Below are positions 1-64,000 of a DNA stretch of 64,000 nt, one piece after another (within the stretch, counting starts at the first letter, position 1; each line of letters begins with the position of its first letter). The notes under the pieces were generated by a model. The model made no database searches. It saw only the letters and a program-made list of their open reading frames with translations, and was not told the origin of the DNA. The position numbers were made by a program, and so were the translations under genes. The stretch is from Candidatus Omnitrophota bacterium (GTDB lineage Bacteria > Omnitrophota > Gorgyraeia > Gygaellales > Profunditerraquicolaceae): positions 71,009 to 135,008 of the forward strand of contig JAQUOV010000005.1 in NCBI GenBank assembly GCA_028716965.1, written 5' to 3'.

Positions 1-396
1 AACTTTTTTCCTGTCCCAATCAGACCCCTTAACCAGGATATCCGGCTTAAGCGCCTTAATTACTTCAAGCGGGTTATTTTGATTAAACAAAACCACAAAA
101 TCCACACAACCAAGCGAAGCTACTATCCTTAAACGGTCAGCCTGACCTACGACCGGACGGTTTTTAGACTTAATACTCCTGATGGAAGAATCGCTGTTAA
201 CTGCTACCACCAGATAATCACCTTTATTCTTGGCATCCTGCAGGTATTTGGTATGCCCATAATGCAGGATATCAAAACAACCATTGGTAAAAACAATACG
301 CTTGCCATCCTGTTTAAGGCGCGCTACTTTACGCTTGAGGATTGAAAGCGAGGTTATTTTTGCTCCTGGCAAAGTTCCTGCTCGATCATTTCGCAT
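1..396 (-). CDS. D-beta-D-heptose 1-phosphate adenylyltransferase (RfaE/HldE domain II, cytidylyltransferase fold); partial, C-terminus beyond window edge
   Basis: Reverse-strand translation (missing from ORF track because it runs off the window) gives MRNDRAGTLPGAKITSLSILKRKVARLKQDGKRIVFTNGCFDILHYGHTKYLQDAKNKGDYLVVAVNSDSSIRSIKSKNRPVV... with the HxGH nucleotidyltransferase motif (HYGH). It lies directly downstream of gmhA and overlaps it by about 40 nt. Start at ATG 394-396 or TTG 370-372. Confidence 0.7.
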   Translation of the reverse strand, partial: MRNDRAGTLPGAKITSLSILKRKVARLKQDGKRIVFTNGCFDILHYGHTKYLQDAKNKGDYLVVAVNSDSSIRSIKSKNRPVVGQADRLRIVASLGCVDFVVLFNQNNPLEVIKALKPDILVKGSDWDRKKV

Positions 397-935
397 ATTA
401 TGTGGGCAATAGTTATGTGCGCTTCCTGAATTCTTGCGGTTATTTTAGAAGGGACCAACAGGGATACATCCGCCAGTTTTACAACCTCCCCTCCGTCTCC
501 TCCGCTTAAGGCAACGGTCTTAATCCCCATCTTCTTGGCCTGCTTGATCCCCAAAGCCACGTTCTTTGCTTTTCCGCTGGTAGATATGCCTATGGCTATA
601 TCATTCTTTTTTCCTAAAGCTTCCACTTGCCTGGCAAAAACCACATCATAACCATAATCATTGGCCAAAGAAGTAAGTATTGAGGTGTTGGTAGTCAAAG
701 CTATGCCGGCTAATGCCGAACGGTCCTTTTTAAAACGGCCGACAAGCTCGGCAGCAATATGCTGGCTGTCGCTGGCTGAACCGCCGTTCCCGAAAACAAT
801 TACCTTCCCGTCCTTCTTTAGGCAATCAATCATAAGCTGAGAAATTTCACAGATTGATTCAATCTGATTGCGCAGGATCTCTTCTTTAACCTGGATACTT
901 TCTAAAAGTATATCTTTAATTCTCTCGCGCATTTT
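354..935 (-). CDS. gmhA: phosphoheptose isomerase (SIS domain, GmhA/DiaA family)
   Basis: SIS-domain sequence (VIVFGNGGSASDSQHIAAELVGRF...GISTSGKAKNV...). The ORF track extends to 1016, but the first 27 codons run through a REP-like repeat. The true start is probably the internal Met (MRERIKDILL). Confidence 0.8.
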   Translation of the reverse strand, partial: KMRERIKDILLESIQVKEEILRNQIESICEISQLMIDCLKKDGKVIVFGNGGSASDSQHIAAELVGRFKKDRSALAGIALTTNTSILTSLANDYGYDVVFARQVEALGKKNDIAIGISTSGKAKNVALGIKQAKKMGIKTVALSGGDGGEVVKLADVSLLVPSKITARIQEAHITIAHIICEMIEQELCQEQK

Positions 936-951
936 TTCCTCCCCGAGGAGG

Positions 952-1030
952 ACACCCGCGCAATTTGCGCTACAAAAGCGCACACCGACGCAATACCTAT
1001 TAGCGTCGGGCGTCAATCAATACGGGGTGT
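952..1030. repeat. REP-like 79-bp palindromic element, copy 1 (diverged centre)
   Basis: ACACCCGCGCAATTTGCGC...GCGTCGGGCG...ACGGGGTGT; terminal inverted repeats ACACCCGCGC / GCGCGGGGTGT. Confidence 0.8.
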
Positions 1031-1042
1031 CTTCCGAAATAT

Positions 1043-2068
1043 TTATCCAAAAAATACTTTAGCAATATCGTAAAGCTCCATATCAACCGTCTTTAAATCC
1101 TTTACTGCCTCCTCAAGCGGCACATCAATAATCTTGATGCCGGCTAAGGCTACCATCCTGCCGAATTTTTTATTCTTGATCAGTTCTACCGCTTTAACCC
1201 CAAGGCGCGTGCCCAGCACCCGGTCAAAAGCAGTCGGAGAACCGCCTCTTTGAATATGGCCCAAAACACTGACCCTGGTTTCAAAACCCGTCCTTTTCTC
1301 AATCTCTGCGGCTAAATTTTCCCCGATACCTCCCAGACGCACATGCCCAAAAGAATCCAGCTTCTGTTCCTGGGTAACCATGGCGCCGTCTTTGAACTGG
1401 GCGCCTTCGGCCACTACAACAATACTAAAAGTCTTGCCTCTCTCATGTCTTTTCTTAATGATCCTGCAGACTTCCTCTAAATCAATCGGGATCTCAGGGA
1501 TAAGGATAACATCTGCGCCGCCGGCAATACCGGACTCAATTGCGATCCAGCCCGCGTGCCTGCCCATGACTTCAGCCACGATAATACGGTGGTGGCTTTC
1601 GGCTGTAGTATGCAGACGGTCAATACATTCCATAGCCACGTTCAAAGCAGTATCAAAACCAAAAGTATAGTCAGTAGCCGACAGGTCATTATCAATTGTT
1701 TTCGGAACCCCGATGATATTAGAGAGCCCGTCTTTCACCAGTTTGGAAGCAACCCCCAAAGTATCCTCCCCGCCTACGGCAACTAGGGCATCAAGGCCGA
1801 TTTTCTTGAAATTTGCCTGGGCCTTTTCCAAATCACCCTGTTTCTTGTACGGGTTAGTGCGGCTGGTCCCCAGGATAGTCCCGCCTTTAGGCAGTATACC
1901 GGAAACAGTACTTATATTTAAAGGCATAGTGTCATTTTCAACCAGGCCTTTCCAGCCGTTTTTAATGCCTACTATCTCATAACCTTCAAGCAAAGCCTTA
2001 CGTACCACCGCGCGTATAACCGGATTTAAACCCGGACAATCCCCCCCGCCTGTTAAAATCCCAATCCT
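1043..2068 (-). CDS. pfk: 6-phosphofructokinase (ATP- or PPi-dependent PFK family)
   Basis: MARIGILTGGGDCPGLNPVIRAVV... is the classic PFK N-terminus, followed by GGDGS-type motifs. The track ORF extends to 2263, but the likely start is the Met at 2068. Confidence 0.85.
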   Translation of the reverse strand, partial: RIGILTGGGDCPGLNPVIRAVVRKALLEGYEIVGIKNGWKGLVENDTMPLNISTVSGILPKGGTILGTSRTNPYKKQGDLEKAQANFKKIGLDALVAVGGEDTLGVASKLVKDGLSNIIGVPKTIDNDLSATDYTFGFDTALNVAMECIDRLHTTAESHHRIIVAEVMGRHAGWIAIESGIAGGADVILIPEIPIDLEEVCRIIKKRHERGKTFSIVVVAEGAQFKDGAMVTQEQKLDSFGHVRLGGIGENLAAEIEKRTGFETRVSVLGHIQRGGSPTAFDRVLGTRLGVKAVELIKNKKFGRMVALAGIKIIDVPLEEAVKDLKTVDMELYDIAKVFFG

Positions 2069-2132
2069 TGCCATTTCTTGATCCTCCTTGTGTACAAACA
2101 CACACCGGCCATTCCTTTTGGGCCGGGTGTCT

Positions 2133-2741
2133 TTAAACTCTCCCATAGCCGCTGAAAGGTATTGCGGATGAATCTTCCTTGTCAAAATCCCTTTTCTTGC
2201 GGCTGTCCTTTTCATCATGAGATATCTTTGCGACATGTATTTTAATGATGACCTGCTCTTCAAGGCCCAAGATTTCCTGAATCTTGGATTTAGTGATATC
2301 CTGCAGCCTTGAGGTAAGCTCCGGGATGTTCGCCTCGGAACGCAGGATTATACGCATGTCCACAATAATACCTTTTTTATTTGCCACAACATTTGGCCTT
2401 AATTCTTTTACCTCCGGGATAACACCTGCCAGGCGGCGGATCAAATCCTCCACGGCAGAAAGCGAAATAGTTACCTGCCCGCTTGAGGTAGTAAAAGCAA
2501 TGGTCTTCTCCCTCTGAAAGCGGCCTAAAATAATCTGGGCAAAAGAGAAGCTTATAAGGATTAAAAGTACTCCGGATAGCCCGATAATCAGTCTGGAATT
2601 AGGGCTGGACTGGGCATAGATAAGCAGACTGTTAATATCCTGGGGCATTACCATATTCAATGAAAAAACAATAAAGGTCAAACCGATAACGATAATAATA
2701 ACAGCATAAAACATGATCCCCAGTACGGTAAAGAACTTCAT
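2133..2741 (-). CDS. membrane-anchored Asp23/Gls24-associated protein (AmaP-like), hypothetical
   Basis: Two N-terminal hydrophobic helices followed by a domain resembling the Asp23 fold. It is immediately upstream of an Asp23-family gene. Confidence 0.4.
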   Translation of the reverse strand: MKFFTVLGIMFYAVIIIVIGLTFIVFSLNMVMPQDINSLLIYAQSSPNSRLIIGLSGVLLILISFSFAQIILGRFQREKTIAFTTSSGQVTISLSAVEDLIRRLAGVIPEVKELRPNVVANKKGIIVDMRIILRSEANIPELTSRLQDITKSKIQEILGLEEQVIIKIHVAKISHDEKDSRKKRDFDKEDSSAIPFSGYGRV

Positions 2742-2743
2742 CC

Positions 2744-3097
2744 CTACCCCCTTTCTATACCTTGCACATTTACATTAATATCTTTTACGGAAAGATTGGT
2801 CATCTTCTCTAATGCCTGACGCACATTTTCCTGGACGCGGCAAGCGGTATCCGGGATATTATAGCCATATTTGATAATCACCGGTATCTCCACCTTCACC
2901 TCTTCATTTTTGGATATTTCTACTTTTACGGCAAGAGAGGTTTTCTGCCCGATTAATTCAAGCAAGCTGCTCTTTAAATCTGCCCCCACTTTTTTAACCC
3001 CTTCTATTTCCATGGCGGCAACGGAAGATATGGAGGAGATCACATTCTTATGTATCCTTACGCTGCCAAGCTCATTCCTTGACTCATCACGGTTCAC
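2744..3097 (-). CDS. Asp23/Gls24 family envelope stress protein
   Basis: 117 aa; SSVAAMEIEGVKKV... pattern typical of alkaline shock protein 23 family. Confidence 0.65.
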   Translation of the reverse strand: MNRDESRNELGSVRIHKNVISSISSVAAMEIEGVKKVGADLKSSLLELIGQKTSLAVKVEISKNEEVKVEIPVIIKYGYNIPDTACRVQENVRQALEKMTNLSVKDINVNVQGIERG

Positions 3098-3172
3098 CCC
3101 GCACCTTCTTTCTATTTAATGGATTAAACGTACGGCCTTAATAGCTGCACATCTCGTAGCTGCTTGATTCAT

Positions 3173-4534
3173 CTATTCTCCTTTAGCATCGTTTACTAAG
3201 GTGTCTTGCACAAAATGCGTGGAAATGTCGCCTTTCTTAAATAACGGGTTATCCATTAATTTAAGATGAAAAGGTATGGTAGTTTTAATAGGGGCGATAT
3301 GAAATTCGCTTAATGCCCTGCGCATAGTTTTAATTGCCTCCTGGCGGCTATTGCCGTAAACAATCAGCTTGGCTAGGAGCGAATCATAATAAGAAGGCAC
3401 TTCATACCCGGAGTAAATATGAGTATCGATGCGCACATTTGGCCCCCCGGGCAAAATCAGTGATTCTATCTTGCCCGGAGACGGCATAAAATTATTATCC
3501 GCGTCTTCTGCGTTAATACGGCATTCTATCGCCGCGCCCTTAATCTGTACATTCTCCTGCTGGATCTTCAGTTTCTCTCCGCTTGAGACCCGGATCTGCT
3601 CTTTAATCAAGTCAATACCGGTAACCATTTCGGTAACCGGATGCTCCACCTGGATACGCGTATTCATCTCCATGAAATAGAAATTGTTGGTCTTGGCATC
3701 CAGCAAAAACTCAATAGTGCCGCAACTAAGGTAACCGATGGATTTCATCCCCTTTAAAACCATCTCTCCCAGTTTACGGCGCATCTTACTATCCACTGCC
3801 GGAGAAGGAGATTCCTCAAGCAGTTTCTGGTGCCTCCTCTGGACACTACAGTCCCTCTCTCCCAGCTGCAAGACATGGCCCTGGCGGTCAGCAATAATCT
3901 GAACTTCAATATGGCGCGGCTTTTCAATGTATTTCTCAATGTAGACGCTGGAATTGCCGAAATTCGCTTCTGCCTCGCTCTGCGCGGTCAAAAGGCTGGA
4001 GACCAAAGTTAAATCATTATGGCAAATACGCATCCCCTTGCCTCCGCCTCCGGCAGCTGCCTTGATTATCACAGGATAGCCGATCTCCTTGGCAGTCTTA
4101 AGCGCTTCTTCTTTATTCTTAATGATCGCGCGGCTTCCCGGCACAATAGGCAGGCCTGCCTTCTGCATAGTCGTACGCGCAGCCATCTTATCTCCCATAA
4201 GGCGGATATTCTCCGGGGTCGGGCCGATAAAAGTAATCTTGCAGGATTCGCATATCTCGGCGAAATGCGCATTTTCAGCCAAAAACCCATAACCCGGATG
4301 GATAGCCTCTACATCGGTAATTTCTGCCGCGCTGATAATAGCGGGAATATTCAAATAGCTGCTGCTGGAAGATGCCTGCCCGATACAGATTGCCTCATCG
4401 GCAAAGCGTACGTGCAGGCTGTTACGGTCGGCCTGAGAGTATACGGCAACGGTACGGATACCCATCTCATGACAGGCGCGGATTATTCTTAAGGCGATTT
4501 CGCCCCGGTTGGCAATGAGGATTTTAGAGAACAT
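3173..4534 (-). CDS. accC: acetyl-CoA carboxylase biotin carboxylase subunit
   Basis: [21 protein letters not shown]...ATP-grasp; [14 protein letters not shown] motif; followed by accB. Confidence 0.92.
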
Positions 4535-4543
4535 CTTTAATGA

Positions 4544-4606
4544 ACGCATAACTTACGGCAGCGCAAAATCTAAAAAACGAAGCGTAAGCTATTTGCGTAA
4601 GTTAAC
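4544..4606. repeat. GCGCATAACTTAC hairpin-family element (accB-accC spacer)
   Basis: gaacgcataacttacggcagcgc...gcgtaagc...gcgtaagttaac. Confidence 0.55.
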
Positions 4607-4617
4607 ACTCTCCATTT

Positions 4618-5085
4618 TTAGAGCGGGTCAATAAGGAATAAAGACTGGCCAAATTCTACAGGTTCAGCGTTATCTACCAATATCTCAAGGATCTTGCCCT
4701 TAACCTCTGATTTTATCTCATTCATCAACTTCATCGCTTCTATAATACAAATTACCTGCCCTGCTTCAATGACCTGCCCAACCTCAACATAAGCGGCAGA
4801 TTCTGGGCTGGGGGCGCGGTAAAAAGTCCCTACCATGGGGGCCTTTATCTCTACTGTCTTGACAATACTCTTTTCTTCTGCTGCGGGAGCGCCCTGGGCC
4901 TTCTCTTGAGGTAACGGGGCATTCTGCCCATGAAATACCACCGGTCCGCTAAAACTCTCAATCCCGGTAGCTGTCTTCTTAAGCCGGATACGCATATCAT
5001 CCTTTTCTATCTCCAGCTCAACAAGGCTATTTTCATTCATCAAATTAATCATTTCTTTGATTTCCTTGATATTCACAACGCCCAT
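4618..5085 (-). CDS. accB: biotin carboxyl carrier protein
   Basis: C-terminal biotinyl domain with EAMKLMNEI (biotin-Lys motif). Confidence 0.9.
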   Translation of the reverse strand: MGVVNIKEIKEMINLMNENSLVELEIEKDDMRIRLKKTATGIESFSGPVVFHGQNAPLPQEKAQGAPAAEEKSIVKTVEIKAPMVGTFYRAPSPESAAYVEVGQVIEAGQVICIIEAMKLMNEIKSEVKGKILEILVDNAEPVEFGQSLFLIDPL

Positions 5086-5176
5086 CCTTTCTATTACAAC
5101 TTCATCATAATAAAGATAAAGTTATTACAGAGTTCCTGCCTGAGGCCTGCCTGACGGCAGTGAAGGCGGGCAGGTT

Positions 5177-5743
5177 TTAATTTACCCTTTCAGCATAGGT
5201 GCCGCCGGTACGCGTATCTACCTTTATCCTATCCCCCACATTGATAAACAAGGGGACTTGTATAACTGCTCCCGTATCCACCTTAGCCGGTTTATTCCCG
5301 CTCTTTGAGGAATCCCCTTTAAAACCCGGCTCAGTTTCTATGATATTAAATTCAATAAAATTAGGCAAATTCACGGCCAAGGCTGAGCCTTTGAAGAAAT
5401 ACCCCATAATCTCCAGGTTGTCTTTTAAGAACTTGGCCTTCTCCGCGATAATATCCTCGGATATAGCAATCTCTTCAAAGTTGTCTTGGTCCATAAAATG
5501 GTATATCCCCGCGCTGAAATATTGATATTGCAGCTTGCGTTCCTCCACATAAGCCTGTTCTATCTTCTCTTCCCCGCGGAAGGTCTTTTCCTGGATATTA
5601 TTTGTCTTCATGTCACGTAGCCTTGCCCGCACAAAAGCCGCGCCCTTACCGGGCTTTACATGCTGGGCGTCAACGCAGACATAGACAACACCGTCCACTA
5701 AAACAGTCACACCTGATTTGATTTCATTAATTGATAGCGCCAC
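5177..5743 (-). CDS. efp: elongation factor P
   Basis: 188 aa, KPGKGAAFVRARLRD motif around conserved Lys. Confidence 0.92.
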   Translation of the reverse strand: MALSINEIKSGVTVLVDGVVYVCVDAQHVKPGKGAAFVRARLRDMKTNNIQEKTFRGEEKIEQAYVEERKLQYQYFSAGIYHFMDQDNFEEIAISEDIIAEKAKFLKDNLEIMGYFFKGSALAVNLPNFIEFNIIETEPGFKGDSSKSGNKPAKVDTGAVIQVPLFINVGDRIKVDTRTGGTYAERVN

Positions 5744-6785
5744 TTAAGACCTCGCATCCTTTACTGGTTACTAAGATCATATCCTCTATCCTTATCCCGA
5801 ATCTTGCCGGTAAATATACCCCCGGTTCTATAGTAAAAACCATCCCCGGCTTGACCGCGCTTGCTTCATTTCCTGAAATACGCGGGTCCTCATGTACCTC
5901 CAGTCCGAGACCGTGGCCAAGGTTATGGGTAAAATAGCGGCCATACCCCTTTGAAGCTATATATTCCCGCGCAACTTTATCAATTGCAGCCATTTCTGCG
6001 CCAGGCCTGACCCTTTTTATTGCCAATTTCTGGGCCTTGAGGACAATATCATAGACCTTGCGCACAAGAAAATTTATTTTACCCAAAAATAAAACTCTTG
6101 TCAAGTCGGATTTATACCCTTGGTAGTCAACTCCCAGGTCAATAAGTACCGGTTCATTATCCCTTAACCTCCTCTGCCCGGAAAGGTGGTGCGGTTGGCT
6201 TGAGTTAGGCCCTGAAGCCACGATTATATCAAAAGCAGAAGCGTTGCAGCCATGGTACCTTATAAACCGCTCAAACTCTGCTGCTATCTCTATCTCTTTT
6301 ACCCCGGGAACAACAAACTTCTTGATATGCTCAAATGCCAAGGATGTAATCCGGGTTGCCTGTTTAAGCTTTTTGATCTCCAGGCTATCCTTGACCTGCC
6401 TTTTATCTTCAATAATACTATGCGTGGGGATCAACTCAAGGCGGCCATTGGCATATTCTTTGATTTTGGCAAACTCCGCAAACGGAAGGTACCTTTCCTC
6501 AAACCCCAGCCTTTTTAACCCCAGGCCCAAAGATGCTTCGGCAATCCGCTTGAATACCGAACCATTGCACTCTTTAAGCCTGATCTTACTGTTTAGAAAG
6601 GCTTTTGCTTCTTCAGTATAGCGGGAATCGGTAAAATAGATACTCTTTTTTTCGGAAAGCAAAAGGTAGGAATCACGGCTTAAAAATTCAGCAAGATAGG
6701 ATATATTCGCCGGCAGGCAAACAAGCAAACCATCAAGCCTTCTTTGCTTCAACTGTGAATATATGCCTTTTAAGCGGGAGCTCAT
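5727..6785 (-). CDS. pepP: Xaa-Pro aminopeptidase (M24 family)
   Basis: Creatinase/prolidase N-domain plus M24 catalytic domain ([13 protein letters not shown]); often adjacent to efp. Confidence 0.8.
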
Positions 6786-7225
6786 TTTGCCTCAATCAGG
6801 TCAATGATAGCAGATAAGCCCAAGGTGTAACTTTTTGCCCCAAAACCCATGATTGTACCTTTAGCCACAGGGCTGATCAATGACTTATGCCTGAACTCTT
6901 CGCGGGAATAAATATTGGAAAGATGCACCTCTACCACAATTAATCCGCAGGCGGCGATGGCGTCGCGCACAGCCACGCTTGTATGGGTATAAGCAGCGGG
7001 GTTAATTAAAATACCTTGAAATTTATTTTTGCGCGCCCTGCCGATTAAATCCACAATCAACCCTTCATGGTTAGACTGCCTGATAGCCAAAGAAACCTTG
7101 TCCCTTTTGGCCTGGGCTTTAAGCGTGCGGTTAATTTCGGCTAAAGTCAGGCGGCCATAGATTCCCGGCTCCCTTTTTCCTAAAAGGTCCAAATTAGGCC
7201 CGTGTATGACCAGTATTTTCTTCAA
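6782..7225 (-). CDS. aroQ: 3-dehydroquinate dehydratase type II
   Basis: [24 protein letters not shown]... canonical type II DHQase. Confidence 0.9.
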
Positions 7226-7233
7226 GGCTTCCC

Positions 7234-7264
7234 CCTATATTCTATATACTACATACTATCTACT
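7234..7264. repeat. TA-rich 'TAGTA/TACTA' spacer element (upstream of aroQ)
   Basis: Plus: ctatattctatatactacatactatctactg. The sense (minus) strand reads CAGTAGATAGTATGTAGTATATAGAATATAGGGGG, 12 nt before the start codon. Confidence 0.7.
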
Positions 7265-7267
7265 GCT

Positions 7268-7420
7268 TTATTCCGCCTCATCAATCAACATCACCGGGAT
7301 ACCCTCACGCACAGGATATCTTCTACCGCACTTCTTGCAGACTATTTTATTATCTTTTAACTCCACATCGGCTTTACAGGCAGGACAAGCCAGTATATTC
7401 AACAGCTCTTTATCGATCAT
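7268..7420 (-). CDS. Trm112 family small zinc-ribbon protein
   Basis: MIDKELLNILACPACKADVELKDNKIVCKKCGRRYPVREGIPVMLIDEA; the track ORF's 5' extension runs into the REP element. Confidence 0.75.
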   Translation of the reverse strand: MIDKELLNILACPACKADVELKDNKIVCKKCGRRYPVREGIPVMLIDEAE

Positions 7421-7436
7421 TTTGTCTACAAAGACA

Positions 7437-7515
7437 ACACCCGCGCAATTTGCGCCAGCCTTGCGCACACCAACGCAATTCCTTATTAGCGTTGGGTGCC
7501 ATTAGCGCGGGGTGT
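7437..7515. repeat. REP-like 79-bp palindromic element, copy 2
   Basis: ACACCCGCGCAATTTGCGCCAGCCTTGCGCACACCAACGCAATTCCTTATTAGCGTTGGGTGCCATTAGCGCGGGGTGT; nested inverted repeats. Confidence 0.85.
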
Positions 7516-7941
7516 GTCCTCCCCTGTTCCAGGAGCAAGATAAGCCACCCTTAATTCATAAAGCAGGTTTTCCAAAAGTTTTGTTTCTTCGGGAGTCAGA
7601 TTCCCTTTAGTTTTACCCTGCAACATCCCTAATGTATCAATGATAAATTTTGCCTGGGCAGGGTCTTTTTGAGTTTTTTTGGTCTCCGGATTAACCATAT
7701 GCCCCAAAGCAATGGAAGCCTGTAAAGCAAGAGTAGTAACAAAGAATTTAAAATCCGGGTCAGGGGGGATAAAATTACCCTCCCCTTTATTAGCCAGCTT
7801 TTCCTTCTCTATGTTCTCTTTCCAGACCTCATCAACTTTCTTCTGGCTTCGGCTATCGGAAGCCAAACCATTGCCTTGCGGCTTATGGCTTCGGCTATCG
7901 CAGGCCGAACCCTCGCCTTCCGGTTTCTTTATCTCATCCAT
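7486..7941 (-). CDS. DUF1844-like hypothetical protein; C-terminal end encoded by a REP element, N-terminus contains in-frame 35-bp tandem repeat
   Basis: FIPPDPDFKFFVTTLALQASIALG core; last ~15 codons lie inside REP copy 7437-7515. Confidence 0.5.
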   Translation of the reverse strand: MDEIKKPEGEGSACDSRSHKPQGNGLASDSRSQKKVDEVWKENIEKEKLANKGEGNFIPPDPDFKFFVTTLALQASIALGHMVNPETKKTQKDPAQAKFIIDTLGMLQGKTKGNLTPEETKLLENLLYELRVAYLAPGTGEDTPRANGTQR

Positions 7942-7944
7942 ATT

Positions 7945-8772
7945 TTAACAGATTGTGACTCCGGCGTAGCCAACAACACTGCTGGTATCTCCGCTGACGT
8001 CGCCGCTGGTTTGATATTTAACTAACCTGCCCTTTTTTGCCCCAAGCAGCCTGGCGGCCCTTAATAAAACCGCTACCGCTGCAAAACCGCACATGGAAAT
8101 ATCTGCCCGCTTAACTACCGCCCCAAGTTTATCTTCATCCAAAGCGGTTATTGCCTCTATCGCCATGGCATCTTTTCTTTCCGCGCTCTTCTGTGATTCA
8201 TAATGTGTCATATCCGAGCTGGCAACAAAGATGATCGAGTTTATAAGATTATTCCTGATAATTACTCCTGCCAGCTCATCCGCAACTATTTTAAGCTTAT
8301 CTAATTCATCATTCTTAATAACAATTGGAACGATCTTAAAATCTTTCTTAAAATACTGCAGCATAGGCAGCTCTACTTCCAATGAATGTTCATCGGTATG
8401 GGCAAGAGTATCGGCCTCCAGATACCTTGAACTGCTCAGGAATAAATTTGCCAGCCGGGAATCAATCTCTACATTGCCCAAGGGAGTCTGCCAATACCCC
8501 CGGACCATCAGGCTAAAGTCCGGTCCGCTTCCATAATGATTAGGCCCTAAAAGGATAACTGTATCTTTGATACTTATCCCCGAAAGCGTCTGGACAGCCA
8601 CACTTCCGGAATAAGCATACCCGGCGTGAGGCAACATGCAACCTATCGCATTCTGCTTTTGCGCAATCCTGCCGCTGCCAAAAGAAGAGATCATCTCAAG
8701 AATAACATCCGGTTGCGATGGATAAAACTGCCCGGCGGCTGAAGGCTTGCGGATATTAAGCTGGTTCATCAT
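7945..8772 (-). CDS. MEMO1 family / AmmeMemoRadiSam system protein B
   Basis: AGQFYP signature at N-terminus, ~275 aa. Confidence 0.8.
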   Translation of the reverse strand: MMNQLNIRKPSAAGQFYPSQPDVILEMISSFGSGRIAQKQNAIGCMLPHAGYAYSGSVAVQTLSGISIKDTVILLGPNHYGSGPDFSLMVRGYWQTPLGNVEIDSRLANLFLSSSRYLEADTLAHTDEHSLEVELPMLQYFKKDFKIVPIVIKNDELDKLKIVADELAGVIIRNNLINSIIFVASSDMTHYESQKSAERKDAMAIEAITALDEDKLGAVVKRADISMCGFAAVAVLLRAARLLGAKKGRLVKYQTSGDVSGDTSSVVGYAGVTIC

Positions 8773-9679
8773 AAAGACGGGATATAAAATTACGGCTCTT
8801 GATTAATTCTTCCGTACTTGCCGGATGATGCGCCTCAATAACCTTTAAAATATTCTTATTTAGATAAGGCTTGAGCATAGAAAAATCTATTTCTCCCTCT
8901 GAAGGCGCAAGGTGGTCCTGGCAACCCAGGATGTCATGCAGATGGACGCCAATCATGCGCTTGCCGTACCTGTCCAAAAAATCCTTATGCCTTGCCAGCC
9001 CCAAATTCTCCATTAATTGGGCATGCCCTGTATCATGCCAATAATAAACCTGGGAATTGCTGAACCTGTCAAGGATAAGTGAGATTTCGTCAATATTTGG
9101 AATCTCGTAGTAATAAAACCGTGTTTCTATCCCCAGCAAAACGGCTTTTATCCGCGCGTAAGCATTCAATTCTTCGATGCTGGCTAAAGCCTGCTCCAGG
9201 AACCTTCCGGATGATAGCGCGCGCTCCCGGATCATCCTCTCCTTCAATTCTGAGGATTCGGCAGAATTATTTTTACCCTGGTTATAAAGGTTGATCAACT
9301 GGCGCGTGTAATCAAAAGCTTCCACCCTGCCGCAATGCAAAACAACCGCCTTAGCCCCTACTCTTTCAGCGGTATCAATGCTGCGTTTTGCATATTTTAC
9401 AGCCAAAAGGCGCTCCTCTTTATCCAGTGATGCCATGGAATAACAATCCGGCAGGGCCTCCGGACGGCTTAAACCATCCGGGATGGGGCAATAATTATGC
9501 AGGCTTTCAATACTGATTTTTAATTTCCTGGCTGAATCGGCGATACCATCCACCATTCCAGAGCTAAGGTTAAAACTTAGCTCTAAAGTTTTAAAGCCAA
9601 GCCGGCTTATTTCAAAGAGCAGCTTTTCCCCGTCATCAAAACGGTAGGCGCTCCAGGAGGTAGAGATCGCTAAAGCCAT
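8756..9679 (-). CDS. sugar phosphate isomerase/epimerase (xylose isomerase-like TIM barrel)
   Basis: TIM-barrel AP-endonuclease-2-like pattern; overlaps memo gene by 17 nt. Confidence 0.6.
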   Translation of the reverse strand: MALAISTSWSAYRFDDGEKLLFEISRLGFKTLELSFNLSSGMVDGIADSARKLKISIESLHNYCPIPDGLSRPEALPDCYSMASLDKEERLLAVKYAKRSIDTAERVGAKAVVLHCGRVEAFDYTRQLINLYNQGKNNSAESSELKERMIRERALSSGRFLEQALASIEELNAYARIKAVLLGIETRFYYYEIPNIDEISLILDRFSNSQVYYWHDTGHAQLMENLGLARHKDFLDRYGKRMIGVHLHDILGCQDHLAPSEGEIDFSMLKPYLNKNILKVIEAHHPASTEELIKSRNFISRLYDEPA

Positions 9680-9681
9680 GT

Positions 9682-9852
9682 TTATTTTCTGGTTTTAGCT
9701 TTTTTTCTCTTGCGCTCACTGGGTTTCTCGTAATGCTTGCGGTCACGCACTTCCCGCAAGATGCCATCCTGCTCAATTTTTTTCTTAAAACGGCGCAAAG
9801 CAGATTCAAAAGATTCGTCTTTCTTGACTTCAACCTGCGACAATATGATCAT
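9682..9852 (-). CDS. rpsU: 30S ribosomal protein S21
   Basis: Not in ORF track (<60 aa). Reverse strand: AAAGGAG-n4-ATG then [56 protein letters not shown]. The tracked 9636..9833 ORF is the wrong frame. Confidence 0.85.
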
Positions 9853-9929
9853 CTCCTTTCATTATAATTTAGATAAATAATATACCATTCTTTTGAAAAA
9901 GTGTCAATAATGCTTGCGGGAAACCTCAA

Positions 9930-10634
9930 TTATTCAATCTCAAAAGAAATGATAATATTAAAAGAAAGCTGGGGATAATCCAGCTCCTTGGGAAAGCTGG
10001 GGAATGGAGAGGCATCTTTTACGCTCCTTAAGGCAATCGTCTTAAGATAATCGCTTGCAGATGTCCTTGCTTCAACCAGGTGGACGGCTTTAAGAAACCC
10101 CTGGTTTGATATGATAAAAGAAATATATACTTCGCCTGTTTCATTATGAGTATAATTCTGGTAAGCGCTGCGGCGGATCTTCTCCCGCACAATCTGGTAA
10201 TAACTTATGTAACTGGGATTATCGATCCTGGCCATCTCTATTTCCGGCAGTGTAATCCTCTTTTTTATCGCTATAATGTCCGGACTGGAGAAGGATGGCT
10301 TGGCAAGTTCCGGGGATTTATTCGATAAGGCCTTAGGCCCCCTGGAAAGCTCCTCCCTTTCAATATATGGAGGGGGAATACTTTTGTCCATGGCGCTTTT
10401 AACAATCTTTGCATCAAGCCTTAAGAACGGGTCAGGCTTATTAAGCGGCTTTTCCGGTTTCTGCTTAGCCTGGGGCCTGGGCTTTAACTCCTCTTTCTTG
10501 AGGTAACGTACCTTTATCATCTGCTCTTTTGGGGCAGGGACAAAAGGATTCATGCTGGGGCTTTGCAAAAGCAAAACCCCATGCGAAAGGATAGAGGCGG
10601 TAAAAGCAAACACTAAAAGCCGGTTAGAATGCAT
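9930..10634 (-). CDS. TonB-like energy transducer (N-terminal anchor, Pro/Lys-rich spacer, TonB C-terminal domain)
   Basis: KPRPQAKQKPEKPLNKPDP spacer; C-terminal GEVYISFIISNQGFLKAVHLV pattern; adjacent to TonB-dependent receptor. Confidence 0.6.
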   Translation of the reverse strand: MHSNRLLVFAFTASILSHGVLLLQSPSMNPFVPAPKEQMIKVRYLKKEELKPRPQAKQKPEKPLNKPDPFLRLDAKIVKSAMDKSIPPPYIEREELSRGPKALSNKSPELAKPSFSSPDIIAIKKRITLPEIEMARIDNPSYISYYQIVREKIRRSAYQNYTHNETGEVYISFIISNQGFLKAVHLVEARTSASDYLKTIALRSVKDASPFPSFPKELDYPQLSFNIIISFEIE

Positions 10635-10644
10635 GCTTTAGTTT

Positions 10645-10705
10645 ATCACAAAAATAAATAACATGGCCAGGATTATTTTCTAAAGAAAGTAAATCTGGCC
10701 ATGTT
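10645..10705 (-). terminator. rho-independent terminator after btuB
   Basis: 11-bp perfect inverted repeat AACATGGCCAG...CTGGCCATGTT followed on the minus strand by a T-rich run (TTATTTATTTTTGTG). Confidence 0.55.
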
Positions 10706-10726
10706 TCATCCGTGATTTTTCTACCT

Positions 10727-12583
10727 TTAGAATTCAGCTTTCAGGCCGCCGGTAAAAGAGAAACCGGGCATGGGATAACCCCGTATAACCTGGTACTTAC
10801 GGTTCAAAAGGTTGTCTATGTAAGCAAAACAGCTAACTCCGTGCCTGAATTTCTTTGAGACGCTAATACCCAAAGTAAAGAAATTCTTTACCTTATCGGT
10901 ATTCACGGCGTTACCAAACCTCTGGCCCGTAAATTGGCCTTTCAACTCAACCGTCAAACCGTCATAGCCATGATATCTCAAGCAGGCATCAACTTTATTC
11001 ATCGGTTGATACACAAGGTATTTGTGAGTATCTGCGTCCCTTGCGATTAAGTATGTATAATTAATATCTAAATTAAGGTTATCCGAAATAAACATTTTAT
11101 TTTCAAGCTCTATGCCGTCTATTGCCGCGGAGCTGACATTCTCCGGCCGCCATACCGCGCTTGCATCAGGTGACCATTGTATAAGCTGTTTGAAATCACT
11201 GTGGAAATAAGTAAATCCTGAAACAAGGTATCTATTTATCCTTACCTCAGCTCCCAATTCTTCAGTAACCCCTTTTTCCGGCCTGAGATTAGGATTACCT
11301 TCTTCCCCCCCTGCTAACGCACCCTTATAATAGTAATAATTGGCAGGCCAATATAAGTCGTTAAAAGTAGGGGCACGGAAAGAACGGCTGATCAAACCAT
11401 GGAATTTTATGTTCTCATTGAATTTATAGAGTGCGCTTAAACCCGGATTAAACTGTGTGCCGAAATTGGAGTAATCATCAACCCGGCCGCTAAGATTGAT
11501 ATTGAGTTTCTTGTCAAATAAATCCAAGCGGTTTTCTATGTATCCTGCGCGCACAATATATTCATGTTTTGCGCTGGAGGTAGAGTCATTCATATTTCTC
11601 ACATAATTTAATCCGCATACTATGCCATAATCATCCAATAACTGTTTATCAAGCTGAAGATCAAACCCTCTGACTCTAGTCGTATGTATGTCCTTGGTAT
11701 AAGTAGTAGAATTCTCAATGAATTCCAGCCGGTCGTAATTCTGATAAGCCCTGGCTGATAACCCAGTCTGTTCATCCGGCTTAAAGCTCCATTTAAAATC
11801 AAAGAAACGCTTCAGCGTATTCTGTTTATCGTCTTCATCCGGCCAGCTTGTGGAGCCAGGAGCACCCACCTTACTTGCATAAAAACCGGAGTTAAACCAT
11901 AAATTATTTTCGCTATTAAGATCATACTCCAGTTTAAGATTGCAGTCCTTAGAGTTCAATTGGGAATTTTGACGGAAGCCCTCGGAACTTTCGTATCCGC
12001 CGCTGATAAGATAGCTGAATTTTGAGACCCTTGCTCCATATAGCGCCCGCTCGATATACGTCCTGGCAGTACCAAAGCTTGAATAAATTTCTGCCTTCTG
12101 CCCTTCCTTTGGCGGTTTCTTGGTGATGATATTGACCACTCCTCCCATTGCCGAACTACCATAGAGACTGGAGCCCGGTCCATGCATAACTTCCACCCTG
12201 GATACATTATCTAATGGAATATCGGATAAGTTAACCGAGCCGTCCCTGGGGTTGTTTATCGGCCTGCCATCCATTAAAACCAATACCTGGGAGGCGGTAG
12301 AACCGCGCATTCTTATATCTTTGTTAGCTCCCGGCCCGCCGTAATTACTTATATTGACGGAAGTAAGGTCTGTGAGGGCATCGGATAAATCCTGCGCCCC
12401 GCTTTCCTCCATTTCTTTGGCGGTAACCACATCAACCACGCGGCTGACATCTCCGGATGATTCTTCTATCCTTGAGGGGGTTACTACGATCTTATTTAAT
12501 TCTACATCTTGCGGAAAAGCGATATTTGGCAGGCAAAACAATAACAACCCCAGAAAAATCAGTTTCTTGATAATATTTTTCAT
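10727..12583 (-). CDS. btuB: TonB-dependent outer-membrane receptor, probable vitamin B12 transporter
   Basis: Signal peptide, TonB box (KIVVTPSR), plug plus 22-strand barrel, terminal aromatic residue. It is preceded by a cobalamin riboswitch and neighbours the cob/btu genes. Confidence 0.85.
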   Translation of the reverse strand: MKNIIKKLIFLGLLLFCLPNIAFPQDVELNKIVVTPSRIEESSGDVSRVVDVVTAKEMEESGAQDLSDALTDLTSVNISNYGGPGANKDIRMRGSTASQVLVLMDGRPINNPRDGSVNLSDIPLDNVSRVEVMHGPGSSLYGSSAMGGVVNIITKKPPKEGQKAEIYSSFGTARTYIERALYGARVSKFSYLISGGYESSEGFRQNSQLNSKDCNLKLEYDLNSENNLWFNSGFYASKVGAPGSTSWPDEDDKQNTLKRFFDFKWSFKPDEQTGLSARAYQNYDRLEFIENSTTYTKDIHTTRVRGFDLQLDKQLLDDYGIVCGLNYVRNMNDSTSSAKHEYIVRAGYIENRLDLFDKKLNINLSGRVDDYSNFGTQFNPGLSALYKFNENIKFHGLISRSFRAPTFNDLYWPANYYYYKGALAGGEEGNPNLRPEKGVTEELGAEVRINRYLVSGFTYFHSDFKQLIQWSPDASAVWRPENVSSAAIDGIELENKMFISDNLNLDINYTYLIARDADTHKYLVYQPMNKVDACLRYHGYDGLTVELKGQFTGQRFGNAVNTDKVKNFFTLGISVSKKFRHGVSCFAYIDNLLNRKYQVIRGYPMPGFSFTGGLKAEF

Positions 12584-12604
12584 TGATTCCCTTTCTCTTC
12601 TTGC

Positions 12605-12800
12605 GAGAGTACTTACCTGTCTGCCGTAGGCAGACCTGCGATAGGCGATCGACCGGGCTCATAAATCAGCATGTAGAATGTAGTAGGTAGAATATAAAGC
12701 GAACCTGCATTCTTTATTCTACCTTCTACCTACTGACTTACATTACCGTTGCGAGACAGCGCCTGGGATCATACCAGGACTTCCTTCGCCTATCCGGTTT
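12605..12800 (-). promoter_or_regulatory. cobalamin (AdoCbl) riboswitch in btuB leader
   Basis: Minus-strand read GGAAGUCCUGGUAUGAUCCCAGGCGCUGUCUCGCAACGGUAAUG matches the conserved cobalamin-riboswitch core (compare E. coli btuB GGGAAUCCAGUGCGAAUCUGGAGCUGACGCGCAGCGGUAAGG). A 3' B12-box-like GAGCCCGG...GCAGGUCUGCC follows, then a hairpin (GUCUGCC-UAC-GGCAGAC) next to the RBS/ATG. Confidence 0.75.
12671..12740. repeat. two inverted copies of the TA-rich element inside the btuB riboswitch
   Basis: ATGTAGAATGTAGTAGGTAGAATATAAAG...CTTTATTCTACCTTCTACCTACTGACTTAC; the arms are mutually complementary. Confidence 0.7.
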
Positions 12801-12813
12801 GTATCTTTAGAAG

Positions 12814-13479
12814 TTAAACGTATTTTTTAATATCCAAAAACCAGTGTTTCCCAAAACTCTCTTCTAATACAGGTTGCGTCTCCAGTACCCTGATCGGCTC
12901 CCTGAATAAAGGCCCATCAACCACTAAAGTATGGAACTCTCCTTTCTCCCCGCAGGGGTCAATTTCAGGTTTTAGTTCTTCTATAAACTTCCTGTCCATA
13001 ATCCGGCCCAGCCACTCCTTGCCTAATAGATCGGCTTTGACCGCTACCACCACAGCCTTAAAACCGGAATCAATGATCTCTAAAGCCAATTCCTTGGTAT
13101 CCTTACCCCATAAAGGCATGATCGGCTCTACCTCCGCTTCCCGGCAGAGCGCATCAATCCAATCCTTATGTTCCTGCAGATATATATCTCCAAAAACTAT
13201 TCCCCGGATACCTGCCTTCTTTTGCCAAATGCGAATCAATCTTTTAAATTCCTCGCGATAGGCCTTCCTGGCATCAGGCATTGCCTTTTGCGCCATCGGG
13301 ATTCCAACAAGCTCTGCTTGCCTGAAAATAATCGACGCAAGGAGGCCATGAGAGAGCGACTTTTCCCCTTTAGGATCCGTAAAATTAAATAAGACCGAAA
13401 GATCATGGCCCATAGAAATGGCTTTATAACAGGCAAAACAACTATCTTTACCAGCGCTCCAGAGGCCGGCTACCTTCAT
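12814..13479 (-). CDS. PP-loop ATP pyrophosphatase of the MJ0570/Dph6 (diphthine-ammonia ligase-like) family
   Basis: N-terminal SAGKDS PP-loop, 221 aa; start overlaps cobQ stop by 4 nt (translational coupling); last gene of cob operon. Confidence 0.6.
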   Translation of the reverse strand: MKVAGLWSAGKDSCFACYKAISMGHDLSVLFNFTDPKGEKSLSHGLLASIIFRQAELVGIPMAQKAMPDARKAYREEFKRLIRIWQKKAGIRGIVFGDIYLQEHKDWIDALCREAEVEPIMPLWGKDTKELALEIIDSGFKAVVVAVKADLLGKEWLGRIMDRKFIEELKPEIDPCGEKGEFHTLVVDGPLFREPIRVLETQPVLEESFGKHWFLDIKKYV

Positions 13480-14990
13480 TGTAATCCTCTTTCTATGATC
13501 TTGTGCAATAAACTCATATCAATATTCTCCCTTACCAACTGTGCCAGTTTATCAAACTCTTTATCCGGATTGAAATTCTCTTTTACCGCTAATGCAGGCC
13601 ATCCTTTCTTCATCCTAATCCTGTTCAAGAAATTTCTTCTGAACGCCCCCGCGTCAAATATGCCGTGGATATATGTTCCTAAAATACGGCGATCTTTACT
13701 TATTGCCCCTTCCGTATATCTTATTTCTTTACCATTACATTCAAAAACCTCAAAAAGAGGGTCGCATTTTCCTGTAATCCGGGTTAAGCCGTGGTGGATC
13801 TCGTATCCGGATAATTTTAAACCCGAGATAAGCTCTTTTGCCTCAACTTGCGCCAGGGTTTTATCCAGCTTTAAGCTGGTTTCAACGGGCAGGAGATTTA
13901 ATCCCGGCATCTGCCTGCGCCTTGTTTCCATCCCATGCTTATCGCTTATCCTTCTTCCTAACATCTGATAGCCGCCACAGATCCCCGCCAAAATGACTGC
14001 CTTATCAGATTTAATAATGGACAATATCATCTTTATAAATCCCGATTTCATCAGATATCTTAAATCCGAGATAGTATTCTTTGTCCCGGGGATAATGATC
14101 ACATCCGGCTTGTTTAATTCTTCAGGGGTTTTTGCGTAACGCAAGCGCACATCAGGCTCTTTTTCCAGGGCATCGAAATCCGTAAAATTGGAGATATGCG
14201 GCAGATAGACTACATCAATATTAATCCGGGGGTTTCTTCCGTCAGAGCTATCTTTAAAATTATCCAAAGGCACGGCATCCTCTTCGGCGATCTTTATATC
14301 TTTATAGTAAGGAATTACTCCCAGCACTTTGATACCGGTACGCCTTTCCAGAAAATCTATCCCCGGTTTAAGTAAATTTATATCCCCGCGGAATTTATTT
14401 ACAATTATACCCTTGATCATACTTCTCTCTTTAGGAGTCAATAATGCCAGGGTCCCGACGATCCAGGCAAAGAATCCTCCTTTGTCAATATCGCCTACTA
14501 AAATAACAGGCGCTTTAGCATAAGCAGCCATTTTTAGATTGACGATGTCGTGCGATTTTAAATTTATCTCCGCGGGGCTTCCTGCTCCCTCTATAACCAC
14601 AATTTCATAATCACCAGCTAACTTACGGAAAGAGCTCCTCACTGTCTTAAGAAGCCTGCTTTTATATTTTGTGTAACGCAAAGCATTCATATTGCCAATG
14701 GGTTTTCCCAGGACAATCACCTGCGCCCCCACATCGCTGGTCGGCTTAATCAAAACAGGGTTCATATCTACTGTCGCTTCTATACGAGCGGCCTGGGCTT
14801 GGGTTGCCTGGGCGCGTCCGATCTCACCCTGCTCTCTGGTAACAAATGAATTCAAAGCCATATTCTGGGCCTTAAATGGCGCAACCCTGTAACCCTCCTG
14901 CAAAAAGATCCTGCATAAGGCAGAGACGATCACGCTTTTACCCACCCCTGAACCTGTTCCGCAAACCTGCAATGTTTTGGCTTTCATCAT
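13476..14990 (-). CDS. cobQ: cobyric acid synthase
   Basis: N-terminal CobQ/CbiP ATPase domain (GTGSGVGKS) plus C-terminal glutamine amidotransferase domain. Confidence 0.9.
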   Translation of the reverse strand: MMKAKTLQVCGTGSGVGKSVIVSALCRIFLQEGYRVAPFKAQNMALNSFVTREQGEIGRAQATQAQAARIEATVDMNPVLIKPTSDVGAQVIVLGKPIGNMNALRYTKYKSRLLKTVRSSFRKLAGDYEIVVIEGAGSPAEINLKSHDIVNLKMAAYAKAPVILVGDIDKGGFFAWIVGTLALLTPKERSMIKGIIVNKFRGDINLLKPGIDFLERRTGIKVLGVIPYYKDIKIAEEDAVPLDNFKDSSDGRNPRINIDVVYLPHISNFTDFDALEKEPDVRLRYAKTPEELNKPDVIIIPGTKNTISDLRYLMKSGFIKMILSIIKSDKAVILAGICGGYQMLGRRISDKHGMETRRRQMPGLNLLPVETSLKLDKTLAQVEAKELISGLKLSGYEIHHGLTRITGKCDPLFEVFECNGKEIRYTEGAISKDRRILGTYIHGIFDAGAFRRNFLNRIRMKKGWPALAVKENFNPDKEFDKLAQLVRENIDMSLLHKIIERGLQ

Positions 14991-15006
14991 CTATGATATT
15001 TTAATC

Positions 15007-15750
15007 TTAAATCTTCCCCAGCATAAATACCGATAATAGGGTGATTATCTCCGTTAGCTCGATCCCCGCTCCCAAAGTATCACCGGTTATCCCCCCTATT
15101 TTTCTGGTCGAAAATTTTCCTGACGCGTAACTAAAACCGGTAATAATCAATAATATAACCAGCCCTCTTATCTGCCAGGCTATAGATACACAGATAACTG
15201 CCACCACCGAAGAAAGGATAAATATCTTCAGGTTCATACCCTTGATAAATATCCCGGCTTTGCCTTCCTGGCGGGCGTAAGGAAAAAAGAATACGGCAAC
15301 TACAGCCGACCAACGGCTTAAGCAGCACATCAACATAAGTGCATTGGGCTCTAAAGAACTGCTTATTGAAAAAAGCAGGATAATCTTTAACAATATTACG
15401 CTTATCAGGCTTAAAACACCCATCACCCCGGTACGGGAATCACGCATTATCTCAAGCATCTTTTCCATGGGCTTTCCGCTTAAAAATGCATCAGCAGTAT
15501 CCGACAAACCATCCAAATGCAGGCCTCCCGTAATAAAGATCAAAACAACCACGGTAACCACATTCATGGATAGGAAAGGAAAATTCAAAAAAGATAGTAA
15601 AACATTCACCCCTGTAAGAAATAATCCCAGGAGCAGTCCGACAAGCGGAAAATATGCCATTGCCCCTGCCAATCTTTGCTCACCGGCCTCCCTTACCTTA
15701 ATTGGGATGACTGTTAAAAACTGCAGCGCTGACAAAAATGACGCTATCAT
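15007..15750 (-). CDS. cobS: adenosylcobinamide-GDP ribazoletransferase (cobalamin synthase)
   Basis: MIASFLSALQFLTVIPI... polytopic membrane protein, CobS family. Confidence 0.88.
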   Translation of the reverse strand: MIASFLSALQFLTVIPIKVREAGEQRLAGAMAYFPLVGLLLGLFLTGVNVLLSFLNFPFLSMNVVTVVVLIFITGGLHLDGLSDTADAFLSGKPMEKMLEIMRDSRTGVMGVLSLISVILLKIILLFSISSSLEPNALMLMCCLSRWSAVVAVFFFPYARQEGKAGIFIKGMNLKIFILSSVVAVICVSIAWQIRGLVILLIITGFSYASGKFSTRKIGGITGDTLGAGIELTEIITLLSVFMLGKI

Positions 15751-16805
15751 ATATTTTTCTCCGATACATTGGCGCTTTTAAATGTCGCCATCTGGGTAAG
15801 GATCTTAATCGCAGCGTCAGCTAATCCTATTCCAAGGGCCCCACCAGTCCCTTCTCCAAGCCTTAAATCTAAATCCAGCAACGGCCTTAACCCAATATGC
15901 TCAAGAATAATCTTATGGCCCCTCTCCTGGGACTTATGCGCGGCGATCATATAATCTTTTACTTTAGGCTCAATCTTAAAAGCAACCAAAGCAGCAGCCC
16001 CGGATATAAATCCGTCAATAACTACAGGAATTTTATGAGAAGCAGCAGCCAGGATTATACCCGTAAGGCCCGCAATCTCAAATCCGCCTACTTTGGACAA
16101 AACATCAATCGCGTCTGCTGGATCAGGTTTATTAACCAAAAGTGATTTTTTAATAACCTCGATTTTATTCTTTAGCCCCGGCTCATCCAGGCCGGCCCCT
16201 TTTCCTGTAATCTCTTCAACGGGCTTATCGCAAAAAGAAGCGGTGATCGCGCTGGCTGCGGTAGTATTGCCTATACCCATCTCACCGGTCCCGACAATAT
16301 CAATTCCACGCTTAAACTCTTCTTCAAATAAATCTATTCCCCCCTGTATCGCTTTTATCGCTTCCCCTCTTGACATCGCCGGCCCCTTTGCCATGTTTTT
16401 TGTCCCGTAACCTATCTTCCTGACCCGCAGCATTGGGCCAGGCTTAAGCTCTGCGGCCACTCCGATATCCACAACCACTACCCTTGCGCCAACATGTTTT
16501 GCCAATACGTTTATTCCGGCTCCACCTGCGATAAAATTAGAAACCATTTGAGCGGTCACCTCTTTAGGATAAGCGCTTACCCCTTCATCGGTTACTCCGT
16601 GGTCAGCGGCTAAAGTAAAAATAACTTTATTTGTTAATAATGGGTTGGCTTTCCCGCTAATCCCGCAGATTTGTTTTGCCAACTCCTCCAGCCTACCCAG
16701 GCTCCCCAAGGGCTTGGTTAGATTATCTAACCTTACCTGTGTATTTTTTACAATAGCCTGATCAATTCCTGAAATATTCTTGATTACATTATTTATTCTC
16801 TCCAC
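15747..16805 (-). CDS. cobT: nicotinate-nucleotide--dimethylbenzimidazole phosphoribosyltransferase
   Basis: 352 aa; GEMGIGNTT motif. Confidence 0.9.
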   Translation of the reverse strand: MERINNVIKNISGIDQAIVKNTQVRLDNLTKPLGSLGRLEELAKQICGISGKANPLLTNKVIFTLAADHGVTDEGVSAYPKEVTAQMVSNFIAGGAGINVLAKHVGARVVVVDIGVAAELKPGPMLRVRKIGYGTKNMAKGPAMSRGEAIKAIQGGIDLFEEEFKRGIDIVGTGEMGIGNTTAASAITASFCDKPVEEITGKGAGLDEPGLKNKIEVIKKSLLVNKPDPADAIDVLSKVGGFEIAGLTGIILAAASHKIPVVIDGFISGAAALVAFKIEPKVKDYMIAAHKSQERGHKIILEHIGLRPLLDLDLRLGEGTGGALGIGLADAAIKILTQMATFKSANVSEKNI

Positions 16806-17351
16806 TTACCTGCCTCCCTGCCTGCCGGCAGGCAGGCCTTTTATCTTTAACGCTATTCCTGAAACAGTGAAAAACACTTCATCAGCTTTATTGGCAACTA
16901 TCTGATTCGCTCTTCCTGCGATATCGCGAAACTCTCTGCCCAGCTTGTTGGCGGGAACCAATCCCAACCCCACTTCATTAGAAACCAGAATTACTTTTGC
17001 TTTCTTCTTATCTAAAACAAATAATAATTCTTCAATCTTCTTAAGGACCTGCTCTTGCTTATTCCCGGCTAAAACTAAATTTGAAACAAAAAGAGTTAAA
17101 CAGTCGATTAGAATACAATCAAAACTGTCACTCATTTTCCCTAATAATTTTGTCAAATCTTTAGGCTCCTCAAAGGTTGTCCAATGTTTTGGCCTTCCCT
17201 CTTTATGCAGCTTGATCCGCTCCCGCATCTCTTTATCCAAACCCTGACAAGTGGCGATAAAGGCGACTTTTTTGTATTTTTTAGCCAGGCTCAAAGCATA
17301 GCTGCTTTTACCACTGCGCGAGCCTCCCAGTATCAACATTATTCTCTTCAT
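16806..17351 (-). CDS. cobU: adenosylcobinamide kinase / adenosylcobinamide-phosphate guanylyltransferase
   Basis: LILGGSRSGKSSYA P-loop; 181 aa. Confidence 0.9.
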   Translation of the reverse strand: MKRIMLILGGSRSGKSSYALSLAKKYKKVAFIATCQGLDKEMRERIKLHKEGRPKHWTTFEEPKDLTKLLGKMSDSFDCILIDCLTLFVSNLVLAGNKQEQVLKKIEELLFVLDKKKAKVILVSNEVGLGLVPANKLGREFRDIAGRANQIVANKADEVFFTVSGIALKIKGLPAGRQGGR

Positions 17352-17362
17352 ATCCTCTTTTT

Positions 17363-17460
17363 AGGGACGTTTCTGAACCCAAAGGAAGAACTGTCCCCCT
17401 AGGGGACAGTTCTCCGATTAGCTTAAGAAACGTCCCTGCTTTGAATGGAGAAACGTCCCT
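17363..17460. promoter_or_regulatory. nested inverted-repeat structure at cobC-cobU junction
   Basis: Outer arms AGGGACGTTTCT (17363-17374) / AGAAACGTCCCT (17426-17437, repeated again at 17449-17460), flanking a perfect 27-bp palindrome AGAACTGTCCCC-CTA-GGGGACAGTTCT (17387-17413). Confidence 0.5.
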
Positions 17461-18043
17461 GAATTTGGTTAAATTTCTTTAAGCGAAGTTTGTTTTTGTT
17501 GTATTCCACAACAGTTACGCTTGCCGGAGAAGGAACAAATTTCCAGAAACTCCTGTTTTTCAATATGCCGCTGACAAATATACCGATCACCCCGCCGTGG
17601 CAGACCAGAGCAATGGTTTTACCACGGTTGGCTTGAAGTATTCCTTTTATAGTTCCATCGACCCTCTTTTTAAAAACCCGCATCTGCTCTGCCTGCGGGA
17701 TCCGGGCTTTATAAGGATCAGCCAGCCACTCTTTATAGAGTTTGGGATATTTTTTCAGTACCTCGTCATGTCTTAACCCCTCGAACACCCCGAAATCGAT
17801 CTCCCTTAAATTTTTCACTTTTGTAAAATCGGCCTTTCCAAAAAGTATAGCCCTGGTCTGAAGTGCGCGTTTTCTGTCACTGCAATAGATCTTATCAAAC
17901 CCAAATCCATTAAATCTGTTCCGTAATTGCATAGCTTGGGCTTTACCATGATTGCTTAAACCTATATTCTTGCAGCCGCAGTACCTTTTCTGCTTATTCC
18001 ATTCAGTTACCCCATGGCGGATTAAAATAAGCCTTGTCGTCAT
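17423..18043 (-). CDS. cobC: alpha-ribazole phosphatase (histidine phosphatase superfamily)
   Basis: LILIRHGVTEWN (RHG motif), 206 aa, in cob operon. Confidence 0.8.
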   Translation of the reverse strand: MTTRLILIRHGVTEWNKQKRYCGCKNIGLSNHGKAQAMQLRNRFNGFGFDKIYCSDRKRALQTRAILFGKADFTKVKNLREIDFGVFEGLRHDEVLKKYPKLYKEWLADPYKARIPQAEQMRVFKKRVDGTIKGILQANRGKTIALVCHGGVIGIFVSGILKNRSFWKFVPSPASVTVVEYNKNKLRLKKFNQIQGRFSIQSRDVS

Positions 18044-18831
18044 TACTTCTCTCCCGGGACCAAAGCCACATTGGGCCTGCCTGTGACCGAGTTATCATTA
18101 ACCAAAACAACAGTCTTATAAACTGCCTCAATATTCTGATAAGTTAAAACTTCTTCGGGCTTACCTTCTTTAAAAATGACACCTTGGTCCAGCAAGGCTA
18201 TGCGATTAGAATAAGCACTGGCCAAATTTAGGTCATGCAAGATCATTACAATCGTGAGGCTATTCTTTCGGTTGAGCTTCTTCAACAAATCCAAAGTTTG
18301 TACCTGATGCCCGATATCCAGATGAGCGGTCGGTTCATCCAGGAATAGAAGTTCGGGTTCCTGAGCTAAGGCCCGGGCAATAATTACCCTTTGGCGTTCC
18401 CCGGCGCTCAGCTCATCTATACGTTTATCTTTTAAATTCAAGGTATCGGTTAAAAAAAGCTTTTCCGTGGCGATCTCTATATCTCTTTTGCTTTCAAACT
18501 GCAGCCTCTTTAAATGCGGGATCCTGCCCATCAGGACCAGCTCCATAACCGTAAAAGGAAAACCAATAGATGTATCCTGAGAGACAAAAGCCACCCTCCG
18601 GCAAAACTCCTTTAGATCCATAGCCGAGATATTCTTATCCTTATAGAGTATCTCTCCTTTGCTTAAAGGAAGCACCCGCGTTGCCAAACGCAGCAGGGTG
18701 GTCTTGCCTGAGCCGTTAGGCCCGATAATAACCAGAAAATCTCCTTTCTTAACATCCAAGGATATACCTTTAATGATCTCCTCTTTAAAATACCCGCCGC
18801 ATACATTATTTATTTTCAGTATCTCTTTCAT
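18043..18831 (-). CDS. btuD: ABC transporter ATP-binding protein, BtuD/FecE type
   Basis: Walker A GPNGSGKTT, signature LSAGERQRV, Walker B LLFLDEPT. Confidence 0.88.
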   Translation of the reverse strand: MKEILKINNVCGGYFKEEIIKGISLDVKKGDFLVIIGPNGSGKTTLLRLATRVLPLSKGEILYKDKNISAMDLKEFCRRVAFVSQDTSIGFPFTVMELVLMGRIPHLKRLQFESKRDIEIATEKLFLTDTLNLKDKRIDELSAGERQRVIIARALAQEPELLFLDEPTAHLDIGHQVQTLDLLKKLNRKNSLTIVMILHDLNLASAYSNRIALLDQGVIFKEGKPEEVLTYQNIEAVYKTVVLVNDNSVTGRPNVALVPGEK

Positions 18832-19784
18832 TAAATCCTTTTCCCTTTTTTCAAAAGAATAATAAATACGGGGGCGCCGATTATCGCCGTGATCACACCG
18901 ATGGGAATTTCAACCGGCGCAAAGAGGGTGCGCGATAAAAGATCACAAAGGACCACAAATATGGAAGCAGCAAGACAAGTCACCGGTATTAAGAGTTTAT
19001 GATTCGGGCCCACAACCAGGCGCATCATATGCGGCACGATCAGGCCGACAAACCCGATTATCCCGCAGATGCATATCAGGCTGGCGGTAATTATTGCCGT
19101 GATGACTATCAGTATTTTCTTAATAGCCTGCGTATTTATGCCCAGATGCACAGCTTCCTCCTCGCCCATACTAATAGCATTTAAATCCTGGGCAAACAGA
19201 TAAATACCGCAGATACCCAAGATAACGGCAAGGGCGACTAGAAGCAAAAGTTTATAATCATATACCTGCAAGCTTCCCCATAACCACCAGTTCATCTCAT
19301 GCATTGCCTCGTTACCAAACAAAGATACCAGAAATACTATTATTGATGAAAAGGCAACCGAAACAATTACCCCGGATAAGATCAATGACTTATCCGCGAT
19401 CATCCCTCTTTCTTTCGCCAGGTTGTAAACCAGGATAATACTTGTTATTGCGCCAAAGAAAGCAGCCAGCGGCATATAAAGCCTTGAGAGGCCGAGAATC
19501 ACAGCAGTTACAGCGGCCAGTCCCGCTCCGCTGGAAGTCCCCAGCAGATACGGTTCAGCCAAAGGGTTTCTTAAGATCGCCTGGAGCGCTATACCGGAAA
19601 CCGCCAGGCCGCTTCCTACAAGTATAGCCGCAACTATCCGCAAAAGCCGCAGATTAAAAATAGGCTGGTTATCCTTAAGCAAAAGATCGGTAAACGGGAT
19701 ATTCACCGCGCCTTTGAGCAGGCCGAAGATTACCGCCAGCCCAAGCAGGAAGAATAAAATGCTGATCCTTCTCTTAAAATGCAT
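18831..19784 (-). CDS. btuC: ABC transporter permease, FecCD/BtuC family
   Basis: 317 aa, ~9 TM, FecCD-type sequence. Confidence 0.85.
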   Translation of the reverse strand: MHFKRRISILFFLLGLAVIFGLLKGAVNIPFTDLLLKDNQPIFNLRLLRIVAAILVGSGLAVSGIALQAILRNPLAEPYLLGTSSGAGLAAVTAVILGLSRLYMPLAAFFGAITSIILVYNLAKERGMIADKSLILSGVIVSVAFSSIIVFLVSLFGNEAMHEMNWWLWGSLQVYDYKLLLLVALAVILGICGIYLFAQDLNAISMGEEEAVHLGINTQAIKKILIVITAIITASLICICGIIGFVGLIVPHMMRLVVGPNHKLLIPVTCLAASIFVVLCDLLSRTLFAPVEIPIGVITAIIGAPVFIILLKKGKRI

Positions 19785-19786
19785 AA

Positions 19787-20617
19787 CTATCCCTTCGGGT
19801 ATAATCTTTTGTACACTTCGCTCAGTCCCTGCGTAATCCTTGGGCCTGGCCTAAGCAGGGTATCAGGATCAATATCGTTAAATACTTGCCCGCTTTTTAC
19901 CGCATCAATTTTATCCCATCCGAAACGCTGCTTGATCAATTTTAAAGATGGCTCCTTATCCATATACGCCATAATAATGCATTGCGGATTCAGGCTGATC
20001 ACTTTCTCGGCACTAATATTACAGTAAGGCCTGGGAAGATCATGGGCAATATTGGTCCCTCCTGCCAAGCTAATCAACTCATCCACAAGAGAACCTTTGG
20101 CGGCAGTCATCAGCGGTTCATGCCAAATCTCTACAAAGACCTTGGCCCTTTCATCTTGAGGAACAAACCTTACCCTGGAGCTTACCGTATTGAGCTCATC
20201 CCTCATCCTCCCGATCAGGGCAATAGCCTCTCCGGATTTCTTGGTCAATTTACCTATATCTGTTATAGAGCCAAACAACTCCTCCATGCTCGTAGGATCA
20301 GAAACATAGACATTAAAATTAAGCTGTCTTAGCTGCGTAACAACCGGTGCCTGCTCAAGGCCGGTGCAAAAAATATAATCCGGTTTTAAAGCAATAATCT
20401 TCTCTATATTTGGATAACTGAAACTTCCGACCCTGGTCTTACTTTTTACTTCCGGTGGATAATTACAATAAGTACTGACCCCCGCAATTTCTCCATCCAG
20501 GCCCAGGGCAAAGAGGATTTCAGTGGTTGACGGAGCAAGGGAGATATAGCGCTGGGCTGCTAAAGCCGTGTTGAAAAATAACCCGATAAATACAAGTAAC
20601 AGGATAATCCTCTTCAT
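19787..20617 (-). CDS. btuF: periplasmic cobalamin-binding protein (TroA-fold, BtuF-like)
   Basis: Signal peptide; ISLAPSTTEILFALGL...ALKPDYIF pattern; first gene after riboswitch. Confidence 0.8.
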   Translation of the reverse strand: MKRIILLLVFIGLFFNTALAAQRYISLAPSTTEILFALGLDGEIAGVSTYCNYPPEVKSKTRVGSFSYPNIEKIIALKPDYIFCTGLEQAPVVTQLRQLNFNVYVSDPTSMEELFGSITDIGKLTKKSGEAIALIGRMRDELNTVSSRVRFVPQDERAKVFVEIWHEPLMTAAKGSLVDELISLAGGTNIAHDLPRPYCNISAEKVISLNPQCIIMAYMDKEPSLKLIKQRFGWDKIDAVKSGQVFNDIDPDTLLRPGPRITQGLSEVYKRLYPKG

Positions 20618-20699
20618 AAAATAAAAAATCCCAACCTGGTATTTTTCATACCTGGATCGGGCTTCACCCTGATAATATTATGGCCCATTCCGCGAGGCG

Positions 20700-20905
20700 C
20701 TACTTTTCTTTACATAGGCAGGTCTTCTGGCTTGAGTTTCAACCTATTTGCTGCGCCTTCCCATGTTGGCATTTGTCAACACAGTGGCTTTGGCTATTTT
20801 GTAGCCAAACCACAGCCTTGCGGCTAGTGGCTTTCTTTTGCAGCTTTCGTCAACTCTTACAGCGGCGGGACCGCATCCGATTAACGCGCAGGCGTTACAC
20901 CCGCG
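20700..20905 (-). promoter_or_regulatory. cobalamin riboswitch in btuF-btuCD-cobC operon leader
   Basis: Minus-strand read contains GGUUAAUCGGAUGCGGUCCCGCCGCUGUAAG. It also contains GCCACUG (twice), UGGGAAGGC, and a near-perfect B12 box AAGCCAGAAGACCUGCC (plus 20716-20735). The 5' end abuts a REP element. Confidence 0.8.
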
Positions 20906-20975
20906 CAATTTGCGCCAGCCTTGCGCACACCAACGCAATTCCTTATTAGCGTTGGGTGCCATTAGCGCGGGGTGT
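20897..20975. repeat. REP-like 79-bp palindromic element, copy 3 (79/79 identical to copy 2)
   Basis: identical string to 7437-7515; immediately 5' of riboswitch 2 on the minus strand. Confidence 0.85.
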
Positions 20976-21036
20976 AAACATACAATTAGGCGTGCTTACG
21001 GATTTCCCTTAACCTATATATTAAATCTTCCTCTTT

Positions 21037-21064
21037 ACTTTAACACCCAGTAATAATTTGTCAA
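21037..21064 (-). promoter_or_regulatory. candidate sigma70-type promoter for the btuF operon (TTGACA-16-TAAAGT)
   Basis: Minus-strand TTGACAA at 21058-21064 and TAAAGT at 21037-21042, about 60 nt upstream of the REP/riboswitch leader. Confidence 0.3.
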
Positions 21065-21077
21065 CAAAATTTAATGA

Positions 21078-21120
21078 GCGCATAACTTACGAATACGGCA
21101 GCCTGAGTAAGTTATGCTGC
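21078..21120. repeat. GCGCATAACTTAC hairpin-family element (perfect 11-bp inverted repeat)
   Basis: GCATAACTTAC-gaatacggcagcctga-GTAAGTTATGC. Confidence 0.65.
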
Positions 21121-21182
21121 GGGAATCTAAATAAAGACCGCAAATTAGCGAACTAAAAGTAAATTTGAGCTGTTTGACCGAA

Positions 21183-21686
21183 TTAAAGTTCTATGCCTTT
21201 CCTTGCCTTAAATCCCCGCTTATAGTAATGTTTAATTTCATTTATCTGACTGACCAGATCGGCAGATTTAATAATCTGCTTGGGGGCGTAACGGCCAGTT
21301 AATATTAACTCTATGTCCTTGGGAGTCTGGCCGATCAAATCAAGCAGATCCTTAAGGTTAACCAGCTTTAATTGTAAAGCGACATTAATTTCATCCAAAA
21401 TGATTATACGGTATTTCTTGCAAGCAATAATGGCTTTAGCCTTTTTTAATCCATTGCCAGCCAATAAAATATCAATCTGCTTAGGTTTATGCCTAATAAA
21501 ACAATCCCTGCCAAACTGCTCTAGTTTTATATTTTTTATTTTTTTCAGCGCCTTATGCTCACTGCAGCAATACCCTTTAACAAACTGCGCGATATAAACC
21601 TTAAAACCCGCGCCTGCGGCCCTCAAGGCCAGCCCAAGCGCCGCGGTAGTTTTACCTTTACCGTTACCCGTATAGACCTGGATCAT
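21183..21686 (-). CDS. cobO: cob(I)yrinic acid a,c-diamide adenosyltransferase
   Basis: MIQVYTGNGKGKTTAALGLALRAAGAGFKVYIAQFVKG (CobA/CobO/BtuR family); the track ORF's 5' extension to 21752 is unlikely. Confidence 0.88.
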   Translation of the reverse strand: MIQVYTGNGKGKTTAALGLALRAAGAGFKVYIAQFVKGYCCSEHKALKKIKNIKLEQFGRDCFIRHKPKQIDILLAGNGLKKAKAIIACKKYRIIILDEINVALQLKLVNLKDLLDLIGQTPKDIELILTGRYAPKQIIKSADLVSQINEIKHYYKRGFKARKGIEL

Positions 21687-22180
21687 CCAGCAACCGCCTT
21701 CCAGCTTAATAAACCTAAAGAACACAAAGCGGAAATAATAAGCCCAGAACAAATTATGCCGATGATTATAGAAATAAACGCATAGCGAAAACGGATTTTA
21801 AATAGAGATGCCGCGATCACCCCGCTCCAGGCCCCCGTCATAGGAAGGGGTATGGCTACAAAAATAACCAACCCCAAAGCTTCATATCTTTGTACAGCAT
21901 CAGAATTTCTCCTCGTGCGTTCAAAGAGCCAGTCAAAAAAACGCGACCAGATCTTAAACCTTCTTAAGGCCCTGGTAACCGGTTTAAAGAGCAAAAGCGC
22001 CGGAGGGACAATAATAGAGTTGCCTAAAACAGAAACCCAAAAAGCCCTGGGGAGGCTCATCCCCAATGACAAACCTAGGGGGATTGAGCCCCTTAGCTCT
22101 GATACGGGCAAAGCGCCAACAAGCATTACCAGATAATCTTTAGGCAGTCCTCCAAGATAATGCAAAATAGCATTAATCAT
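21683..22180 (-). CDS. small multidrug-export-like membrane protein (COG2426 / Sm_multidrug_ex family)
   Basis: 165 aa, 4 TM, LPVSELRGSIPLG and MTGAWSG motifs. Confidence 0.55.
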   Translation of the reverse strand: MINAILHYLGGLPKDYLVMLVGALPVSELRGSIPLGLSLGMSLPRAFWVSVLGNSIIVPPALLLFKPVTRALRRFKIWSRFFDWLFERTRRNSDAVQRYEALGLVIFVAIPLPMTGAWSGVIAASLFKIRFRYAFISIIIGIICSGLIISALCSLGLLSWKAVAG

Positions 22181-22887
22181 GTTTTAAAACCCCTGGTAAA
22201 CTCCACGACTATAAAACGCAGGAACCTCAACGAATCAACAAACGGATTAATCCGGCTCTTCTGCCCTGAATAAATGGTCTTAACCTGCACGGACCCAATC
22301 TTAAATCCCCGGCGGGAAGCCTTGATCAAGATTTCAGACTCAGTCTCATATTTGGAGGTGGATAAATCCACTGCCTGGAATACCTCCTTCTTTACCATGC
22401 GGAATCCGCATTGAGTATCGGGTATATTCTGTCCGGCAATCATTGAAATTACCCACGACATAAAACGGTTAACAACAATGCGCATAACCGGCATCCCTTG
22501 AGTTTTAGCCATACGGTTGCCGACAATAATACCGTAATTTGAAGATTCCGCCTTCTGGATAAACAACTTGATGTCTTCTGTTGAATGCTGGCCATCCCCG
22601 TCCATGCTGATCACCGCATCAAACCCCCGAGAGAGCGCAAACGCGTACCCCTTGATTAAAGATGCACCTTTACCGATATTAGACGGATTATGCAGCACTT
22701 CCGCTCCGGCATCTAAGGCAATCTTTATGGTATCATCATTTGAGCCGTCATCGATGATGATCGTTTTCAACCCCAATTTCAGTATCTGCTCAATCAATCC
22801 GGCGATCGCCTTCGATTCATTATAAGTAGGGATAATTACACAAGTGCGCATATTTATTTTGCCCAAAATCTGCGAAAGACATACCAC
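22177..22887 (-). CDS. family 2 glycosyltransferase (DPM1/GtrB-like)
   Basis: IIPTYNE...DDGSND...DGD motif; overlaps next gene by 4 nt. Confidence 0.8.
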   Translation of the reverse strand: MVCLSQILGKINMRTCVIIPTYNESKAIAGLIEQILKLGLKTIIIDDGSNDDTIKIALDAGAEVLHNPSNIGKGASLIKGYAFALSRGFDAVISMDGDGQHSTEDIKLFIQKAESSNYGIIVGNRMAKTQGMPVMRIVVNRFMSWVISMIAGQNIPDTQCGFRMVKKEVFQAVDLSTSKYETESEILIKASRRGFKIGSVQVKTIYSGQKSRINPFVDSLRFLRFIVVEFTRGFKT

Positions 22888-23711
22888 TGGTCAGGGTAGC
22901 TGCGTATATAATCCTCAAATATTTCTTTATAAGCCTTAACCAGATTAACTAAATCTTTCCCCTTATCGCCGGTAGGCTTAAATTCAACCGGTTTCTCTAT
23001 GCTTAAAGTAAAGCTGTCATCGGGGTTCCTGAGCATAAAACCCGGGACGATGGCGGCTCCGGTCATAAGGCTTAAAGCTGCCGGCCCTTCGGGAAAATGC
23101 GTGGGCTTGTTGAAGAAATCTATTACGATCCCTTTCTCGGTGAAATCTCTGTCACCAACTAATGCAACCATGTGGTTATTTCTGATCTCTGAAATACAGC
23201 TCCTGATCGCCTTGCCCATAGCTATAACATTAACCCCTTTTCTGGCCCTCTGGGCGACAAAAAAACCGTTAACTTTTGTATTCTTATGTGACAGGGCCAC
23301 CGCCCAAAATGGATAGCCTAACTGGGCCAGGACTACCCCTCCCAACTCCCAATTGCCCAGATGAGCGGTTAAGACAATCACTCCTTTACCGGATGCCAAT
23401 GCCTGGTCAAAATAATGCAAGTTCTTTAATTTTATGTTTTTATCTATGTAGCTGCGGTTAAGCTTTTCAAAGCGGAAGAAATCCACCAGGTATTTGGCGA
23501 AATTCCTGAAAACCATCCTGCTTGTTTTACGCAACAGCCTGTTTTCTTTCTCGGGGAAAATAATCTTCAGGTTGGCCTTTACCAGCCTCCTGTCGCGGAA
23601 GGCAAAAAGATAATGCAGGTCAGCCAACAAGACAGCGATCAGATAAACTAATCTTAGCGGCAAAACCAGCGCGATAAATTGGCCGAAGCGGTAAAAATAA
23701 TAGCTTAACAC
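22854..23711 (-). CDS. lysophospholipid/lipid A late acyltransferase family (LpxL/HtrB-like)
   Basis: 285 aa, N-terminal TM, HLGNWE (HX4E-like) acyltransferase motif. Confidence 0.6.
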   Translation of the reverse strand: MLSYYFYRFGQFIALVLPLRLVYLIAVLLADLHYLFAFRDRRLVKANLKIIFPEKENRLLRKTSRMVFRNFAKYLVDFFRFEKLNRSYIDKNIKLKNLHYFDQALASGKGVIVLTAHLGNWELGGVVLAQLGYPFWAVALSHKNTKVNGFFVAQRARKGVNVIAMGKAIRSCISEIRNNHMVALVGDRDFTEKGIVIDFFNKPTHFPEGPAALSLMTGAAIVPGFMLRNPDDSFTLSIEKPVEFKPTGDKGKDLVNLVKAYKEIFEDYIRSYPDQWYVFRRFWAK

Positions 23712-23714
23712 GAT

Positions 23715-24830
23715 TTATATACTCAAAAGTAACTTGGCGATATCCATGCTGGCATTAGGCTTGGCGATCTCTGCCGCGGCCTGTTTTAAATGCCCTATTT
23801 TTACTTTATCACCCAGTAATTCGTCAATAACCCGGTAAACTTCTTTCGGGTCATCCACCTTAATTGCCGCCCCCTTATGCGTTAGGAAATTAGTATTATT
23901 TACTTCCTGTCCGGGGATGGGCTTAACAATAACCATTGGCAGCCTGGCGCTTAACACTTCAGCAGTAGTTACCCCCCCGGGCTTAGAGATAATCATTTTG
24001 GAAATATGCATCAATTCATGGATATTCTGTACAAAACCAAAAAGATGGATTTCTTTCTTATAATGCCTGATTTTACGCTTAAGCGAGCGGTATAAGCATT
24101 TATTCGTCCCGCTAATAATTAGTTCCTGGATATCATGCTTAACTTTTTCAAGTGATTTAACTATCGTTTTAATCGGCCCAAGCCCCTGGCCTCCACCCAT
24201 GATCAGTATCGCCGGCTTACGCGGGTTAAGGTTTAATTTATGGAGAATTTCATCCGCGTTCAGTTTTTGATTGAACTTATGGTCAAAAGGTATTCCAAAT
24301 GACCTGATTTTAGAAGCCGCAACCCCTTTCTTTTCCAGGCGATCCGAAACGTCTTCCGAGGGGGTAATATAATAATCCACGGTGTCATAAACCCAATAGG
24401 AGTGCGGGATATAATCCGTAAGTACCGCCACTAACGGTAAATTTGAGCCGCAAGCTTTCTTATAATCAGCGACCATACCGCAGGGAAAGGCCTGGGTACA
24501 AACTACCAGGTCCGGATTAAAACCATCAAAAAGCTTTTTTAGTTTCGGCGAATTTGATTTATGCACGCTTTTCTTGATTTTTTCAAGCCCCTTAACCACG
24601 CTGGGATTATCATAAAGATAATCCCATAACTTGGGGGTGTGCTTAATAACCTCCATATAGATACGGTTGATTACTTTCTCTGATATGGGATTAGTATAAT
24701 TAAAGGCGTTAATATTTAATATCTCGCACTTTGGCGAAAGCGTCTTAAGCGCCTTTTCAATAGCCATAGTGGCGCTGCGGTGGCCGGAGACATCTGATAT
24801 GTACATTAAGATGATGCGCTTGGGCAGCAT
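23715..24830 (-). CDS. GT28 diacylglycerol glycosyltransferase (MGDG synthase / UgtP-like)
   Basis: N-terminal MGDG-synthase domain (YISDVSGHRSA) plus C-terminal GT28 domain (KPGGVTTAEVL...PGQEVNNTNF). Confidence 0.75.
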   Translation of the reverse strand: MLPKRIILMYISDVSGHRSATMAIEKALKTLSPKCEILNINAFNYTNPISEKVINRIYMEVIKHTPKLWDYLYDNPSVVKGLEKIKKSVHKSNSPKLKKLFDGFNPDLVVCTQAFPCGMVADYKKACGSNLPLVAVLTDYIPHSYWVYDTVDYYITPSEDVSDRLEKKGVAASKIRSFGIPFDHKFNQKLNADEILHKLNLNPRKPAILIMGGGQGLGPIKTIVKSLEKVKHDIQELIISGTNKCLYRSLKRKIRHYKKEIHLFGFVQNIHELMHISKMIISKPGGVTTAEVLSARLPMVIVKPIPGQEVNNTNFLTHKGAAIKVDDPKEVYRVIDELLGDKVKIGHLKQAAAEIAKPNASMDIAKLLLSI

Positions 24831-24838
24831 AATAAGAA

Positions 24839-26005
24839 TTAAATCCTGCCTTCCCTGCAGAGTTCAAGGAAAGTATCGGCAATACGGGGGCAAAACTGCC
24901 TGCCGCTTAAATGCCTGATCTCGTTAATAGCATCATCTTTGGGCAGGGCCGAACGGTATGGACGGTCAGTGCTCATGGCATCAAAAGAATCCGCTACTGA
25001 AATAATGGAAGCAATCAAAGGTATCTGTTCACCTTTTAACCCCTCGGGATAACCTTTACCGTCAAACCGCTCATGATGATATCTTACACCGAGCATTGAG
25101 CCCTCCAGCTCCTTAATCGGCTTAAGGATATTTACTCCGATCATAGGATGCTCTTTAATACGGTTACGCTCACCAACGGTAAGTTCATGCCTTTTATTCA
25201 AGATATGCTCCGGTACACCGATCTTGCCTATATCATGCAAAAGGCTGGCAATATGCAGGTTCTCGAGGAACTTGGCGTCAAAATCTTTTTTATCCTTATG
25301 GCTGATTCTTCGGGCAATTTCAAGGCTTAAATTTGTTACCCTCGTAGTATGCCCATGGGTATAATTGTCCTTTGCCTCTATAGCTGCGGCCAGGGCAATG
25401 GTTGTACGCACAAACAACTGGTGCTTACGGTCAAGCTCAAGGCCTAACTCTTTAAATAACTGGGCATTCCTGACGGCCATTGCCACATTGGAGTTAAGGG
25501 CAACGAAGAAATCCAGCTCTTCATCAACAAATTTCTTACCGCTATCTTTTTTCCCCAACAATAGAATTCCCAGTAATTCGTCGCGGAAATAGCTTGGGAT
25601 ACAGACTAAAGATTCCAAAAGTTCCATTTGATATAAAACATGGGACAGCTGTTGCCTGGTTTCCTGTTTTATTTTGGCATTTTTCAGCGCGGATTTTGCT
25701 TCGCTGTGGAGCAAAACCTCTCTGCCGAACAGAAAACGGCTCATATGAGACCTGAAGAAACGGATGAGCACATCATCCTTATCAATACGGATCAAATCTA
25801 AAGGGATTTTTTTGCTTAGCGACCCCTTGGAAACGGTAAGCAGATAATTCTCTCTTCTTTTATCATGCAGGAAGAAACTGGCGTGGGCGATCTTGGCTTT
25901 ACTGACCATCATACGCACCATCATCCTGATCAAAAGATCAGGATCATGCACAAAGATCATATTCTTGGCTGCGTTTTGCAGCTCTCTCTTATAGTCAATG
26001 GCCAT
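24839..26005 (-). CDS. GAF-domain HD-GYP phosphodiesterase (probable c-di-GMP hydrolase)
   Basis: HDIGKIGVP...HHERFDGKGYP motifs. Confidence 0.8.
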   Translation of the reverse strand: MAIDYKRELQNAAKNMIFVHDPDLLIRMMVRMMVSKAKIAHASFFLHDKRRENYLLTVSKGSLSKKIPLDLIRIDKDDVLIRFFRSHMSRFLFGREVLLHSEAKSALKNAKIKQETRQQLSHVLYQMELLESLVCIPSYFRDELLGILLLGKKDSGKKFVDEELDFFVALNSNVAMAVRNAQLFKELGLELDRKHQLFVRTTIALAAAIEAKDNYTHGHTTRVTNLSLEIARRISHKDKKDFDAKFLENLHIASLLHDIGKIGVPEHILNKRHELTVGERNRIKEHPMIGVNILKPIKELEGSMLGVRYHHERFDGKGYPEGLKGEQIPLIASIISVADSFDAMSTDRPYRSALPKDDAINEIRHLSGRQFCPRIADTFLELCREGRI

Positions 26006-26092
26006 ATTCTTAAGCTTATGCTGTATCTTAAGATATATTTATACTAGAAAAAATGAAGATTGTCAAGATAGGCAGGAGTTAAACTAAAAAAC

Positions 26093-26329
26093 TTACCCTT
26101 CATTGATAATAGCCAATATCTGGCCGACCTCCACAACATCACCCTCGTTATACATTGTCTCGGAGATTACGCCGGTTGCCGGGCTGGGTAGATTAAAGGT
26201 AGCTTTATCAGTGACCAATTCAACCAGGTCCTCCTTCTCTTTTACCCTCTCCCCAGTCTTAGCAAACCAATATGAGACAGTAGCTTTGGATATCCCCTCG
26301 CCTAATTCCGGCAAAACAACTTTTACCAT
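26093..26329 (-). CDS. free-standing lipoyl/biotinyl-attachment domain protein
   Basis: 78 aa; ELVTDKATFNLPSPATGVI hybrid-barrel lipoyl-domain motif with DKA lysine. Confidence 0.75.
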   Translation of the reverse strand: MVKVVLPELGEGISKATVSYWFAKTGERVKEKEDLVELVTDKATFNLPSPATGVISETMYNEGDVVEVGQILAIINEG

Positions 26330-26381
26330 AATTCCTCCTTATCTAAAACGTCTCTGCGAACACCCTTAATGAACACTTTAT

Positions 26382-27671
26382 TTACATGGCATCGCGCAGT
26401 GATTCCGAAAGCGTAGGATGTGCAAAGATAACCTTGCGCACATCCTCTGCCTTAAGCCGCAGCGAAACAGCCATAGTTAAGACCGCAATAAGTTCAGTGG
26501 CCTTCGGCCCGACTATACAACCCCCGATAATCTCTTTACTCTTGCGGTCAAGCACAACCTTAATAAAACCTTCCGGTTCATCAATAATACGCGCCATTGC
26601 CGAAGCGCGAAAATCAAATTTATTTACCTTAACTGCAAGACCTGCGGCGATAGCTTTTTCTTCATTTAAGCCAACACTGGCAATCTCCGGATCGCAAAAT
26701 ACGCACGCCGGCACAACAGAGTTATCCGCTTTATTTTTATTGCCTGAAATTATATTCTCCACCGCAACAACCCCCTGGTAAGAGGCGTAATGGGCAAGCA
26801 TAACTTTAGCCGTACAATCACCTGCCGCGTATATATTGTCCAAGCTGGTCCTGAGATAATCATCAACAGCTATGCCTGTCTTCCCAAGTTTTATCCCTAA
26901 ACCTTCCAGGCCTAAACCGGAAATGTTAGGCTGCCTGCCTACGCAAACCAGGACTTTTTCATAATCATTTAAATTAACAGCCGACAGATCCGCATTAATA
27001 TGGACCTTTATCCCTTTCTTCTTAAAGATTACTTCTATTTTTCTGGCTGCCTCATTGTCCTCTCCCGGCAGAAGCAGGGGCATTTTTTCTACTATTGAAA
27101 CCTCTACCCCCAACATAGAAAATAGGCTGGCAAACTCGCAGCCGATTACCCCTCCTCCTACAATCAGCAAGGAATGCGGCAGGGACTCTAATGAAAGCGC
27201 CCCATCACTTGAGATTATTCTTGCAGCATCAAATTTTAGCTGCGGCAACTCAATGGCCCGGCTTCCGGTGCAAATAAGCATGAAATTAGTGCTGATTATC
27301 TGTCCGTCAACTTTTATTTCATGGTCCGTAACTATATGCGCTTTTGAAGCAACAAAGTCAATACCGGAAAGCCTGCTCTGCATGCCTTGCGCCAGGAGAC
27401 GGATAAGGTTATTTTTTTTCTCTTGAATTTTGTTGAAATTGAAACGCGGGTTATCCGCTTCAATACCAAAGCCGGATGATTTTTTGACAAGTGAATATCT
27501 TTTTGCGCAAGCAATTAAAGATTTGGTAGGTATGCAGCCCTGGTTGAGGCATGTGCCTCCGATTTGACCGCATTCAATAAGGCAAACTTTAAGGCCTGAT
27601 TCTTTTGCCCTTAAAGCAGCGTTGAAACCCGCCCAACCTGCTCCAATAACGCATAGATCATACATAGGCAT
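26382..27671 (-). CDS. lpd: dihydrolipoyl dehydrogenase-like FAD/NAD disulfide oxidoreductase (E3)
   Basis: GAGWAG FAD motif, GGTCLNQGCIPTK redox disulfide, C-terminal dimerisation domain with HPTLSE. Confidence 0.85.
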   Translation of the reverse strand: MPMYDLCVIGAGWAGFNAALRAKESGLKVCLIECGQIGGTCLNQGCIPTKSLIACAKRYSLVKKSSGFGIEADNPRFNFNKIQEKKNNLIRLLAQGMQSRLSGIDFVASKAHIVTDHEIKVDGQIISTNFMLICTGSRAIELPQLKFDAARIISSDGALSLESLPHSLLIVGGGVIGCEFASLFSMLGVEVSIVEKMPLLLPGEDNEAARKIEVIFKKKGIKVHINADLSAVNLNDYEKVLVCVGRQPNISGLGLEGLGIKLGKTGIAVDDYLRTSLDNIYAAGDCTAKVMLAHYASYQGVVAVENIISGNKNKADNSVVPACVFCDPEIASVGLNEEKAIAAGLAVKVNKFDFRASAMARIIDEPEGFIKVVLDRKSKEIIGGCIVGPKATELIAVLTMAVSLRLKAEDVRKVIFAHPTLSESLRDAM

Positions 27672-27674
27672 GGA

Positions 27675-28595
27675 TTAAGCCAACAATTGCGCTGCTGCTT
27701 GGGCTACCAAGATAGCCGATTTGCTCAGCCTGTCATTTTCTTCTTGCGAAATCTCTAATTCAATAACCTTCTCTATCCCCTCCTTGCCCAGGCGGCAAGG
27801 AACGCCGATACAAGTATCCTTGATTCCGTATTCCCCGTTCAGATAGCTGCATAAACCAATAATCCGTTTTTCATCCTTTACGATAGCCCTCACGATGGCA
27901 GCAATTGCTGCCGACGGCGCAAAGAACGCGCTTCCTGTCCCAAGGTTTGCAACAATCTCAGCGCCTCTGCCGACCGTACGAAGAACTAATGACTTGATTT
28001 TTTCTTCATCCATAAACTCATCCAGTGCCACACCTTTTACCTTTGTAAATGCCGACAGGGGCATCATCGCTTCGCCGTGTGCTCCAATGACCAATGCCTC
28101 AATATCCGTACTCAACAAACCCAGCTCCTGCGCTATGAGATTGGCAAAACGGGCAGTATCCAGGCTAATCCCCATTCCAAATAGCCTTTGGGGTTTAAAG
28201 CCGGTAACCTTCAGGGCATAAAAAGTCATGATATCCAGAGGGTTAGTCACTATTATAACAATAGCTGCCGCAGACAGCTCTTTTATATTTAAACATACAT
28301 CCTTTAATATTTGGGCGTTCCTGGTGATCAACTCTTCACGGCTCATCCCGGGTTTGCGCGCCAGGCCTGCGGTAACGATTATAATATCCGAATCTTTAAT
28401 CTGCCTGATATCATCACTTCCATTAATATTATAATTATGCTTCAATATCGGACGGGCATCCTCTAAATCCAGCGCCTTGCCGCATGCTAAGCCTTTTACT
28501 ACATCTACAAGCAAAACATCACCCAGCCCATCGCTGGCTATGCGCATCGCAGTTAAGCTTCCGACATTTCCGGCACCAATAATGCTTATTTTCAT
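27675..28595 (-). CDS. mdh: malate dehydrogenase (LDH-like family)
   Basis: MKISIIGAGNVGSL..., 306 aa, LDH/MDH family. Confidence 0.85.
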   Translation of the reverse strand: MKISIIGAGNVGSLTAMRIASDGLGDVLLVDVVKGLACGKALDLEDARPILKHNYNINGSDDIRQIKDSDIIIVTAGLARKPGMSREELITRNAQILKDVCLNIKELSAAAIVIIVTNPLDIMTFYALKVTGFKPQRLFGMGISLDTARFANLIAQELGLLSTDIEALVIGAHGEAMMPLSAFTKVKGVALDEFMDEEKIKSLVLRTVGRGAEIVANLGTGSAFFAPSAAIAAIVRAIVKDEKRIIGLCSYLNGEYGIKDTCIGVPCRLGKEGIEKVIELEISQEENDRLSKSAILVAQAAAQLLA

Positions 28596-28604
28596 ATTAT
28601 TCTT

Positions 28605-29690
28605 TTATTTCTTTATTTTTTCAATAATCGCATCTGCCATCTCCCTCGTGCCTACGGCGGATGGATCAAGCGGATCACTCTTTAAATCGTATGTTAAAGA
28701 TCTTCCTTCGGAGATAACCTCTTTTACGGCATTTTCCAGCATTTCTGCAGCTTTAGCTTCTTCAATATGGTGTAACATCAATACGCCGGATAAGATCATA
28801 GCCACAGGGTTTACTTTATTTAACCCCTTGTATTTAGGAGCTGAGCCGTGTACCGCTTCAAAAACTGCGCTATCAAAACCGATATTTGCGCCGGGAGCAA
28901 CCCCTAAACCTCCCACTAGCCCCGCGCAAAGGTCAGAAATTATATCGCCATAAAGATTGGGCAACAATAGGACATCGTATTTATTCGGCTTGACCACCAG
29001 CTGCATAGCCATATTATCCACGATCGCTTCTTCAAAAACTACCCTGCCGGAAAACTCCCGGGCAACCTCACGGGAAACTTTCAAGAATAGCCCGTCGGTG
29101 AATTTCATGATATTTGCCTTATGCACGCAGGTAACCTTTTTGCGCCCGTTCTTTAAAGCGTATTCAAAAGCAAATCTGGCTATCCTCTCCGTAGCAAATT
29201 TAGATATAGGCTTAATGCTTATCCCTGAATCAGGCCGGATATCTTTATCTGCGTCCCTTCCTATCTGGCTAATCAATGCTTTGGTCTGGGGTTTTCCCTC
29301 CTCAAACTCTATCCCCATATAAAGGTCTTCGCTGTTTTCCCTGATAATAACCAAATCAATATCATTAAATTTGCTTTTAATGCCGGCATAGCTTTTTGCA
29401 GGACGCACACAGGCAAAAAGCTCAAGTGCCTGCCTGATAGCTACATTTACCGAACGGAATCCGGTACCGATCGGAGTAGTTATAGGGCCTTTAAGGGCAA
29501 CCTTATTTTTCTTGATGGATTCTAAAACGCTCTTCGGCAGAAGCTCCCCGGTTTTTTCAAGTGCGTCAGCTCCGGCAAGCGCCTCTTCCCATTTAATATC
29601 TACGCCCGTTGCCTCTATGCACCTTACAGCTGCCGAAGAAACTTCTCTGCCAATGCCGTCGCCGGGTATGAGGGTTATTTTATGCGTCAT
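28605..29690 (-). CDS. isocitrate / 3-isopropylmalate dehydrogenase family enzyme
   Basis: IPGDGIGREV..., NLYGDIISD motif; next to leuD/leuC, so it could be LeuB, homoisocitrate DH or NAD-IDH. Confidence 0.8.
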   Translation of the reverse strand: MTHKITLIPGDGIGREVSSAAVRCIEATGVDIKWEEALAGADALEKTGELLPKSVLESIKKNKVALKGPITTPIGTGFRSVNVAIRQALELFACVRPAKSYAGIKSKFNDIDLVIIRENSEDLYMGIEFEEGKPQTKALISQIGRDADKDIRPDSGISIKPISKFATERIARFAFEYALKNGRKKVTCVHKANIMKFTDGLFLKVSREVAREFSGRVVFEEAIVDNMAMQLVVKPNKYDVLLLPNLYGDIISDLCAGLVGGLGVAPGANIGFDSAVFEAVHGSAPKYKGLNKVNPVAMILSGVLMLHHIEEAKAAEMLENAVKEVISEGRSLTYDLKSDPLDPSAVGTREMADAIIEKIKK

Positions 29691-29691
29691 T

Positions 29692-30192
29692 TTAAATTTT
29701 AAGTTCTCCGTATTTTTTATAGTAATTAACTATCCCGCCTTCGGCTAAAAGCTCCTGCATAAATTTAGGCAAAGGCCTGATTTTCAAGTCTATATTCTTG
29801 GTTAGGTTCTTTACCAATCCCTTATCCAGATCAATCTGGAGCTGGTCTGACTCATCGATCTTGGAGGTGTCCGTTTCAATCAGCGGCAGGCCGATATTGA
29901 AACTATTGCGGAAGAATATCCGCGCAAATTGCGGTGATAATACCGCTACAATCCCTGCTTCTTTAATCACCAAAGGTGCCTGCTCGCGGCTGGAGCCCAT
30001 GCCGAAATTATTCCCGGCAACAATAATAGATTTTCCGGGGGTAATCTTCTGGGGGAATGCCGGGTCAATGTCCTCCATAATATGTTTGGCCAACTCCGAT
30101 AAATCAGTAATCGCAAACTTGTATCTTCCGGAAATAATAAAATCCGTGTTGATATTGTCGCCCAATTTTAAGCTTTTTCCTGCCAGGATCAT
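29692..30192 (-). CDS. leuD: 3-isopropylmalate dehydratase small subunit (archaeal-type LeuD)
   Basis: 166 aa, DNINTDFIISGRY aconitase swivel-domain motif. Confidence 0.8.
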   Translation of the reverse strand: MILAGKSLKLGDNINTDFIISGRYKFAITDLSELAKHIMEDIDPAFPQKITPGKSIIVAGNNFGMGSSREQAPLVIKEAGIVAVLSPQFARIFFRNSFNIGLPLIETDTSKIDESDQLQIDLDKGLVKNLTKNIDLKIRPLPKFMQELLAEGGIVNYYKKYGELKI

Positions 30193-31235
30193 AACTGCTT
30201 AAATTCCTCCCTATTCTTAACTTTAGACATGGCCATATCCAAAGAAATCAGCTCTTTTTGATGCAACTCCTTCAGCGATTTATCCATAGTATGCATACCA
30301 TGCTGCGAGCCTGTCTGCATCAAAGTCGGTATCTGCTCAATCTCCTGCTCACGGATGAGGTTGCGGATGCCCGGAGTAGCCACCATAACTTCAGTGCACA
30401 AAACCCTTCCCTTTCCGGAAATATGCGGCAGGAGCAGCTGCGAAACCACCCCCTGCAAACAATCAGAAAGCTGCATCTTAACCTGTTGCTGCTGATGAGG
30501 AGGGAAAACATCAATGATCCTGGCAATAGTCTGCGGTGCATCAGGAGTATGCAGGGTTGCCAAAACAAGGTGTCCGGTCTCGGCGGCTGTTAAAGCTGTC
30601 GAGATAGTTTCCAGATCGCGCATTTCACCGACCACAATCACATTCGGATCCTGACGCAAGGCATGGCGCAAGGCCTGGGCAAAGGAATGCGTGTCCGAAT
30701 AAACCTCCCGCTGCTTGATTATACTCTTTTTATTGGCAAAAATGAACTCAATCGGGTCTTCTATGCAAGTAATCAAACATTCGCGTTCGCTGTTTATATG
30801 ATTGATCATCGCGGCTAAAGTAGTGGTTTTACCCATGCCCGTAGGCCCTGTTACCAGCACCAAGCCATTGGGTTTATCCGCCAAGGCAATAACGATGTTT
30901 GGTAAATTCAACTCTTCAGCATTGGGTATCTCTAACGGGATACGGCGGAAGGCCCCCTCAACACTGCCTTTTTGCGTATGGATATTGACCCGGAAACGGT
31001 CCAATTCAGGCAGGGCAAGCGAAAAATCCAGCTCCAATTCACGCTCAAATATTTCTTTCTGGGCGTTAGAAAGTACGCCGTAGATCATCTTCTTCAGCTC
31101 CTGTTTATCTAACTTGCCCAGTTCGGTACGCACTAATCTGCCGTCAATTCGCAAGATCGGAGGCTCGCTCTCCGTAACATGTAAATCCGAAGCGCCTTTT
31201 TCAATACACATCAAAAGCAAATCACGAATCTCCAT
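30189..31235 (-). CDS. pilT: type IV pilus retraction ATPase
   Basis: 348 aa; GPTGMGKTT Walker A, PilT-family N-terminus; sits between leuD and leuC. Confidence 0.85.
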   Translation of the reverse strand: MEIRDLLLMCIEKGASDLHVTESEPPILRIDGRLVRTELGKLDKQELKKMIYGVLSNAQKEIFERELELDFSLALPELDRFRVNIHTQKGSVEGAFRRIPLEIPNAEELNLPNIVIALADKPNGLVLVTGPTGMGKTTTLAAMINHINSERECLITCIEDPIEFIFANKKSIIKQREVYSDTHSFAQALRHALRQDPNVIVVGEMRDLETISTALTAAETGHLVLATLHTPDAPQTIARIIDVFPPHQQQQVKMQLSDCLQGVVSQLLLPHISGKGRVLCTEVMVATPGIRNLIREQEIEQIPTLMQTGSQHGMHTMDKSLKELHQKELISLDMAMSKVKNREEFKQL

Positions 31236-31249
31236 AGTCCCCCCTTTAT

Positions 31250-32503
31250 TTAGAAGTAACCCCTTGGATCGCTGATATACCCCTTAAGCGCTGAAGCGGC
31301 AACAGTAGCCGGAGAAGCCAAATAAATAAATGCCGCAGGATTACCCATTCTTCCTTTAAAATTCCGGTTAGCGGTTGAAATCACCGTTTCACCGTCGGCT
31401 GGTATGCCATTATGCGTACCCACGCATGGACCGCAACCGGGCGCAACAACCACTGCGCCGGCTTTAATAAATGTATCGATTAATCCCAGTCTTAATGCCT
31501 CCAGGTAAACCCCGCGCGAACTAGGGGCAATAATCATCTTAACCTCCGGATGGATCCTTCGTTTAGATAAAACCCTTGCCGCTGCTTTAAAATCATCCAT
31601 CCTGCCGTTAGTACAGGTACCCAGAAAAGCCTCATTTATCTTTATCCTCTTTAAATCACCCGCTTCGGATACGTTATCCACGCTATGCGGCATGGAAACC
31701 ATGGGTTTAAGCCTTGAAACATCAAATTCATGCACACTTTCATAAACAGCGCCATTGTCTGCGGCAACCTGTTCAATATGCCTGCTTCTACCGATCCTGG
31801 GTTTCAGCCAGGCAATAGTTTTATTATCGACAGGCATGAATCCTGCCTTTGCGCCCATCTCAACCAGCATATTGGCAATAGTGAAACGACCATCCATTCC
31901 CATATTATCAATCACCGACCCGGAAAATTCAACTGCTTTGTAGGTTGCTCCGTCGCTTTTCAACTTCCCGATTATATCCAGGATTACATCTTTGGCAAAA
32001 ACCCCTTTCGGTAATTTACCATTAACTACGACCTTTATAGTCGCAGGCACCTTAAACCAGTTCCTTCCGGTGGCAAGAGTTATAGCTAAATCCGTAGAGC
32101 CGACCCCCGTAGAAAACGCGCCTATTGCCCCGTAAGTACAGGTATGCGAATCCGCGCCTAAGACCAAATACCCCGGCAGTATATTCCCGGATTCAGGTAT
32201 AACCTGATGGCACACCCCGCAGCCGATATCAAAAACCTCTTTTTTAAAGACTTTTGCAAAATCACGCATCTTTTTATGTACCCGGGAAACCCCTTCGCTC
32301 GGTGACGGCGCGCTATGGTCAATTACCATACAGAAGCCGGTTTTAAAATCTTTGACCCCCAACTCTTTAATCCGGTCAATGATTATTGAAGAGGTGCCGT
32401 CCTGACCAAAGGCAAAATCTACCTTGCATACGGCAAAATCTCCGGCGCGCAACTGCCTTCCTGCGTGTTTACTTAATATTTTCTCCGCAATTGTTTTAGC
32501 CAT
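31250..32503 (-). CDS. leuC: 3-isopropylmalate dehydratase large subunit (archaeal-type LeuC / homoaconitase family)
   Basis: 417 aa aconitase catalytic domain, Cys ligands (CGPCVG). Confidence 0.82.
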   Translation of the reverse strand: MAKTIAEKILSKHAGRQLRAGDFAVCKVDFAFGQDGTSSIIIDRIKELGVKDFKTGFCMVIDHSAPSPSEGVSRVHKKMRDFAKVFKKEVFDIGCGVCHQVIPESGNILPGYLVLGADSHTCTYGAIGAFSTGVGSTDLAITLATGRNWFKVPATIKVVVNGKLPKGVFAKDVILDIIGKLKSDGATYKAVEFSGSVIDNMGMDGRFTIANMLVEMGAKAGFMPVDNKTIAWLKPRIGRSRHIEQVAADNGAVYESVHEFDVSRLKPMVSMPHSVDNVSEAGDLKRIKINEAFLGTCTNGRMDDFKAAARVLSKRRIHPEVKMIIAPSSRGVYLEALRLGLIDTFIKAGAVVVAPGCGPCVGTHNGIPADGETVISTANRNFKGRMGNPAAFIYLASPATVAASALKGYISDPRGYF

Positions 32504-32525
32504 ATGCCTTTCCCTGCATCCCTGC

Positions 32526-33716
32526 CTACTGTGCGCTAACTGTTAAATTACCCACCCACTTCTCTATCCTATCCATGCCTTTTTCCAGCTCTTCCATACC
32601 CGTGGCAAAACTTATCCTTATATAATCATCCATACCGAAGCTTGATCCCGGGATAACGCTGACATATTCTTCATCCAGCAAGCGCCTTGCAAAATCCATG
32701 GAATCAAGGCCGGTTTTAGATATAGAGCAAAACATATAAAATGCCCCCCCGGGCAATGTAAAGCTCATATTCTTGATTCTCTTCAGCCTTCCCGCAAGAT
32801 AATCCCTGCGCTTTTGGAACTCCTGGCATAATTTGAGCGTAAAATCTTCGGGGGCGGATAATGCGGCTACTGCCGCTTTCTGGGCTATAGAATTCGGGTT
32901 AGAGGTTGAGTGGTCCTGGAGGTTAGAGATAGCATTGGCTACATCGTTGGGGGCGCCAAGATAGCCGATGCGCCAGCCGGTCATCGAATGGCTCTTGGAT
33001 AAACCATTGACCGTAACCGTCAGCTCATATATGTCCTTGTTGAAACTTGCAATTGATTCCTGTCTTGCGCCGTCAAAAATAATCTTTTCATAAATCTCAT
33101 CGCTGATTACAAAGATATTCTTGTCCACGCAGACCTTGGCGATCTCTTCAAGTTCAGAACGGCTATAGACTGAACCGGCCGGGTTTGACGGGCTGTTGAT
33201 AATTAACGCCTTGGTTTTCGTACTAATATGTTTCTTAAGGTCAGTTACGCTGATCTTGAAATTATTGGCGGCAGTTGTTTTAATAAAACGCGGAGTAGCT
33301 TCACAGAGATTGACCATTTCGGGGTAACTAACCCAATAAGGCAAGGGGATAATCACCTCATCATGTTTATTTAATAACACCATCAGCGCGTTATAAATGC
33401 CATGCTTGGCGCCGCAAGAAACAATCACCTGACTGGGCGCGTATTCCAGCGAATTATCCTTTTTGAATTTCTGGCAAATGAGTTTTTTTAATTCCGGGAT
33501 GCCTGTAGTGGGGGTATATTTGGTAAAACCTGATTTTAAAGCCTCAACTGCTGCATCCTTGATAAAATCAGGAGTGTCGAAGTCCGGCTCTCCGGCGGCG
33601 AAATTGACTATATCCTTACCTTCGTTCTTAAGCTTTCTGGCTTTAGAAGTTATTGTTAATGTTGAAGAAGGATTTATCTTTTTTAAACGCTCCGCAAGCC
33701 TTGTATCTATTTTCAT
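32526..33716 (-). CDS. class I/II pyridoxal-phosphate aminotransferase (aspartate aminotransferase-like)
   Basis: 396 aa, NPSNPAGSVYS and SKSHSMTGWRIGY (PLP-Lys) motifs. Confidence 0.85.
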   Translation of the reverse strand: MKIDTRLAERLKKINPSSTLTITSKARKLKNEGKDIVNFAAGEPDFDTPDFIKDAAVEALKSGFTKYTPTTGIPELKKLICQKFKKDNSLEYAPSQVIVSCGAKHGIYNALMVLLNKHDEVIIPLPYWVSYPEMVNLCEATPRFIKTTAANNFKISVTDLKKHISTKTKALIINSPSNPAGSVYSRSELEEIAKVCVDKNIFVISDEIYEKIIFDGARQESIASFNKDIYELTVTVNGLSKSHSMTGWRIGYLGAPNDVANAISNLQDHSTSNPNSIAQKAAVAALSAPEDFTLKLCQEFQKRRDYLAGRLKRIKNMSFTLPGGAFYMFCSISKTGLDSMDFARRLLDEEYVSVIPGSSFGMDDYIRISFATGMEELEKGMDRIEKWVGNLTVSAQ

Positions 33717-33732
33717 AGAAGTTTTTCATTAC

Positions 33733-34311
33733 TTACAAAGAATCGCTTTTCTTCCTGAATATATTTCTTATTCCTCCGATGAACTTCTTCTGCGGCTTCT
33801 TATCTTTAGCCGGATTCTCTTTGGGGGCAACTTCCTGCTTTTTCTCTCCGCTCACTTTTCCTTTAACAGGATTTTCCGCGCTTACTTCATCCGCAGGCTG
33901 AGACGGCTTAAGCTTTGCCTCTTTGGCCAGCTTGGCCTTTTTAGTTTCTTTTTTCTCTATTTCAGTAAGCTCAAAAATCACCATCTCGGCGTCATCTCCG
34001 CGTCTCCTGCCCAGGCTGATAATCCTGGTGAACCCGCTGTTCCTCTTGGAGAAACGGGGGCCGATTTCATTAAATAGAATATTGACCAGCTTATGCTCCC
34101 CCAGAACTTTTTGCGCCTGCCGGCGGGCAAAAAGCGTATTTTCTTTAGCCATTGTTATAAGTCTCTCAACCATATGACGGCTGGCTTTTGCCCTGGTCAA
34201 TGTGGTCTTTATGCTCTGACAAAGTATCATATTCCTCGCCAGGCTCTTTATTGTCGCCTCATGCCAGCTGGTAAAACGGTTAAGTTGCAGTCTCTTTTTC
34301 GCATGTCTCAT
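33733..34311 (-). CDS. rplQ: 50S ribosomal protein L17 with ~65-aa Lys-rich C-terminal extension
   Basis: N-terminal 120 aa canonical L17; tail KKETKKAKLAKEAKLKP... Confidence 0.9.
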   Translation of the reverse strand: MRHAKKRLQLNRFTSWHEATIKSLARNMILCQSIKTTLTRAKASRHMVERLITMAKENTLFARRQAQKVLGEHKLVNILFNEIGPRFSKRNSGFTRIISLGRRRGDDAEMVIFELTEIEKKETKKAKLAKEAKLKPSQPADEVSAENPVKGKVSGEKKQEVAPKENPAKDKKPQKKFIGGIRNIFRKKSDSL

Positions 34312-34316
34312 TTTAT

Positions 34317-35309
34317 TTAGCCCTTCTTTAACTTCTTAAGGTCAACCTGCATCCCTAAAGTTACCCCCATACCCATAAGCAGTTCCTGGATCTCGGTAAG
34401 GGATTTTTTGCCAAAGTTCTTAAAATTAAGCATCTCCTCTTCGCTTTTTCTGACCAGGTCAGCGATAATCTTAATACCCGCTTCCCTTAAACAGTTTGAG
34501 CTTCTGACTGAAAGCTCAAGCTCAGAAATAGGAAGCCTTAATTTCTCGTATAGGGCAAGTTCCTCTTTGGTCATCTCCGGCTCTTCTTCTATAATATCCT
34601 CGGGTAATTGTCCGAAGTTTACGAAAATATCCAGATGCCTCTGTAAAATATTAGAGGCATAAAGCAGCGCGTCTTTCGGGCTGATGCTGCCGTTGGTCCA
34701 AATCTCAAAGATTAACTTATCGTAATCCGTACGCTGCCCCACACGCGTATTCTCCACGAAATAGTTGATCTTCTTAACCGGAGTAAATATTGAATCCACG
34801 GGGATGAAACCGGAAACTTTATCTTCTTTCTTTTTAAATTCTGCCGGGACATATCCTCTGCCGCGGGAAACCTCCATCTCGATATTAAGCTTGGTATCCT
34901 TGGTGAGGGTGGCAATGTGCAGCTCAGGATTGATTATCTCAATCGTTTCATCGGTTTCAATATCTTTTGCCTTAACCTCACCCTTTTTATCAGCTTTCAA
35001 ATAAATTGTTTTTGGAATTTTGGAATGAGAGTTTATTACCAGGCTCTTGATATTCAGGATTATCTCCGGAACATCCTCCAGGATCCCCGGGATAGTAGAA
35101 AATTCATGCAGCGCTCCTGCAATCTTGACCGAACTGACTGCGCTTCCTTCTATTGAAGAAAGCAGAACCCTGCGCAAAGAGTTGCCGAGAGTAACCCCAT
35201 AACCTCTTTCAAAAGGGGCGGCCGCAAATTTACCATATGTATCCGTATATACCGACTCATCACATTCAAGTTTTTTAGGGAACTGAAAGTCTCTCCATTT
35301 TATACCCAT
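34317..35309 (-). CDS. rpoA: DNA-directed RNA polymerase subunit alpha
   Basis: 330 aa; NTD plus CTD; located between rpsD and rplQ. Confidence 0.95.
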   Translation of the reverse strand: MGIKWRDFQFPKKLECDESVYTDTYGKFAAAPFERGYGVTLGNSLRRVLLSSIEGSAVSSVKIAGALHEFSTIPGILEDVPEIILNIKSLVINSHSKIPKTIYLKADKKGEVKAKDIETDETIEIINPELHIATLTKDTKLNIEMEVSRGRGYVPAEFKKKEDKVSGFIPVDSIFTPVKKINYFVENTRVGQRTDYDKLIFEIWTNGSISPKDALLYASNILQRHLDIFVNFGQLPEDIIEEEPEMTKEELALYEKLRLPISELELSVRSSNCLREAGIKIIADLVRKSEEEMLNFKNFGKKSLTEIQELLMGMGVTLGMQVDLKKLKKG

Positions 35310-35413
35310 TTATATCCTCCTTAAGCGATATTTTCTTATTATCTCAAAAATCAAGCACCTTAAATCTTTTATTCAGCGAAGTCCCTGCGAACATAAGTGA
35401 GCAGGGATTCATG

Positions 35414-36043
35414 CTATTTGGAATACAACTCGACAATTAACTGTTCCTGGATCGGCTGCTGCACGTCGGACCTCTCCGGAAGCCTTAGGACCTTACCCTT
35501 CATTTCGGCTGCCGAGAATTCAAGCCAGCCGGGTACAGTCCTCTCCTTAGAAAACTCCAGGTTATCCTTGATCTTGATCTTAGGCTTATCCTTGCATTTA
35601 ATCTCAATTACGTCATCTTTATGCACCAGGAATGACGGGATGTTCACTCTGCGGGAGTTAACCGCTATCAAATTATGCCTGACAACCTGACGGGCCTGTG
35701 AGCGTGAAATACCCAGACCCATGCGAAAAACAACATTATCCAGCCTGCGCTCCAATAACTGCAAAAGCAATTTACCGGTTACGCCCTTAGACTTTGAAGC
35801 AATCTTGAAATACTTACGGAACTGCTTTTCTAATACGCCGTAGACCCTCTTTACTTTTTGTTTTTCCTTCAGTTGCAGACCATAGTTAGAAAGCTTTTTT
35901 CTCTTGCCTTCTCCATGCTGCCCGGGCGGATAAGCCCTTTTATTGGCCGGGCATTTTTCAGCCTGGCATTTTGTCCCTTTTAAAAACAATTTTTCGCCCT
36001 GCCTGCGGCATAACCTGCAAACTGCACCAGTATAACGAGCCAT
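35414..36043 (-). CDS. rpsD: 30S ribosomal protein S4
   Basis: MARYTGAVCRLCRR... Zn-finger type S4. Confidence 0.95.
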   Translation of the reverse strand: MARYTGAVCRLCRRQGEKLFLKGTKCQAEKCPANKRAYPPGQHGEGKRKKLSNYGLQLKEKQKVKRVYGVLEKQFRKYFKIASKSKGVTGKLLLQLLERRLDNVVFRMGLGISRSQARQVVRHNLIAVNSRRVNIPSFLVHKDDVIEIKCKDKPKIKIKDNLEFSKERTVPGWLEFSAAEMKGKVLRLPERSDVQQPIQEQLIVELYSK

Positions 36044-36046
36044 AAA

Positions 36047-36436
36047 TTATACTCTCCTTTTCTTCTTGGGACGGCAACCATTATGAGGAATAGGAGTTAC
36101 ATCCTTAATCAAAGTTACCACCAAGCCAGCCGCCTGAAGCGCGCGGATTGCTGACTCCCTGCCAAAACCCGGCCCCTTTACATAAACCTCAACCTCTTTA
36201 AGCCCCACCTCTTTAGCCTTCCTGGCGGCATCGGTTGCAGCCACCTGGGCGGCAAAAGGCGTGGATTTCTTAGACCCGCTGTAACCGACATTGCCGGGTG
36301 CGCTCCAGGCTATAACATTGCCCTGCTTATCGGTTATACTGATAATTGTATTATTAAAACTTGCCTGTATATGCGCAACACCGCTGGTTACGCCTCTAGC
36401 AATCTTCTTCTTTTTTGCTTTATCTTTCGTTGCCAT
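36047..36436 (-). CDS. rpsK: 30S ribosomal protein S11
   Basis: canonical S11. Confidence 0.95.
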
Positions 36437-36451
36437 ATTCTGTTTACTCCC

Positions 36452-36859
36452 TTATTTTCCTGACGGCTTGGCCGATTTAGCCGGCTCTACCTTTTTGACT
36501 GCCAGGTTAACTCTCTTCTTTCCTTTTCTGGTTCGCGAATTAGTGCGCGTGCGCTGGCCTCTTACAGGAAGACCTTTTTTATGGCGCATACCTCTCCAGG
36601 AACCGATATCCATAAGCCTCTTTATATTTTGGGATATATCACGCCGTAAATCCCCTTCAATCCTCAAGCTGCCTTTTTGAAGTATATTGGTAAGACGGGA
36701 AACTTCTTCTTCGCTCAAATCCTTTGCCCTTTTATCCGGGTTTATCCCGGCTTCCTTAAGTACCACATTGGAAAGTTTCCTGCCGATACCATAAAAATAT
36801 GTTAGCGAAATCTCAATCCTTTTTTCCTTAGGTATATCAATACCCATAATCCTTGGCAT
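36452..36859 (-). CDS. rpsM: 30S ribosomal protein S13
   Basis: MPRIMGIDIPKEKRIEISLTYFYGIG. Confidence 0.95.
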   Translation of the reverse strand: MPRIMGIDIPKEKRIEISLTYFYGIGRKLSNVVLKEAGINPDKRAKDLSEEEVSRLTNILQKGSLRIEGDLRRDISQNIKRLMDIGSWRGMRHKKGLPVRGQRTRTNSRTRKGKKRVNLAVKKVEPAKSAKPSGK

Positions 36860-36924
36860 ATTAGCTCCTTACCCAAAAAGTGTACGCCGGCCGCTACCTT
36901 TCGGGCCGGATGTTAAAAAAATAA

Positions 36925-37038
36925 TTACCCCTGTCTCTGTTTATGTTTAGTAGTAGCGCAAATCACCCGCACCACCCCTCTTCTTTTTATTATCTTACAC
37001 TTATCGCAGATCTTGCGAATCGACGCTTTAACTTTCAC
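36925..37038 (-). CDS. rpmJ: 50S ribosomal protein L36 (GTG start)
   Basis: Not in ORF track. AGGAAGG-n6-GTG then [37 protein letters not shown] with C-C-C-H zinc motif. Confidence 0.85.
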
Positions 37039-37055
37039 CCCGCACCTTCCTTTTC

Positions 37056-37274
37056 CTATCTGACCCTGAAAGTAATCCTCCCCCGGCTTAAATCATAAGG
37101 GGAAAGCTCTAATTTAACTTTATCACCCGGAAGTATCCTGATAAAATTCATACGCATCTTGCCTGAAACATGAGCCAGGACCACATGCCCGTTCTCAAGT
37201 TCCACTTTGAACATGGCATTAGGCAATGCTTCGATTATTTTACCCTCTGTTTCAATCAGATCCTCTTTAGGCAT
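37056..37274 (-). CDS. infA: translation initiation factor IF-1
   Basis: 72 aa S1-like. Confidence 0.95.
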
Positions 37275-37280
37275 TAGCTC

Positions 37281-38024
37281 TTATCCTGTCAGTATAAGCG
37301 GCCCTTTTTCGGTAACCGCTACTGTATGCTCAAAATGCGCTGAAGCCAGGCCGTCTTTAGTTACTGCTGTCCAGCCGTTGCCTTCAATAAGGCATTCCCA
37401 GCTTCCCATATTAACCATCGGCTCAATGGCCAAAACCATCCCTTTTTTCAACAACGGGCCTAAACGCGCTTCCCCGAAATTAGGGACCTCCGGCTCTTCA
37501 TGCAGGGCTATTCCTATGCCATGCCCGACAAATTGCCTGACTACTGAAAATCCGCAACCTTCCACAAAACTCTGGATACTATGAGAAATGTCGCTGAGAT
37601 AATTACCAGCACAAGCCTGTTTGATTCCTATATCCAGCGCCTTCCTGGTTACCTCAATCAGCTTTTTCTTGCTTTCACCCACCTGGCCTACAGGCAAGGT
37701 AAGCGCCATATCCGAAAAATAGCCCTGGTAGTTTACGCCTAAATCTATGCTTACTATATCGCCATCCAGGATTTTTCTCGGTGCCGGTATACCATGCACA
37801 ATCTCTTCGTTTACGGAAACGCAAGCTGTTGCCGGAAAACCGTTATACCCCTTAAAAGCCGGGACGGCATCCTCTTTAAGGATCAACTCTTCGCTTAAGC
37901 GGTCAATATCAAGAGTAGTAATTCCCGGCCGCACGATCTTCTGTACCTTACGCATCACAGACGATAAGATATGCCCGGAGCGCTCAAGCATCCGTAAATC
38001 TTTTTCCGATTTAATGGGGATCAC
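37281..38024 (-). CDS. map: methionine aminopeptidase type I
   Basis: M24A signature, 247 aa. Confidence 0.93.
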   Translation of the reverse strand: MIPIKSEKDLRMLERSGHILSSVMRKVQKIVRPGITTLDIDRLSEELILKEDAVPAFKGYNGFPATACVSVNEEIVHGIPAPRKILDGDIVSIDLGVNYQGYFSDMALTLPVGQVGESKKKLIEVTRKALDIGIKQACAGNYLSDISHSIQSFVEGCGFSVVRQFVGHGIGIALHEEPEVPNFGEARLGPLLKKGMVLAIEPMVNMGSWECLIEGNGWTAVTKDGLASAHFEHTVAVTEKGPLILTG

Positions 38025-38672
38025 TTAAACCTTAGCGCATAACAAAGAAATCTGCTCCAATACCTGGCGCGCATCCAAATCCGCATTCAAAGTATGCAGT
38101 TTCTTTTGCTGATTATAATACTTTATCAAAGAAGCAACTTCATTCTTATAAACCTCAAGGCGCTTACGCACCGTAACTTCATTATCATCGGATCGCTGGT
38201 ACAATGCCCCCTGGCATTTATCGCATAATCCGGCTACTTTAGGCGGCATATTCAACACATGGAAATTCGCCCCGCACTTAGAGCAAACCAGCCTTCCGGT
38301 AAGCCGCTTAATGATCACATCGTCGCTGGTATTTAGGTAAACCACTAAATCTACCGAAATCTTCTTGCGGGCCAATATATCATCCAGGGTCTTAGCCTGA
38401 GATAACGTCCTCGGGTATCCATCCAGAATAAAGCCATTCTTTATATCCGGATTACTGAAACGCTCATCGAGCATTGCCGCAACCAGCTCATCCGGAACAA
38501 GCAGCCCTTTCTCCATGATATCTTTGGCCTGTTTGCCTAAGGCTGAACCGTCTTTGACATTCTGCCTTAGAATATCACCGGTGGATATATGAGGCAGACC
38601 AAGCTCCTCTGACAGCCTTTTTGCCTGCGTGCCTTTGCCCGCACCCGGAGGACCCAAGAGCACCAAATACAT
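38025..38672 (-). CDS. adk: adenylate kinase (with Zn-binding LID)
   Basis: GPPGAGKGTQ; CSKCG...CDKC lid. Confidence 0.95.
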   Translation of the reverse strand: MYLVLLGPPGAGKGTQAKRLSEELGLPHISTGDILRQNVKDGSALGKQAKDIMEKGLLVPDELVAAMLDERFSNPDIKNGFILDGYPRTLSQAKTLDDILARKKISVDLVVYLNTSDDVIIKRLTGRLVCSKCGANFHVLNMPPKVAGLCDKCQGALYQRSDDNEVTVRKRLEVYKNEVASLIKYYNQQKKLHTLNADLDARQVLEQISLLCAKV

Positions 38673-40018
38673 TACCTTCTCCCCTTAATATGGCCGCTTT
38701 TTATAAAACCTTCGTAATGATGCGTCAAAAGATGCGACTCAATCTGTTTTAAAGTATCCAGCATAACACCTACGATAATTAAAATACCTGTGCCTCCGAA
38801 AAAAGACGCAACAAGATACGGCACTTTAAGCCAGGCCATAATAAAATCCGGAAAGATGGCAATTACAGCGATAAAACTGGCGCCGGCTAAAGTAATCCTG
38901 GTCATTACATAATCAAGAAACTCGGCGGTAGGCTTACCCGGGCGTATACCGGGTATGAATCCCCCGTATTTCTTCATATTCTCGGCTAAATCATTAGGGT
39001 TAAATACGATAGCGGTATAAAAATAACAAAAGAAGATTATTAAAAGAGCGTAAACTGCCGAATATAACACCTGCCCGCGGATTAACCCTTGAGCCAAACG
39101 CTGAAAACCGGGATTCGGGATAAAAGAAGCCAGTGTAGCCGGGAATAGTATGATTGATTGCGCAAAGATAATAGCGATAACACCGGAGGTATCAACTTTA
39201 AGCGGTATATATGTGCTCTGCCCTCCGTAAATCTTGCGCCCGACAATACGCCTGGCATATTGCACGGGGATCTTTCTTACCCCCTGTGTAATCATGATTA
39301 CCGCAAAAACCACCCCTACCAATAAAAAAGCCATAATTAACAAGGTAACCGGCTGGATCTGCCGGCGGCTGGCGGCAAAAGGAGAAATCAAAACAAACAA
39401 CTGATTAAGCGCAGTAGGGATCCTTGATATAATACCGGCAGTAATGACCAGGGATATGCCGTTTCCGATACCCCTCTCCTGGATCTGCTCCCCCAGCCAC
39501 ATGATAAAAATCGTACCTGTGGTAAGAGTAAGTACTGTAAGGATCCGAAACCCCCAACCCGGGTGCATAACGATCTGCAGCCCCTGGAAACGCGCCGGGT
39601 TTTCAAGCCAGAGAGCAATAAAATATGACTGCACAACAGACAAAAAAACCGTACCATAACGGGTAAACTGATTTATCTTTTCGTATCCGGCCTTGCCCTC
39701 TTTGGCCATCTTTTCAAGGGCCGGGATAACCGCAGTAAGCAACTGCAAGATAATAGACGATGAAATATACGGCATTATCCCCAGCGCAAATATGGTCAGG
39801 CGCTCCATAGCGCCTCCGGAAAACATATTAATTATGCCAAAGAGCGTACCGCCCTGGGTTTTAGAAATACGGCTGAAGAAATCCGCAAGAGCCGCGCCGT
39901 CTATGCCCGGCGTAGGGATATAACAACCTACACGGTAAATGGCGATAAGCGCGCCTGTAATAATCAGCCGTTTTTTAAGGTCCGGAATCTTGAAGGCATT
40001 AACTAGGGCATTAAGCAT
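38672..40018 (-). CDS. secY: preprotein translocase subunit SecY
   Basis: 448 aa, 10 TM. Confidence 0.95.
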   Translation of the reverse strand: MLNALVNAFKIPDLKKRLIITGALIAIYRVGCYIPTPGIDGAALADFFSRISKTQGGTLFGIINMFSGGAMERLTIFALGIMPYISSSIILQLLTAVIPALEKMAKEGKAGYEKINQFTRYGTVFLSVVQSYFIALWLENPARFQGLQIVMHPGWGFRILTVLTLTTGTIFIMWLGEQIQERGIGNGISLVITAGIISRIPTALNQLFVLISPFAASRRQIQPVTLLIMAFLLVGVVFAVIMITQGVRKIPVQYARRIVGRKIYGGQSTYIPLKVDTSGVIAIIFAQSIILFPATLASFIPNPGFQRLAQGLIRGQVLYSAVYALLIIFFCYFYTAIVFNPNDLAENMKKYGGFIPGIRPGKPTAEFLDYVMTRITLAGASFIAVIAIFPDFIMAWLKVPYLVASFFGGTGILIIVGVMLDTLKQIESHLLTHHYEGFIKSGHIKGRR

Positions 40019-40025
40019 TTAACGG

Positions 40026-40056
40026 GCGCTTAACTTAAAAAAATAAGTTAATGCGC
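40026..40056. repeat. related hairpin GCGCTTAACTTA-aaaaaa-TAAGTTAATGCGC (rplO-secY spacer)
   Basis: 12-bp near-perfect inverted repeat. Confidence 0.55.
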
Positions 40057-40109
40057 GAATTAACCCCCGCCTCCTTGTGCATTTTGCAAAACAAAAGGAG
40101 TGCGGGAAT

Positions 40110-40667
40110 CTATATGTTAATAATTTCCGCCTTACCTCCGGCAGCGATAATCCCGGCAGAAGCCCGCTTAGAAAACGCATGCGCTTGTATGGTCACCGGA
40201 TTCTTAATATTGCCGTTTCCCAATATCTTAATTAAAGCGCGCTCGTTACGAATCAGCCCCTTATCCCTTAATAGCTGCGGAGATATTACGGCTTCTTTTA
40301 TCTTGTTTAAATCTTCAAGATTAACAATCTGGTATGTTTTTCTAAAATTACTTACAAACCCGCGCTTGGGCATTTTACGTATAAGCGGGGACTGCCCACC
40401 CTCAAAACCTAAATAGAAATGCCTTCCCGCGCGCGAGGTCTGCCCTTTGCTGCCGCGTGTAGAGGTCTTTCCGTGCCCGGAACCTGATCCTCGGCCCAGA
40501 AGCTTTCTTTTTTTATGCGCGCCAAACGGGCGTTTCAAATTATGTAAAACAACTGAACTTAATGCGGGTTTTTCCCCGGGGCTATTTAAAACCGGTTTTT
40601 TAGCGGATATCTTTCTGGCCGCCGGTTTCTTAACTGTCTGCTCTTTCTTGGTCTTTTTCTCTCTCAT
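40110..40667 (-). CDS. rplO: 50S ribosomal protein L15 with ~40-aa Lys-rich N-terminal extension
   Basis: The canonical L15 begins at LHNLKRPFGAHKKRKLLGRGSGSGHGKT. No in-frame start codon exists at the canonical position (GTT GTT TTA). No rpmD lies between rpsE and rplO. Confidence 0.9.
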   Translation of the reverse strand: MREKKTKKEQTVKKPAARKISAKKPVLNSPGEKPALSSVVLHNLKRPFGAHKKRKLLGRGSGSGHGKTSTRGSKGQTSRAGRHFYLGFEGGQSPLIRKMPKRGFVSNFRKTYQIVNLEDLNKIKEAVISPQLLRDKGLIRNERALIKILGNGNIKNPVTIQAHAFSKRASAGIIAAGGKAEIINI

Positions 40668-40675
40668 CTTATTAT

Positions 40676-41128
40676 TTACTCTTTAAGGCTCCTTAACCCC
40701 TGCATCGTCGCCTTGATTACGTTAATCGGATTATTAGATTTTAAACACTTGGTGAGTATATCTTTTATCCCCGCAGCTTCGCAAATTGCGCGCACGGGTC
40801 CGGCGGCAATGACCCCGGTACCTTCGGAGGCGGGCTTAAGCATGACACTTGCTGCCCCGTATTTACCGATTATCCCATGCGGGATAGTTACGCCTTCCAT
40901 GGGTATTTTAAAAAGGCTTTTTTTGGCTTTAGTCAAGGATTTACGGATAGCCTCGGCAACTTCATTGGCCTTATCCAATGCGAAACCCACCCTGCCCTTA
41001 CTGTCACCCACAACCACTAAAGCGCTGAAGTGCAGCTTTTTGCCGCCCTTGGTTACCTTAGTAACCCGGTTTATGCTAATTACCTTCTCAACTAAATCTG
41101 ACTGCTGTGCAATGTTTAACTCGCGCAT
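40676..41128 (-). CDS. rpsE: 30S ribosomal protein S5
   Basis: canonical. Confidence 0.95.
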
Positions 41129-41131
41129 ATT

Positions 41132-41491
41132 TTAAAACTCCATTCCGCCTTTTCTTAATGCCTCGGCAAGAGACTTAATCCGGCCATGGTAAAGATAACC
41201 CGCCCGGTCAAATATTACCTTACTTATCCCCTTCTCTTTTGCTGACTTTGCAAATATCTCGCCAAAAAGCACGGATGATTTAATGTTCCCTGCGGAAGCA
41301 AACTTTTGCTTCAGGGATTTATCTTTTGTAGAAAGGGAAAACAAAACCTTGCCCGTTGTATCATCCAGCACCTGGGCAGAGATATGCTTTAACGAACGGT
41401 GCATAACCAGACGCGGCTTTTCAGGCGTGCCTGACATTTTCATCTTTATTCTTTTATGACGTTTTAACCTTAACTCTTCTTTTTTTCTCAT
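41132..41491 (-). CDS. rplR: 50S ribosomal protein L18
   Basis: canonical. Confidence 0.93.
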   Translation of the reverse strand: MRKKEELRLKRHKRIKMKMSGTPEKPRLVMHRSLKHISAQVLDDTTGKVLFSLSTKDKSLKQKFASAGNIKSSVLFGEIFAKSAKEKGISKVIFDRAGYLYHGRIKSLAEALRKGGMEF

Positions 41492-41578
41492 TTTTAATTC
41501 GCGAATTTGAGCCCCTTATGCTCTTATCTAGTGAAATCCTTGCGAGTAAAACGAGCAAGGATAATCCCCGAAGGGGAT
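41492..41578 (-). promoter_or_regulatory. structured 87-nt spacer between rplF and rplR (two stable hairpins)
   Basis: Minus strand: GAUCCCC-UUCG-GGGGAUU tetraloop hairpin followed by AUCCUUGC-(11 nt)-GCAAGGAU hairpin. Confidence 0.4.
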
Positions 41579-42124
41579 CTATTTACCGGTTGCCTGCGCC
41601 TTTCCTATCTTCTTCTTAACATGTTCGCCCGCATAACGGATCCCCTTGCCTTTATAGGGCTCGGGAGGGTAAATCGCGCGGATCTCAGAGGCAACCTTTC
41701 CGATAAGTTCTTTATCTGCGCTTCTTATGATTAGTTGCGTCGGCTTAGGCGTTTCAATCTTAATCCCAGCGGGGATGGCGATATTTACCGGATGGGAGAA
41801 CCCTAAAGCCATATTCAGCTTATCCCCGGCCACCGCAGCCTTAAACCCTACTCCGATAATTTCCAACTCCTTAAGATAACCTTCGGTTACCCCCTTAATC
41901 ATATTTATGATCAATGCGCGAAACAGGCCATGCATAGATTTATCTATTTTGCTGTCGGACATCCTCTTGACAAAAAGCTGATTCTCTTTAATCTCCACGC
42001 TAATACGGTCAGAGAGCTTACGGTTAAGTTTGCCTTTAGGGCCCTCAACAAAAACAAACCCATCTTTAACTTCAATTTTAACTTCTTTAGGTATTACTAC
42101 CGGCTTCTTTCCGATTCTAGACAT
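41579..42124 (-). CDS. rplF: 50S ribosomal protein L6
   Basis: canonical. Confidence 0.95.
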   Translation of the reverse strand: MSRIGKKPVVIPKEVKIEVKDGFVFVEGPKGKLNRKLSDRISVEIKENQLFVKRMSDSKIDKSMHGLFRALIINMIKGVTEGYLKELEIIGVGFKAAVAGDKLNMALGFSHPVNIAIPAGIKIETPKPTQLIIRSADKELIGKVASEIRAIYPPEPYKGKGIRYAGEHVKKKIGKAQATGK

Positions 42125-42194
42125 TTATTTTTCCTTTGCTGCGTTACCTAATGCAACCCCTTTAGCTTCGGGCGCCTTTAACGCGGGGTTTGTC

Positions 42195-42590
42195 TTACCA
42201 GACATAACCGATAACTTCGCCGCCTACGCCCTGCTCTCTGGCTTCTTTATCGGTAATTACGCCTTTAGATGTAGAAATAATTGCCAGCCCCTTGCCGCGT
42301 AAAACTGAAGGCAGCTTCTTTCCCGGCACATACACCCTTAAACCGGGTTTAGAGATACGCTTAATATTACGGATAGCAGGTTTTCCTGCGGTATATTTTA
42401 AATAAACCCTGACTAACCCCTGCTTCTTATCTTCAATCAGTTTAAAATTATCAATATACTCGTTATTTTTAAGAATGGCTATAATTGACTTTATATTGTT
42501 GGATGCCGGCAGGTCAACAGTATCCCTTTTAAGTATTATGGCGTTGCGCATAATCGTGAAAACATCTGCAATTAAATCCGTCCTTGACAT
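42195..42590 (-). CDS. rpsH: 30S ribosomal protein S8
   Basis: canonical. Confidence 0.95.
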   Translation of the reverse strand: MSRTDLIADVFTIMRNAIILKRDTVDLPASNNIKSIIAILKNNEYIDNFKLIEDKKQGLVRVYLKYTAGKPAIRNIKRISKPGLRVYVPGKKLPSVLRGKGLAIISTSKGVITDKEAREQGVGGEVIGYVW

Positions 42591-42663
42591 TTAACCCCCA
42601 CTTGTTTTACTTCTTTTGCTTAAGTTTTGCCTCTAAAAACTTGGCTGCTAAAAGGCAAATTGT

Positions 42664-42849
42664 TTACCAGCTGGCCTTCTTAACGCCGGGGATAAGGCCC
42701 TGCCAGGCCAATTCCCTGAAACAAATACGGCAAAGCTGGAACCTTCTTAGATAACCATTGCTCCTGCCGCAAATCGTACAACGGTTATATTTACGGGTTG
42801 AGAATTTTGCCGGCCTTTTCCATCGAGCGATTTGAGAATTCTTTGCCAT
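42664..42849 (-). CDS. rpsZ: 30S ribosomal protein S14 type Z (zinc-binding)
   Basis: 61 aa, CTICGRSNG...CRIC. Confidence 0.93.
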
Positions 42850-42855
42850 TATATT

Positions 42856-43407
42856 TTATTCCTTATCTTTAAAAGGCATGCCGAAATATTTCAACAACGC
42901 CCTTGCCTGGTCTTTATTCTTGGCGTTCTTAATCACAAAGGTAATATCCATGCCTTGTGTGCGCGTAATCTTATCATATTCGATTTCCGGAAAAATGATC
43001 TGCTCGCTTAAACCCAGTGTGTAATTATTGCCCTTGTCAAAAGAATCCCTGGAGACACCGCGGAAATCGCGGATACGCGGCAGGGCAATATTGAGCAAGC
43101 GGTCCATAAATTCATACATCATTGCTTTTCTTAAGGTTACCTTAAGGCCAACCGACTGCCCCTGCCTGACCTTAAAATTAGCGATGGCTTTCTTTGCCTT
43201 GCGCACAATCGGCTTCTGCCCGGTGATACTGCCAAGCTCCTCCGAAGCCTTCTCTAATATTTTTATATCCTGGGTGCCCTCGCCGATACCCATATTCACT
43301 ACGATCTTGACTACCGATGGCACAGCCATCTTATTCTTAAGCTTGAAATCCTCCATCAACTTAGGAGCGATTTCGTCTCGGTATTTTTCCAGTAACCTCG
43401 GTATCAT
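42856..43407 (-). CDS. rplE: 50S ribosomal protein L5
   Basis: canonical. Confidence 0.95.
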   Translation of the reverse strand: MIPRLLEKYRDEIAPKLMEDFKLKNKMAVPSVVKIVVNMGIGEGTQDIKILEKASEELGSITGQKPIVRKAKKAIANFKVRQGQSVGLKVTLRKAMMYEFMDRLLNIALPRIRDFRGVSRDSFDKGNNYTLGLSEQIIFPEIEYDKITRTQGMDITFVIKNAKNKDQARALLKYFGMPFKDKE

Positions 43408-43440
43408 CTTTTCCTTTATTCTATTGAGCTCTTGCGTTTT

Positions 43441-43475
43441 ACCTATATTCTACATTCTATCTGCTACATACTGCC
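43441..43475. repeat. TA-rich spacer element (rplX-rplE junction)
   Basis: acctatattctacattctatctgctacatactgcc. Confidence 0.7.
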
Positions 43476-43787
43476 TTACAGTGCCCCCTTGCAGCTCTTG
43501 CAAAACCTGGATTTTGTGCCGTCTTTTAAGTTCATTATCCCTACTCGGCTGGGCTTGGAACAATGCTTGCAGAAAAGCATAAGGTTAGAAACACTCACCG
43601 GCATTTCAATTGAGAGGATGCCTCCCTTTTGATCCTGGCGGCTCTGGCGTTTATGCTTCTTAGCCAAGTTTAACCCCTCCACTAAAGCCCGAGAGCCGTC
43701 CTCGATAATATTTATTACCTTGCCTTGTTTACCCTTGTCCTTACCCTTGATTATCTGCACAAGGTCATTCTTTTTGATTTTCTGCAT
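43476..43787 (-). CDS. rplX: 50S ribosomal protein L24 (KOW) with C-terminal CxxC...CxxC motif
   Basis: IIKGKDKGKQGKV KOW; C-terminal CKHC...CKSC. Confidence 0.92.
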   Translation of the reverse strand: MQKIKKNDLVQIIKGKDKGKQGKVINIIEDGSRALVEGLNLAKKHKRQSRQDQKGGILSIEMPVSVSNLMLFCKHCSKPSRVGIMNLKDGTKSRFCKSCKGAL

Positions 43788-44155
43788 TAAATTACCTCTG
43801 GCGCTAAAGAAATTATCTTATTAAAATTTCTATCCCTTAACTCTCTGGCCACCGGGCCGAATACGCGTGTGCCCCTGGGGTTATCTTTTTCATCAATAAT
43901 TACTACGGCGTTACGGTCAAAACGCAATATTGAACCATCGGGCCTTCTTATGGCATGTTTAGTGCGCACAATGACTGCTCTGGCCTTTTCACCTTTTTTC
44001 ACAGCTGCACCGGGGATAGATTCCTTAATATTGACATTTATAACATCTCCCACCTCGGCGTTAAAGCTCCCTTTCTTGCCCAGCGTGCCAATCATGGAAG
44101 CCCTGCGCGCTCCGGTATTATCCGCAACATCTAAAATACTGCGCAACTGAATCAT
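43787..44155 (-). CDS. rplN: 50S ribosomal protein L14
   Basis: [17 protein letters not shown]. Confidence 0.95.
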
Positions 44156-44434
44156 CTATGCAATCTCCTCAAGTCCGGCAACTTCTACTTTCTGGAACTT
44201 CTTAAGCACATTCTTAACCGTAAAACGCTTATCTTTTGACAAAGGCCGGGTCTCCATAATCGTAACCGTATCTCCCAGTTTAGCCAGGCCTTTTTCATTA
44301 TGGGCCTTGAATTTCTGGTGCATCCTTACGGTTTTAGAATATTTTTTATGTTTGCTCAAATGCATGGTCTTCACCACTACCGTCTTCTGCATCTTGTCGC
44401 TTACTACTACCCCGGTAAATTCTTTCTTACCCAT
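44156..44434 (-). CDS. rpsQ: 30S ribosomal protein S17
   Basis: canonical. Confidence 0.93.
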
Positions 44435-44435
44435 T

Positions 44436-44627
44436 TTATTTATCTTTCTTCTCGTTTAAGATCGTCCTGATACGCGCGATATCCTGCTTGATCAGGGCAA
44501 ACTTGTGCGGCTTCTCTACGCTGCCTGTATAACGTTGTATATTCAATTTGGACAGCTCATCATATAAAGCCTTTTCCTTGACTATTAACTCTTCTTTCGA
44601 TAGGTTTCTTAACTCTGCTGGCTTCAA
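44436..44627 (-). CDS. rpmC: 50S ribosomal protein L29
   Basis: 63 aa. Confidence 0.9.
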
Positions 44628-44641
44628 ACTGCACCTTCCCT

Positions 44642-45058
44642 TTATTTATGCACCCGGGTCACAAACTTAGTGCGCAACGGTATTTTATAAGCTACCAGGC
44701 GAAAACATGCCCTGGCATACTCTTCAGGTACTCCGCCTAACTCAAAAAGTATACGGCCTCTTTTTACTACACTTACCCAGTGGTCAAGGTCGCCTTTACC
44801 CTTACCCATACGTACCTCTGCCGGCTTCTTGGTTATAGATTTATCCGGAAAGATCCTAATCCACAATTTCCCGCCTTTGTGCAGCTGGCGCGCAAGAATA
44901 ACACGTACTGCTTCAATCTGCGTATTCTTAACCCAGCCGTTTTCCAGCGACTTTAAGCCAAACTCCCCAAAAGACAGATACGCTCCGCTTGTTGCCACTC
45001 CGCGCCGCTGGCCCTTTTGTAATTTACGATATTTAACCCTCTTAGGCATTAAAGCCAT
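44642..45058 (-). CDS. rplP: 50S ribosomal protein L16
   Basis: [11 protein letters not shown]. Confidence 0.95.
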
Positions 45059-45126
45059 TTAGACTCCTTTAATCTTTTATCTACCAGGATCCTGCCGGAT
45101 CTGAAAGACAGGAAAAATTGCTTATT

Positions 45127-45828
45127 TTAGCGTTGAGGCCTAAATGATTCTTTAGGCTGCTGCTGTCCTGCCAGCCTTACCTCTTCCTGTATGAATTGCT
45201 TTCCCAGGATATCGCCTTTATAAATCCAAACCTTTACTCCAATAAGCCCATATGTAGTAAGTGCCTCGGCAAAACCATAATCAATATCCGCGCGTAAAGT
45301 TTGCAAAGGCACTTTGCCGATCTTGTAAGTTTCCTTTCGGCTCATCTCCGCGCCATTGAGCCGGCCGGAACAACTTACCCTTATCCCTTTTACTCCGGAA
45401 GCAATGGACTGTTCCATGGCCCTTTTCACTGCCCGGCGGAAAGCAATCCTTTTTTCCTGCTGCAAGGCAATATTTTCAGCTACTAACTGCGCATCCCAAG
45501 CAGGGTTGTTTATCTCATGTATATCTATGGAAAGCTCGTTTTTCACCAAACTATTCAAATCCGAACGCAGCCGCTCAATATCCGCTCCGTGCCGGCCGAT
45601 AATAATACCCGGGCGGGCGGAAAAGATACGGATCTTGATCTTCTCGGCTAACCTTTCTATGACAATCTTGGAGATCGCTGCCTGTTTAAATTTACTCTTG
45701 ATAAACTTCCTGATCTTGGAATCCTGCTGTATGAACAGCGGAAAATCTTTGGTTTTTGCAAACCAGCGTGAATTCCATTGCCTTATAAAACCAATCCTTA
45801 ACAATAAAGGATTTACCTTATGCCCCAT
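45127..45828 (-). CDS. rpsC: 30S ribosomal protein S3
   Basis: KH domain plus S3 C-terminal domain. Confidence 0.95.
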   Translation of the reverse strand: MGHKVNPLLLRIGFIRQWNSRWFAKTKDFPLFIQQDSKIRKFIKSKFKQAAISKIVIERLAEKIKIRIFSARPGIIIGRHGADIERLRSDLNSLVKNELSIDIHEINNPAWDAQLVAENIALQQEKRIAFRRAVKRAMEQSIASGVKGIRVSCSGRLNGAEMSRKETYKIGKVPLQTLRADIDYGFAEALTTYGLIGVKVWIYKGDILGKQFIQEEVRLAGQQQPKESFRPQR

Positions 45829-45831
45829 GAA

Positions 45832-46170
45832 TTATTCTCCAGGTTTTAAATCCAACTCGATTTTTATGTGCGCGGTGCGCTTAACTATTGACGCTGCCCG
45901 CCCAAACGCGGCAGCCTTGAACCTTTTCCACATCGGACCGGGATTACATACAATCTTGGAAACATACAACTTATCCGCCCCAAAACCTTTAACCTTAGCA
46001 TTGGCAATCGCAGATCTTAATATCTTTATTAAATATTCCTTGGCCCTTTTATTCAAATGCAACAAAATACTTTCCGCCTCAACAGCATCTTTGCCGCGGA
46101 TAAGATCCATAACCAACCTGACCTTACTGGGTGAAACCCGTAAAAATTTTCCTTCAGCCTTTGCTATCAT
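45832..46170 (-). CDS. rplV: 50S ribosomal protein L22
   Basis: canonical. Confidence 0.93.
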   Translation of the reverse strand: MIAKAEGKFLRVSPSKVRLVMDLIRGKDAVEAESILLHLNKRAKEYLIKILRSAIANAKVKGFGADKLYVSKIVCNPGPMWKRFKAAAFGRAASIVKRTAHIKIELDLKPGE

Positions 46171-46185
46171 CTTTGCCTTGATTCT

Positions 46186-46213
46186 CCCTACATTCTACCT
46201 ACTATATACTGAC
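46186..46213. repeat. TA-rich spacer element (rpsS-rplV junction)
   Basis: ccctacattctacctactatatactgac. Confidence 0.7.
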
Positions 46214-46214
46214 T

Positions 46215-46502
46215 TTACGTCTTCTCCAGCGCTTTTTTGGCTTTGATACCGCCGTGTTTCCTGAAGATCCTGGAAGGAGAGAACTCACCCAATTTATGTC
46301 CTACCATATTCTCGGTGATAAAAACCGGGATATGCCTTTTGCCGTCATAAACCGCAAAAGTCAAACCTACAAAATCAGGGGTTATAGTGGAACGACGGCT
46401 CCAGGTCTTGATCGCTTGACGCTGTCCGCTCTTAATATACCTTTCAACCTTCTTTAATAAACTCTCTTCGACGTATGGGCCCTTCTTCAATGAACGCGGC
46501 AT
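46215..46502 (-). CDS. rpsS: 30S ribosomal protein S19
   Basis: canonical. Confidence 0.95.
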
Positions 46503-46504
46503 AA

Positions 46505-47341
46505 TTATGGTTTCCTTCTCTTAATAATGAATTTATTGGAATATTTATTACGGTTCCTGGTGCGGTAACCCTTGGTAGGTTTACCCCAGGGAGTAACCGG
46601 GTGCGGATTACCCTGACCGGATTTACCTTCGCCACCGCCATGAGGATGGTCAACAGGATTCATTACCACGCCCCTTACCGAAGGTTTAATACCCAGCCAG
46701 CGGTTTTTGCCTGCCTTGCCTAAAATCAGGGATTCATGTTCAATATTTCCAATCTGGCCGATAGTTGCGTGGCAATCCAGGCTCACCAATCTTACCTCAC
46801 CGGAAGGCAGCCTGATATGCGCAAAATCACCTTCTTTTGCCATAATCTGAGCACTGGTTCCTGCCCCGCGGACGATTTGCCCGCCCTTACCCTTGAATAA
46901 TTCTATATTATGAATAAGGGTGCCGGAAGGGATATTGCGCAAAAGAAGGCAATTGCCTGCTTTTATCTCCATATCTTTCTGGTTGCTGGATATAATTACG
47001 TCCTCCACGTTAAGGCCCACCGGAGCAATAATATACCTTTTCTCTTTATTTGGATATTCTACCAAAGCAATCCTTGCTGAACGGTTAGGGTCATATTCAA
47101 TAGCCAGCACCCTTGCCGGCTGGTCATAAATATTACGCTTAAAATCAACTATGCGCAGCATGCGCTTATGCCCGCCGCCGATATGCCTGGTAGTTATACG
47201 GCCGTAACAATTCCTTCCGCCGGTTTTCTTAAGCGGCAACAACAGGGAACGTTCCGGTTTATGTTTGGTAATTTCGGAGAAATCCGGCCCGCTCATATGC
47301 CTTCTTGACGGTGTTGTCGGTTTAAATTTTATTGTCCCCAT
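46505..47341 (-). CDS. rplB: 50S ribosomal protein L2
   Basis: canonical (GRNxxGxITxRHxGGGHK). Confidence 0.96.
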
Positions 47342-47366
47342 ATTTTTATTCTTCTTTTTGATTTTC

Positions 47367-47400
47367 CCTATATTCTACATACTATATACTACATACTGTC
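47367..47400. repeat. TA-rich spacer element (rplW-rplB junction)
   Basis: ccctatattctacatactatatactacatactgtc. Confidence 0.7.
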
Positions 47401-47409
47401 TTTTAATGC

Positions 47410-47688
47410 CTACTGAACTTCAATCTTCTGGCCGGCAACTAATGTAACTACTGCCTTTTTGGTATCCGCAGTACGGCCTAACTGATGCCTTACCCTTTTT
47501 AGCTTGCCTGACGAAATAAAAGTATTCACATCTTTTACCTTAACCTTATATGCCTGCTCCACGGCTTTCTTGATCTGGATCTTGTTGGCGGAATTGGCTA
47601 CCAGAAAAAGATACTTGCCGGATGGACCATAGGTGCTGGATTTTTCCGTCTGTAAAAGTGCCTTGATCACCATCTGAGCAACACCCAT
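47410..47688 (-). CDS. rplW: 50S ribosomal protein L23
   Basis: canonical. Confidence 0.93.
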   Translation of the reverse strand: MGVAQMVIKALLQTEKSSTYGPSGKYLFLVANSANKIQIKKAVEQAYKVKVKDVNTFISSGKLKRVRHQLGRTADTKKAVVTLVAGQKIEVQ

Positions 47689-48332
47689 TATTTTAGCCTC
47701 TCAGTCAAATCAGTTAAACCGGCTTTGGTAATAAGCAGTTTCTGATTATTCATTACTTCGTAAGCATGGCAGTCCTTGGCCAGGTCAATGGTTAAAAAAC
47801 TTACATTCTTTAAAGCCTTTTTTAAATCAGCTTCTAATTTATTTGTCAAAAACAACACCTTGCTTTCTTTCTTAATCTTGGGGGAGCATAATTTAAGGTT
47901 AGTTAATACCTTTACCGCAGACTTAGTCTTGGGGGCATCAACCTTAAATTCATCTAATATCAGCAGGTTATTTTCTTTCAGCTTAGCGTTTAAACTGGTT
48001 TTTAAGGCCAGGGACTTTATCTTTTTTGGTATTTCATAAGAGAAATCCCTGGGGTGCGGCCCAAAGACTACGCCGCCGTGCCTCCAAATAGGAGAACGCG
48101 TAGAGCCTACACGGGCCCGACCAGTACCCTTCTGCTTCCATGGTTTCCTTCCGCCCCCGGAAACCTCTCCGCGGGTCTTAGTCGCAGCTAACCCTTTTCT
48201 CTGGTTTGCCCTGTAAGCTTCAATCGCCTGATAAAGACAATCGGTGTTTTGCGAACCGTCAAAGACTTCAGCGTTAAGCTTTATGGTATCGACTTCTTTG
48301 CCTTCACAATTATAAACAGGTAAGCTAAACAT
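47688..48332 (-). CDS. rplD: 50S ribosomal protein L4
   Basis: canonical. Confidence 0.95.
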   Translation of the reverse strand: MFSLPVYNCEGKEVDTIKLNAEVFDGSQNTDCLYQAIEAYRANQRKGLAATKTRGEVSGGGRKPWKQKGTGRARVGSTRSPIWRHGGVVFGPHPRDFSYEIPKKIKSLALKTSLNAKLKENNLLILDEFKVDAPKTKSAVKVLTNLKLCSPKIKKESKVLFLTNKLEADLKKALKNVSFLTIDLAKDCHAYEVMNNQKLLITKAGLTDLTERLK

Positions 48333-48333
48333 A

Positions 48334-48969
48334 TTATTTCTTGGCTACTGCTTTCTTAAAAGCCTTCTTCTTGGCTTTTGTAATTACCAAATAACCATTC
48401 TTATGTCCGGGTACTCCACCTTCAACCAAAAGAACATTATTTGCTAAATCCACTTTGATCACCTTAAGGTTTTGGACCGTGACCTTCTCCGCCCCCATGT
48501 GACCCGGCATATGATGTCCCTTCCATACACGTCCGGGAGTAGTAGTTGAACCGATGGAACCGACCCTGCGGTGGGAAGTGGAGCCATGCGTTCTTGGCCC
48601 ACCCTTCCAATGCCAGCGCTTCATACCTCCCTGGAACCCCTTTCCCAGGGAGATTCCGCTGACATCCACAAAATCACCCTCGGCAAAAAGGTCTACCTTA
48701 AGTTCGTCTCCAATTTTATATTCAACATTAGCCTCTTTAGAGATATCCTTGATCACCTTCCGCGGCGGGATATTTAATTTCTTAAAAAAACCTGCCTGCG
48801 GCTTCTTCAGGTTCTTTTCAGACGCCAACCCAAAGCCCAGCTGGATATTCTTGTCCTTAACCATCAAGACAGGACAAGGCCCAGCCTCTATGGCCGTAAC
48901 CCCGACCAGGCTGTTATCAGCCGTAAAAACCTGCGTCATCCCAATTTTCTTACCAATCAAGCCGATCAT
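48334..48969 (-). CDS. rplC: 50S ribosomal protein L3
   Basis: canonical. Confidence 0.95.
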   Translation of the reverse strand: MIGLIGKKIGMTQVFTADNSLVGVTAIEAGPCPVLMVKDKNIQLGFGLASEKNLKKPQAGFFKKLNIPPRKVIKDISKEANVEYKIGDELKVDLFAEGDFVDVSGISLGKGFQGGMKRWHWKGGPRTHGSTSHRRVGSIGSTTTPGRVWKGHHMPGHMGAEKVTVQNLKVIKVDLANNVLLVEGGVPGHKNGYLVITKAKKKAFKKAVAKK

Positions 48970-48993
48970 TTAAGTTTATCTTTTTTTAATTTG

Positions 48994-49299
48994 CTACTTG
49001 ATCTCTACATCCACACCTGCGGGCAAGTTTAACTTCCTTAATGAATCGATGGTCTTAGCTGTGGGTTCAAAGATGTCAATAAGGCGCTTATGGGTAGATA
49101 AATCAAACTGTTCACGGGATTTCTTGTCAACATGCGGAGAACGCAGTACCGTATAAATCTCACGCTTGGTGGGAAGCGGCACAGGGCCGGAAATCCTGGC
49201 CCCGGTACGCTTAACAGTATCCACGATCTCTATTACCGCCTGATCCAAAAGCCTGTGATCATAAGCTTTTAGCTTAATACGAATCTTCTGAGCATTCAT
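48994..49299 (-). CDS. rpsJ: 30S ribosomal protein S10
   Basis: canonical. Confidence 0.95.
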
Positions 49300-49314
49300 T
49301 TAGTAAGCACCTTT

Positions 49315-49357
49315 TCTTTTGCTAAAACAAAAACCCTGCGCAAGAAAAACAGGGTTA
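49315..49357 (-). terminator. rho-independent terminator/attenuator after tuf
   Basis: Minus strand: AACCCTG-(11 nt)-CAGGGTT hairpin including the stop codon, followed by TTTTGTTTT. Confidence 0.6.
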
Positions 49358-50557
49358 TGCAACAATCTCCGTAACTACGCCCGCGCCTACGGTATGGCCG
49401 CCTTCGCGGATGGCAAAACGCGACTCCTTCTCCATGGCAATCGGAGTAATTAATTCTACCTCTAAGACTACATTATCGCCAGGCATAACCATTTCTACCC
49501 CGGCAGGCAGAGCAGCTGAACCGGTAACGTCAGTCGTGCGGAAATAGAACTGTGGACGGTAACCCTTAAAGAACGGGGTATGCCTTCCGCCTTCTTCTTT
49601 AGTCAGGATATAAACCTGGGCCTTAAACTTTGTATGCGGTAGAATAGATTTAGGAGCAGCGATAACCATTCCACGCTCAATATCGTTCTTTTCTACGCCT
49701 CTTAAAAGCAGGCCGACATTATCACCGGCATGTCCTTCATCCAGCAGCTTACGGAACATTTCGATTCCGGTAACTACTGACTTCTTGGCTTCCGGCCTAA
49801 GGCCGATGATCTCAACTTCTTCTCCGACCTTTATCTTGCCGCGTTCAATCCTTCCTGTACCTACCGTACCTCTACCTTCAATACTAAAAACATCTTCCAC
49901 TGCCATAAGCAAAGGTTTATCTAATTCTCTGGGAGGAAGAGGAATAAACTCATCAACTGCTTTCATTAAATCCAAAATCGGTTTGGCATCCGGGCTATTA
50001 GGATCAGCTGCGGCATAAGCCTTATTTGAGCTGCCACGGATAATCGGTGTCTTGTCTCCGGGATACCCGTATTTAGTCAAAAGCTCCCTGATCTCCATCT
50101 CTACCAGATCCAAGAGCTCTTTGTCATCTACTAAATCAACCTTATTCATGAACACAACCATAGCCGGCACATTGACCTGGCGCGCCAAGAGAATATGCTC
50201 TCTGGTCTGGGGCATAGGGCCGTCAGCTGCTGAAACTACCAGAATTGCCCCGTCCATCTGGGCGGCTCCGGTAATCATATTCTTGATGTAATCTGCGTGG
50301 CCCGGACAGTCAATATGGGCATAGTGGCGTGAATCGGTCTCATATTCAACATGGGCGACTGAAATAGTAACTACCTTTGTATCGTCTCTAACTGTCCCAC
50401 CCTTAGCAATATCCGCATAGTCCCTATGCGCAGCCTTACCAAGTTTTGATAAAACATTACAAATGGCAGCAGTAAGCGTAGTCTTACCATGGTCAATATG
50501 GCCGATGGTACCGATATTTACATGCGGTTTACTTCTTACAAATTTCTCTTTAGCCAT
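49355..50557 (-). CDS. tuf: elongation factor Tu
   Basis: [10 protein letters not shown], 400 aa. Confidence 0.97.
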
Positions 50558-50577
50558 TTCTCAAGCCCTCCTATTTT

Positions 50578-52674
50578 TTAAAAAGTTTTTCTTGCGCCCG
50601 AATTCACTGCTCCTGAAACAATTTTCTCCGCTACATGCGTAGGAACCTCGCTGTAAAAGGAAGGTTCCATTGTATACGATGCACGACCCTGTGTCAAGGA
50701 TCTTGTTATAGTTGCGTAATTGAAAACTTCGGACAACGGGACATTCGCTCGGATAGTGCGTAAATTCAATCTCTGCCCAAGGGCAATAATCTTGGCGCGT
50801 CGGCTGCTTAAATCGCCTATGATCTGCCCCATGAACTCCTCGGGAACAATTACTTCAATATCCATAATCGGCTCTAATAATACCGGATGCGCTTTCCTCA
50901 TCCCGTCCTGGAAAGCAATGGAGCCTGCCATTTTAAAAGCCAGCTCCGAGGAATCAACCTCATGGAATGAGCCGTCTACTAAAACAACATTCACGTCGGT
51001 AACAGGATAACCTGCCAGGACTCCGTTTTTAGCCGCGCCCAATACCCCCTGCTTTACCGCGGGGATAAATTCACGCGGGATAGAACCGCTTTTGATTTTG
51101 TCCTCAAAAGTAATCCCTGTGCCGGGCGTCTCCTGCGGGCTCATTTCTATAACACAATGTCCATATTGCCCGCGGCCTCCGGATTGCGAAATAAATTTAC
51201 CGACGCTGGAAACACTTTTCTTGATTGTCTCACGGTATGCAACCTGCGGAGCGCCTACCTGCGCTTCTACATTAAATTCACGCAAAATCCTGTCAATAAT
51301 TATTTCCAAATGCAGCTGCCCCATCCCGGCAATAAGCGTCTGTCCGGTCTCATGGTTATAAGTCACCCTGAAAGAGGGGTCTTCATCCTCCAGCTTGTGC
51401 ATTGCCAGGCCCAATTTCTCCTGGGCATCTTTTGACTTAGGCTCAATCGCCTGCTGGATAACCGGTTCCGGAAAACGCATAGCTTCTATAAGGATAGGAT
51501 TCTTTTCGGTACACAACGTATCTCCGGTTTTAGTGTCCTTTAAGCCGACAGCCGCGGCTATATCTCCGGTAGAAATACTCTCCACCACCTCCTGGCGGTT
51601 GGCATGCATCTTGACGATCTTGGTCACCCTCTCTCTTTCTCTCTTAGAGGCGTTGTAAATATAGGTTCCGGAGGCAAGTGTGCCGGAATACATTCTTATA
51701 AAATAGATTTTACCCACAAATGGGTCTGTGGCTACTTTAAAACATAAAGCGGTAAAAGGGCTCTTGTCATCCGCAATCACCTCTTCAAATTCACCTGTAT
51801 CCGGATGCGTGCCTTTTACCGCGGGCACCTCTACCGGAGAAGGCAGATAATTTTTTACCGCGTCTAAAACAAGCTGCACGCCCTTGTTTTTAAAAGCAGA
51901 GCCGCAAAGTACCGGCACGAACTTGTTGGCAATTACGGTTTTACGGATCGTTTCCTTAATCTGCTCATTGGTTATTGTCTTACCCTGCAGGTAATCCTCC
52001 ATGATCAAATCATCCGCTTCAGCTAATTTCTCAATAAGGATCAGGCGATATTTCTCAAAATCTCCGAGCATATCTTCAGGGACATCTTTTAACTCAATCT
52101 CTTTGCCTAAATCGTCTTTATATAAGACCAGCTTTTTATCAACTAAATCCACAATCCCCCTGAAGTCAGCTTCCCTGCCAAAAGGGATCTGGATTGCCGC
52201 CACATTTGCTCCCAGCCTTTTATGCATCTGGTCAATCACTTCGAAGAAATCCGAGCCCGTGCGGTCCATTTTATTTACAAAAGCAATACGCGGAACACTA
52301 TAACGGTCTGCCTGGCGCCATACGGTTTCCGATTGCGGCTCAACTCCGCCGACACCGCAGAATACGACCACCGCGCCGTCTAAGACCTTTAGCGACCTTT
52401 CTACCTCAATAGTAAAATCCACGTGGCCCGGAGTATCAATAAGGTTAATCGTTACATCCTTCCAGGTGCAAGTAGTAGCAGCAGCGGTAATGGTAATTCC
52501 CCTTTCCTGTTCCTGGACCATCCAATCCATGGTTGCCGCGCCATCATGGACCTCTCCAATCTTATAGTTCCTGCCCGTATAAAACAGGATACGCTCGCTG
52601 GTAGTAGTCTTGCCAGCATCTATATGGGCGATTATCCCGATATTCCTTATTTTGTCTAACGCTATTTTTCTCAT
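50578..52674 (-). CDS. fusA: elongation factor G
   Basis: 698 aa, AHIDAGKTT. Confidence 0.97.
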
Positions 52675-52689
52675 CTCTTTTTTGCTTTT

Positions 52690-52724
52690 CCCTGCATACT
52701 ATATACTACCTACTACATACTGAC
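52690..52724. repeat. TA-rich spacer element (rpsG-fusA junction)
   Basis: ccctgcatactatatactacctactacatactgac. Confidence 0.7.
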
Positions 52725-52727
52725 TTT

Positions 52728-53198
52728 TTACCAGCGGAAATGCGCATAGGCTTTATTTGATTCAGCCATCTTATGCGTATCATCCCTTTTCTTAATCGCT
52801 GACCCTTCACCTTTATAGGCAGCAATAATTTCATCGGCCAGCTTTTCCTGCATAGGCTTACCCTTCCTATGCTGCGCGAAATCCCTGATCCAGCGCAAGG
52901 CAATGGAAGTTCCGCGTTCCTGTCTGACCTCTATAGGAACCTGATAAGTAGCTCCTCCGACCCTGCGCGGTTTTACTTCCAGGCGCGGCCGGGCATTATC
53001 CAATGCCTTATAAAATACCTTTAAAATATCCTGTTCATTTAAATTCTTCTGGGCAATATCAAAAGCACTATAAACCAGCTTTTCTGCAACTGATTTCTTG
53101 CCCTCAACCATAACCATATTGATAAACTTGGCTACTATCTTGCTGTTAAACTTAGGATCCGCTAGAATATTTTTTTCCTGCGCTTTTCTTCTTCTCAT
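52728..53198 (-). CDS. rpsG: 30S ribosomal protein S7
   Basis: canonical. Confidence 0.95.
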   Translation of the reverse strand: MRRRKAQEKNILADPKFNSKIVAKFINMVMVEGKKSVAEKLVYSAFDIAQKNLNEQDILKVFYKALDNARPRLEVKPRRVGGATYQVPIEVRQERGTSIALRWIRDFAQHRKGKPMQEKLADEIIAAYKGEGSAIKKRDDTHKMAESNKAYAHFRW

Positions 53199-53233
53199 TA
53201 TCGTTCCTTTATTTATTGCGTTTCAACTTGAAT

Positions 53234-53611
53234 TTACGCCGCCTTTGGCCTTTTTGCTCCGTATTTTGAACGCCCTCTCCTGCGCGCGCTAACCCCCGAA
53301 GCATCCAAGGTACCTCTGACAATATGGTACCTTACACCGGGTAAATCTTTAACCCTGCCGCCTCTGACTAAAACAATGGAATGCTCCTGTAGGTTATGCC
53401 CTTCTCCGGGAATATAAGCTGTAACTTCAATACCCGTGGTAAGCCTGACCCTGGCAATCTTTCTTAAGGCAGAGTTGGGCTTTTTGGGCGTCATAGTTCG
53501 TACCTGAAGACAAACCCCCCTTCTCTGGGGACAGCTCTTTAAAGCCGGAGATTTGCTTCTCTTATTCTTGGAGATCCTACCAAACCTGATTAATTGCGCG
53601 ATTGTGGGCAT
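53234..53611 (-). CDS. rpsL: 30S ribosomal protein S12
   Basis: [22 protein letters not shown]. Confidence 0.96.
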
Positions 53612-53614
53612 AGA

Positions 53615-56600
53615 TTATTCCTTTTCCTCTTTCTTCTCTGCGCTCTTCTCAGCGCCTGATTTTATTACCTCAATATCGCGGTGTGCCCTAAACCCCGTAC
53701 CTGCGGGAATCAAGTGGCCCACGATAACATTCTCTTTTAATCCAAACAACTCGTCGCGTTTCCCGCTGGTTGCCGCTTCCGTCAAAACACGGGTAGTCTC
53801 CTGGAAACTGGCCGCGGAAATAAAACTTTCGGTAGTAAGCGAGGCCTTGGTGATGCCCAAAAGTAACGGTGTTGCCTGTGCAGGCTTACCGCCTTTCTTG
53901 ATCACCCGGGTATTCTCTTTCTGAAACACCCACTTATCTACCTGTTGAGTAGATAAGAATTCCGTATCGCCCGGATCCTCAATCCTTACCTTTTTAAGCA
54001 TCTGACGGATAATCACCTCTATATGCTTATCATTAATGCGCACTCCCTGCAGGCGGTAAACCTCCTGTACTTCATTAACCAGGTACTCCTGTAAAACCTT
54101 ATCCCCGCAAACACTCAAAATATCCTGCAGGACTACGGGGCCGTCGGTAAGCTGCTGGCCTGCAGTAACCTTATCCCCTTTATAAACATTCGGATGCTTG
54201 CCATGCGGAATAATATACTCCCTGGCCATACCGGTAACAGATTTGACAATGATTACGCGCTGATTCTTTTTGGTTTCGCCGAATTCCACGAACCCGTCGA
54301 TTTCGCTGATTACCGCAGGGTCCTTAGGTCTCCTTGCTTCAAAAAGCTCTGCTACGCGCGGAAGGCCTCCGGTAATATCGCGGGTTTTAACTACCGTACG
54401 CGGTATTTTTGCCAAAAGGTCCCCTCCTCCTACCCGCTCGCCATCCCTGACGATAATATGCGCTCCGATAGGAATAGGATAAATACCCAGGACCTCTTTT
54501 TTCTCGTCTATGATAACCACTTGCGGATGATATTCCGGTTTATGCTCCACTACTACGCGCTCGGTTAATTTTGTAACCGGGTTAATCTCATCACGCATGG
54601 TAACATTTTCGCGCAAGTCTTCAAAACGCACTATACCGCCGACTTCGGTAAGCACCGGAAGGGTATACGGATCCCAACGGACGAAGACTATGCCTTTCTT
54701 AACCTCTTCGGCGTCAAGGATAGTGATAAAAGCCCCTTGCGGTACGGGATAACGCTCAAGCTCCCTCCCCTGGACATCATTGATACTGATCGCTCCGTTC
54801 CTGTTCAAAACAACATTCTCTTTGTTTTTAAGCGTAACCCTCAAATTATGGTATTTAACTATACCGTCATTCTTGGACTTTACAAACGACTGCTCAATAG
54901 TCCTTGAGGCTGTACCTCCGATATGAAAAGTCCTCATCGTCAGCTGAGTACCGGGTTCGCCAATACTCTGGGCAGCCACAACTCCGATCGCCTCACCCAG
55001 TTCAACTAACCTGCCGGTAGAAAGGTTCCGGCCGTAACACTTAGCACAAACCCCTCTTCCGGACTCGCAGGTTAAAACGCTGCGAATACGTATCTTCTCA
55101 ATCCCCAGCTTCTCTATCTGTTCAGTCTTCTCTTCAGTAATCTCATGCCCCTGCTCAACGATGACCTCATCGGTAATAATATCAACCACATTATCCAAAG
55201 CCACCCTTCCGATAATGCGGTCCTTGAGGCTTACAACCTCTTCATCGCCTTCAATAATTGCCGAAACCGTAATACCGTTAAGCGTGCCGCAGTCTTCTTC
55301 GCAAACAATTACTTCCTGGGCAACATCCACAAGCCTGCGGGTCAAATATCCGGCGTCAGCGGTCTTAAGGGCGGTATCCGCCAAGCCTTTTCGCGCGCCG
55401 TGAGTAGAGATAAAATACTCTAAGACATTCAGGCCCTCGCGGAAATTTGCGGTAATCGGATTTTCAATAATTTCGCCGCTGGGTTTGGCCATAAGTCCGC
55501 GCATACCAGCAAGCTGCCTCACCTGCAGGCGCGAACCGCGGGCGCCGCTATCGGCCATCATAAAAATGGGATTAAATGACTGCATGCCTTTAAACAGCAG
55601 ATCAGAGATTTTGTCGGTCGTATGCGTCCAGATATCGATAACCTTGGATTTGCGTTCACTGTCGGTAATTATACCTTTACGGTACTGATCCTCAACTCTG
55701 GAGACCTCTTCTTTAGATTCTCTTAGGACCTCCGGCTTCTCCAATGGGACAGTCATATCATCTATGCCGATAGAGATACCTCCCAGGGTACCCATCTCAA
55801 AACCCAGGCGCTTGATATCATCAAGCAGCTTGATAGTTACGGTGTGTCCGAACCTTTTATAACAGCTGACTACAATATCGCTGATCCTGCTTTTGTTTAA
55901 CTCCCGGTTAACAAAACCGAATTCCGGCGGTAATACCTGATTGAATAATACCCGGCCGACAGTAGTAGTAATAAGCTGTTTTCCTTCAATGACCTGTTTT
56001 TGCTCATAATCATACAGGGCATTGATGCGCAGTTTGATTTTAGCGTGCAGTTCTACCGCTTTATCGTCATAAGCCACCAGAACTTCATCGGCGCCGGAAA
56101 AGATTTTCCCCTCCCCCAATGCTCCCGGTTTCTCCTTGCTAAGATATGAAACACCCAGGATAATATCCTGGGTGGGAGAAATTACCGGACGGCCGTCAGC
56201 AGGAGAAAAAATATTATTTATGGCCATGATCAGCACTTTAGTTTCCAGCTGCGACTCTAAAGACAAAGGCACATGTACAGCCATCTGGTCACCGTCAAAA
56301 TCAGCGTTGAAGGCGGTACAGACCAACGGATGTATCTTTATTGACTTGCCTTCAATCAATAACGGCTGGAACGCCTGGATGCCTAAACGGTGCAGGGTCG
56401 GCGCACGGTTAAGCATAACCGGATGGTCTTTAATCACCTCGTCCAGGATATCCCAAACCTCGATCTTGCCGCGCTCAACCATACGACGCGCGCCTTTAAT
56501 CGTATGCACAAAACCTTTCTCTCTTAGTTTTTTAATAATGAACGGCTCAAACAGCTCCAGGGCCATCTGTTTGGGAAGCCCGCATTCATGAAGCTTTAGC

Positions 56601-57649
56601 TCAGGGCCTACGACAATAACCGAACGTCCGGAATAATCAACGCGCTTACCAAGCAGGTTCTGCCTGAAACGCCCCTGTTTACCCTTGAGCATATCGGAAA
56701 GTGATTTCAAGGGACGGTTATTAGCCCCGTTGACGGCTTTACCGTGCCTGCCGTTATCAAGCAGGGCATCCACCGCTTCCTGAAGCATGCGTTTTTCATT
56801 ACGTATAATTATCTCGGGAGCGCTTAGCTCCATTAATTTTCTCAGGCGGTTATTGCGGTTGATTACCCGGCGGTATAAATCATTGAGGTCGCTTGTAGCA
56901 AACCTTCCGCCTTCAAGAGGCACTAACGGCCGCAGATCCGGAGGGATTACCGGCAGGATACCTAAGATCATCCATTCCGGCTTATTCCCGCTCTTCTTGA
57001 AATCTTCGACGATTTTTAAATTCTTAATCGCCTTGCGGTTGCTTAAAACATCTTTGGATTTCTCAAGGTCTTTCCTGAATTTACGGCAGACCGCATCCAG
57101 GTCCAGCTCTTTTAAGAGTTCAGATATCGCTTCAGCACCTATTTTAGCCTTGAAATTTGCCCCATACTTATTCAATGCCTCCTGATATTGCTCATCAGTA
57201 AGCAACTCTTTTTTCTTTAAAGGCGTACTCCCCGGTTCAACAACTACATACTCCTCATAGTAAATAATTCTTTCTAAATCCCTTAGCCCGATATCCAATA
57301 ATGCGCTCATGCGGCTGGGTACGGCTTTGAAAAACCAGATATGCGTAACCGGAGTAGCTAAATCAATATGCCCCATCCGTTCGCGCCGGACGGAGGAACG
57401 GTCAACAGTTACCCCGCAGCGGTCACAAGTAATCCCCTTGAATTTGATACCCTTATACTTGCCGCAATTACACTCCCAATCGCGTACCGGACCAAATATC
57501 TTCTCGCAAAACAAACCGTCTTTTTCCGGCTTAAGCGTGCGGTAATTAATGGTTTCCGCCTTTTTTACTTCACCCTTAGACCAAAGCTTAATTACCTGGG
57601 AGCTGGCGATCTTGATCGAAATACTGTCAAATGAGATAATCTCTTCCAT
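53615..57649 (-). CDS. rpoC: DNA-directed RNA polymerase subunit beta'
   Basis: 1344 aa; NADFDGD catalytic motif; Zn-finger [19 protein letters not shown]. Confidence 0.97.
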
Positions 57650-60600
57650 TATTTAGCCTTTTCTGTCTTGATATCAAGGCATAAGCCTTGTAATTCTTTG
57701 ATTAAAACATTAAACGACTCCGGAGTACCGTGAGTTAAGCGCTGCTCGCCCTTAACAATTGCTTCATAAATACGCGTCCTGCCGCTGACATCGTCGCTCT
57801 TGACAGTAAGCATCTCCTGTAAAGTAAAAGCCGCTCCATATGCTTCCAGGGCCCAAACCTCCATCTCCCCGAGCCTCTGGCCGCCAAACTGCGCCTTACC
57901 GCCTAATGGCTGCTGGGTTACCAAAGAATAAGGCCCGATAGAACGGGCATGTATCTTTTCATCAACCAGATGGATCAATTTCAACACATACATAAAACCA
58001 ACGGTTACCTTCTGGTCAAAAGGCTCCCCGCTGTAACCGTCATAAAGAGTAATCTTGCCATCCTCCGGGAGCCCTGCTTTCCTCAACAGATCTTTAATTT
58101 CAATCTCCTTGGCTCCGTCAAATATCGGGCAGCTTACTTTTAAACCCAAACTCTTAACCGCCCATCCCAAATGACATTCAAGTATCTGCCCTACGTTCAT
58201 ACGTGAAGGTACGCCTAACGGGTTTAGTACTACATCCACCGGCGTGCCATCAGGCATATAAGGCATATTTTCTTCGGGAATAATCCTGGCTACCACACCC
58301 TTATTACCGTGGCGGCCGGCTAATTTATCCCCTTCGGAAAGTTTTCTCTTTGTAGCTATATAAACTACGACCCTCTTCAAGATACCCGTGGGCAATTCGT
58401 CTCCGCGGCGCACCTTCTCAATCTCCTGTTCTTCTTCAGCCAAAAGTTCCTGCATCTGCTCGTCAAAAGAAGCAGCTAAAATCTTTGCTTCGTCATTATC
58501 GCTAAAATCAAACTTCTCTACCTTCTTCTTTTCAATCCCCAAGACCTGGGCTAAACGCACATTCTTTTCGATCTGCAGGAATTCAATCTCCTGCTTATAA
58601 TAAGCTTTAAGTTCACGAATCTTAGCTAGTTCTTTTGTCTTTTCTTCCTTTGTTTTACGTCCGCGGTCTTTACGCTGAAAAACATGCACGTCAATGACCA
58701 CCCCCTCAACTCCCGGAGGCACAACCAAAGATGTATCGCGTACATCCCCGGCCTTCTCTCCGAAAATTGCGCGTAGTAATCTTTCTTCGGGGCTTGGTTC
58801 AGAATCAGTCTTAGGGGTAATCTTGCCTACCAGGATATCCCCTGCGCCGACTTCTGCTCCAACACGAATAATCCCGTCTTCATCCAGGTTCTTTAAAGCC
58901 TCTTCGCTGACATTGGGAATATCACGGGTAATCTCCTCGTTCCCCAGCCTGGTTTCAGCAGCCTCAATCTCAAATTCTTCGATATGAATGGAGGTGAAGG
59001 TATCTTCTTTGATTAATTTCTCGCTGATAAGAATAGCATCTTCAAAGTTATAGCCTCTCCAGGGCATAAAAGCCACTAGAACATTTTTACCTAAAGCCAG
59101 CTCGCCTTCTTTTGTAGCAATCCCATCGGCAATTGCCTGGCCAGCCTCTACGCGGTCGCCTAAACTTACCAATGGTCTCTGGTTAATTGAGGTGTCCGCA
59201 TTAGTGCGCAGGAATTTCTTTAGATGGTAAATCTTCTTGCCTACGGTAATTGACGAAGAATCCACACTGGTTACTTTGCCGGATTCTTGAGCAATAACCA
59301 CTGTACCGGAATCCTGCGCTACCTTTGACTCCATATCAGTACCAACCAAAGGAGATTCGGTAATCATCAGCGGTACAGCCTGCCTTTGCATATTAGAACC
59401 CATCAGCGCGCGGTTGGCGTCATCATGCTCTAAGAAAGGAATCAATGCGGCAGCAACGGATACAAGCTGCTTGGCGGAAACATCCATATACTGCACTTCT
59501 TTTGCCAAAACTTTTGGGAAATCTTCTCTATAGCGGCAGGTAACAAACTTATCTACAAATCTTCCTTCGCTGTCTAAGGCAACATCAGCCTGAGCAATAA
59601 TCTTATCCTCTTCGATATCTGCGGTTAAATATTCAAATTTTTTAGTTACGCGGCCATCCTCTACCTTGCGGTATGGGGTTTCAATCAAACCCAAAGCATT
59701 AATACGCGCAAAACAGCTTAAAGAAGCAATCAGGCCGATATTCGGTCCTTCGGGAGTTTCAATAGGACATACCCTCCCATAATGAGAAGGATGGATATCC
59801 CTAACTTCAAAACCTGCCCTTTCGCGCGAGAGACCGCCAGGTCCTAAAGCGCTCAAACGGCGCTTATGTGTCATCTCTGCCAGAGGATTAATCTGATCCA
59901 TGAACTGGGACAACTGGCTGCGTCCGAAGAAATCACGGATCTGATTGCTTAGAAGCTTGGAGTTGATCAAATAATGCACATTTAAATTATCAAACTCGCC
60001 TAAAATACTAAGCCTTTCCTTAATTGAACGCTCAACCCTGGAAAGCCCGATACGTACCTGATTCTGCACTAATTCCCCGACGCTCTTTACGCGGCGGTTA
60101 CCCAAATGGTCTATGTCATCAATCTTGCCTGTGCCGGCATTTAACCGGATTAGATATTCAATTACCTTTATTACAGTGTCTGAATCAAGTATCCTCTTTT
60201 CTAAAGATACATTCATATCTAATTTACGGTTCAGGATAAAACGACCCGCCCGCTCCAAATCATACCTGGCAGGATCAAAAAATAGCCTGTAAAACAGGCC
60301 CTCCGCAGCCTCTTTGGTAACCGGTTCAGTAGGCCGCATCTTACGGTAGAAGTCAAGGTATGCCTCTTCCTTATTCTTGGTGTAATCTTTTTTCAGGGTA
60401 TTGACGATCTCGGGATGTTCTTTTCCGAAAGCGGCGAAGATCTGGTTGTCTTCAGAAAAGCCCAGTATCCTTAGGATCTGCGTTGCGGGAAAATTTCTGC
60501 GGCGGTCAACATAAGCGGTGATTGTTTCGGTAAGGTCATATTTAAACTCAAGCCAGGCGCCGCGGTAAGGGATAACCCGGCCGTAAAAGATCTTCTTGCC

Positions 60601-61053
60601 GGTAGGATGCAGTTCTTCTTCAAAAGACACACCGGGAGAACGCTGCAACTGGCTGACAACCACACGCTCATCACCATTAATAATAAAGGTACCGGTTTCA
60701 GTCATCAAAGGTATCTCGCCAAAATAGGCGTCTTGCTCTTTTGTTTCCCGGGGAGTAGTCAAACGGAACTTCACCTTAAGCGGAGAAGCATAAGTCAATG
60801 AGCGGTTCTTAGATTCACCTATTGTATATTTAGGCTTGCCTAAAGAATAGCTGATAAATTCCAATTTTACCGACCGGTCAGGGCTTTCTATGGGAAAAAT
60901 CTCTCCGAATACCTCTTGCAGCCCCTGGTTCTTTTTTTCATCTGCCGGCACATCCATCTGCAAAAATTCACGATAGGTATCAAGCTGCACATCCAAAAGA
61001 TTAGGCAAATCGTAAACTTCTTTTATCTTAGCAAAGCTTTTACGTTTATTCAT
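57649..61053 (-). CDS. rpoB: DNA-directed RNA polymerase subunit beta
   Basis: 1134 aa; conserved rpoB blocks; overlaps rpoC start by 1 nt. Confidence 0.97.
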
Positions 61054-61168
61054 AATCCCTTATGGCTTTGGCTATCAGAAGCCAAACCATAACCCTGTAA
61101 TTAATGGCTAAATTCAGCCTATCTTTAGTTACTTTAGTTTAATTAAATTTACTTATACTTACTTAAAC

Positions 61169-61552
61169 TTACTTTAACTCTACGGTTGCTCCGGCTGCTT
61201 CCAGTTTCTTTTTCATTTCAGCAGCTTCATCTTTAGTAGCGCCTTCTTTAACGGCTTTAGGAGCAGCATCTACTAAATCCTTAGCTTCTTTCAGCCCTAA
61301 GCTTGTAATAGCGCGGACCTCTTTAATTACCGCGATTTTATTCGCTCCGGAACTAACCAGCATTACGGTAAATACGCTTTTCTCCTCGGCTGCAGCAGCC
61401 GGGGCAGCAGCACCGGCGCTAGGTGCAGCCATCATCGGCATATTCGCACTTACGCCAAACTTTTCTTCTAAAGCTTTAACTAAGTCCGAGAGCTCTAAAA
61501 CACTCATCGTCTCTATTGACTTGATTAATTCTTCCATTTTCTCGGTTGCCAT
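61169..61552 (-). CDS. rplL: 50S ribosomal protein L7/L12
   Basis: [34 protein letters not shown]...; the track ORF's 10-codon 5' extension runs into REP copy 4. Confidence 0.93.
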
Positions 61553-61578
61553 TTCTTCCTCCTTTGTCCACCCGGACA

Positions 61579-61611
61579 ACACCCGCGCAATTTGCGCTAA
61601 GCGCGGGGTGT
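61579..61611. repeat. REP-like element, minimal 33-bp hairpin form (copy 4)
   Basis: ACACCCGCGCAATTTGCGCTAAGCGCGGGGTGT between rplJ and rplL. Confidence 0.75.
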
Positions 61612-61628
61612 CTATGTACGGATTGTTA

Positions 61629-62156
61629 TTATTTTGATTTACTCTGTTTAATCTGGTCTAAACAATAAACAAATTTCTTTAAAGTTTGGTTTAAAACAAC
61701 CACCAGCTTTACTATCGGCCCGTTCAAAGCGCCGACTACCTGAGCCCTGAGCACTTCTTTAGAAGGAAGACTGCTCATGGTTTCTATATCTTTTGAGGTC
61801 AATAACTTCTCATCCAGTATCCCGCCTTCCAGCATAAGCTTTTCATGCTCCTTACGGAAGGCACAGAGAATCTTGGAAGTATCCACCGGCTCGTCCTTGA
61901 AAAAGATCAACCCGCAAGGCGACTCAATAGAATTAACCAGATCATTCAGGCCTAATTCCTTCATTGCCCTTCTGGCTACGCTATTTTTGACTACAAAGAG
62001 ATCTGAACCGGTGGCTTTAAGCGTTTTTCTTAACCCGCTCATATCAGGGCTGGCCACCCCGGAGTATTTTACGATAATCATGCCCTTGGATGATTTGAAG
62101 TTGCTCTTTATGCGACTCTCTGATACTTCTTTTACCAACAACCCTATTTTTTTCAT
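61629..62156 (-). CDS. rplJ: 50S ribosomal protein L10
   Basis: canonical. Confidence 0.93.
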
Positions 62157-62185
62157 ATTATAAGCTCATATTGTGTACTGCTATC

Positions 62186-62866
62186 TTAACAAGCGACCCG
62201 TAACCCGGGGTTCATAGAAGCAGCAATGCTTAGACTCTTTACAAATTTACCTTTTACAGACACAGGCCTGGATTCATTAACAGCCTCAATGACCCTGGAA
62301 GCATTGTCATTCAGCTGTTCTTCGCTGAATGAAATTTTGCCCACGGACAAATGCATCCCGCCCTGCTTATCAACGCGAAACTCAACCTTGCCTTTTCTTA
62401 CATCCTCGATAGCTTTTACAATATCATTAGTAACTGTGCCGGTCTTGGGGCTGGGCATCAGACCACGCGGGCCAAGCACCTTTCCCAGCTTACTTAAATC
62501 TTTCATCATCTCGGGAGTAGCTATAGCGCAATCAAAATCAAGGAATCCGGCGCCGACTTTATCTATCAACTCCGTGCCCCCTACATAATCGGCTTTTGCT
62601 TCCCTGGCCTGGCGGTCATGTTCACCTTTACAAAACACTGCCACGCGTACCTTTTTACCGGTCCCGTGCGGCAGCACTACCGTCCCGCGTACCATCTGGT
62701 CGCTTTTCTTAGTATCCACATTCAAATTAAAATGCAGGTCAACTGAGCCGTCAAACTTTGGTTTAGGCAGCTTTTTTAATAAAATAATCGCCTCCTTTAA
62801 CTGATAAAGCTTGTTCAGCTCAACCTGCTTAATTGATTCTTTATATCTCTTGCTTTGGACCTTCAT
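62186..62866 (-). CDS. rplA: 50S ribosomal protein L1
   Basis: canonical. Confidence 0.95.
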
Positions 62867-62924
62867 CTACGCATCTCCTAATCAAAACTTATCTTACCGC
62901 AAAACACCCGGCGATAACATACGG

Positions 62925-63350
62925 CTACCCTTCAATAGCAATGCCCATGCTCCGGGCAGTACCTTCAATAATCTTAACCGCCTGTTCCATGCTGGCGGTA
63001 TTCAAATCCGGAAGCTTAAGCTTGGCGATCTCTTCAACCTGTTTTTTAGTTACCTTGCCAATAGTCTCTTTCCCGCTGGTGCCTGATGCCTTGGCCAGGT
63101 TCGCCGCCCTTTTCAATAAAATAGATGACGGCGGGCTCTTAATAATAAAGGTAAAGGTCCTGTCCTCATAAACACTGATCACTACCGGCAGGATCAAGCC
63201 ATCCTTACCCTTAGTCTGGTCATTAAACTGCTTGCAGAACTGCATTATGTTTACGCCATGCTGGCCTAAAGCCGGGCCTACCGGAGGAGCAGGGTTTGCC
63301 TGCGCTGCCGGAACATGCAATTTGATCTGTGCCTTAATTGCTTTTGCCAT
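62925..63350 (-). CDS. rplK: 50S ribosomal protein L11
   Basis: canonical. Confidence 0.95.
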
Positions 63351-63352
63351 GG

Positions 63353-63880
63353 TTATACCCTCTCCACCTGCCAGTACTCTAACTCTACCGGCGTAGAGCG
63401 ACCGAATATAGAAACGCTTACCTTAACCTTACCTTTTTCGGGATAGACTTCTTCGATTACACCGTTAAAATTCAAGAACGGCCCTTCATTAACCCTTACC
63501 TGTTCGCCTTTCTCAAAAACTATTTTAGGCGAAGGTTTGGCAACAGTTTCCTTTGAACGCTTGAGAATACTATCGACCTCTTCCTGGGGAAGAGGAACAG
63601 GTTTCCTGCCCAGACCGATAAAACCCGTCACTCCCGAAGAATTCTTAATAAAAAGATATGTCTCTTCGCTTAAGTCCATTTCTACCAGTAAATACCCCGG
63701 GAAAAACTTTCTTTGGGTTATCTTTTTTTTGCCGGAACGTACTTCCGAAACCTGTTCCGTAGGGATAACCACGCTGGGGATTAGATCTTTAAGGCCGCTT
63801 GCTTCAATCTTTTTTTCCAAAGATGCCTTTACCTTCTCTTCTATCCCGGTCTGAGTATGAACAACATACCATTTTTTCAT
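63353..63880 (-). CDS. nusG: transcription termination/antitermination factor NusG
   Basis: NGN plus KOW domains. Confidence 0.93.
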
Positions 63881-64000
63881 TTGAAGACCACACTTAAGAA
63901 TCTGGATAATCCCAGATCAACTATGCCGATAAAAATTGTCATTATCCCTGTAACGGTAATTACTAAAACCGTGGAAGCCAAAAGCTCTTTTCGGGTTGAC
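63877..64000 (-). CDS. secE: preprotein translocase subunit SecE (C-terminal TM helix; partial, start beyond window)
   Basis: Reverse-strand translation ...[40 protein letters not shown] ; stop overlaps nusG ATG (ATGA). Confidence 0.7.
   Translation of the reverse strand, partial: STRKELLASTVLVITVTGIMTIFIGIVDLGLSRFLSVVFK

Follow-up and report, generated by a model that had tools for sequence, protein, structure and literature searches.

A lineage-wide family of self-nesting hairpin modules at intercistronic junctions of Candidatus Omnitrophota

Genes and repeats of the window

The window, i.e. the whole 64-kb stretch of DNA analysed here, comes from a Candidatus Omnitrophota bacterium and carries its genes almost exclusively on one strand. 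Approximately 97% of the bases in long ORFs are on the minus strand and the plus strand has a GC skew of about -0.15 across the window; extreme bias of this kind is also found in related loci. The genes include the series Memo-DUF1844-Trm112-aroQ-pepP-efp-accB-accC-Asp23-x-PFK-SIS, which is found in the same order in L061-L065 (L-numbers designate the retrieved loci that were compared with the window), and a number of ribosomal protein genes. A cobalamin riboswitch (RF00174, 50 bits, 20700-20885, minus), in which the usual P4 hairpin is missing in the Rfam alignment, lies upstream of genes for a btuF-like periplasmic binding protein and a btuC-like permease. A match to a sigma-70-like promoter is present at 21064-21037 (TTGACA-16-TAAAGT with TG).

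Dispersed among these genes is a family of short palindromic elements. The 19-mer ACACCCGCGCAATTTGCGC has exact matches at positions 952, 7437, 20897 and 61579 of the 64-kb window, all on the plus strand; 0.01 matches are expected in dinucleotide shuffles, and none of 100 shuffles contained four or more. The window genes are on the minus strand, and the transcribed form of the element is therefore the reverse complement of the sequence by which the initial annotation had described it. That annotation counted four copies. The 19-mer and the shuffles show that a dispersed family is real, but the window holds five intact copies and two decayed ones, all in sense orientation to the surrounding genes (Table 1). 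A covariance model of one module identifies five significant modules, namely the inner modules of the three compound copies and the simple units at 61560-61611 and 2085-2130. There are 7 elements in the 64 kb of the window, and unbiased loci contain 0.5-1.2 per 10 kb. Simple units measure 29-33 nt, and every copy is either intergenic or overlaps the end of a gene.

Copies 2 and 3 are identical at 79 of 79 positions, and copy 1 is 68% identical without gaps, its outer 5' arm (ACACCCCGUAU) being decayed in part. Both the identity and the divergence had been recognised from the outset. Copy 4 had been described as a minimal 33-bp hairpin in the spacer between rplJ and rplL; the hairpin is 33 nt long and lies where it was placed, but the small hairpin that adjoins it, and those that adjoin the three other listed copies, were overlooked.

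Table 1. Members of the hairpin family in the window and the genes or signals that they adjoin.
Feature	Position	Strand	Context and score
Compound copy 1, outer hairpin with nested module	952..1030	-	PFK to SIS (gmhA-like) spacer; inner module 962-1013, 67.9 bits
Small hairpin of copy 1, CCUCC-UCGG-GGAGG	938..951	-	its 3' arm forms the SIS Shine-Dalgarno sequence
Diverged simple module, ACACCCGGCC...GGCCGGUGU, with small hairpin UGUGU-UUGU-ACACA	2085..2130	-	precisely in the gap that separates the 202-aa gene's stop codon from the PFK AGGAGG; covariance model 40.9 bits, E 1e-9
Compound copy 2	7437..7515	-	between DUF1844 and trm112
Small hairpin of copy 2, UGUCU-UUGU-AGACA	7423..7436	-	followed by AA and the trm112 AUG (7420-7418)
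Compound copy 3, identical to copy 2	20897..20975	-	5' leader, between sigma-70-like promoter (21064-21037) and cobalamin riboswitch
Small hairpin of copy 3, AACGC-CUGC-GCGUU	20883..20896	-	
Simple module, copy 4 (33-nt hairpin)	61579..61611	-	rplJ to rplL spacer; 40.6 bits
Small hairpin of copy 4, UGUCC-GGGU-GGACA	61565..61578	-	followed by AAGGAGG-N5-AUG of rplL
Degenerate simple unit, ACAUCCGGCC...GGCCGGCGU	36866..36913	-	directly upstream of AAGGAG and AUG of rpsM (S13); covariance model 13.1 bits, E 0.1
Remnant, 5' half only	42148..42189	-	rpsH to rplF spacer; nhmmer E 0.024

Several elements distort the gene calls around them. Copy 2 supplies the end of the DUF1844 ORF (7486-7941), although not with the approximately 15 codons first proposed: it contributes 9 codons (TPRANGTQR) and the stop, homologues ending in ...APETGEVK and the window protein in ...GED-TPRANGTQR*. 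Two suspected false 5' extensions proved to be just that. The listed trm112 ORF (7268-7468, 66 aa) is longer than the gene that begins at the true start at 7420 (50 aa; Pfam Trm112p), and the listed gmhA-like ORF (354-1016, 220 aa) shrinks to 354-932 (192 aa), as in L061/L064. Among L7/L12 homologues, P0134, P0137, P0147, P0158, P0174, P0212, P0218 and P0237 are 134-144 aa long, as against the usual 125-128; the 7-17 additional residues are probably a false 5' extension into the element. Modules thus give false 5' extensions or altered 3' ends in the gene calls of Omnitrophota MAGs (trm112, the gmhA-like gene, DUF1844 and probably some L7/L12 entries), and the module covariance model would flag such errors.

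Architecture of the module

On the gene-sense strand the basic module consists of a big hairpin, a small hairpin and AA, in this order. The big hairpin has a 10-bp stem with a bulged C, ACACC(C)CGCGC, an 11-12-nt loop that is free of C (e.g., UAAUAGGUAUU), and the 3' arm GCGCGGGUGU. The small hairpin has a stem of 4-5 bp, the sequence of which varies between copies, and a loop of approximately 4 nt. In all aligned copies the module termini are ACAC...GUGU. The 79-nt form is an outer big hairpin that holds a complete inner module in its loop (CACCCAACGC...GCGUUGGUG and GCGC-AAGGCUG-GCGC, then AAAUU). Terminal inverted repeats are present, the arms of the outer stem being 10 and 11 nt, and so is the internal second palindrome noted in the initial annotation (CACCAACGC...GCGTTGGGTG), but the long form is one module nested in another and not a single element. 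In relatives the nesting reaches three levels (L010, L017, L021, L052, L006), and units also form head-to-tail, i.e. direct, tandem arrays (L001, L052, L068, L021, L017).

The small hairpin is an integral part of the module, since reversed copies keep it on the GGGUGU side (read in L066/L067 and L069). That it is a pre-existing target, or a product of selection at the Shine-Dalgarno sequence, was considered and rejected because empty sites have no small hairpin and reversed copies carry it on the same side. Copies 2 and 3 combine an identical 79-nt core with unrelated small hairpins, so that a model in which the whole module is copied fails unless gene conversion took place later. Their identical cores suggest either gene conversion or a copying event limited to the core. 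The identity breaks off precisely at the foot of the outer stem, which is what a unit that had been copied or converted would show, in agreement with the initial suggestion of mobility or gene conversion.

Compensatory change was assessed in two alignments. An ordinary MAFFT alignment of 30 modules, unfitted to the structure, has changes on both sides in 12 of the 18 proposed pairs. In 57 modules aligned to the model, an alignment that is fitted and hence leans toward it, pairing is intact in 98.4% of cells and compensatory changes are seen in 13 of 15 pairs; slid controls of the same alignment are 20-51% paired. None of 500 shuffles reached the observed values in either case. The bulged base is C in 55 of the 57 modules. 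G·U and U·G pairs together number 49 in this set (13 without the terminal pair), as against 2 for A·C and C·A, and this asymmetry indicates that it is the gene-sense strand that folds, as RNA or as single-stranded DNA. AGG, GGA or GGU is present in 38 of 50 apical loops, and CCU, UCC or ACC in 0 of 50. Alternative pairings compete in minimum free energy folds, the z-scores of which are modest (-1.7 to -3.9). The base pairs have been kept by compensatory substitutions on the transcribed strand, which may also be read as single-stranded DNA.

Position and orientation relative to genes

In about 80% of top-level copies, the end of the element and the motif (A)AGGAG(G)-N(5-9)-AUG downstream of it are 0-3 nt apart. 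Judged by eye, a Shine-Dalgarno sequence and start codon follow directly after approximately 31-33 of 41 non-redundant copies. A sense ORF starts within 20 nt at ~41 of 55 top-level loci, and at ~33 of the 55 a sense ORF ends no more than 20 nt upstream or runs into the element; in L008, L010, L011 and L017 the upstream ORFs extend 1-13 nt into it. Genes with an element in front include rplL, rplF, rpsH and rpsM (by Pfam, in the window), while rpmI, groES and acpP, assigned from N-terminal peptides only, are further genes found behind one. The ribosome-binding sites of the other genes in the window have no comparable small hairpin.

Approximately 95% of copies are sense to genes. Only three independent reversed copies were found, in L023, in the tRNA-Thr to rpmG spacer of L066/L067, and in the spacer downstream of secD in L069, and all three are outside tight operon junctions. 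The initial annotation had missed this sense bias, as well as the placement flush at the Shine-Dalgarno sequence and the conservation across Omnitrophota species described below.

Gene sense coincides with the lagging-strand template in these genomes, where genes are almost all co-oriented. Gene and replication direction are thus confounded, and no separation of the two was possible in the loci examined, nearly all being co-oriented; the orientation bias and the G·U asymmetry are equally explicable by single-strand DNA transposition on the lagging-strand template. Similarly, placement flush at the Shine-Dalgarno sequence might simply reflect the one spot that is tolerated in very short spacers.

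Gain, loss and persistence at orthologous junctions

In L061-L065 the DUF1844 and trm112 genes overlap at ATGA and have no element between them. Copy 2 is therefore an insertion of approximately 93 nt, one that split a translationally coupled gene pair and replaced the end of DUF1844. Presence or absence at orthologous loci, raised in the initial annotation in connection with mobility, is seen here and at the junction between the 202-aa gene and PFK: in L061/L064 both copy 2 and the unit at 2085-2130 are missing. Relatives in turn carry units at junctions where the window has none. Gain or loss is evident at seven junctions (DUF1844/trm112, 202aa/PFK, EF-P/accB, rpsL/rpsG, rplJ/rplL, upstream of rpsH, and tRNA-Thr/rpmG). 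The ancestral spacers are only 0-25 nt long. No consistent target-site duplication was found at three clean filled/empty pairs (EF-P to accB, 202aa to PFK, DUF1844 to trm112); GACA was considered as such a duplication at copy 2, but the other copies do not support it.

Other sites are occupied in different species, namely the PFK to SIS spacer, the rplJ to rplL spacer and the btuF leader. Between PFK and SIS there is a simple unit in L061/L064, as against the nested form of the window. All three share an SD-sequestering stem, CCUCC-loop-GGAGG, as the small hairpin, although the loops differ. The rplJ to rplL spacer is empty in L067 (14 nt), simple in the window, L014, L066 and L069, tandem in L068, and nested in L032. 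The stem of the simple unit in L069 covaries, and the units of the window and L066 have 3-4 differences in 33 nt. At the rpsH to rplF junction, L001/L029 have an intact simple unit where the window has only the remnant at 42148-42189.

The orthologue of copy 3 in L051 is identical at 78 of 79 positions. An apparent ultra-conservation of this 79-mer (98.7%, versus ~80% in the coding flanks of L051) was withdrawn, the whole btuF leader being approximately 92-95% identical there and the rplJ to rplL unit having the differences given above. Within this leader the small hairpin is the most variable stretch; in L051 it reads GACAC-CUGU-GUGUC, with two compensatory pair changes.

The initial annotation had treated a mobile repeat and a conserved part of leaders as alternatives. 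This is a false choice and both hold, since gain and loss are seen, yet several sites are occupied across species. New modules arise in the loop of an existing module or in the short interval that separates a stop codon from the Shine-Dalgarno sequence of the following gene. The members of this family, which is real, structured and dispersed, have come and gone, have nested in one another and have at times persisted for long.

Other repeats in the window

A second family of small hairpin repeats, with the core GGUUUGGCU-loop-AGCCAAAGCC, is present at 7840-7932, 20782-20832 and 61059-61109, and also in L064 at about 2075 (minus). In the rplL to rpoB spacer it forms a 42-nt insertion relative to L066/L067, which has a direct AGCCAU repeat at its bounds and ends directly 5' of the Shine-Dalgarno sequence AAGGGA. 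Inside the cobalamin riboswitch it forms a 37-nt insertion relative to L051, bounded by AGCCA. Two tandem copies in DUF1844 are read in frame and give the protein an N-terminal KPQGNGLASDSRS repeat, variable among homologues. The rplL to rpoB spacer (61110-61170; also in L066-L069) contains in addition four to six UAAGUAA repeats with a period of approximately 10 nt, which are conserved across relatives.

A third repeat family is non-palindromic, with a periodicity of approximately 7 nt (sense CAGUAUGUAGUAUAUAGUAUGUAGAAUAUAGGG). It is found at 7207-7271, 43415-43479, 46160-46224, 47340-47404 and 52664-52728, with an inverted pair at 12662-12747. These repeats occupy intercistronic spacers, several of them in the ribosomal protein gene region, 10-35 nt before start codons. 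A further pair of GC-rich palindromes that are related to each other, GGCCUGCCUGCCGGCAGGCAGG, is located at 5143-5169 and 16813-16839, one in the EF-P to accB spacer and one just before a gene start.

Distribution and comparison with known repeat systems

Exact matches to the 19-mer were found at 23 loci in a one-genome-per-species collection. The full architecture is present at 15 of these, from 10 genome assemblies: 14 loci belong to nine Candidatus Omnitrophota assemblies and one to an unclassified 'bacterium'. The 8 loci outside Omnitrophota were rejected as family members; they have no palindromic partner, and approximately 4 random matches, i.e. the same order, are expected in 596 Gb. 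A scan of metagenomes yielded 37 loci, ~25 of them with the full architecture, and about 20 metagenome contigs are counted as carrying it; no copy was found on viral contigs. Modules are also present in syntenic loci that were fetched via their proteins, and hence not ascertained by the repeat, and further copies lacking the 19-mer were recovered by profile and covariance model. The family is thus lineage-wide in Candidatus Omnitrophota, with one consensus common to many species. No family in Rfam 15 matches the element at its gathering threshold; a permissive scan gave only noise at E>2, and the only match in the window was the cobalamin riboswitch. The searchable literature contains no description of this repeat family, which is apparently undescribed.

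In general terms the family consists of interspersed palindromic repeats presumably co-transcribed with genes, resembling REPs and MITEs. The initial designation of a non-autonomous REP- or MITE-like repeat is apt insofar as the family is palindromic, non-coding, non-autonomous and dispersed, but it departs from REPs in the strict sense and from classical MITEs. It is set apart by recursive nesting, an asymmetric two-hairpin module, sense bias together with adjacency to ribosome-binding sites, and a consensus common to many species of one phylum.

The REP, BIME and REPIN sequences of Proteobacteria, which are mobilised by RAYT, are likewise short imperfect palindromes of 20-40 nt with a conserved mismatch or bulge, extragenic, multi-copy and clustered, and co-transcription would presumably be a further likeness. 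Unlike REPs, the Omnitrophota modules do not have the 5' GT[AG]G tetranucleotide, their termini being ACAC...GUGU, and their tandem units are direct, with no alternating or inverted doublets. They are strongly sense-oriented and usually lie flush at the downstream Shine-Dalgarno sequence rather than after the last gene of an operon. Recursive nesting and a multi-species consensus are peculiar to the Omnitrophota modules; REP consensus sequences normally differ between species. From work on the malE-malF REP and by Liang, Rudd and Deutscher in 2015, REP hairpins are said to stabilise upstream mRNA and to lower upstream translation when they lie within ~15 nt of the stop codon.

MITEs with structured transcripts, such as the Correia/NEMIS elements of Neisseria, ERIC, and the RUP and BOX elements of pneumococcus, are co-transcribed with neighbouring genes and fold in the mRNA; Correia elements are targets of RNase III, and BOX is modular. 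The Omnitrophota modules resemble them in small size, lack of autonomy, inverted-repeat termini and presence or absence at orthologous sites. They differ in having no target-site duplication at the three clean pairs, in the asymmetry of a module made of a big and a small hairpin, in strong orientation, and in insertion into their own loop. Among the loci examined, none held an IS that shares the module termini and could be its parent.

Two further systems are similar in their relation to genes. The MIRUs of mycobacteria, reportedly described by Supply and colleagues in 1997, are said to be intercistronic in operons, to be oriented as the flanking genes and to touch the stop or start codons of their neighbours. 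Intercistronic location, gene orientation and contact with stop and start codons are found in the Omnitrophota modules as well; however, MIRUs are tandem direct repeats with small coupling ORFs, whereas these modules are hairpins. A coupling mini-ORF was considered here too and discarded, as other copies do not retain the AUG seen in copies 2 and 3. The Rickettsia palindromic elements (RPE) are also palindromic repeats that enter reading frames, as copy 2 does at the C-terminus of DUF1844. By contrast, RPE insertions are in frame inside genes and become segments of the protein, while the Omnitrophota modules alter only the last few codons and are usually intergenic.

Origin and possible role

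On balance it seems probable, if far from certain, that these elements are a lineage-wide family of short, non-autonomous hairpin modules that spread by copy-and-paste and that may have a role as intercistronic RNA. Given that nearly all copies are inside operons and in sense orientation, they would be transcribed within polycistronic mRNA. The most likely consequence would be a stable intercistronic RNA structure in the operon mRNA, which might uncouple cistrons and shield mRNA ends from nucleases, such that segments of one operon mRNA would differ in stability. The small hairpin might act as an insulator that keeps the downstream ribosome-binding site unpaired. The SIS gene would be an exception, its ribosome-binding site being predicted to be sequestered by the small hairpin. 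The orientation bias may result from selection, reversed copies being disfavoured as they would expose anti-SD-like CCU loops in the mRNA. For the copying enzyme, our leading guess is a single-strand, hairpin-recognising protein of the HUH/RAYT type.

Such an enzyme might equally drive an element with no RNA role at all. A selfish element derived from REP/REPIN or IS200/IS605 sequences, folded as single-stranded DNA and moved by an HUH enzyme (RAYT/TnpA-type) encoded elsewhere, would owe its orientation to the lagging-strand template and its position to tolerance; we regard this as a serious rival, although a somewhat unlikely one. The palindrome, the conserved bulged base and the strand-specific wobble pairs typify hairpins that are read on a single DNA strand, the lagging-strand template is here the sense strand, and insertion polymorphisms, nesting and tandem arrays argue in the same direction. 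With ancestral spacers as short as those described above, the interval from stop codon to Shine-Dalgarno sequence is nearly the sole neutral slot. However, the modules have neither GTAG or another REP signature nor alternating orientation, and a crude IS200 TnpA query gave no tblastn match to a Y1 transposase, RAYT included, in the window and approximately 455 kb of element-bearing loci; within this scope it agrees with the initial statement that no transposase lies in the window. Moreover, the consensus persists across species with coding flanks only ~74-85% identical in DNA, some sites stay occupied across species while the form of the element changes, and reversed copies lie 3 kb from sense copies on the same replichore.

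In a more speculative and, to us, unlikely reading, the module would act in cis as a regulatory RNA part that is also mobile: its hairpins, bound by protein or presenting SD-like loops, would form a platform that sets the stability and translation of single cistrons genome-wide in long Omnitrophota operons; it would spread by a hairpin-specific single-strand mechanism inserting into earlier loops, giving fractal-like nests. A conserved cis-regulatory RNA motif that is not mobile and has spread rarely by duplication, with a dedicated binding protein and a function as RNase processing site or as translational operator or enhancer of highly expressed genes, is improbable. Sense orientation, covariation and the invariant bulged C fit a protein-binding hairpin, the loops are SD-like, occupancy is conserved at rplJ-rplL, PFK-SIS and the btuF leader, and the element often precedes highly expressed genes, but the genes downstream of the elements share no common function. 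Lineage-specific gains and losses are many, even among close relatives; a module has split coupled genes and rewritten a protein C-terminus; reversed copies exist; and some nested or tandem arrays lie outside mRNAs or behind terminators. Far less credible still are orphan integron attC-like sites, or parts of riboswitch or ribosomal-protein leaders. attC sites are imperfect palindromes with extrahelical bases that lie between ORFs in fixed orientation, a description that the modules resemble in being palindromic, inter-ORF and of fixed orientation. They nevertheless have no R''/R' core sites (RYYYAAC / GTTRRRY), their termini being ACACC/GGUGU, and their neighbours are syntenic core housekeeping genes and not cassettes. 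A leader is suggested by the Rfam alignment of the cobalamin riboswitch, which runs into copy 3, but the element is found at many unrelated genes. The element was rejected as a part of the riboswitch, since the overlap comes from the low-confidence end of a global alignment in which P1 pairs are non-canonical.

The activity that mobilises the modules may be of an unfamiliar kind, since self-nesting, the absence of target-site duplications and an integral but variable small hairpin are a poor fit to a textbook REP or MITE. The junction from stop codon to ribosome-binding site, which they occupy, strongly influences translational coupling and the stability of mRNA. Between them, the rplJ-rplL and PFK-SIS spacers exist in empty, simple, tandem and nested states, a natural series within a repeat family that is common to many species of a poorly known, uncultured phylum.

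Follow-up and report, generated by a model that had tools for sequence, protein, structure and literature searches.

A lineage-specific repeat doublet in place of the distal P6 hairpin of a predicted short-P6 cobalamin riboswitch upstream of a BtuB-like receptor gene in Omnitrophota

The 64-kb window (the whole stretch of Omnitrophota DNA that was analysed) carries a gene for a BtuB-like TonB-dependent receptor, preceded by a structured leader (Table 1). The best NCBIfam match of the receptor is TIGR01779 (TonB-B12) at 194 bits, below the equivalog cutoff of 599.7, and its ORF is intact downstream of the leader. The neighbouring B12 genes are BtuF-like, CobS, CobQ, TonB-like and CbiR-like, and the receptor and its leader belong to a B12 salvage and uptake cluster. 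The riboswitch in the leader is operon-internal and lies 20 nt past the preceding stop codon. The same cluster has a second, operon-leading cobalamin riboswitch, which has a P2 arm as well as the GCCACUG...GGGAAGGC motif in a long P6 extension; this second riboswitch contains repeats and scores 50 bits vs. 92-95 bits in relatives. No rRNA was found within the 64-kb window.

Table 1. Positions of the receptor gene, the parts of its leader, the second riboswitch and the single copies of the heptamer element in the window
Feature	Position	Strand	Remarks
TonB-dependent receptor gene, BtuB-like, 618 aa	10727..12583	-	Regulated gene; Pfam Plug and TonB_dep_Rec_b-barrel
Whole leader	12584..12813	-	From the stop of the upstream Dph6-like ATP-pyrophosphatase gene (12814) to the receptor ATG (12581-12583)
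Cobalamin aptamer core, RF01482-like	12640..12798	-	P1 5' strand to P3 3' strand; RF01482 match, covariation
P1 5' strand ACC	12796..12798	-	Pairs with GGU at 12615-12617; alignment columns 9-11 / 210-212
P3 5' strand GAUAGGCGA	12786..12794	-	Pairs with UCGCCUAUC at 12640-12648; 9-nt perfect inverted repeat
P4 hairpin GUCCUGG-UAUGAUC-CCAGGC	12761..12780	-	7-nt L4 loop at 12767-12773; RF01482 alignment
P5 mini-hairpin UGU-CUC-GCA, C-rich L5	12750..12758	-	Model alignment; family variation at the middle loop base only
P6 proximal 5' strand CGG and conserved UAA junction	12743..12748	-	CGG pairs with CCG at 12654-12656; invariant in 27/27 leaders
82-nt insert in place of the short P6 distal hairpin	12661..12742	-	Inverted doublet of the heptamer element
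Insert 5' arm, forward element copy AAGUCAGUAGG UAGAAGG UAGAAUA AAGAAUG CAGG	12704..12739	-	
Insert 3' arm, reverse-complement element copy	12661..12698	-	Plus strand: CAGCATG TAGAATG TAGTAGG TAGAATA
B12-box equivalent / J6-3 GAGCCCGGUCGAUCGCC	12644..12660	-	Aligns to the RF01482 box AAGUCAGGUCUUUugcC
Optional hairpin GUCUGCC-UAC-GGCAGAC, contains GCAGGUCUGCC	12619..12635	-	Between the 3' strands of P3 and P1
P13-like hairpin CUCU-CGCAAGA-AGAG	12595..12609	-	Directly 5' of the Shine-Dalgarno sequence; alignment columns 218-221 / 229-232
Shine-Dalgarno-like AAAGGGA	12588..12594	-	4 nt from the ATG; read from the sequence; purine-rich GGA/GGG conserved here
Second cobalamin riboswitch (RF00174), operon-leading, same B12 cluster	20700..20949	-	50.1 bits, above the gathering score of 31.5
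Singlet element, S7-fusA spacer	52688..52722	-	
Singlet element, L23-L2 spacer	47364..47398	-	
Singlet element, S19-L22 spacer	46184..46211	-	
Singlet element, L24-L5 spacer	43439..43473	-	
Singlet element before aroQ	7231..7265	-	Ends 5 nt before the TTG start (7225); 7 nt from terminal TAGGG

Sequence comparison indicates that the receptor leader is a cobalamin riboswitch of the short-P6 type (RF01482 AdoCbl, Cbl-IIb architecture) and not of the E. coli btuB type (RF00174). The RF01482 model matched positions 12640-12794 at 28.4 bits (E = 0.0024 in a 401-nt search), short of its gathering score of 50; the alignment covers model positions 18-103 with all helices and counts a 79-nt stretch as insertion. 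RF00174, which had been proposed as the model to search with, gave no match at gathering (31.5 bits) at the receptor leader in a scan of the whole window, where it found 20700-20949 only, and RF01482 was the best clan member at the receptor leader in a permissive scan. Most orthologous leaders, like the window copy, and most of this Omnitrophota lineage fall below the RF01482 gathering score: close orthologues reached 29.8-42.0 bits, the insert-free ones among them 37-42 bits. Two orthologous leaders passed the gathering score over their full length (L018 at 63.4 bits and L034 at 50.3 bits), and because of these two and the covariation described below we assigned the window copy to RF01482 by homology.

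The core is common to all 30 orthologous leaders, and the same receptor gene lies downstream in every one. In the alignment of the 27 distinct leaders, 95.1% of cells were paired, vs. 35-49% when the partners were slid, and 15 pairs showed compensatory changes, a level reached by 0/500 shuffles. Compensatory changes occur at 8/10 pairs of the P3 helix and, as an AU to UA exchange in either direction, in 7-8 sequences at P1; P4 is paired in 100% of cells. With the RF01482 match, the orthologues and the covariation, the proposal of a cobalamin riboswitch before a BtuB-like receptor gene, made earlier from the letters alone, was borne out.

The core sequence GGAAGUCCUGGUAUGAUCCCAGGCGCUGUCUCGCAACGGUAAUG was found at 12784-12741 on the minus strand, and the leader has the four-way junction P3-P4-P5-P6 with the conserved junction strands and the B12 box. 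It lacks a P2 arm, and P1 (ACC/GGU) is one nucleotide from P3 on the 5' side, in keeping with the definition of the Cbl-IIb class by the lack of P2 and a short J1/3 (PMC7367189). Further features in common with RF01482 and Cbl-IIb are the strands GGAAG... and GC(A/C)ACNGUAA and the box AGYCNGG...GCC around the junction, a plain P6 hairpin in the ancestral state, a 3' hairpin adjacent to the RBS and a position upstream of a B12 transporter gene. The riboswitch would thus be laid out as P1, a one-nucleotide J1/3 and the four-way junction, with neither a P2 arm nor a Cbl-I P6 extension. Unlike RF01482, with about 12-25 nt in the distal hairpin of P6, the window leader has the 82-nt repeat doublet there; an extra 20-nt hairpin also separates the 3' strands of P3 and P1, and the leader is operon-internal. 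It resembles the E. coli btuB leader and RF00174 in ligand class and in the type of gene regulated, a TonB-dependent B12 receptor, and its central core and B12 box are presumably collinear with those of the E. coli leader. It differs from RF00174 in lacking the P2 arm and the long P6 extension, and because the GCCACUG...GGGAAGGC motif is absent the leader is not Cbl-I.

The sequence-only reading had placed a degenerate B12 box at GCAGGUCUGCC, in a hairpin next to the RBS. The hairpin exists (stem GUCUGCC / GGCAGAC), but it is optional and outside the aptamer, occurring in 6/27 distinct leaders (the window, L003, L015 and L028, and L022 and L039 with the variant GCCUGCC-UGUC-GGCAGGC); the conserved box is GAGCCCGGUCGAUCGCC, whose form AG[CU]CCGG[ACU]C is kept in all leaders. 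The optional hairpin is flanked by a CAGG(U) direct repeat.

Control of the receptor gene is probably translational, as that reading had also held, because the leader contains no terminator- or promoter-like site and the P13-like hairpin adjacent to the Shine-Dalgarno sequence covaries (CG to UA compensatory change, in either direction, in 8 sequences). The search for a sigma-70-like promoter or a terminator-like site covered positions 12584-12813. If the leader works as other cobalamin riboswitches do, ligand binding would reduce translation initiation; the predicted fold leaves the Shine-Dalgarno sequence unpaired. The C-rich L5 is the usual kissing-loop partner in cobalamin riboswitches. 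Unlike in RF01482, no L5-L13 complementarity was detectable in this leader family: mutual information between columns 34-41 (the L4 loop) and the platform gave nothing convincing, and the best complementarity between the true L5 loop (columns 50-58) and the RBS region was 3.30 nt vs. 3.34 nt in shuffles. Partner registers for L5 chosen by eye fit only about half of the leaders, and no kissing loop is claimed. Because no L5-L13 kissing-loop partner was found, the regulatory step itself is something that we infer.

In P6, two inverted arms follow directly after GGUAA (12662-12693 / 12709-12740) and are mutually complementary, in agreement with the earlier description of two complementary element copies at this junction; a second inverted repeat has 11 nt at 100%. 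Folded alone, the insert formed one hairpin of -29.6 kcal/mol (z = -5.0), and 0/200 shuffles were as stable. The insert hairpins of the window and of two orthologous leaders, L004 and L036, folded at -29.6, -38.2 and -30.2 kcal/mol (z between -5 and -6.2), vs. -5.4 kcal/mol for the ancestral P6 hairpin. Swapping the short hairpin in for the insert left the core fold unchanged. The P6 hairpin was also considered as an intrinsic terminator and rejected, since none is predicted in the leader and there is no U-tract.

In 27/30 orthologous leaders the P6 distal hairpin measures 14-31 nt and is insert-free (that of L003 reads UGUUGGUAAAUAUCUGUGCGCCAAC), and the clade-mates L027 and L024 share a homologous short hairpin with the outgroups L003 and L015; the insert is therefore the derived state, and the 82 nt of the window leader are a departure from the short-P6 form that the ancestral hairpin fits. 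The claim that the repeat was recruited as a P6-extension hairpin holds in so far as the inverted pair occupies distal P6. The word recruited goes further than the data, which speak for insertion and tolerance, given that 27/30 leaders do without it, and no P6 extension of the Cbl-I type is present, the ancestral state being a plain short hairpin. From the comparison of leaders, there were at least two acquisitions of the insert, in the window/L004 clade and in L036. Independence is counted from L036 alone; full-length and N-terminal receptor trees disagree on the window and L004, and the N4 positions of these two inserts are too diverged to tell one insertion from two. The L036 receptor is only 57% identical, and the L036 insert has other heptamers (UAGUGAA UAGCGGC ...), but its period, inverted-doublet form and site are alike. 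Heptamer arrays other than the P6 inserts are absent from the roughly 250 kb of DNA that surrounds this gene in relatives.

The repeat itself is dispersed. It consists of 4-5 repeats of the 7-nt unit (C/U)AG-N-A-N-N, with the period form (NAG-N4)n. We found 10 matches to AGTAGGTAGAATAT in the window at up to 2 mismatches, against 0.51 expected, and 7 runs of at least four NAG-N4 units, against 0.7 expected from dinucleotide shuffles. The earlier placement of the repeat in ribosomal-operon spacers is correct for ribosomal-protein operons, with four such spacers in the window. The 5' arm of the insert matches the S7-fusA copy at both ends (5' AAGUCAGUA, 3' AUGCAGG). All three P6 inserts are doublets, vs. 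singlets for all 12 spacer copies. Heptamer positions 2-3 are A and G in 46/46 units, position 1 is T in 43/46 and position 4 carries 0.28 bits, and orthologous copies agree with one another at 98% in the NAG phase vs. 60% in N4, a phase statistic that is partly circular because the arrays were picked with an.AG regex. The element is thus odd in its conserved NAG phase, its single orientation and its all-or-none occupancy of spacers in scattered lineages.

Searches for a known RNA family returned nothing at gathering for the element in the window, L040, L041 and L044, and literature on repeats in Omnitrophota yielded nothing relevant. The element was rejected as a sigma-70 promoter: 1/4 ribosomal-operon copies was flagged, the total was 19 vs. 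21.5 expected (the promoter consensus of the host may differ), and the spacing between the AGnCAG end and the -10-like unit varies with heptamer number. Every copy except the 5' arm of L004 gives stop codons in all three frames. A plain three-frame stop array was nevertheless rejected, because the triplet is nearly always TAG although TAA or TGA would do equally; the TAG preference points to something other than termination.

We consider it likely that the leader is a functional, operon-internal short-P6 cobalamin riboswitch in which the element doublet has replaced the P6 hairpin, most likely as a tolerated passenger. What is unusual is the repeat, both as such and as a hairpin in P6; the riboswitch is ordinary. 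In place of the ancestral distal hairpin of 14-31 nt there would now be a dispersed, lineage-specific element in the form of an 82-nt inverted doublet, which would fold on itself into a hairpin of -30 kcal/mol stacked on P6. In Cbl-II riboswitches the P6 stem is directed away from the ligand-binding core. Because of this direction the insert should lie outside ligand sensing and is most likely a passenger, at most a folding clamp. Of all sites in the leader, the distal P6 loop may be the only one at which an insertion of this kind does no harm, which would explain why the same site was struck at least twice independently. The confinement of doublets to P6 and of singlets to spacers is non-random and could mean selection for function and not neutrality.

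A possible though less probable reading is that the insert is a selfish doublet of the REPIN or MITE kind that transposes as a hairpin, the singlets of the ribosomal spacers being decayed halves. The P6 cases would then be survivors at a permissive site or would reflect a preference for a certain target, for instance the GGUAA junction. All three P6 cases are indeed doublet hairpins, and REPINs are likewise two inverted REPs that form a hairpin, with singlets as remnants (PMC3337134, PMC3116915). Like REPINs and other small intergenic repeats (BOX, RUP, MITEs), the element is a short, dispersed, non-coding repeat that lies between genes, varies between close strains and occurs as singlets and as inverted doublets that form a long hairpin (PMC3116915, PMC3337134). 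Inverted hairpin-forming units in many copies, the hallmark of REPIN doublets, were found here too (-29.6 to -38.2 kcal/mol; 7 units in 64 kb vs. 0.7 expected). Genomes that are 96% identical differ in whether a given spacer carries the element, and the carriers are scattered over a tree with 100% bootstrap; the same spacers are polymorphic for several other small repeat families, and the left flanks of the copies are often GTAA. Against mobility of this kind, unlike in MITEs, no target-site duplication was found at any junction (empty and occupied sites were compared at four spacers) and no terminal inverted repeats were found on the singlets. The arms are C-poor, non-palindromic, 7-nt-periodic NAG arrays and not the imperfect GC-rich palindromes of REPs, no transposase is known for the element, whereas REPs go with a RAYT transposase, and the single orientation of all singlets is unlike random decay of doublets. 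Occupancy of the same four ribosomal-protein spacers is all-or-none and recurs in three lineages, again unlike REPINs, and in the L040 flanks divergence is raised over short stretches (identity 0.80-0.91 vs. 0.96-1.00 elsewhere), which fits spread of alleles by homologous recombination better than transposition. The GGUAA junction resembles the stop-codon contexts GGTAA and TGTAA that adjoin spacer copies.

It is unlikely that the insert is itself functional, with (UAG-N4)n as a putative site for an oligomeric RNA-binding protein of the HutP or TRAP kind, or, in the ribosomal-protein spacers, as an unstructured ribosome standby site or insulator. Under such a scheme the complement would hold the P6 array in a hairpin, protein binding or melting would add a second input to receptor expression, and expression of the B12 receptor would be tied to the control, of whatever kind, that acts on the ribosomal-protein spacers. 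The motif read by HutP is XAG-N4-XAG-N4-XAG, with recognition mainly of A and G (PMC2425495), and the geometry of the element is equal to these sites of at least three XAG motifs at 4-nt spacers, since every copy has 4-5 NAG units at a 7-nt period; the resemblance to HutP and TRAP targets, AG-ending triplets at fixed spacing, is one of geometry only. The invariant A and G and the NAG identity reported above would suit such a site, subject to the circularity of that statistic. So would the position of the spacer copies, as 12/12 lie in sense-strand orientation, 2-11 nt past a stop codon, with a start codon following after 3-35 nt, and the enrichment of the element in P6 over other intergenic DNA around the receptor gene. 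On the other side, 27/30 riboswitches do without the insert, and element-free genomes that are 96% identical keep fully compact operons. HutP sites comprise two XAG clusters with a 12-17-nt linker, whereas here each RNA has one array, with no second XAG cluster 12-17 nt away and no terminator; the second arm in P6 is the complement (CUA), the P6 array is locked within a helix of -30 kcal/mol, and no HutP or TRAP homologue is known from these genomes. The fullest version, in which the array is an undescribed cis-element (HutP/TRAP-like binder, or standby site or insulator) placed as a set before fusA, rplB, rplV and rplE and its P6 copy makes a two-input switch that evolved twice, is improbable.

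That the leader is a decayed pseudo-riboswitch, inactivated by the insertion, the extra J3/1 hairpin and drift, with the receptor expressed constitutively with the upstream genes, is very improbable: 28.4 bits is the lowest Rfam score among five close orthologues, one leader has taken two separate insertions and the other riboswitch of the window also scores low and bears repeats, but all columns invariant across the 27-leader alignment are unchanged in the window (junction strands and box included), every helix is still paired, both insertions are at sites of variable length in the family, and L004 and L036 have the same arrangement with intact cores, which argues for retention under selection.

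On the preferred reading, of a working riboswitch with a passenger hairpin, the locus amounts to a natural insertion experiment in which a foreign hairpin of 80-90 nt at the P6 tip of a Cbl-II-type aptamer was tolerated, twice, and the P6 tip may be a safe site for engineering. The insert would also explain sub-threshold Rfam scores (here 28 bits), and annotation pipelines will miss such copies. In the literature searched, repeats were reported beside riboswitches and none inside an aptamer helix. In S. pneumoniae a BOX element lies between two T-box riboswitches and regulation is not abolished (PMC3049150); unlike that BOX element, the repeat in the window is within an aptamer helix. A functional element would mean that core translation genes of an uncultured phylum come under a new layer of control, and a selfish one would be spreading in an unusual, site-faithful mode. 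A scan of viral contigs gave 11 loci (8 distinct) with tandem TAGTAnn arrays in mixed gene contexts, a result uninformative on function; two of these loci have the layout stop codon, array, RBS and ATG.

The leader separates a Dph6-like ATP-pyrophosphatase gene (stop codon at 12814) from the ATG (12583-12581) of a gene for a TonB-dependent receptor of 618 aa, whose top NCBIfam match is TonB-B12, below the equivalog cutoff. The gene order (BtuF-like, ABC transporter, CobS, CobQ, leader, receptor, TonB-like protein, weak CbiR-like protein) fits a B12 riboswitch. The minus-strand core GGAAGUCCUGGUAUGAUCCCAGGCGCUGUCUCGCAACGGUAA, the two mutually complementary A/U-rich arms directly 3' of it and a dispersed repeat family were all found as a sequence-only reading had described them. 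That reading had also proposed an E. coli btuB-type riboswitch, to be detected with RF00174. An Rfam scan of the window at the gathering threshold found RF00174 only at 20700-20949, where it leads the same B12 cluster, with no match at the leader. A permissive scan of the locus gave an RF01482 ("AdoCbl") match of 28.4 bits (E = 0.0024; gathering 50), the alignment of which treats 79 nt as inserted sequence within the P6 hairpin. We collected four Candidatus Omnitrophota MAG loci with receptors 76-82% identical and 25 further metagenome loci retrieved by a DNA-pattern search with the conserved core. Core and box (AG[CU]CCGG[ACU]C) are common to 30/30 leaders, each followed by the same receptor gene. 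Insert-free leaders scored 37-42 bits with RF01482, and full-length matches passed gathering at two relatives' loci (L018, 63.4 bits; L034, 50.3 bits). In the alignment of 27 distinct leaders used for structure and covariation, 95.1% of the cells in the consensus structure are paired, versus 35-49% with partners slid; compensatory changes occur in 15 of the 32 pairs, and 0/500 shuffles reached any observed covariation measure. The passing relatives and the covariation thus bear out a cobalamin riboswitch upstream of a btuB-like gene. By homology the leader is a real but sub-threshold RF01482/Cbl-IIb member that would control the BtuB-like receptor; the riboswitch as such is ordinary.

The leader lacks the P2 arm and the GCCACUG...GGGAAGGC extension, and its J1/3 is one nucleotide, which matches the Cbl-IIb architecture (PMC7367189) and replaces the E. 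coli-type assignment. The "degenerate B12 box" of the sequence-only reading, GCAGGUCUGCC, was rejected in favor of the conserved equivalent GAGCCCGGUCGAUCGCC: it forms one side of a 17-nt hairpin seen in only 6/27 leaders (the window, L003, L015 and L028, with a variant form in L022 and L039, thus two sequence variants), which falls outside the aptamer core, with the P3 and P1 3' strands on either side. This optional hairpin (17-20 nt across carriers) is perfect, has a CAGG(T) direct repeat on both flanks, and its arms resemble an inverted copy of local sequence; the layout looks like the signature expected from a template-switch mutation (compare PMC8794818). The aptamer L5/J5-6 segment shares an exact 8-nt direct repeat, UCUCGCAA, with the P13-like hairpin (5' strand and loop); 7/8 positions agree in relatives, and either chance or competition of the two segments for one partner could explain it.

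Positions and descriptions of features (window coordinates unless a relative's or viral-contig locus, L-number, is named)
Feature	Position	Strand	Description
Leader	12584-12813	minus	230 nt
P1			ACC/GGU, switching to UCC/GGA among relatives
P3			helix of 9-10 bp; 8 pairs covary
P4			invariant hairpin
P5			mini-hairpin, C-rich loop
P6			CGG/CCG, conserved UAA/GAGC internal loop, then length-variable, heavily covarying distal stem
P13-like hairpin			CUCU/AGAG; abuts Shine-Dalgarno (SD) sequence
B12-box equivalent GAGCCCGGUCGAUCGCC	12644-12660	minus	aligns to box of RF01482 model
P6 insert	12661-12742	minus	82-nt inverted doublet
Optional hairpin	12619-12635		GCAGGUCUGCC as one arm
Direct repeat UCUCGCAA	12601-12608, 12749-12756		exact, 8 nt
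Viral-contig arrays	L057 2005-2040; L058 near 8196-8226		TAGTAnn heptamers
GC-rich second element, window	20897-20975, 7437-7515, 952-1030, 61563-61597
GC-rich second element, relatives	L040 6095-6203, L041 7219-7311, L042 6840-6945
Third repeat family, other window sites	7840-7932, 61059-61109		GGCTTCGGCTATCGGAAGCCAAACC...
Polymorphic small inserts	L041 4420-4489		S3-L16 spacer
Polymorphic small inserts	L040 5415-5700		L5-S8 region
Polymorphic small inserts	L044 11511-11650		L22-S3
Polymorphic small inserts	L044 12369-12474

Because no terminator-like or promoter-like site was found in the leader and the riboswitch begins 20 nt 3' of the upstream stop codon, it is operon-internal and most likely acts on translation. 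The translational control proposed earlier is kept by analogy: the L5-L13 kissing interaction expected for the class was looked for in the leaders and obtained no support, and in the predicted fold the SD itself has no pairing partner.

An inverted doublet of a lineage-specific heptamer repeat has taken the place of the distal P6 hairpin, where the sequence-only reading had suspected a recruited repeat, and a distant relative has a parallel insertion. Between GGUAA and the box, 27/30 leaders carry a short hairpin of 14-31 nt in place of the insert; the long forms measure 82-83 nt (window), 84-85 nt (L004) and about 90 nt (L036). In the receptor tree the window, L001, L004, L027 and L024 form one clade (82-86% identity), and the short hairpin of L027 and L024 is homologous to that of the outgroups. 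This makes the short form ancestral and the long one derived. The L036 receptor is distant (57% identity) and its heptamers differ (UAGUGAA, UAGCGGC, UAGCGGA, GAGUGCA, UAGG...), while its insert shares the 7-nt NAG period, the inverted-doublet form and the site with that of the window, which makes at least two independent acquisitions. Two receptor trees disagree on whether the window and L004 inserts are one event. The three inserts (window, L004, L036) fold alone as long hairpins at -29.6, -38.2 and -30.2 kcal/mol (z = -5 to -6.2), and the ancestral short hairpin at -5.4 kcal/mol. Disruption of the core had been a concern; the predicted core fold is the same after swapping the short hairpin for the insert, and all columns invariant across the 27-leader alignment are retained in the window. 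The simplest reading is a tolerated passenger at the leader's one permissive site. Insertion and element are unusual. The nearest case in the literature searched is a BOX element that S. pneumoniae has between a pair of T-box riboswitches without loss of regulation (PMC3049150); a MITE-riboswitch connection appears only as speculation in reviews (PMC10969869), and none of the papers searched reported a dispersed repeat within the helix of an aptamer.

The heptamer element is clearly dispersed in the window, with 10 matches to its 14-mer (0.5 expected) and seven (NAG-N4)>=4 runs versus 0.7 in dinucleotide shuffles. The other copies lie on the transcribed strand in the S7-fusA, L23-L2, S19-L22 and L24-L5 spacers, confirming the ribosomal-operon location noted earlier, and just 5' of aroQ. 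The unit is (C/T)AG-N-A-N-N, with A and G invariant in 46/46 units, T at position 1 in 43/46 and position 4 nearly free. Arrays of 4-5 units start with aaAGnCAGUA, usually end with UAGGGaa, and leave 2-11 nt to the upstream stop codon and 3-35 nt to the next start codon. Identity between orthologous copies is 98% in the NAG phase, a figure inflated by the choice of arrays with a.AG regex, versus 60% for the N4 positions; the qualitative point stands that phase is kept in all orthologous copies while N4 drifts.

In the comparison with relatives' ribosomal operons (L040-L047), the window, L040 and L044 carry the element at identical spacers and the other six cleanly lack it, with genes abutting at 0-15 nt; occupancy per genome is all-or-none. 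In a 3.8-kb gene tree (key splits at 100% bootstrap), L040 nests among element-free L041 and L042 (96% DNA identity) and L044 clusters with element-free L045 and L046. No target-site duplication was seen at the junctions of occupied versus empty spacers. Synonymous junction states track the element: the last L24 codon is ..TG with it and ..TA without, the second L22 codon ATA versus ATT/ATC, and the L23 stop codon TAG versus TAA. Since L040-L041 identity falls to 0.80-0.91 in ~50-130 nt beside two of the three L040 elements (0.96-1.00 elsewhere), the comparison suggests that homologous recombination moves element-bearing spacer alleles between lineages.

The element equals HutP sites in geometry, XAG motifs with 4-nt spacers (PMC2425495), but shares no other HutP-site feature; it resembles REPINs (PMC3116915, PMC3337134) in its doublet/singlet dichotomy, but its units are not palindromic REPs. 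A sigma-70 promoter was considered and not supported. We know of no transposase for the element, and a selfish or neutral repeat was rated above a regulatory array. Some IMG/VR contigs of unrelated composition (L057, L058, L048/L052/L053, L049/L055, L056) also contain TAGTAnn tandem arrays, in mixed gene contexts (capsid-region gene, terminase, ParB-like gene); in L057 a stop codon lies 2 nt before the array, and an A-rich stretch, RBS and ATG come after it, the layout of the Omnitrophota spacers.

Miniature elements are unusually abundant in this lineage's ribosomal-protein operons. A second, GC-rich dispersed element of about 80-95 nt with nested hairpins (ACACCCCGCGnTAATGGCACCCnACGCTAATAAGGAATTGCGTTGGTGTGCGC...GCGCGGGTGT) had no Rfam family match and usually lies just 5' of a start codon, e.g., in the S8-L6 spacer of three relatives. 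Its first two window copies are 100% identical over 79 nt, and the first supplies the 5' arm of the operon-leading RF00174 riboswitch (minus strand). Over 250 nt this riboswitch reaches only 50 bits, against 92-95 bits over 172-234 nt for those of relatives (L025 4074-4245, L031 7284-7517). Its P6 extension holds a 61-nt insertion matching a third repeat family (20782-20832), and thus both B12 riboswitches of the genome carry repeats peripherally. More small structured inserts, e.g., GGTGCTCGCCCTTGCTCATTTACGCTCGCAAGGACTGCACTGGATAAAAG, are polymorphic between close relatives; one of them, in L044, is a unit of about 60 nt present as a tandem duplicate. The Omnitrophota-related metagenome contig L030 carries a group I intron (RF00028, 92.5 bits) at 2878-3134 (minus), adjoining tRNA genes at 2636-2706 and 3544-3616.

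Follow-up and report, generated by a model that had tools for sequence, protein, structure and literature searches.

A DUF71-B12-type PP-loop ATP pyrophosphatase gene overlapping cobQ at the end of a predicted cobalamin salvage operon in Candidatus Omnitrophota

Within the COG2102/PF01902 family of PP-loop proteins, a subgroup named DUF71-B12 was tied to btuFCD/cbiB gene clusters and to B12 salvage by de Crecy-Lagard et al. (2012, Biol Direct 7:32; PMC3541065), with Pyrococcus furiosus PF0295 and Clostridium perfringens YP_695745 among the published examples. In that study, DUF71-B12 genes adjoined btuCDF in 75 of 102 cases and cbiB in 18 of 102; genomes encoding CbiB possessed either CbiZ or DUF71-B12, with few exceptions, and the subgroup co-occurred positively with CbiB and, in bacteria, was strictly anti-correlated with CbiZ (PMC3541065). 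The signature of the subgroup, E-x-G-E-F/Y-H, stands in place of the EGGE/D-x-E188 motif of diphthine-ammonia ligase (Dph6), whose Glu188 is the predicted catalytic residue, and the residues that contact EF-2 are not kept in DUF71-B12; bacteria possess neither EF-2 diphthamide nor the dph genes (PMC3541065). A fusion of DUF71 with asparagine-synthase and GAT-II domains is mentioned in the authors' reply to reviewers of the same paper (PMC3541065). Our full-text literature searches found no experimental follow-up on DUF71-B12 after 2012. Its members are widespread among the bacteria and archaea that salvage corrinoids; these organisms shape how B12 is exchanged within communities.

The locus described here belongs to Omnitrophota, a phylum absent from the 2012 DUF71-B12 sampling, and was analysed within a window of 64,000 nucleotides (Candidatus Omnitrophota bacterium, contig JAQUOV010000005.1). 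The gene under study and the features around it are as follows, with positions counted along the window:

9930-10634, minus strand: TonB-like protein (weak matches below the cut-off, TonB_2 in Pfam with E 0.004 and tonB_Cterm in NCBIfam with E 2.9e-5)
10727-12583, minus strand: TonB-dependent receptor, btuB-like (Plug and TonB_dep_Rec_b-barrel)
12640-12794, minus strand: probable divergent AdoCbl-type riboswitch in the interval between the gene under study and btuB (RF01482, 28.4 bits, E 0.0024, below the gathering score of 50)
12814-13479, minus strand: DUF71-B12-type PP-loop ATP pyrophosphatase gene, 221 aa (ORF list, ATG start, PF01902)
12931-12948, minus strand: codons of the DUF71-B12 signature E178-K-G-E-F-H183 (sequence and alignment to PF0828, 3rjz, and PH1257)
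13441-13458, minus strand: codons of the PP-loop, S8-A9-G10-K11-D12-S13 (read off the sequence)
13476-13479, minus strand: ATGA overlap of the cobQ stop and the start of the gene under study (read off the sequence)
13476-14990, minus strand: cobQ/cbiP, cobyric acid synthase (NF001989, 628 bits, cut-off 273; TIGR00313, 532 bits; GATase_3 and CbiA)
15007-15750, minus strand: cobS (PF02654, E 7.9e-56)
15747-16805, minus strand: cobT (PF02277, E 3e-136)
16806-17351, minus strand: cobU (PF02283, E 1.1e-60)
17423-18043, minus strand: cobC-type histidine phosphatase (PF00300, E 2.3e-52, and operon position)
18043-18831, minus strand: btuD (translation and HMM label)
18831-19784, minus strand: btuC (translation and HMM label)
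19787-20617, minus strand: btuF, signal peptide present (translation and HMM label)
20700-20949, minus strand: cobalamin riboswitch at the operon head (RF00174, 50.1 bits, E 1.6e-9)
21183-21752, minus strand: cobO/btuR corrinoid adenosyltransferase, upstream of the riboswitch (PF02572, E 1e-59)

The open reading frame at 12814-13479 is confirmed as a real gene. Its product matches the Pfam model PF01902 (Diphthami_syn_2) over residues 1-220 of 221 (188.3 bits; cut-off 23.2), and the E-value of 1.7e-55 places this family match far beyond chance; P0001, a protein of a Candidatus Omnitrophica MAG, has the same sequence (100% identity). The N-terminal SAGKDS PP-loop is intact at residues 8-13, where it follows a strand formed by residues 2-6 of the model, as expected for the PP-loop (N-type) ATP pyrophosphatase superfamily, and S8, G10, K11 and D12 are kept in 75-79 of 81 homologues. 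The AlphaFold model (pLDDT 92.6) has the two-domain fold of PF0828 and PH1257, which were the top PDB matches in a Foldseek search (2d13, 3rk1; TM 0.84-0.85, E ~1e-17), other PP-loop families remaining at TM < 0.5; no solved structure of a DUF71-B12 member was found among the PDB matches. The original prediction, made from the letters and open reading frames, had already recognized a 221-aa PP-loop ATP pyrophosphatase of the MJ0570/Dph6 family at this position, and our searches agree with it.

Databases go one step further, and the NCBI name of P0001 and its relatives is 'diphthine--ammonia ligase'. A genuine Dph6 activity (EC 6.3.1.14) finds support in this name and in the top PDB and NCBIfam matches, all of which are Dph6 proteins; the protein resembles Dph6, MJ0570, PF0828 and PH1257 in its fold (TM 0.84-0.85, with 31% identity), its PP-loop, H44/H48, its GE.GE loop and presumably its first half-reaction, an ATP-dependent adenylation of a carboxylate. 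Unlike these proteins, however, it scores only 136.3 bits with the Dph6 equivalog model TIGR03679, whose cut-off is 197.3, and the alignment places CGEKGEFH against the AGEGGEFE of PF0828 and PH1257, His183 being aligned with the catalytic-site E188 of PF0828. This histidine is present in 81 of 81 homologues. The genomic context is likewise bacterial and B12-linked, the gene sitting in a B12-riboswitch operon, with no diphthamide pathway, both the modification on EF-2 and the dph genes being absent from bacteria (PMC3541065). The sub-cut-off equivalog score and the change of Glu188 to His effectively refute a true Dph6, and we consider its probability negligible; the protein is thus another bacterial one that carries this database name though the organism cannot make diphthamide.

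The subgroup motif ENGE[F/Y]H occurs here as EKGEFH, with K where the published consensus has N, and K, N and S are all found among the homologues at this position. The ATP-contacting PP-loop, H44 and the GE.GE loop of PF0828 are all kept in the family to which the gene belongs (residue roles: PMC3541065). In a neighbour-joining tree, all His-type proteins, including this one, formed a single clade separated by a long branch from the two Dph6 sequences that served as the outgroup, in a sample picked by motif patterns and without the published cluster-2/cluster-3 references. On these sequence grounds, the best reading is that the protein is a member of the already-described DUF71-B12 subgroup, which would be a bacterial offshoot of the archaeal/eukaryotic Dph6 recruited to corrinoid salvage. 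The signature, the PP-loop and the clustering with btuFCD, cbiB and late cob genes are those of the published subgroup. The original prediction had assumed that the family was not linked to B12 metabolism; this part falls, since the link was published in 2012 (PMC3541065) and the protein carries the subgroup signature motif. The B12-salvage connection of this PP-loop family is accordingly not new, and no new topic is opened by the present locus.

What differs from the 2012 account is the setting, namely an operon that lacks cbiB and cobD and in which the gene is coupled to cobQ. The ATG start of the gene (13479-13477) overlaps the TGA stop of cobQ (13478-13476), and an AGAGGA Shine-Dalgarno-like motif lies upstream of the start, from which the translation of the gene is predicted to be coupled to that of cobQ. 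As judged from gene order and the riboswitch, the gene is the putative last (about tenth) gene of a riboswitch-led operon, btuF-btuC-btuD-cobC-cobU-cobT-cobS-cobQ followed by the gene itself; two syntenic loci, L003 and L088, have counterparts of btuFCD that were assigned to Peripla_BP_2, FecCD and ABC_tran. Several claims of the original prediction stand up at this point: the ATGA overlap can be read directly from the sequence and NF001989 confirms the upstream gene as cobQ; cobU, cobS, cobT, cobC, cobO and cobQ each have their Pfam or NCBIfam match; and HMM and tblastn searches across the 64-kb window found no CbiB, CbiZ or dedicated CobD. Its description of the gene as the last cistron of cobU-cobT-cobS-cobQ was right as to the last position and wrong as to the beginning of the operon, which starts at the RF00174 riboswitch and btuFCD. 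Neither cbpA nor cbpB nor an Asn-synthase-like gene turned up in the window with the same searches.

The sole CobD-like match, at 32526-33716, was set aside as a generic aminotransferase (28% identity) inside an amino-acid biosynthesis cluster. A CbiR at 8756-9679 had also been considered as an explanation for a cbiB-less remodelling route; this AP_endonuc_2 gene was rejected, as it reaches 26.5 bits with NF041277, whose cut-off is 105, and relatives have it in synteny with the housekeeping genes rpsU and Memo.

The original prediction also placed a btuB riboswitch beside the gene. The element at 12640-12794 matches RF01482 with only 28.4 of the required 50 bits, but it folds strongly (z-score -4.3) and is kept, with compensatory changes in the closing stem, in L088, a relative of 80% identity. 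Because of this fold and conservation, we regard the riboswitch as probably real but divergent. A hairpin insertion within the element is missing in the closest relative.

To place the gene in a wider context, we turn to the neighbourhoods of 76 DUF71 loci from many phyla. B12 genes lie no more than five genes away in 52 of these, and the commonest Pfam families among 128 immediate neighbours were Peripla_BP_2 (15), CobT (12), TonB receptors (9), CobQ (7), CobU (5), CobS (5) and CbiB (3). DUF71 typically occupies the boundary between a cob gene and btuF, with 15 btuF adjacencies, and often adjoins cobT, BluB-CobT fusions included. Both in the window operon and in its relatives, DUF71 is thus physically clustered with genes for the transport and salvage of B12, and its association with cobalamin genes is no accident but a conserved one. 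An RF00174 riboswitch (74-112 bits) leads each of the seven related operons examined, and the cobQ-DUF71 pair survives in a rearranged operon, cobC-U-T-S-Q-DUF71-btuFCD-cobO. A 4-nt overlap with the upstream gene recurs in L001, L003, L005, L006, L088, L089 and L090, the start of DUF71 overlapping whichever gene precedes it, be it cobQ, cbiB or cbpB. The coupling to cobQ therefore holds for the window, but it is not specific to cobQ, and many loci (in Bacteroidota and Bathyarchaeia) have DUF71 without cobQ.

It is plausible that the protein is a corrinoid salvage or remodelling enzyme, a hypothesis that is published and not ours. By analogy with characterised relatives, we propose more specifically, with a probability of about 0.5, that it may be an ATP-dependent, adenylate-forming accessory enzyme acting on a corrinoid carboxylate, and not a replacement of CbiB; the identity of the substrate is inferred. 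The protein would bind ATP and adenylate the carboxylate with release of PPi, and an amide would form as ammonia or an amine took the place of AMP. The carboxylate in question would belong to an imported or incompletely amidated corrinoid, and the enzyme, as an accessory to the canonical pathway, would act beside CobQ in completing or repairing side-chain amidation early in salvage. Comparable chemistry is found in QueC, NadE and LarE, in which a PP-loop adenylates the carboxylate of a cofactor precursor that is then attacked by a nucleophile (NH3, or Cys in LarE), although these are only distant kin with different C-terminal domains. The proposed reaction type, ATP-dependent amidation of a corrin carboxylate, is also that of CobQ/CbiP, encoded by the translationally coupled neighbour, and of CbiA/CobB; these differ in their unrelated fold (a MinD/BioD-type ATPase with a GATase domain) and in phosphorylating the substrate and using glutamine, whereas adenylation is proposed here. 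Two fusions bear on the substrate: in P0121, DUF71 is joined to a BtuF-like corrinoid-binding domain without a signal peptide, and in P0122 (Elusimicrobiota) a second DUF71-BtuF-like fusion keeps a hydrophobic segment between the domains. As protein architectures, these fusions point to a corrinoid. No carboxylate is free in a complete cobamide or in cobinamide, so that cobyric acid, or a corrinoid that has lost or never received some of its amide groups, is a hypothetical substrate; and since many DUF71 loci lack cobQ, cooperation with CobQ cannot be general.

The original prediction went in another direction and suggested a non-orthologous replacement of CbiB/CobD, by which cobyric acid would be adenylated at its f-carboxylate and then joined to aminopropanol (phosphate), and much in the window seems to invite it: here and in the 'short' operons L088, L003 and L001, cobQ-DUF71 occurs with no cbiB/cobD within reach, the product of CobQ would need such a step, CobU kinase could phosphorylate the resulting cobinamide, and the chemistry, an ATP-dependent amide formation at a corrinoid carboxylate, suits an adenylate-forming amide ligase. 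The neighbourhoods contradict it, however. Instead of the complementarity expected of a replacement, cbiB and DUF71 share a cluster in 10 of 76 loci; DUF71 lies directly downstream of cbiB in L005, L006 and L015, the gene calls of L005 and L006 giving a 4-nt overlap of the cbiB stop with the start of DUF71; and the Omnitrophota relatives L089, L007 and L090 have cobD, cobQ, cbiB and DUF71 in one operon. DUF71 is also common in loci without cobQ, and CbiB, an integral membrane protein unrelated to DUF71-B12, co-occurs with it positively in the 2012 study (PMC3541065). Furthermore, the loci of P0020, with a short operon, and of P0056, with a long one that includes cobD and cbiB, match in composition, and the longest contig given for the two has the same length, 704,390 bp; one genome therefore probably carries both operon types, and cbiB may simply lie elsewhere in the MAG of the window. 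As a general function the replacement is out, and for this gene we consider it very improbable. For the short operons, including that of the window, a CbiB-independent route for imported corrinoids formed by CobQ and DUF71-B12 is a tentative and rather unlikely idea in either of its versions, the one in which deamidated cobamides or cobinamide would be repaired by side-chain re-amidation, and the other in which the adenylating ligase would join free aminopropanol to cobyric acid, CobU kinase completing the path. If true, such a route would add a novel enzymatic step to B12 salvage and give the family, unassigned since 2012, its first activity.

The hypothesis of the 2012 paper, an analogue of CbiZ that would remove the aminopropanol/nucleotide arm of imported cobinamide or pseudo-cobalamin, possibly through ATP-driven activation of the f-amide, and so start remodelling or salvage by yielding cobyric acid for CbiB, accounts well for the phyletic data, namely the adjacency to btuCDF (75/102) and cbiB (18/102), the presence of CbiZ or DUF71-B12 in CbiB genomes and the bacterial anti-correlation with CbiZ (PMC3541065). 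The position of DUF71 at the cob/btuF boundary, with its 15 btuF adjacencies, is also like that reported in the CbiZ and CbiR papers. CbiZ (adenosylcobinamide/pseudo-B12 amidohydrolase) and CbiR (cobamide phosphodiesterase) are likewise accessory salvage enzymes acting on imported corrinoids, with genes that adjoin corrinoid transporters and late cob genes; they differ from DUF71-B12 in being hydrolases that work without ATP and in showing no kinship in sequence or fold. In DUF71-B12, on the other hand, all residues for ATP-dependent adenylation are conserved, and we know of no PP-loop enzyme that acts as an amidohydrolase, an objection also raised by a reviewer within the 2012 paper (PMC3541065). 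Both known remodelling enzymes can moreover share an operon with DUF71: CbiZ is encoded directly downstream of it in L026 (PF01955, E 8.5e-50), a counter-example, at the level of a locus, to the strict anti-correlation, and a true CbiR heads the DUF71 operons of L005 (2579-3394, 259 bits with NF041277) and L006. DUF71 is therefore not simply an alternative to these enzymes, and the window operon and the three short operons have no nearby cbiB to use the cobyric acid. We hold the CbiZ-like role to be unlikely for these reasons; the phyletic pattern of CbiB co-occurrence and CbiZ anti-correlation does point to it, against amidation. DUF71 is also coupled or fused with CbpB and an Asn-synthase-like protein in several anaerobes, and the substrate could therefore be a peptide or other small molecule, either a CbpA-derived product of the radical-SAM/SPASM protein CbpB or a lower-ligand/nucleotide precursor, that would be amidated or ligated at a carboxylate before feeding into cobamide metabolism. 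The cbpA-cbpB pair (TIGR04164, TIGR04163) occurs in the DUF71 operons of L088, L089, L090, L012, L008, L015, L025, L026 and L033, in L089 DUF71 begins within the stop of cbpB, the two codons overlapping, and SPASM-DUF71 (P0131) and Asn-synthase-like-DUF71 (P0135) fusions exist; the ancestral Dph6 works on a protein-bound carboxylate, and DUF71 is a frequent neighbour of cobT, BluB-CobT fusions included. This proposal is harder still to favour, given that cbpA, cbpB and the Asn-synthase-like gene are missing from the window, that a radical-SAM/SPASM gene is near DUF71 in only 7 of 76 loci, and that the BtuF-like fusion points to a corrinoid.

Compared with the published account, then, the accessory adenylate-forming enzyme that we favour is constrained by several new side observations. 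The Omnitrophota loci add the coupling to cobQ in cbiB-less operons, the presence of cbiZ in one operon and of cbiR in two, and the recurrent linkage or fusion with the CbpA/CbpB pair, the Asn-synthase-like protein and the signal-less BtuF-like domain; the cbpAB linkage and the cbiZ adjacency, the latter at one locus, are not described in the 2012 paper (PMC3541065). Such constraints can guide the choice of substrate for a first enzymatic assay.

Within the protein itself, a four-Cys metal or Fe-S site was discarded, as C17 is not conserved (23 of 81 homologues). The residues C14, H104 and C112 co-vary among the homologues: the type found in the window has all three, and a second paralogue clade has, in most of its members, S/A, L and L (or M/T) in their stead.

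The ORF is genuine: it begins with ATG, encodes 221 aa with the PP-loop SAGKDS at residues 8-13, and its product matches Diphthami_syn_2 (PF01902) end to end in Pfam (E 1.7e-55), in agreement with its original assignment to the PP-loop ATP pyrophosphatases of the Dph6/MJ0570 family. The protein is 100% identical to a Candidatus Omnitrophica MAG protein. An AGAGGA ribosome-binding motif lies directly 5' of the start codon, and the predicted ATGA overlap with the upstream gene is present (ATG 13479-13477, TGA 13478-13476), that gene being cobQ, for cobyric acid synthase (NF001989, 628 bits against a cut-off of 273). Beyond cobQ, the genes cobS, cobT, cobU, a cobC-type phosphatase gene, btuD, btuC and btuF are joined by overlaps or very short gaps up to a cobalamin riboswitch, past which lies cobO. 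Given this chain and the riboswitch at its head, the ORF closes a btuFCD-cobCUTSQ operon as its tenth gene and shares its regulation with corrinoid uptake and the late steps of cobamide assembly. Its terminal position had been predicted correctly; the operon does not start at cobU as then supposed, since cobC, btuFCD and the riboswitch precede it. HMM and tblastn searches across all 64 kb of the window found no CbiB, CbiZ or dedicated CobD, which had already been noted as missing from the cluster.

12814-13479, reverse strand: the DUF71-B12 ORF, last gene of the operon
20700-20949, reverse strand: RF00174 cobalamin riboswitch, 50 bits, at the operon head

Two features of the operon's RNA were also observed. 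A GC-rich 14-bp hairpin with a weak T tract lies within the operon, in the 71-nt cobC/cobU gap (17385-17415, reverse strand), and may serve as an internal attenuator or influence RNA stability. The leading riboswitch scores lower and is longer (250 nt) than those of seven relatives (74-112 bits over about 170-205 nt), so an insertion or unusual divergence is possible.

The name given to the protein by NCBI, diphthine-ammonia ligase, can be rejected: the Dph6 equivalog model scores 136 bits against a cut-off of 197, and in an alignment with both solved Dph6 proteins, PF0828 (3rjz/3rk1) and PH1257 (2d13), their AGEGGEFET reads CGEKGEFHT, so that the position of Dph6 Glu188 is occupied by His. 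An AlphaFold model built with 25 homologues as input is confident (pLDDT 92.6, pTM 0.90) and superposes on PH1257 and PF0828 with TM 0.84-0.85 at 31% identity; the predicted fold is thus common to Dph6 and the ORF protein, whereas Glu188 is not. The replacement of EGGE/DxE188 by ENGE[F/Y]H marks the DUF71-B12 subgroup (de Crecy-Lagard, Forouhar, Brochier-Armanet, Tong, Hunt, Biol Direct 2012, PMC3541065), whose genes adjoin btuCDF-type transporters in 75 of 102 cases and cbiB in 18 of 102, and for which a B12-salvage role, cautiously a CbiZ-like function, was proposed. Because signature and clustering were already published, the original statement that this family had never been linked to B12 is incorrect: the ORF is a new Omnitrophota member of a known subgroup, and the B12 link itself is not new. 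Our literature search turned up no experimental study of the subgroup after that paper, and no solved structure of a member was found.

The B12 linkage is strongly conserved. A scan of one genome per species confirmed 593 relatives, and 80 loci were retained. Of the 76 loci that are non-redundant and have a callable ORF, 52 have genes for B12 transport or biosynthesis no more than five genes away and 38 have an unambiguous cob gene, which is clearly not the random distribution against which the original prediction was to be checked. The phyla concerned include Omnitrophota, Planctomycetota, Chloroflexota (Dehalococcoidia), Nitrospirota, Desulfobacterota, Bacteroidota, Kiritimatiellia, Bathyarchaeia and Methanosarcinales. 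When the 128 immediate neighbours are counted by Pfam family, the most frequent are Peripla_BP_2 (15), CobT (12), TonB-dependent receptors (9), CobQ (7), CobU and CobS (5 each), DUF6580, Asn_synthase, His_Phos_1, radical SAM and nitroreductase (4 each, at least one of the last being a BluB-like domain fused to CobT) and CbiB (3). The gene order of the window recurs with 69% and 80% identical orthologues, and a 64% identical orthologue keeps the pair in a rearranged operon, cobC-cobU-cobT-cobS-cobQ-DUF71-btuF-btuC-btuD-cobO. An RF00174 riboswitch heads all seven related operons scanned (74-112 bits).

The family splits into the clade of the ORF and a second paralogue clade, often found as a second copy in B12 loci of Bacteroidota. 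C176 and H183 hardly vary in either; C14, H104 and C112 occur together in the clade of the ORF, and most proteins of the second clade have all three replaced, by S/A, L and L (or M/T). This co-variation in sequence suggests a shared site for a metal, cobalt or catalysis. Second-copy paralogues are located in these loci:

L012, 10251-10943
L068, 11463-12185
L069, 18015-18743
L072, 9980-10711

What the enzyme does is an old question that is directly assayable. The original proposal of a non-orthologous CbiB replacement is contradicted, as a general function, by operons that contain both genes. In the loci of proteins P0071 (named Smithellaceae) and P0056, ordered cbiR-cobU-cobT-cobS-cobD-cbiJ-cobQ-cbiB-DUF71-btuFCD-cobO, the cbiB stop is overlapped by 4 nt by the DUF71 start, and three Omnitrophota loci with the flanking synteny of the window (L089, L007, L090) combine cobD, cobQ, cbiB and DUF71. 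Over all 76 loci, cbiB is near DUF71 in 10; of the 12 loci with cobQ nearby, 8 have cbiB nearby too. Such 4-nt overlaps involve cobQ in five loci, cbiB in two and cbpB in one, and are a trait of the DUF71 gene, not of cobQ. The largest contig listed for P0020, from a short operon of the window's kind (without cbiB or cobD), and for P0056, from a long one, is in both cases exactly 704,390 bp, so a single Omnitrophota genome probably holds both operon types with two DUF71-B12 paralogues. The two loci are closely alike in composition (tetranucleotide r = 0.94), and the short (L003/L004) and long (L006) operons each have their own DUF71-B12 copy. Together with the co-occurrence in relatives, this makes a canonical cbiB/cobD pair elsewhere in the MAG of the window quite possible.

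All ATP-contacting elements, with roles taken from PF0828 (PMC3541065), are retained: the PP-loop, H44 (H48 of PF0828) and the G-E-x-G-E loop. By analogy with Dph6, NadE and QueC, the enzyme would adenylate a carboxylate, and an amine or ammonia would displace AMP. To our knowledge, the sole corrinoid carboxylates available are those of cobyric acid, incompletely amidated precursors and deamidated cobamides, and for this reason we prefer a reading in which the enzyme would work next to CobQ at an early step of salvage, completing or repairing amidation. Support for it is weak, because many loci have DUF71 without cobQ (cobU-DUF71-bluB/cobT-cobS-cobC in Bacteroidota, DUF71-cobT-cobS in Bathyarchaeia) and the phyletic data of the 2012 study speak rather for a CbiZ-like role, including a strict bacterial anti-correlation with CbiZ (PMC3541065). 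A Nitrospirota MAG locus, L026, is a counter-example to that anti-correlation: DUF71-B12 is directly followed by CbiZ (PF01955, E 8.5e-50; the two genes at 2876-3541 and 3502-4257). As a true CbiR also heads the long operons of L005 (259 bits) and L006, DUF71-B12 is not simply an alternative to known remodelling enzymes.

Fusion proteins bear on the nature of the substrate. DUF71-B12 is fused in L033 to a BtuF-like, corrinoid-binding (Peripla_BP_2) domain without signal peptide, to which stand-alone signal-less proteins of 262-264 aa are 57-66% identical. A second such fusion, in Elusimicrobiota, is 43% identical; given the hydrophobic stretch that separates its domains, it may be anchored in the membrane or arise by read-through. 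These proteins support a corrinoid substrate, and the stand-alone signal-less ones suggest a cytoplasmic corrinoid carrier. Fusions of DUF71 to the SPASM end of CbpB and to an Asn-synthase-like protein also exist. Entries for the fusion and BtuF-like proteins are P0121 (L033, 4962-6398), P0122, P0131, P0135, P0123 and P0124.

Many loci of anaerobes carry two further genes with DUF71-B12 in one riboswitch-controlled cob operon: cbpA, a short precursor peptide gene with the conserved core IAYRLKC..GLSH, and cbpB, which encodes its radical-SAM/SPASM enzyme (TIGR04163, 474-514 bits), often alongside a zinc-ribbon Asn-synthase-like protein. We found no paper on this pair; the window has none of the three genes. 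In L088, the 80% relative, the pair separates cobU from cobT, and in L089 the stop codon of cbpB and the start codon of DUF71 overlap. The cbpA of L090 scores 59 bits with TIGR04164; those of L088 and L089 reach only 17-19, under the cut-off of 35, yet align with the L090 copy. The pair (TIGR04164 / TIGR04163) also occurs in L008, L012, L015, L025, L026 and L033.

L088, 5148-5309 (cbpA) and 5325-6647 (cbpB)
L089, 8405-8557 (cbpA) and 8586-10004 (cbpB)
L090, 6881-6997 (cbpA) and 7075-8499 (cbpB)

Three genes past btuB, an AP_endonuc_2 gene (8756-9679, reverse strand) was considered as CbiR and rejected (NF041277, 26.5 bits against a cut-off of 105); in relatives it keeps synteny with rpsU and a Memo/AmmeMemoRadiSam gene. 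For the btuB riboswitch predicted downstream of the ORF, the RF01482 match is only sub-threshold (28.4 bits, gathering 50, E 0.0024). The spacer of 230 nt between the ORF and the TonB-dependent receptor gene folds far better than shuffled controls (z -4.3) and is kept in L088, the closest long relative, with compensatory changes in the closing stem (AUAGGCG/CGCCUAU versus AUAAAUG/CAUUUAU); it is probably a divergent riboswitch. A hairpin insertion in it, missing in L088, is built from a motif of about 45 nt, AAGTCAGTAkGTAGnAGGTAGAATrTAGAATGCAGG, which has TAGAAT boxes and is common to three intergenic regions:

12655-12750, reverse strand: copy in the btuB leader, an inverted-repeat hairpin
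43400-43495, reverse strand: copy with its core ending about 40 nt upstream of a start codon
52665-52750, reverse strand: copy with its core ending about 30 nt upstream of a start codon

It could represent a promoter-like element or a small mobile one.

Follow-up and report, generated by a model that had tools for sequence, protein, structure and literature searches.

Why should a short element, rich in T and A and dense with stop codons, stand directly before rplB, rplV, rplE, fusA and aroQ in the genome of a Candidatus Omnitrophota bacterium? An earlier note on this DNA had reported such an element at six places, one of them an inverted pair, within the stretch of 64,000 nt that we analysed as a whole (hereafter, the window), and had offered three readings of it: an internal promoter, a leader module that decouples translation or binds a factor, or a small dispersed repeat that is tolerated in spacers. 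We asked what the element consists of, where it occurs in relatives and which of its letters are held constant.

Anatomy of the element in the window

All six reported places hold heptad cores, and the letters read there resolve into seven copies. Each copy is polar and runs in 7-nt units along the sense strand, with its heptads in register (7 of 7). An nhmmer profile that drew on 111 copies from metagenomes, and on none from the window, recovered the same seven at E = 3.8e-12 to 8.4e-4 and found no others in the window at E <= 10. The single copies and their surroundings are listed here; the inverted pair is described further below.

7231..7265, minus strand: E1, between a Trm112-like gene (7268-7468) and aroQ (6782-7225, TTG start); heptads CAGTAGA TAGTATG TAGTATA TAGAATA TAGGGGG; 2 nt past a TAA stop and 5 nt before the TTG start of aroQ; nhmmer E = 3e-10
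43439..43473, minus strand: E3, in the rplX(L24)/rplE(L5) spacer; heptads CAGTATG TAGCAGA TAGAATG TAGAATA TAGGTAA; 2 nt past the L24 TAA, followed by a 31-nt tail up to the L5 ATG (43407) that has its own Shine-Dalgarno-like tract, AAAGGAAAAG; nhmmer E = 7e-8
46184..46211, minus strand: E4, in the rpsS(S19)/rplV(L22) spacer; heptads CAGTATA TAGTAGG TAGAATG TAGGGAG; 3 nt past the S19 TAA and 13 nt before the L22 ATG (46170); nhmmer E = 1.4e-8
47342..47363, minus strand: A-rich 3' tail of E5, AATCAAAAAGAAGAATAAAAAT, the location of any L2 ribosome-binding signal
47364..47398, minus strand: E5, in the rplW(L23)/rplB(L2) spacer; heptads CAGTATG TAGTATA TAGTATG TAGAATA TAGGGAA; 11 nt past the L23 TAG stop (47410-47412) and 22 nt before the L2 ATG (47341); nhmmer E = 9e-12
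52688..52722, minus strand: E6, in the rpsG(S7)/fusA(EF-G) spacer; heptads CAGTATG TAGTAGG TAGTATA TAGTATG CAGGGAA; 5 nt past the S7 TAA and 13 nt before the fusA ATG (52674); nhmmer E = 4e-12

The order of parts is an A-rich flank, CAGTAKR, two or three TAGNAKR units, TAGGGAA and an A-rich tail. The consensus that had been proposed thus describes a real element, but it is better written as a unit of 7-nt period, YAG-N-A-K-R, repeated four or five times. Single copies begin 2-11 nt past the upstream stop and end 5-31 nt short of the next start (5-13 nt in E1, E4 and E6, 22-31 nt in E5 and E3), a wider spread than the 10-25 nt first given. The names of the flanking genes stand, as rplB, rplV, rplE and fusA are 87-97% identical to the Pfam-annotated genes of relatives and aroQ matches Pfam DHquinase_II at E = 6e-57. 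The L2 protein encoded in the window is identical to one named from a Candidatus Omnitrophica MAG. We likewise confirmed that the element falls within the str, S10 and spc clusters, reads in the sense direction and follows directly on stop codons.

Independent measures of repetition agree in large part with this anatomy. Tandem Repeats Finder gave a period of 7, or its double, 14, at four to five of the reported places, with the two arms of the inverted pair counted separately; the exceptions are a period of 11 at 46181-46202 and no report at 43439-43473. A 12-mer of the element matched 15 times with up to two mismatches, where 2.7 matches were expected, and none of 100 shuffles scored as high. 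The window copies all differ, with no two identical. Cytosine makes up 6.5% of the spacers that hold the element compared with 18.9% of the whole strand. Single copies have minimum free energies of -1 to -6 kcal/mol (z = -0.9 to +1.4) and fold no better than shuffled sequence. A search against Rfam found no family at the gathering threshold and, over 43300-52800, none at E <= 1 either. A structured leader or known RNA family was rejected on these two grounds. Neither terminal inverted repeats nor a target duplication of fixed length was found in the single copies, and several inserts are flanked by imperfect A-rich direct repeats of 3-6 nt (AAAG, AAAAAG). A classical MITE or REP was rejected since the single copies have no terminal inverted repeats, hairpin or fixed target duplication. 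We conclude that the element is a discrete, polar feature of ~35 nt that is transcribed as part of the operon mRNA, and we infer that it acts at the RNA level.

Every spacer with the element carries at least one stop codon in each of the three frames, as the earlier note had said. Phased stops placed directly past stop codons could form a fail-safe cassette that catches readthrough or frameshifted ribosomes after highly expressed genes. Other heptad families that adjoin the element in relatives (GCTGAnA, AACTGTG, ACCTAGA) all hold stop codons too, in line with such a cassette. The units, however, use TAG to the exclusion of TAA and TGA, CAG takes its place in the first unit and often in the last, the A at position 5 is as invariant as the TAG, and copies are found past tRNA genes and in a riboswitch, where no ribosome comes. 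We consider a stop cassette highly unlikely.

The internal promoter fares no better. Its -10 box would be the fourth unit (TAGAAT/TAGTAT) and its start would lie in the GGGAA unit; the fourth unit does read TAGAAT or TAGTAT in most copies, and E4 overlaps a 9/12 sigma-70-like site. This is one of the four r-protein copies, however, and the other three are without a qualifying site; over the region, sigma-70-like sites are not enriched (17 found vs 20.1 expected). Because the number of units varies between four and five, no -35 box can stand at a fixed distance, and the TAGAAT unit lies nearer to or farther from the 5' end by whole heptads. The fourth unit of other Omnitrophota can be TAGTAGG or TAGCAGA, which lack the T at -7, and a promoter would have no reason to abut an upstream stop codon or to sit in a riboswitch stem. 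Taken together, these observations make an internal promoter very improbable.

The last point concerns the inverted pair reported at 12671-12740. Both heptad copies are present there, but they are not a pair of leaders.

12662..12743, minus strand: hairpin made by the inverted pair E2b (12705-12740, minus strand) and E2a (12667-12694, plus strand); nhmmer E = 6.5e-7 and 8.4e-4
12640..12794, minus strand: AdoCbl riboswitch aptamer; RF01482, 28.4 bits, E = 0.003, below the gathering score

In the sense (minus-strand) transcript, the doublet folds into one long hairpin (-34 kcal/mol, z = -6.0) with its GGGAA-type ends pointing to the loop, and the same ends face the loop in 17 of 17 paired metagenome copies among the matches listed. 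The heptad hairpin is a 79-nt insertion at the site of the 12-nt variable hairpin of the riboswitch model, which accounts for a riboswitch score below the Rfam threshold. Downstream lies a TonB-dependent receptor gene (10727-12583; Pfam Plug and TonB_dep_Rec), and another Omnitrophota genome has a like arrangement (RF00174, E = 3e-4). The inverted pair is therefore the extended variable hairpin of an AdoCbl riboswitch.

Occupied and empty junctions

In 15 related r-protein loci, the arrays are confined to the S7/EF-G, L23/L2, S19/L22 and L24/L5 junctions, and the other junctions of the r-protein cluster gave an array in 0 of 136 observations. Two relatives, L183 (91% identity over ten r-proteins) and L246 (87%), carry the element at all four. 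Others carry it at subsets of them (L228, L201, L198/L089, L194/L125, L165, L066 and L014). Since it was homology to L2, not the motif, that led to L246, carriage is not only an effect of ascertainment. S7/EF-G is occupied in 5 of the 11 relatives with readable DNA (L165, L183, L201, L228 and L246); P0006, outside these 11, has a 50-nt gap there. The Trm112-like/aroQ junction is also occupied in L196, whose aroQ is 84% identical. The same four of ~30 junctions are used in lineages down to 74% protein identity. Orthologous junctions mostly hold five units; at S19/L22, the relatives have five where E4 has four. The A-rich 3' tails vary among orthologous copies.

The same junctions are empty in close relatives. 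L001/L002 and L003, with L2 proteins 95% and 88% identical, have no heptads, and the compact relatives read TAAGATG, TAAATG or TAAGCTATG at the same places, which bears out the claim that the element replaces a spacer that is normally tiny. Neither L001, the sister of L183, nor L247, the sister of L246, has the element at any junction; theirs are compact and clean. A rough neighbour-joining tree, distance-based and built on ten proteins, mixes carriers with non-carriers, placing L001 with L183, L247 with L246 and L250 with L066; ORF calls in the fetched loci of relatives were heuristic. The existence of sister lineages without the element at any junction implies that it is dispensable and that its turnover resembles that of a mobile repeat. 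In one case, the direction of change may be read: the L23/L2 spacer of L001 is 18 nt long, TAAACATAGGAAAACAAA, and looks like the last unit and tail of the element, and more distant non-carriers have no spacer at this junction. The comparison of these spacers suggests a loss in L001, rather than a gain elsewhere.

Unrelated hairpin repeats occur at some other r-protein junctions of the relatives. With one exception, S7/EF-G in L247, they use junctions where the element is not found. A motif at the insertion target was considered as the sole determinant of site choice and was rejected, as the empty sites TAAATG and TAAGATG do not differ in appearance from junctions at which no array ever occurs (Adk/Map, for example, also reads TAAATG), so that target sequence cannot by itself explain the choice.

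The element belongs to a wider family. A scan with a degenerate pattern, with one genome per species, found at least 117 loci. Among the matches listed, 18 are from Omnitrophota and others are from Planctomycetota, Verrucomicrobiota, Chloroflexota, Elusimicrobiota, Atribacterota, Bacteroidota, Acidobacteriota, lineages of the Candidate Phyla Radiation (CPR), Streptomyces and rhizobia; the units in other phyla include TAGTAGG, TAGCAGG and TAGCAGA, with up to 17 units in an array among these matches. Metagenome contigs scanned for the 3' module gave at least 113 non-redundant copies. In 113 listed copies, the flanks that the pattern left free reveal two more heptads in register and not a third (T.85, A.90, G.94, n, A.94, K, R), then five A-rich bases, beyond which there is no signal. 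Because the signal ends after exactly two further heptads, the Omnitrophota form is a fixed five-heptad unit and not a variable microsatellite. For this form, a pure microsatellite was rejected on the same ground, together with the five units found at most orthologous junctions. Only four matches were found in IMG/VR, and a phage origin was rejected.

Orientation and position, which the earlier note had proposed to check across the genome, are not random among the single metagenome copies listed, so that the refuting pattern named in that note was not seen there. In 47 of these 96, an ORF on the sense strand ends <=12 nt upstream of the copy, compared with 4 in a mirror control, and in 53 of 96 a sense start follows <=60 nt downstream, compared with 26 in the mirror. 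The distance to the start codon is broad in the metagenome copies listed, from 5 to >100 nt. The downstream genes include hisB, kdtA, L2, L20, L22, L31, acpP, V-ATPase D, pgk and purA, among others, and for the listed copies no functional theme was found beyond housekeeping. Several junctions recur across different organisms among the matches listed. Some copies follow the 3' ends of tRNAs, at ~5 nt in L050, L071 and L131.

An anchor at the upstream 3' end (0-12 nt past stops, ~5 nt past tRNA ends), joined to a loose position relative to the next start and an unstructured, AU-rich sequence, is what an RNA-processing or 'punctuation' signal would show, namely an endoribonuclease cleavage site that divides the transcript into segments with separate stabilities. 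A degenerate AU-rich site of this kind, however, has no need of a TAG-n-A that stays invariant through five repeats in strict 7-nt phase, and we regard the processing signal as quite improbable.

The distribution also bears on the third of the original readings, the tolerated dispersed repeat. The element may be a selfish or neutral short repeat, non-autonomous in the manner of STRR, REP or MITE, that survives only where it is harmless. It might spread by replication slippage, by a single-strand transposase or by template switching at A-rich sites, and its stops in all frames, its dearth of cytosines and its SD-like end would then reflect a filter on survival and not a function. This reading draws on the all-or-none presence between sister lineages with clean empty sites, on similar arrays of up to 17 units at no fewer than the 117 loci in many phyla, on copies past tRNA 3' ends and as hairpins in riboswitch variable loops, and on A-rich flanking repeats that recall target duplications or microhomology. 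The unrelated hairpin repeats that litter the same operons of relatives imply that the spacers tolerate insertions. Even the sense-strand bias could arise from selection alone, because the antisense RNA would be C-rich and G-poor and would resemble a Rho loading site. Set against this are the fixed length of five units with a polar internal order, the reuse of the same few junctions over such divergence, the lack of identical window copies, which speaks against a recent burst, and the absence of terminal inverted repeats, of a fixed-length target duplication and of any transposase seen nearby. The claim of a dispersed repeat is thus right in part. The family has spread widely and comes and goes between sister lineages, but the element has a fixed length, keeps to certain junctions and shows sequence constraint.

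Constraint on the heptad and the proposed RNA module

We compared the window with L183, using the three junction arrays that align unit for unit. At heptad positions 1, 2, 3 and 5 of units 1-4, 0 of 48 letters have changed, whereas positions 4, 6 and 7 have changed in 12 of 36 (Fisher p = 1e-5). The fourfold-degenerate sites of rplB are 59% identical between the same two genomes. The two copies at L23/L2 match in 34 of 35 letters and the 5' flank at S7/EF-G is identical, both of which argue that the compared copies are related by descent. If they are orthologous in this way, TAG-n-A would be under purifying constraint, and the other positions would drift near the neutral rate within a restricted alphabet. 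Such a pattern is hard to square with neutral decay of inherited copies. The selfish or neutral repeat, the main rival reading, appears to us somewhat unlikely. The constrained TAG-n-A suggests that the array is read by some factor and is not a promoter.

We favour, with a probability of roughly 0.45, an intercistronic RNA module. It would free the translation of the two cistrons from one another and present phased UAG sites to a putative single-strand-binding factor. First, the insert of 44-68 nt would end the termination-reinitiation coupling of the two cistrons. Spacer length alone should have this effect, because a spacer of ~20 nt nearly abolishes such coupling (PMC10666635). Second, being unstructured and C-poor, the element would expose the downstream start region, and its last unit and tail (GGGA, GGAG or AAGGA) may supply or adjoin the Shine-Dalgarno sequence. 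Third, four to five UAGnA sites spaced 7 nt apart could serve as a multivalent platform for a putative single-strand-RNA-binding factor, which would read the phased NAG triplets as HutP (with its 7-nt period) or TRAP does. In XAG triplets that recur every 7 nt, it is the A and the G that HutP recognises (PMC2425495). Occupancy by the factor beside the ribosome-binding site would then modulate the initiation rate of L2, L22, L5, EF-G, AroQ and other housekeeping cistrons. The decoupling or factor-binding leader is thus the best supported of the three original readings, with both the decoupling and the factor, as well as the direction of regulation, being parts of the model that we infer.

A partner was sought by tblastn with HutP (the query was checked against PDB 1VEA), TRAP, CsrA, a cyanobacterial RRM protein, CspA and Hfq, and nothing relevant was found in the window and a further 1.7-1.8 Mb, which form a fragmentary and uninformative sample. 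Several findings count against the RNA module. Sister lineages do without the element, the distance to the start is looser than expected of an element that occludes a ribosome-binding site, the downstream genes share nothing beyond housekeeping, and kindred arrays with varying numbers of heptads are found across many phyla, also past tRNA genes and in the form of hairpins.

A stronger form of the RNA module is conceivable, in which an undescribed post-transcriptional system of Omnitrophota, perhaps also of other phyla with related arrays, uses an oligomeric protein to read five UAGnA sites at defined junctions and to set downstream initiation. If factor and sites were gained and lost together as a unit, the all-or-none pattern between sisters would be explained. 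We judge this form unlikely as a whole. The motif (UAGUAGG)n ending in UAGGGAA, together with the phyletic pattern, can serve as bait in the hunt for such a partner. Should the element prove functional, the synthesis of ribosomal proteins and EF-G in this uncultivated phylum would be subject to a new layer of control. Should it prove selfish, it would rank as a polar mobile element of unusually small size that strikingly prefers certain sites inside essential operons.

Comparison with known systems

Heptanucleotide repeats are the commonest long simple repeats of bacteria, and Beggiatoaceae, Cyanobacteria and Geobacter are among the groups where genes have been seen to carry them upstream. To our knowledge, none of these repeats has an established function or mechanism. 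The STRR heptanucleotide repeats of Cyanobacteria were reportedly described by Mazel and co-workers in 1990. A search of the literature returned nothing relevant on this heptad or on repeats in Omnitrophota.

The closest precedent is the TAACTGA repeat of marine Beggiatoaceae, which is an analogue and not the same repeat. TAACTGA heptamers form direct repeats of 2-6 copies in forward orientation upstream of start codons (MacGregor 2015, PMC4679880). Sites inside r-protein operons and before fusA are among them, the distribution is patchy in relatives and between phyla alike, and a role as the site of a post-transcriptional or translational regulator has been proposed (PMC4679880). Both systems have tandem 7-nt units with stops that are intergenic, oriented toward the start and placed within r-protein operons rather than at their edges, with fusA as a common target. 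The present unit, TAGNAKR, differs in being degenerate at three positions and in forming a fixed polar array of five with special first (CAG) and last (TAGGGAA) units. Its anchor is the upstream stop; in the largest class of TAACTGA sites, the repeats stop 1 nt short of the start (PMC4679880). Conservation at four r-protein junctions across a clade and the position-specific constraint seen here go beyond the TAACTGA case.

Long simple sequence repeats are scattered phylogenetically, according to the part of Mrazek 2007 that is relayed in PMC4679880. Similar to these and to STRR, the heptad has a 7-nt period, lies between genes and is scattered in distribution, and the TAGTAGG/TAGCAGG arrays of other phyla fit this class. 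The Omnitrophota element differs in its copy number of essentially five, its non-identical units, its polarity and its defined flanks, and length variation driven by slippage is not its main feature.

Similar to HutP and TRAP sites, the element presents phased NAG triplets in unstructured RNA, with A and G invariant and the first base giving CAG or TAG. The spacing of 7 nt is that of HutP site I (U498, U505, U512; PMC2425495). In contrast to HutP, which uses 3 + 3 sites with a linker, the five sites are contiguous. In contrast to both HutP and TRAP, no terminator or antiterminator overlaps the element, the fifth heptad position (A) is also invariant, and the targets are intercistronic junctions of housekeeping genes.

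REP/REPIN sequences are said to be mobilised by RAYT transposases, in work attributed to Nunvar (2010) and to Bertels and Rainey (2011). The element resembles them in being short, extragenic, abundant and strand-biased, in the hairpin of the E2 doublet and in its GTAG tetranucleotides. It differs in that single copies are non-palindromic and unfolded, only the E2 doublet folding, and in the 7-nt tandem repeat inside; no RAYT gene was seen in the part of the genome covered here.

Relative to the earlier heptad cases, what is new is the discrete five-unit form, its four conserved r-protein junctions in a deep clade, the empty sites in sister lineages and the position-specific signature of constraint.

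Heptad units in riboswitches and beyond the TAG element

The heptad element (TAG element), a polar array of about 35 nt built from five 7-nt units, also enters a cobalamin riboswitch of the window.

Cobalamin riboswitches in the window
12640-12794 (-), AdoCbl riboswitch, RF01482, 28.4 bits, E = 0.003
20700-20949 (-), second cobalamin riboswitch, canonical, RF00174, 50.1 bits

The AdoCbl riboswitch, whose downstream gene encodes a TonB-dependent receptor, falls below the Rfam gathering score because its short variable hairpin is replaced by a 79-nt heptad hairpin. The same arrangement was found in the relative locus L009 (1381-1563). Genes around the canonical riboswitch include cobQ-like and other cobalamin-related ones, and a promoter-like pair, TTGACA ... 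TAAAGT, lies upstream of it near 21040-21065.

In many relatives (L139, L146, L172, L197, L200, L215, L221, L229 and others), arrays of other heptads lie 3' of the TAG element. Most of these heptads contain a stop codon (GCTGAnA, AACTGTG, GTAACYA and ACCTAGA); AAAAGCA is a further heptad found there. Autocorrelation in the 70 nt downstream of the TAG element was 0.39 at lag 7, compared with ~0.30 at other lags. Directly 3' of three copies of the heptad element (L123, L161 and L217) lie genes encoding a '23S rRNA intervening-sequence protein' or bAvd-like four-helix-bundle protein.

Stop codons and gene direction

Across the r-protein/rpoBC cluster of the window (33733-63880), TGA is absent from the 36 stop codons that were read, which are TAA or TAG in every case. 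TGA stops occur occasionally in relatives. The minus strand carries essentially all long genes of the window and plus-strand GC skew is uniform across it (-0.14 to -0.18), so gene direction and probable replication direction are inseparable within the window.

Hairpin repeats, stem-loops and tandem repeats

A second family of intergenic hairpin repeats, unrelated to the heptad element, has roughly the form (G)ATTAATTCGCGCATTAACTTAC...GTAAGTTAAGCGCTCAT, often with TAGATTCCCGCA before it.

Locations of the hairpin repeat
Window 40019-40109, L15-SecY spacer
Window 21070-21135
L246 (heptad element at all four junctions), S3-L16 and S8-L6 spacers
L247 (sister of L246, element absent), S7-EF-G and L6-L18 spacers

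Its occupancy of r-protein junctions is lineage-specific, and these junctions differ from those of the heptad element except for S7-EF-G in L247. Small GC-rich stem-loops occupy several other spacers of the window r-protein cluster, and tandem repeats were observed at two sites.

Other repeats and stem-loops in the window
7840-7923, 42-nt tandem duplication, copies 83% identical, within the DUF1844 gene (7486-7941)
61129-61179, about 4 copies of TTACTTAAAC in tandem (period 10), L7/L12-rpoB spacer
35310-35413, GC-rich stem-loop, S4-rpoA spacer
41492-41578, GC-rich stem-loop, L6-L18 spacer
45059-45126, GC-rich stem-loop, S3-L16 spacer
49300-49354, GC-rich stem-loop, EF-Tu-S10 spacer

The DUF1844 duplication is in frame and adds 14 codons, and the spacer before rpoB that houses the TTACTTAAAC repeat measures 118 nt. 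The stem-loop after tuf (49300-49354) is followed by a T-run, and together they look like a terminator or attenuator.
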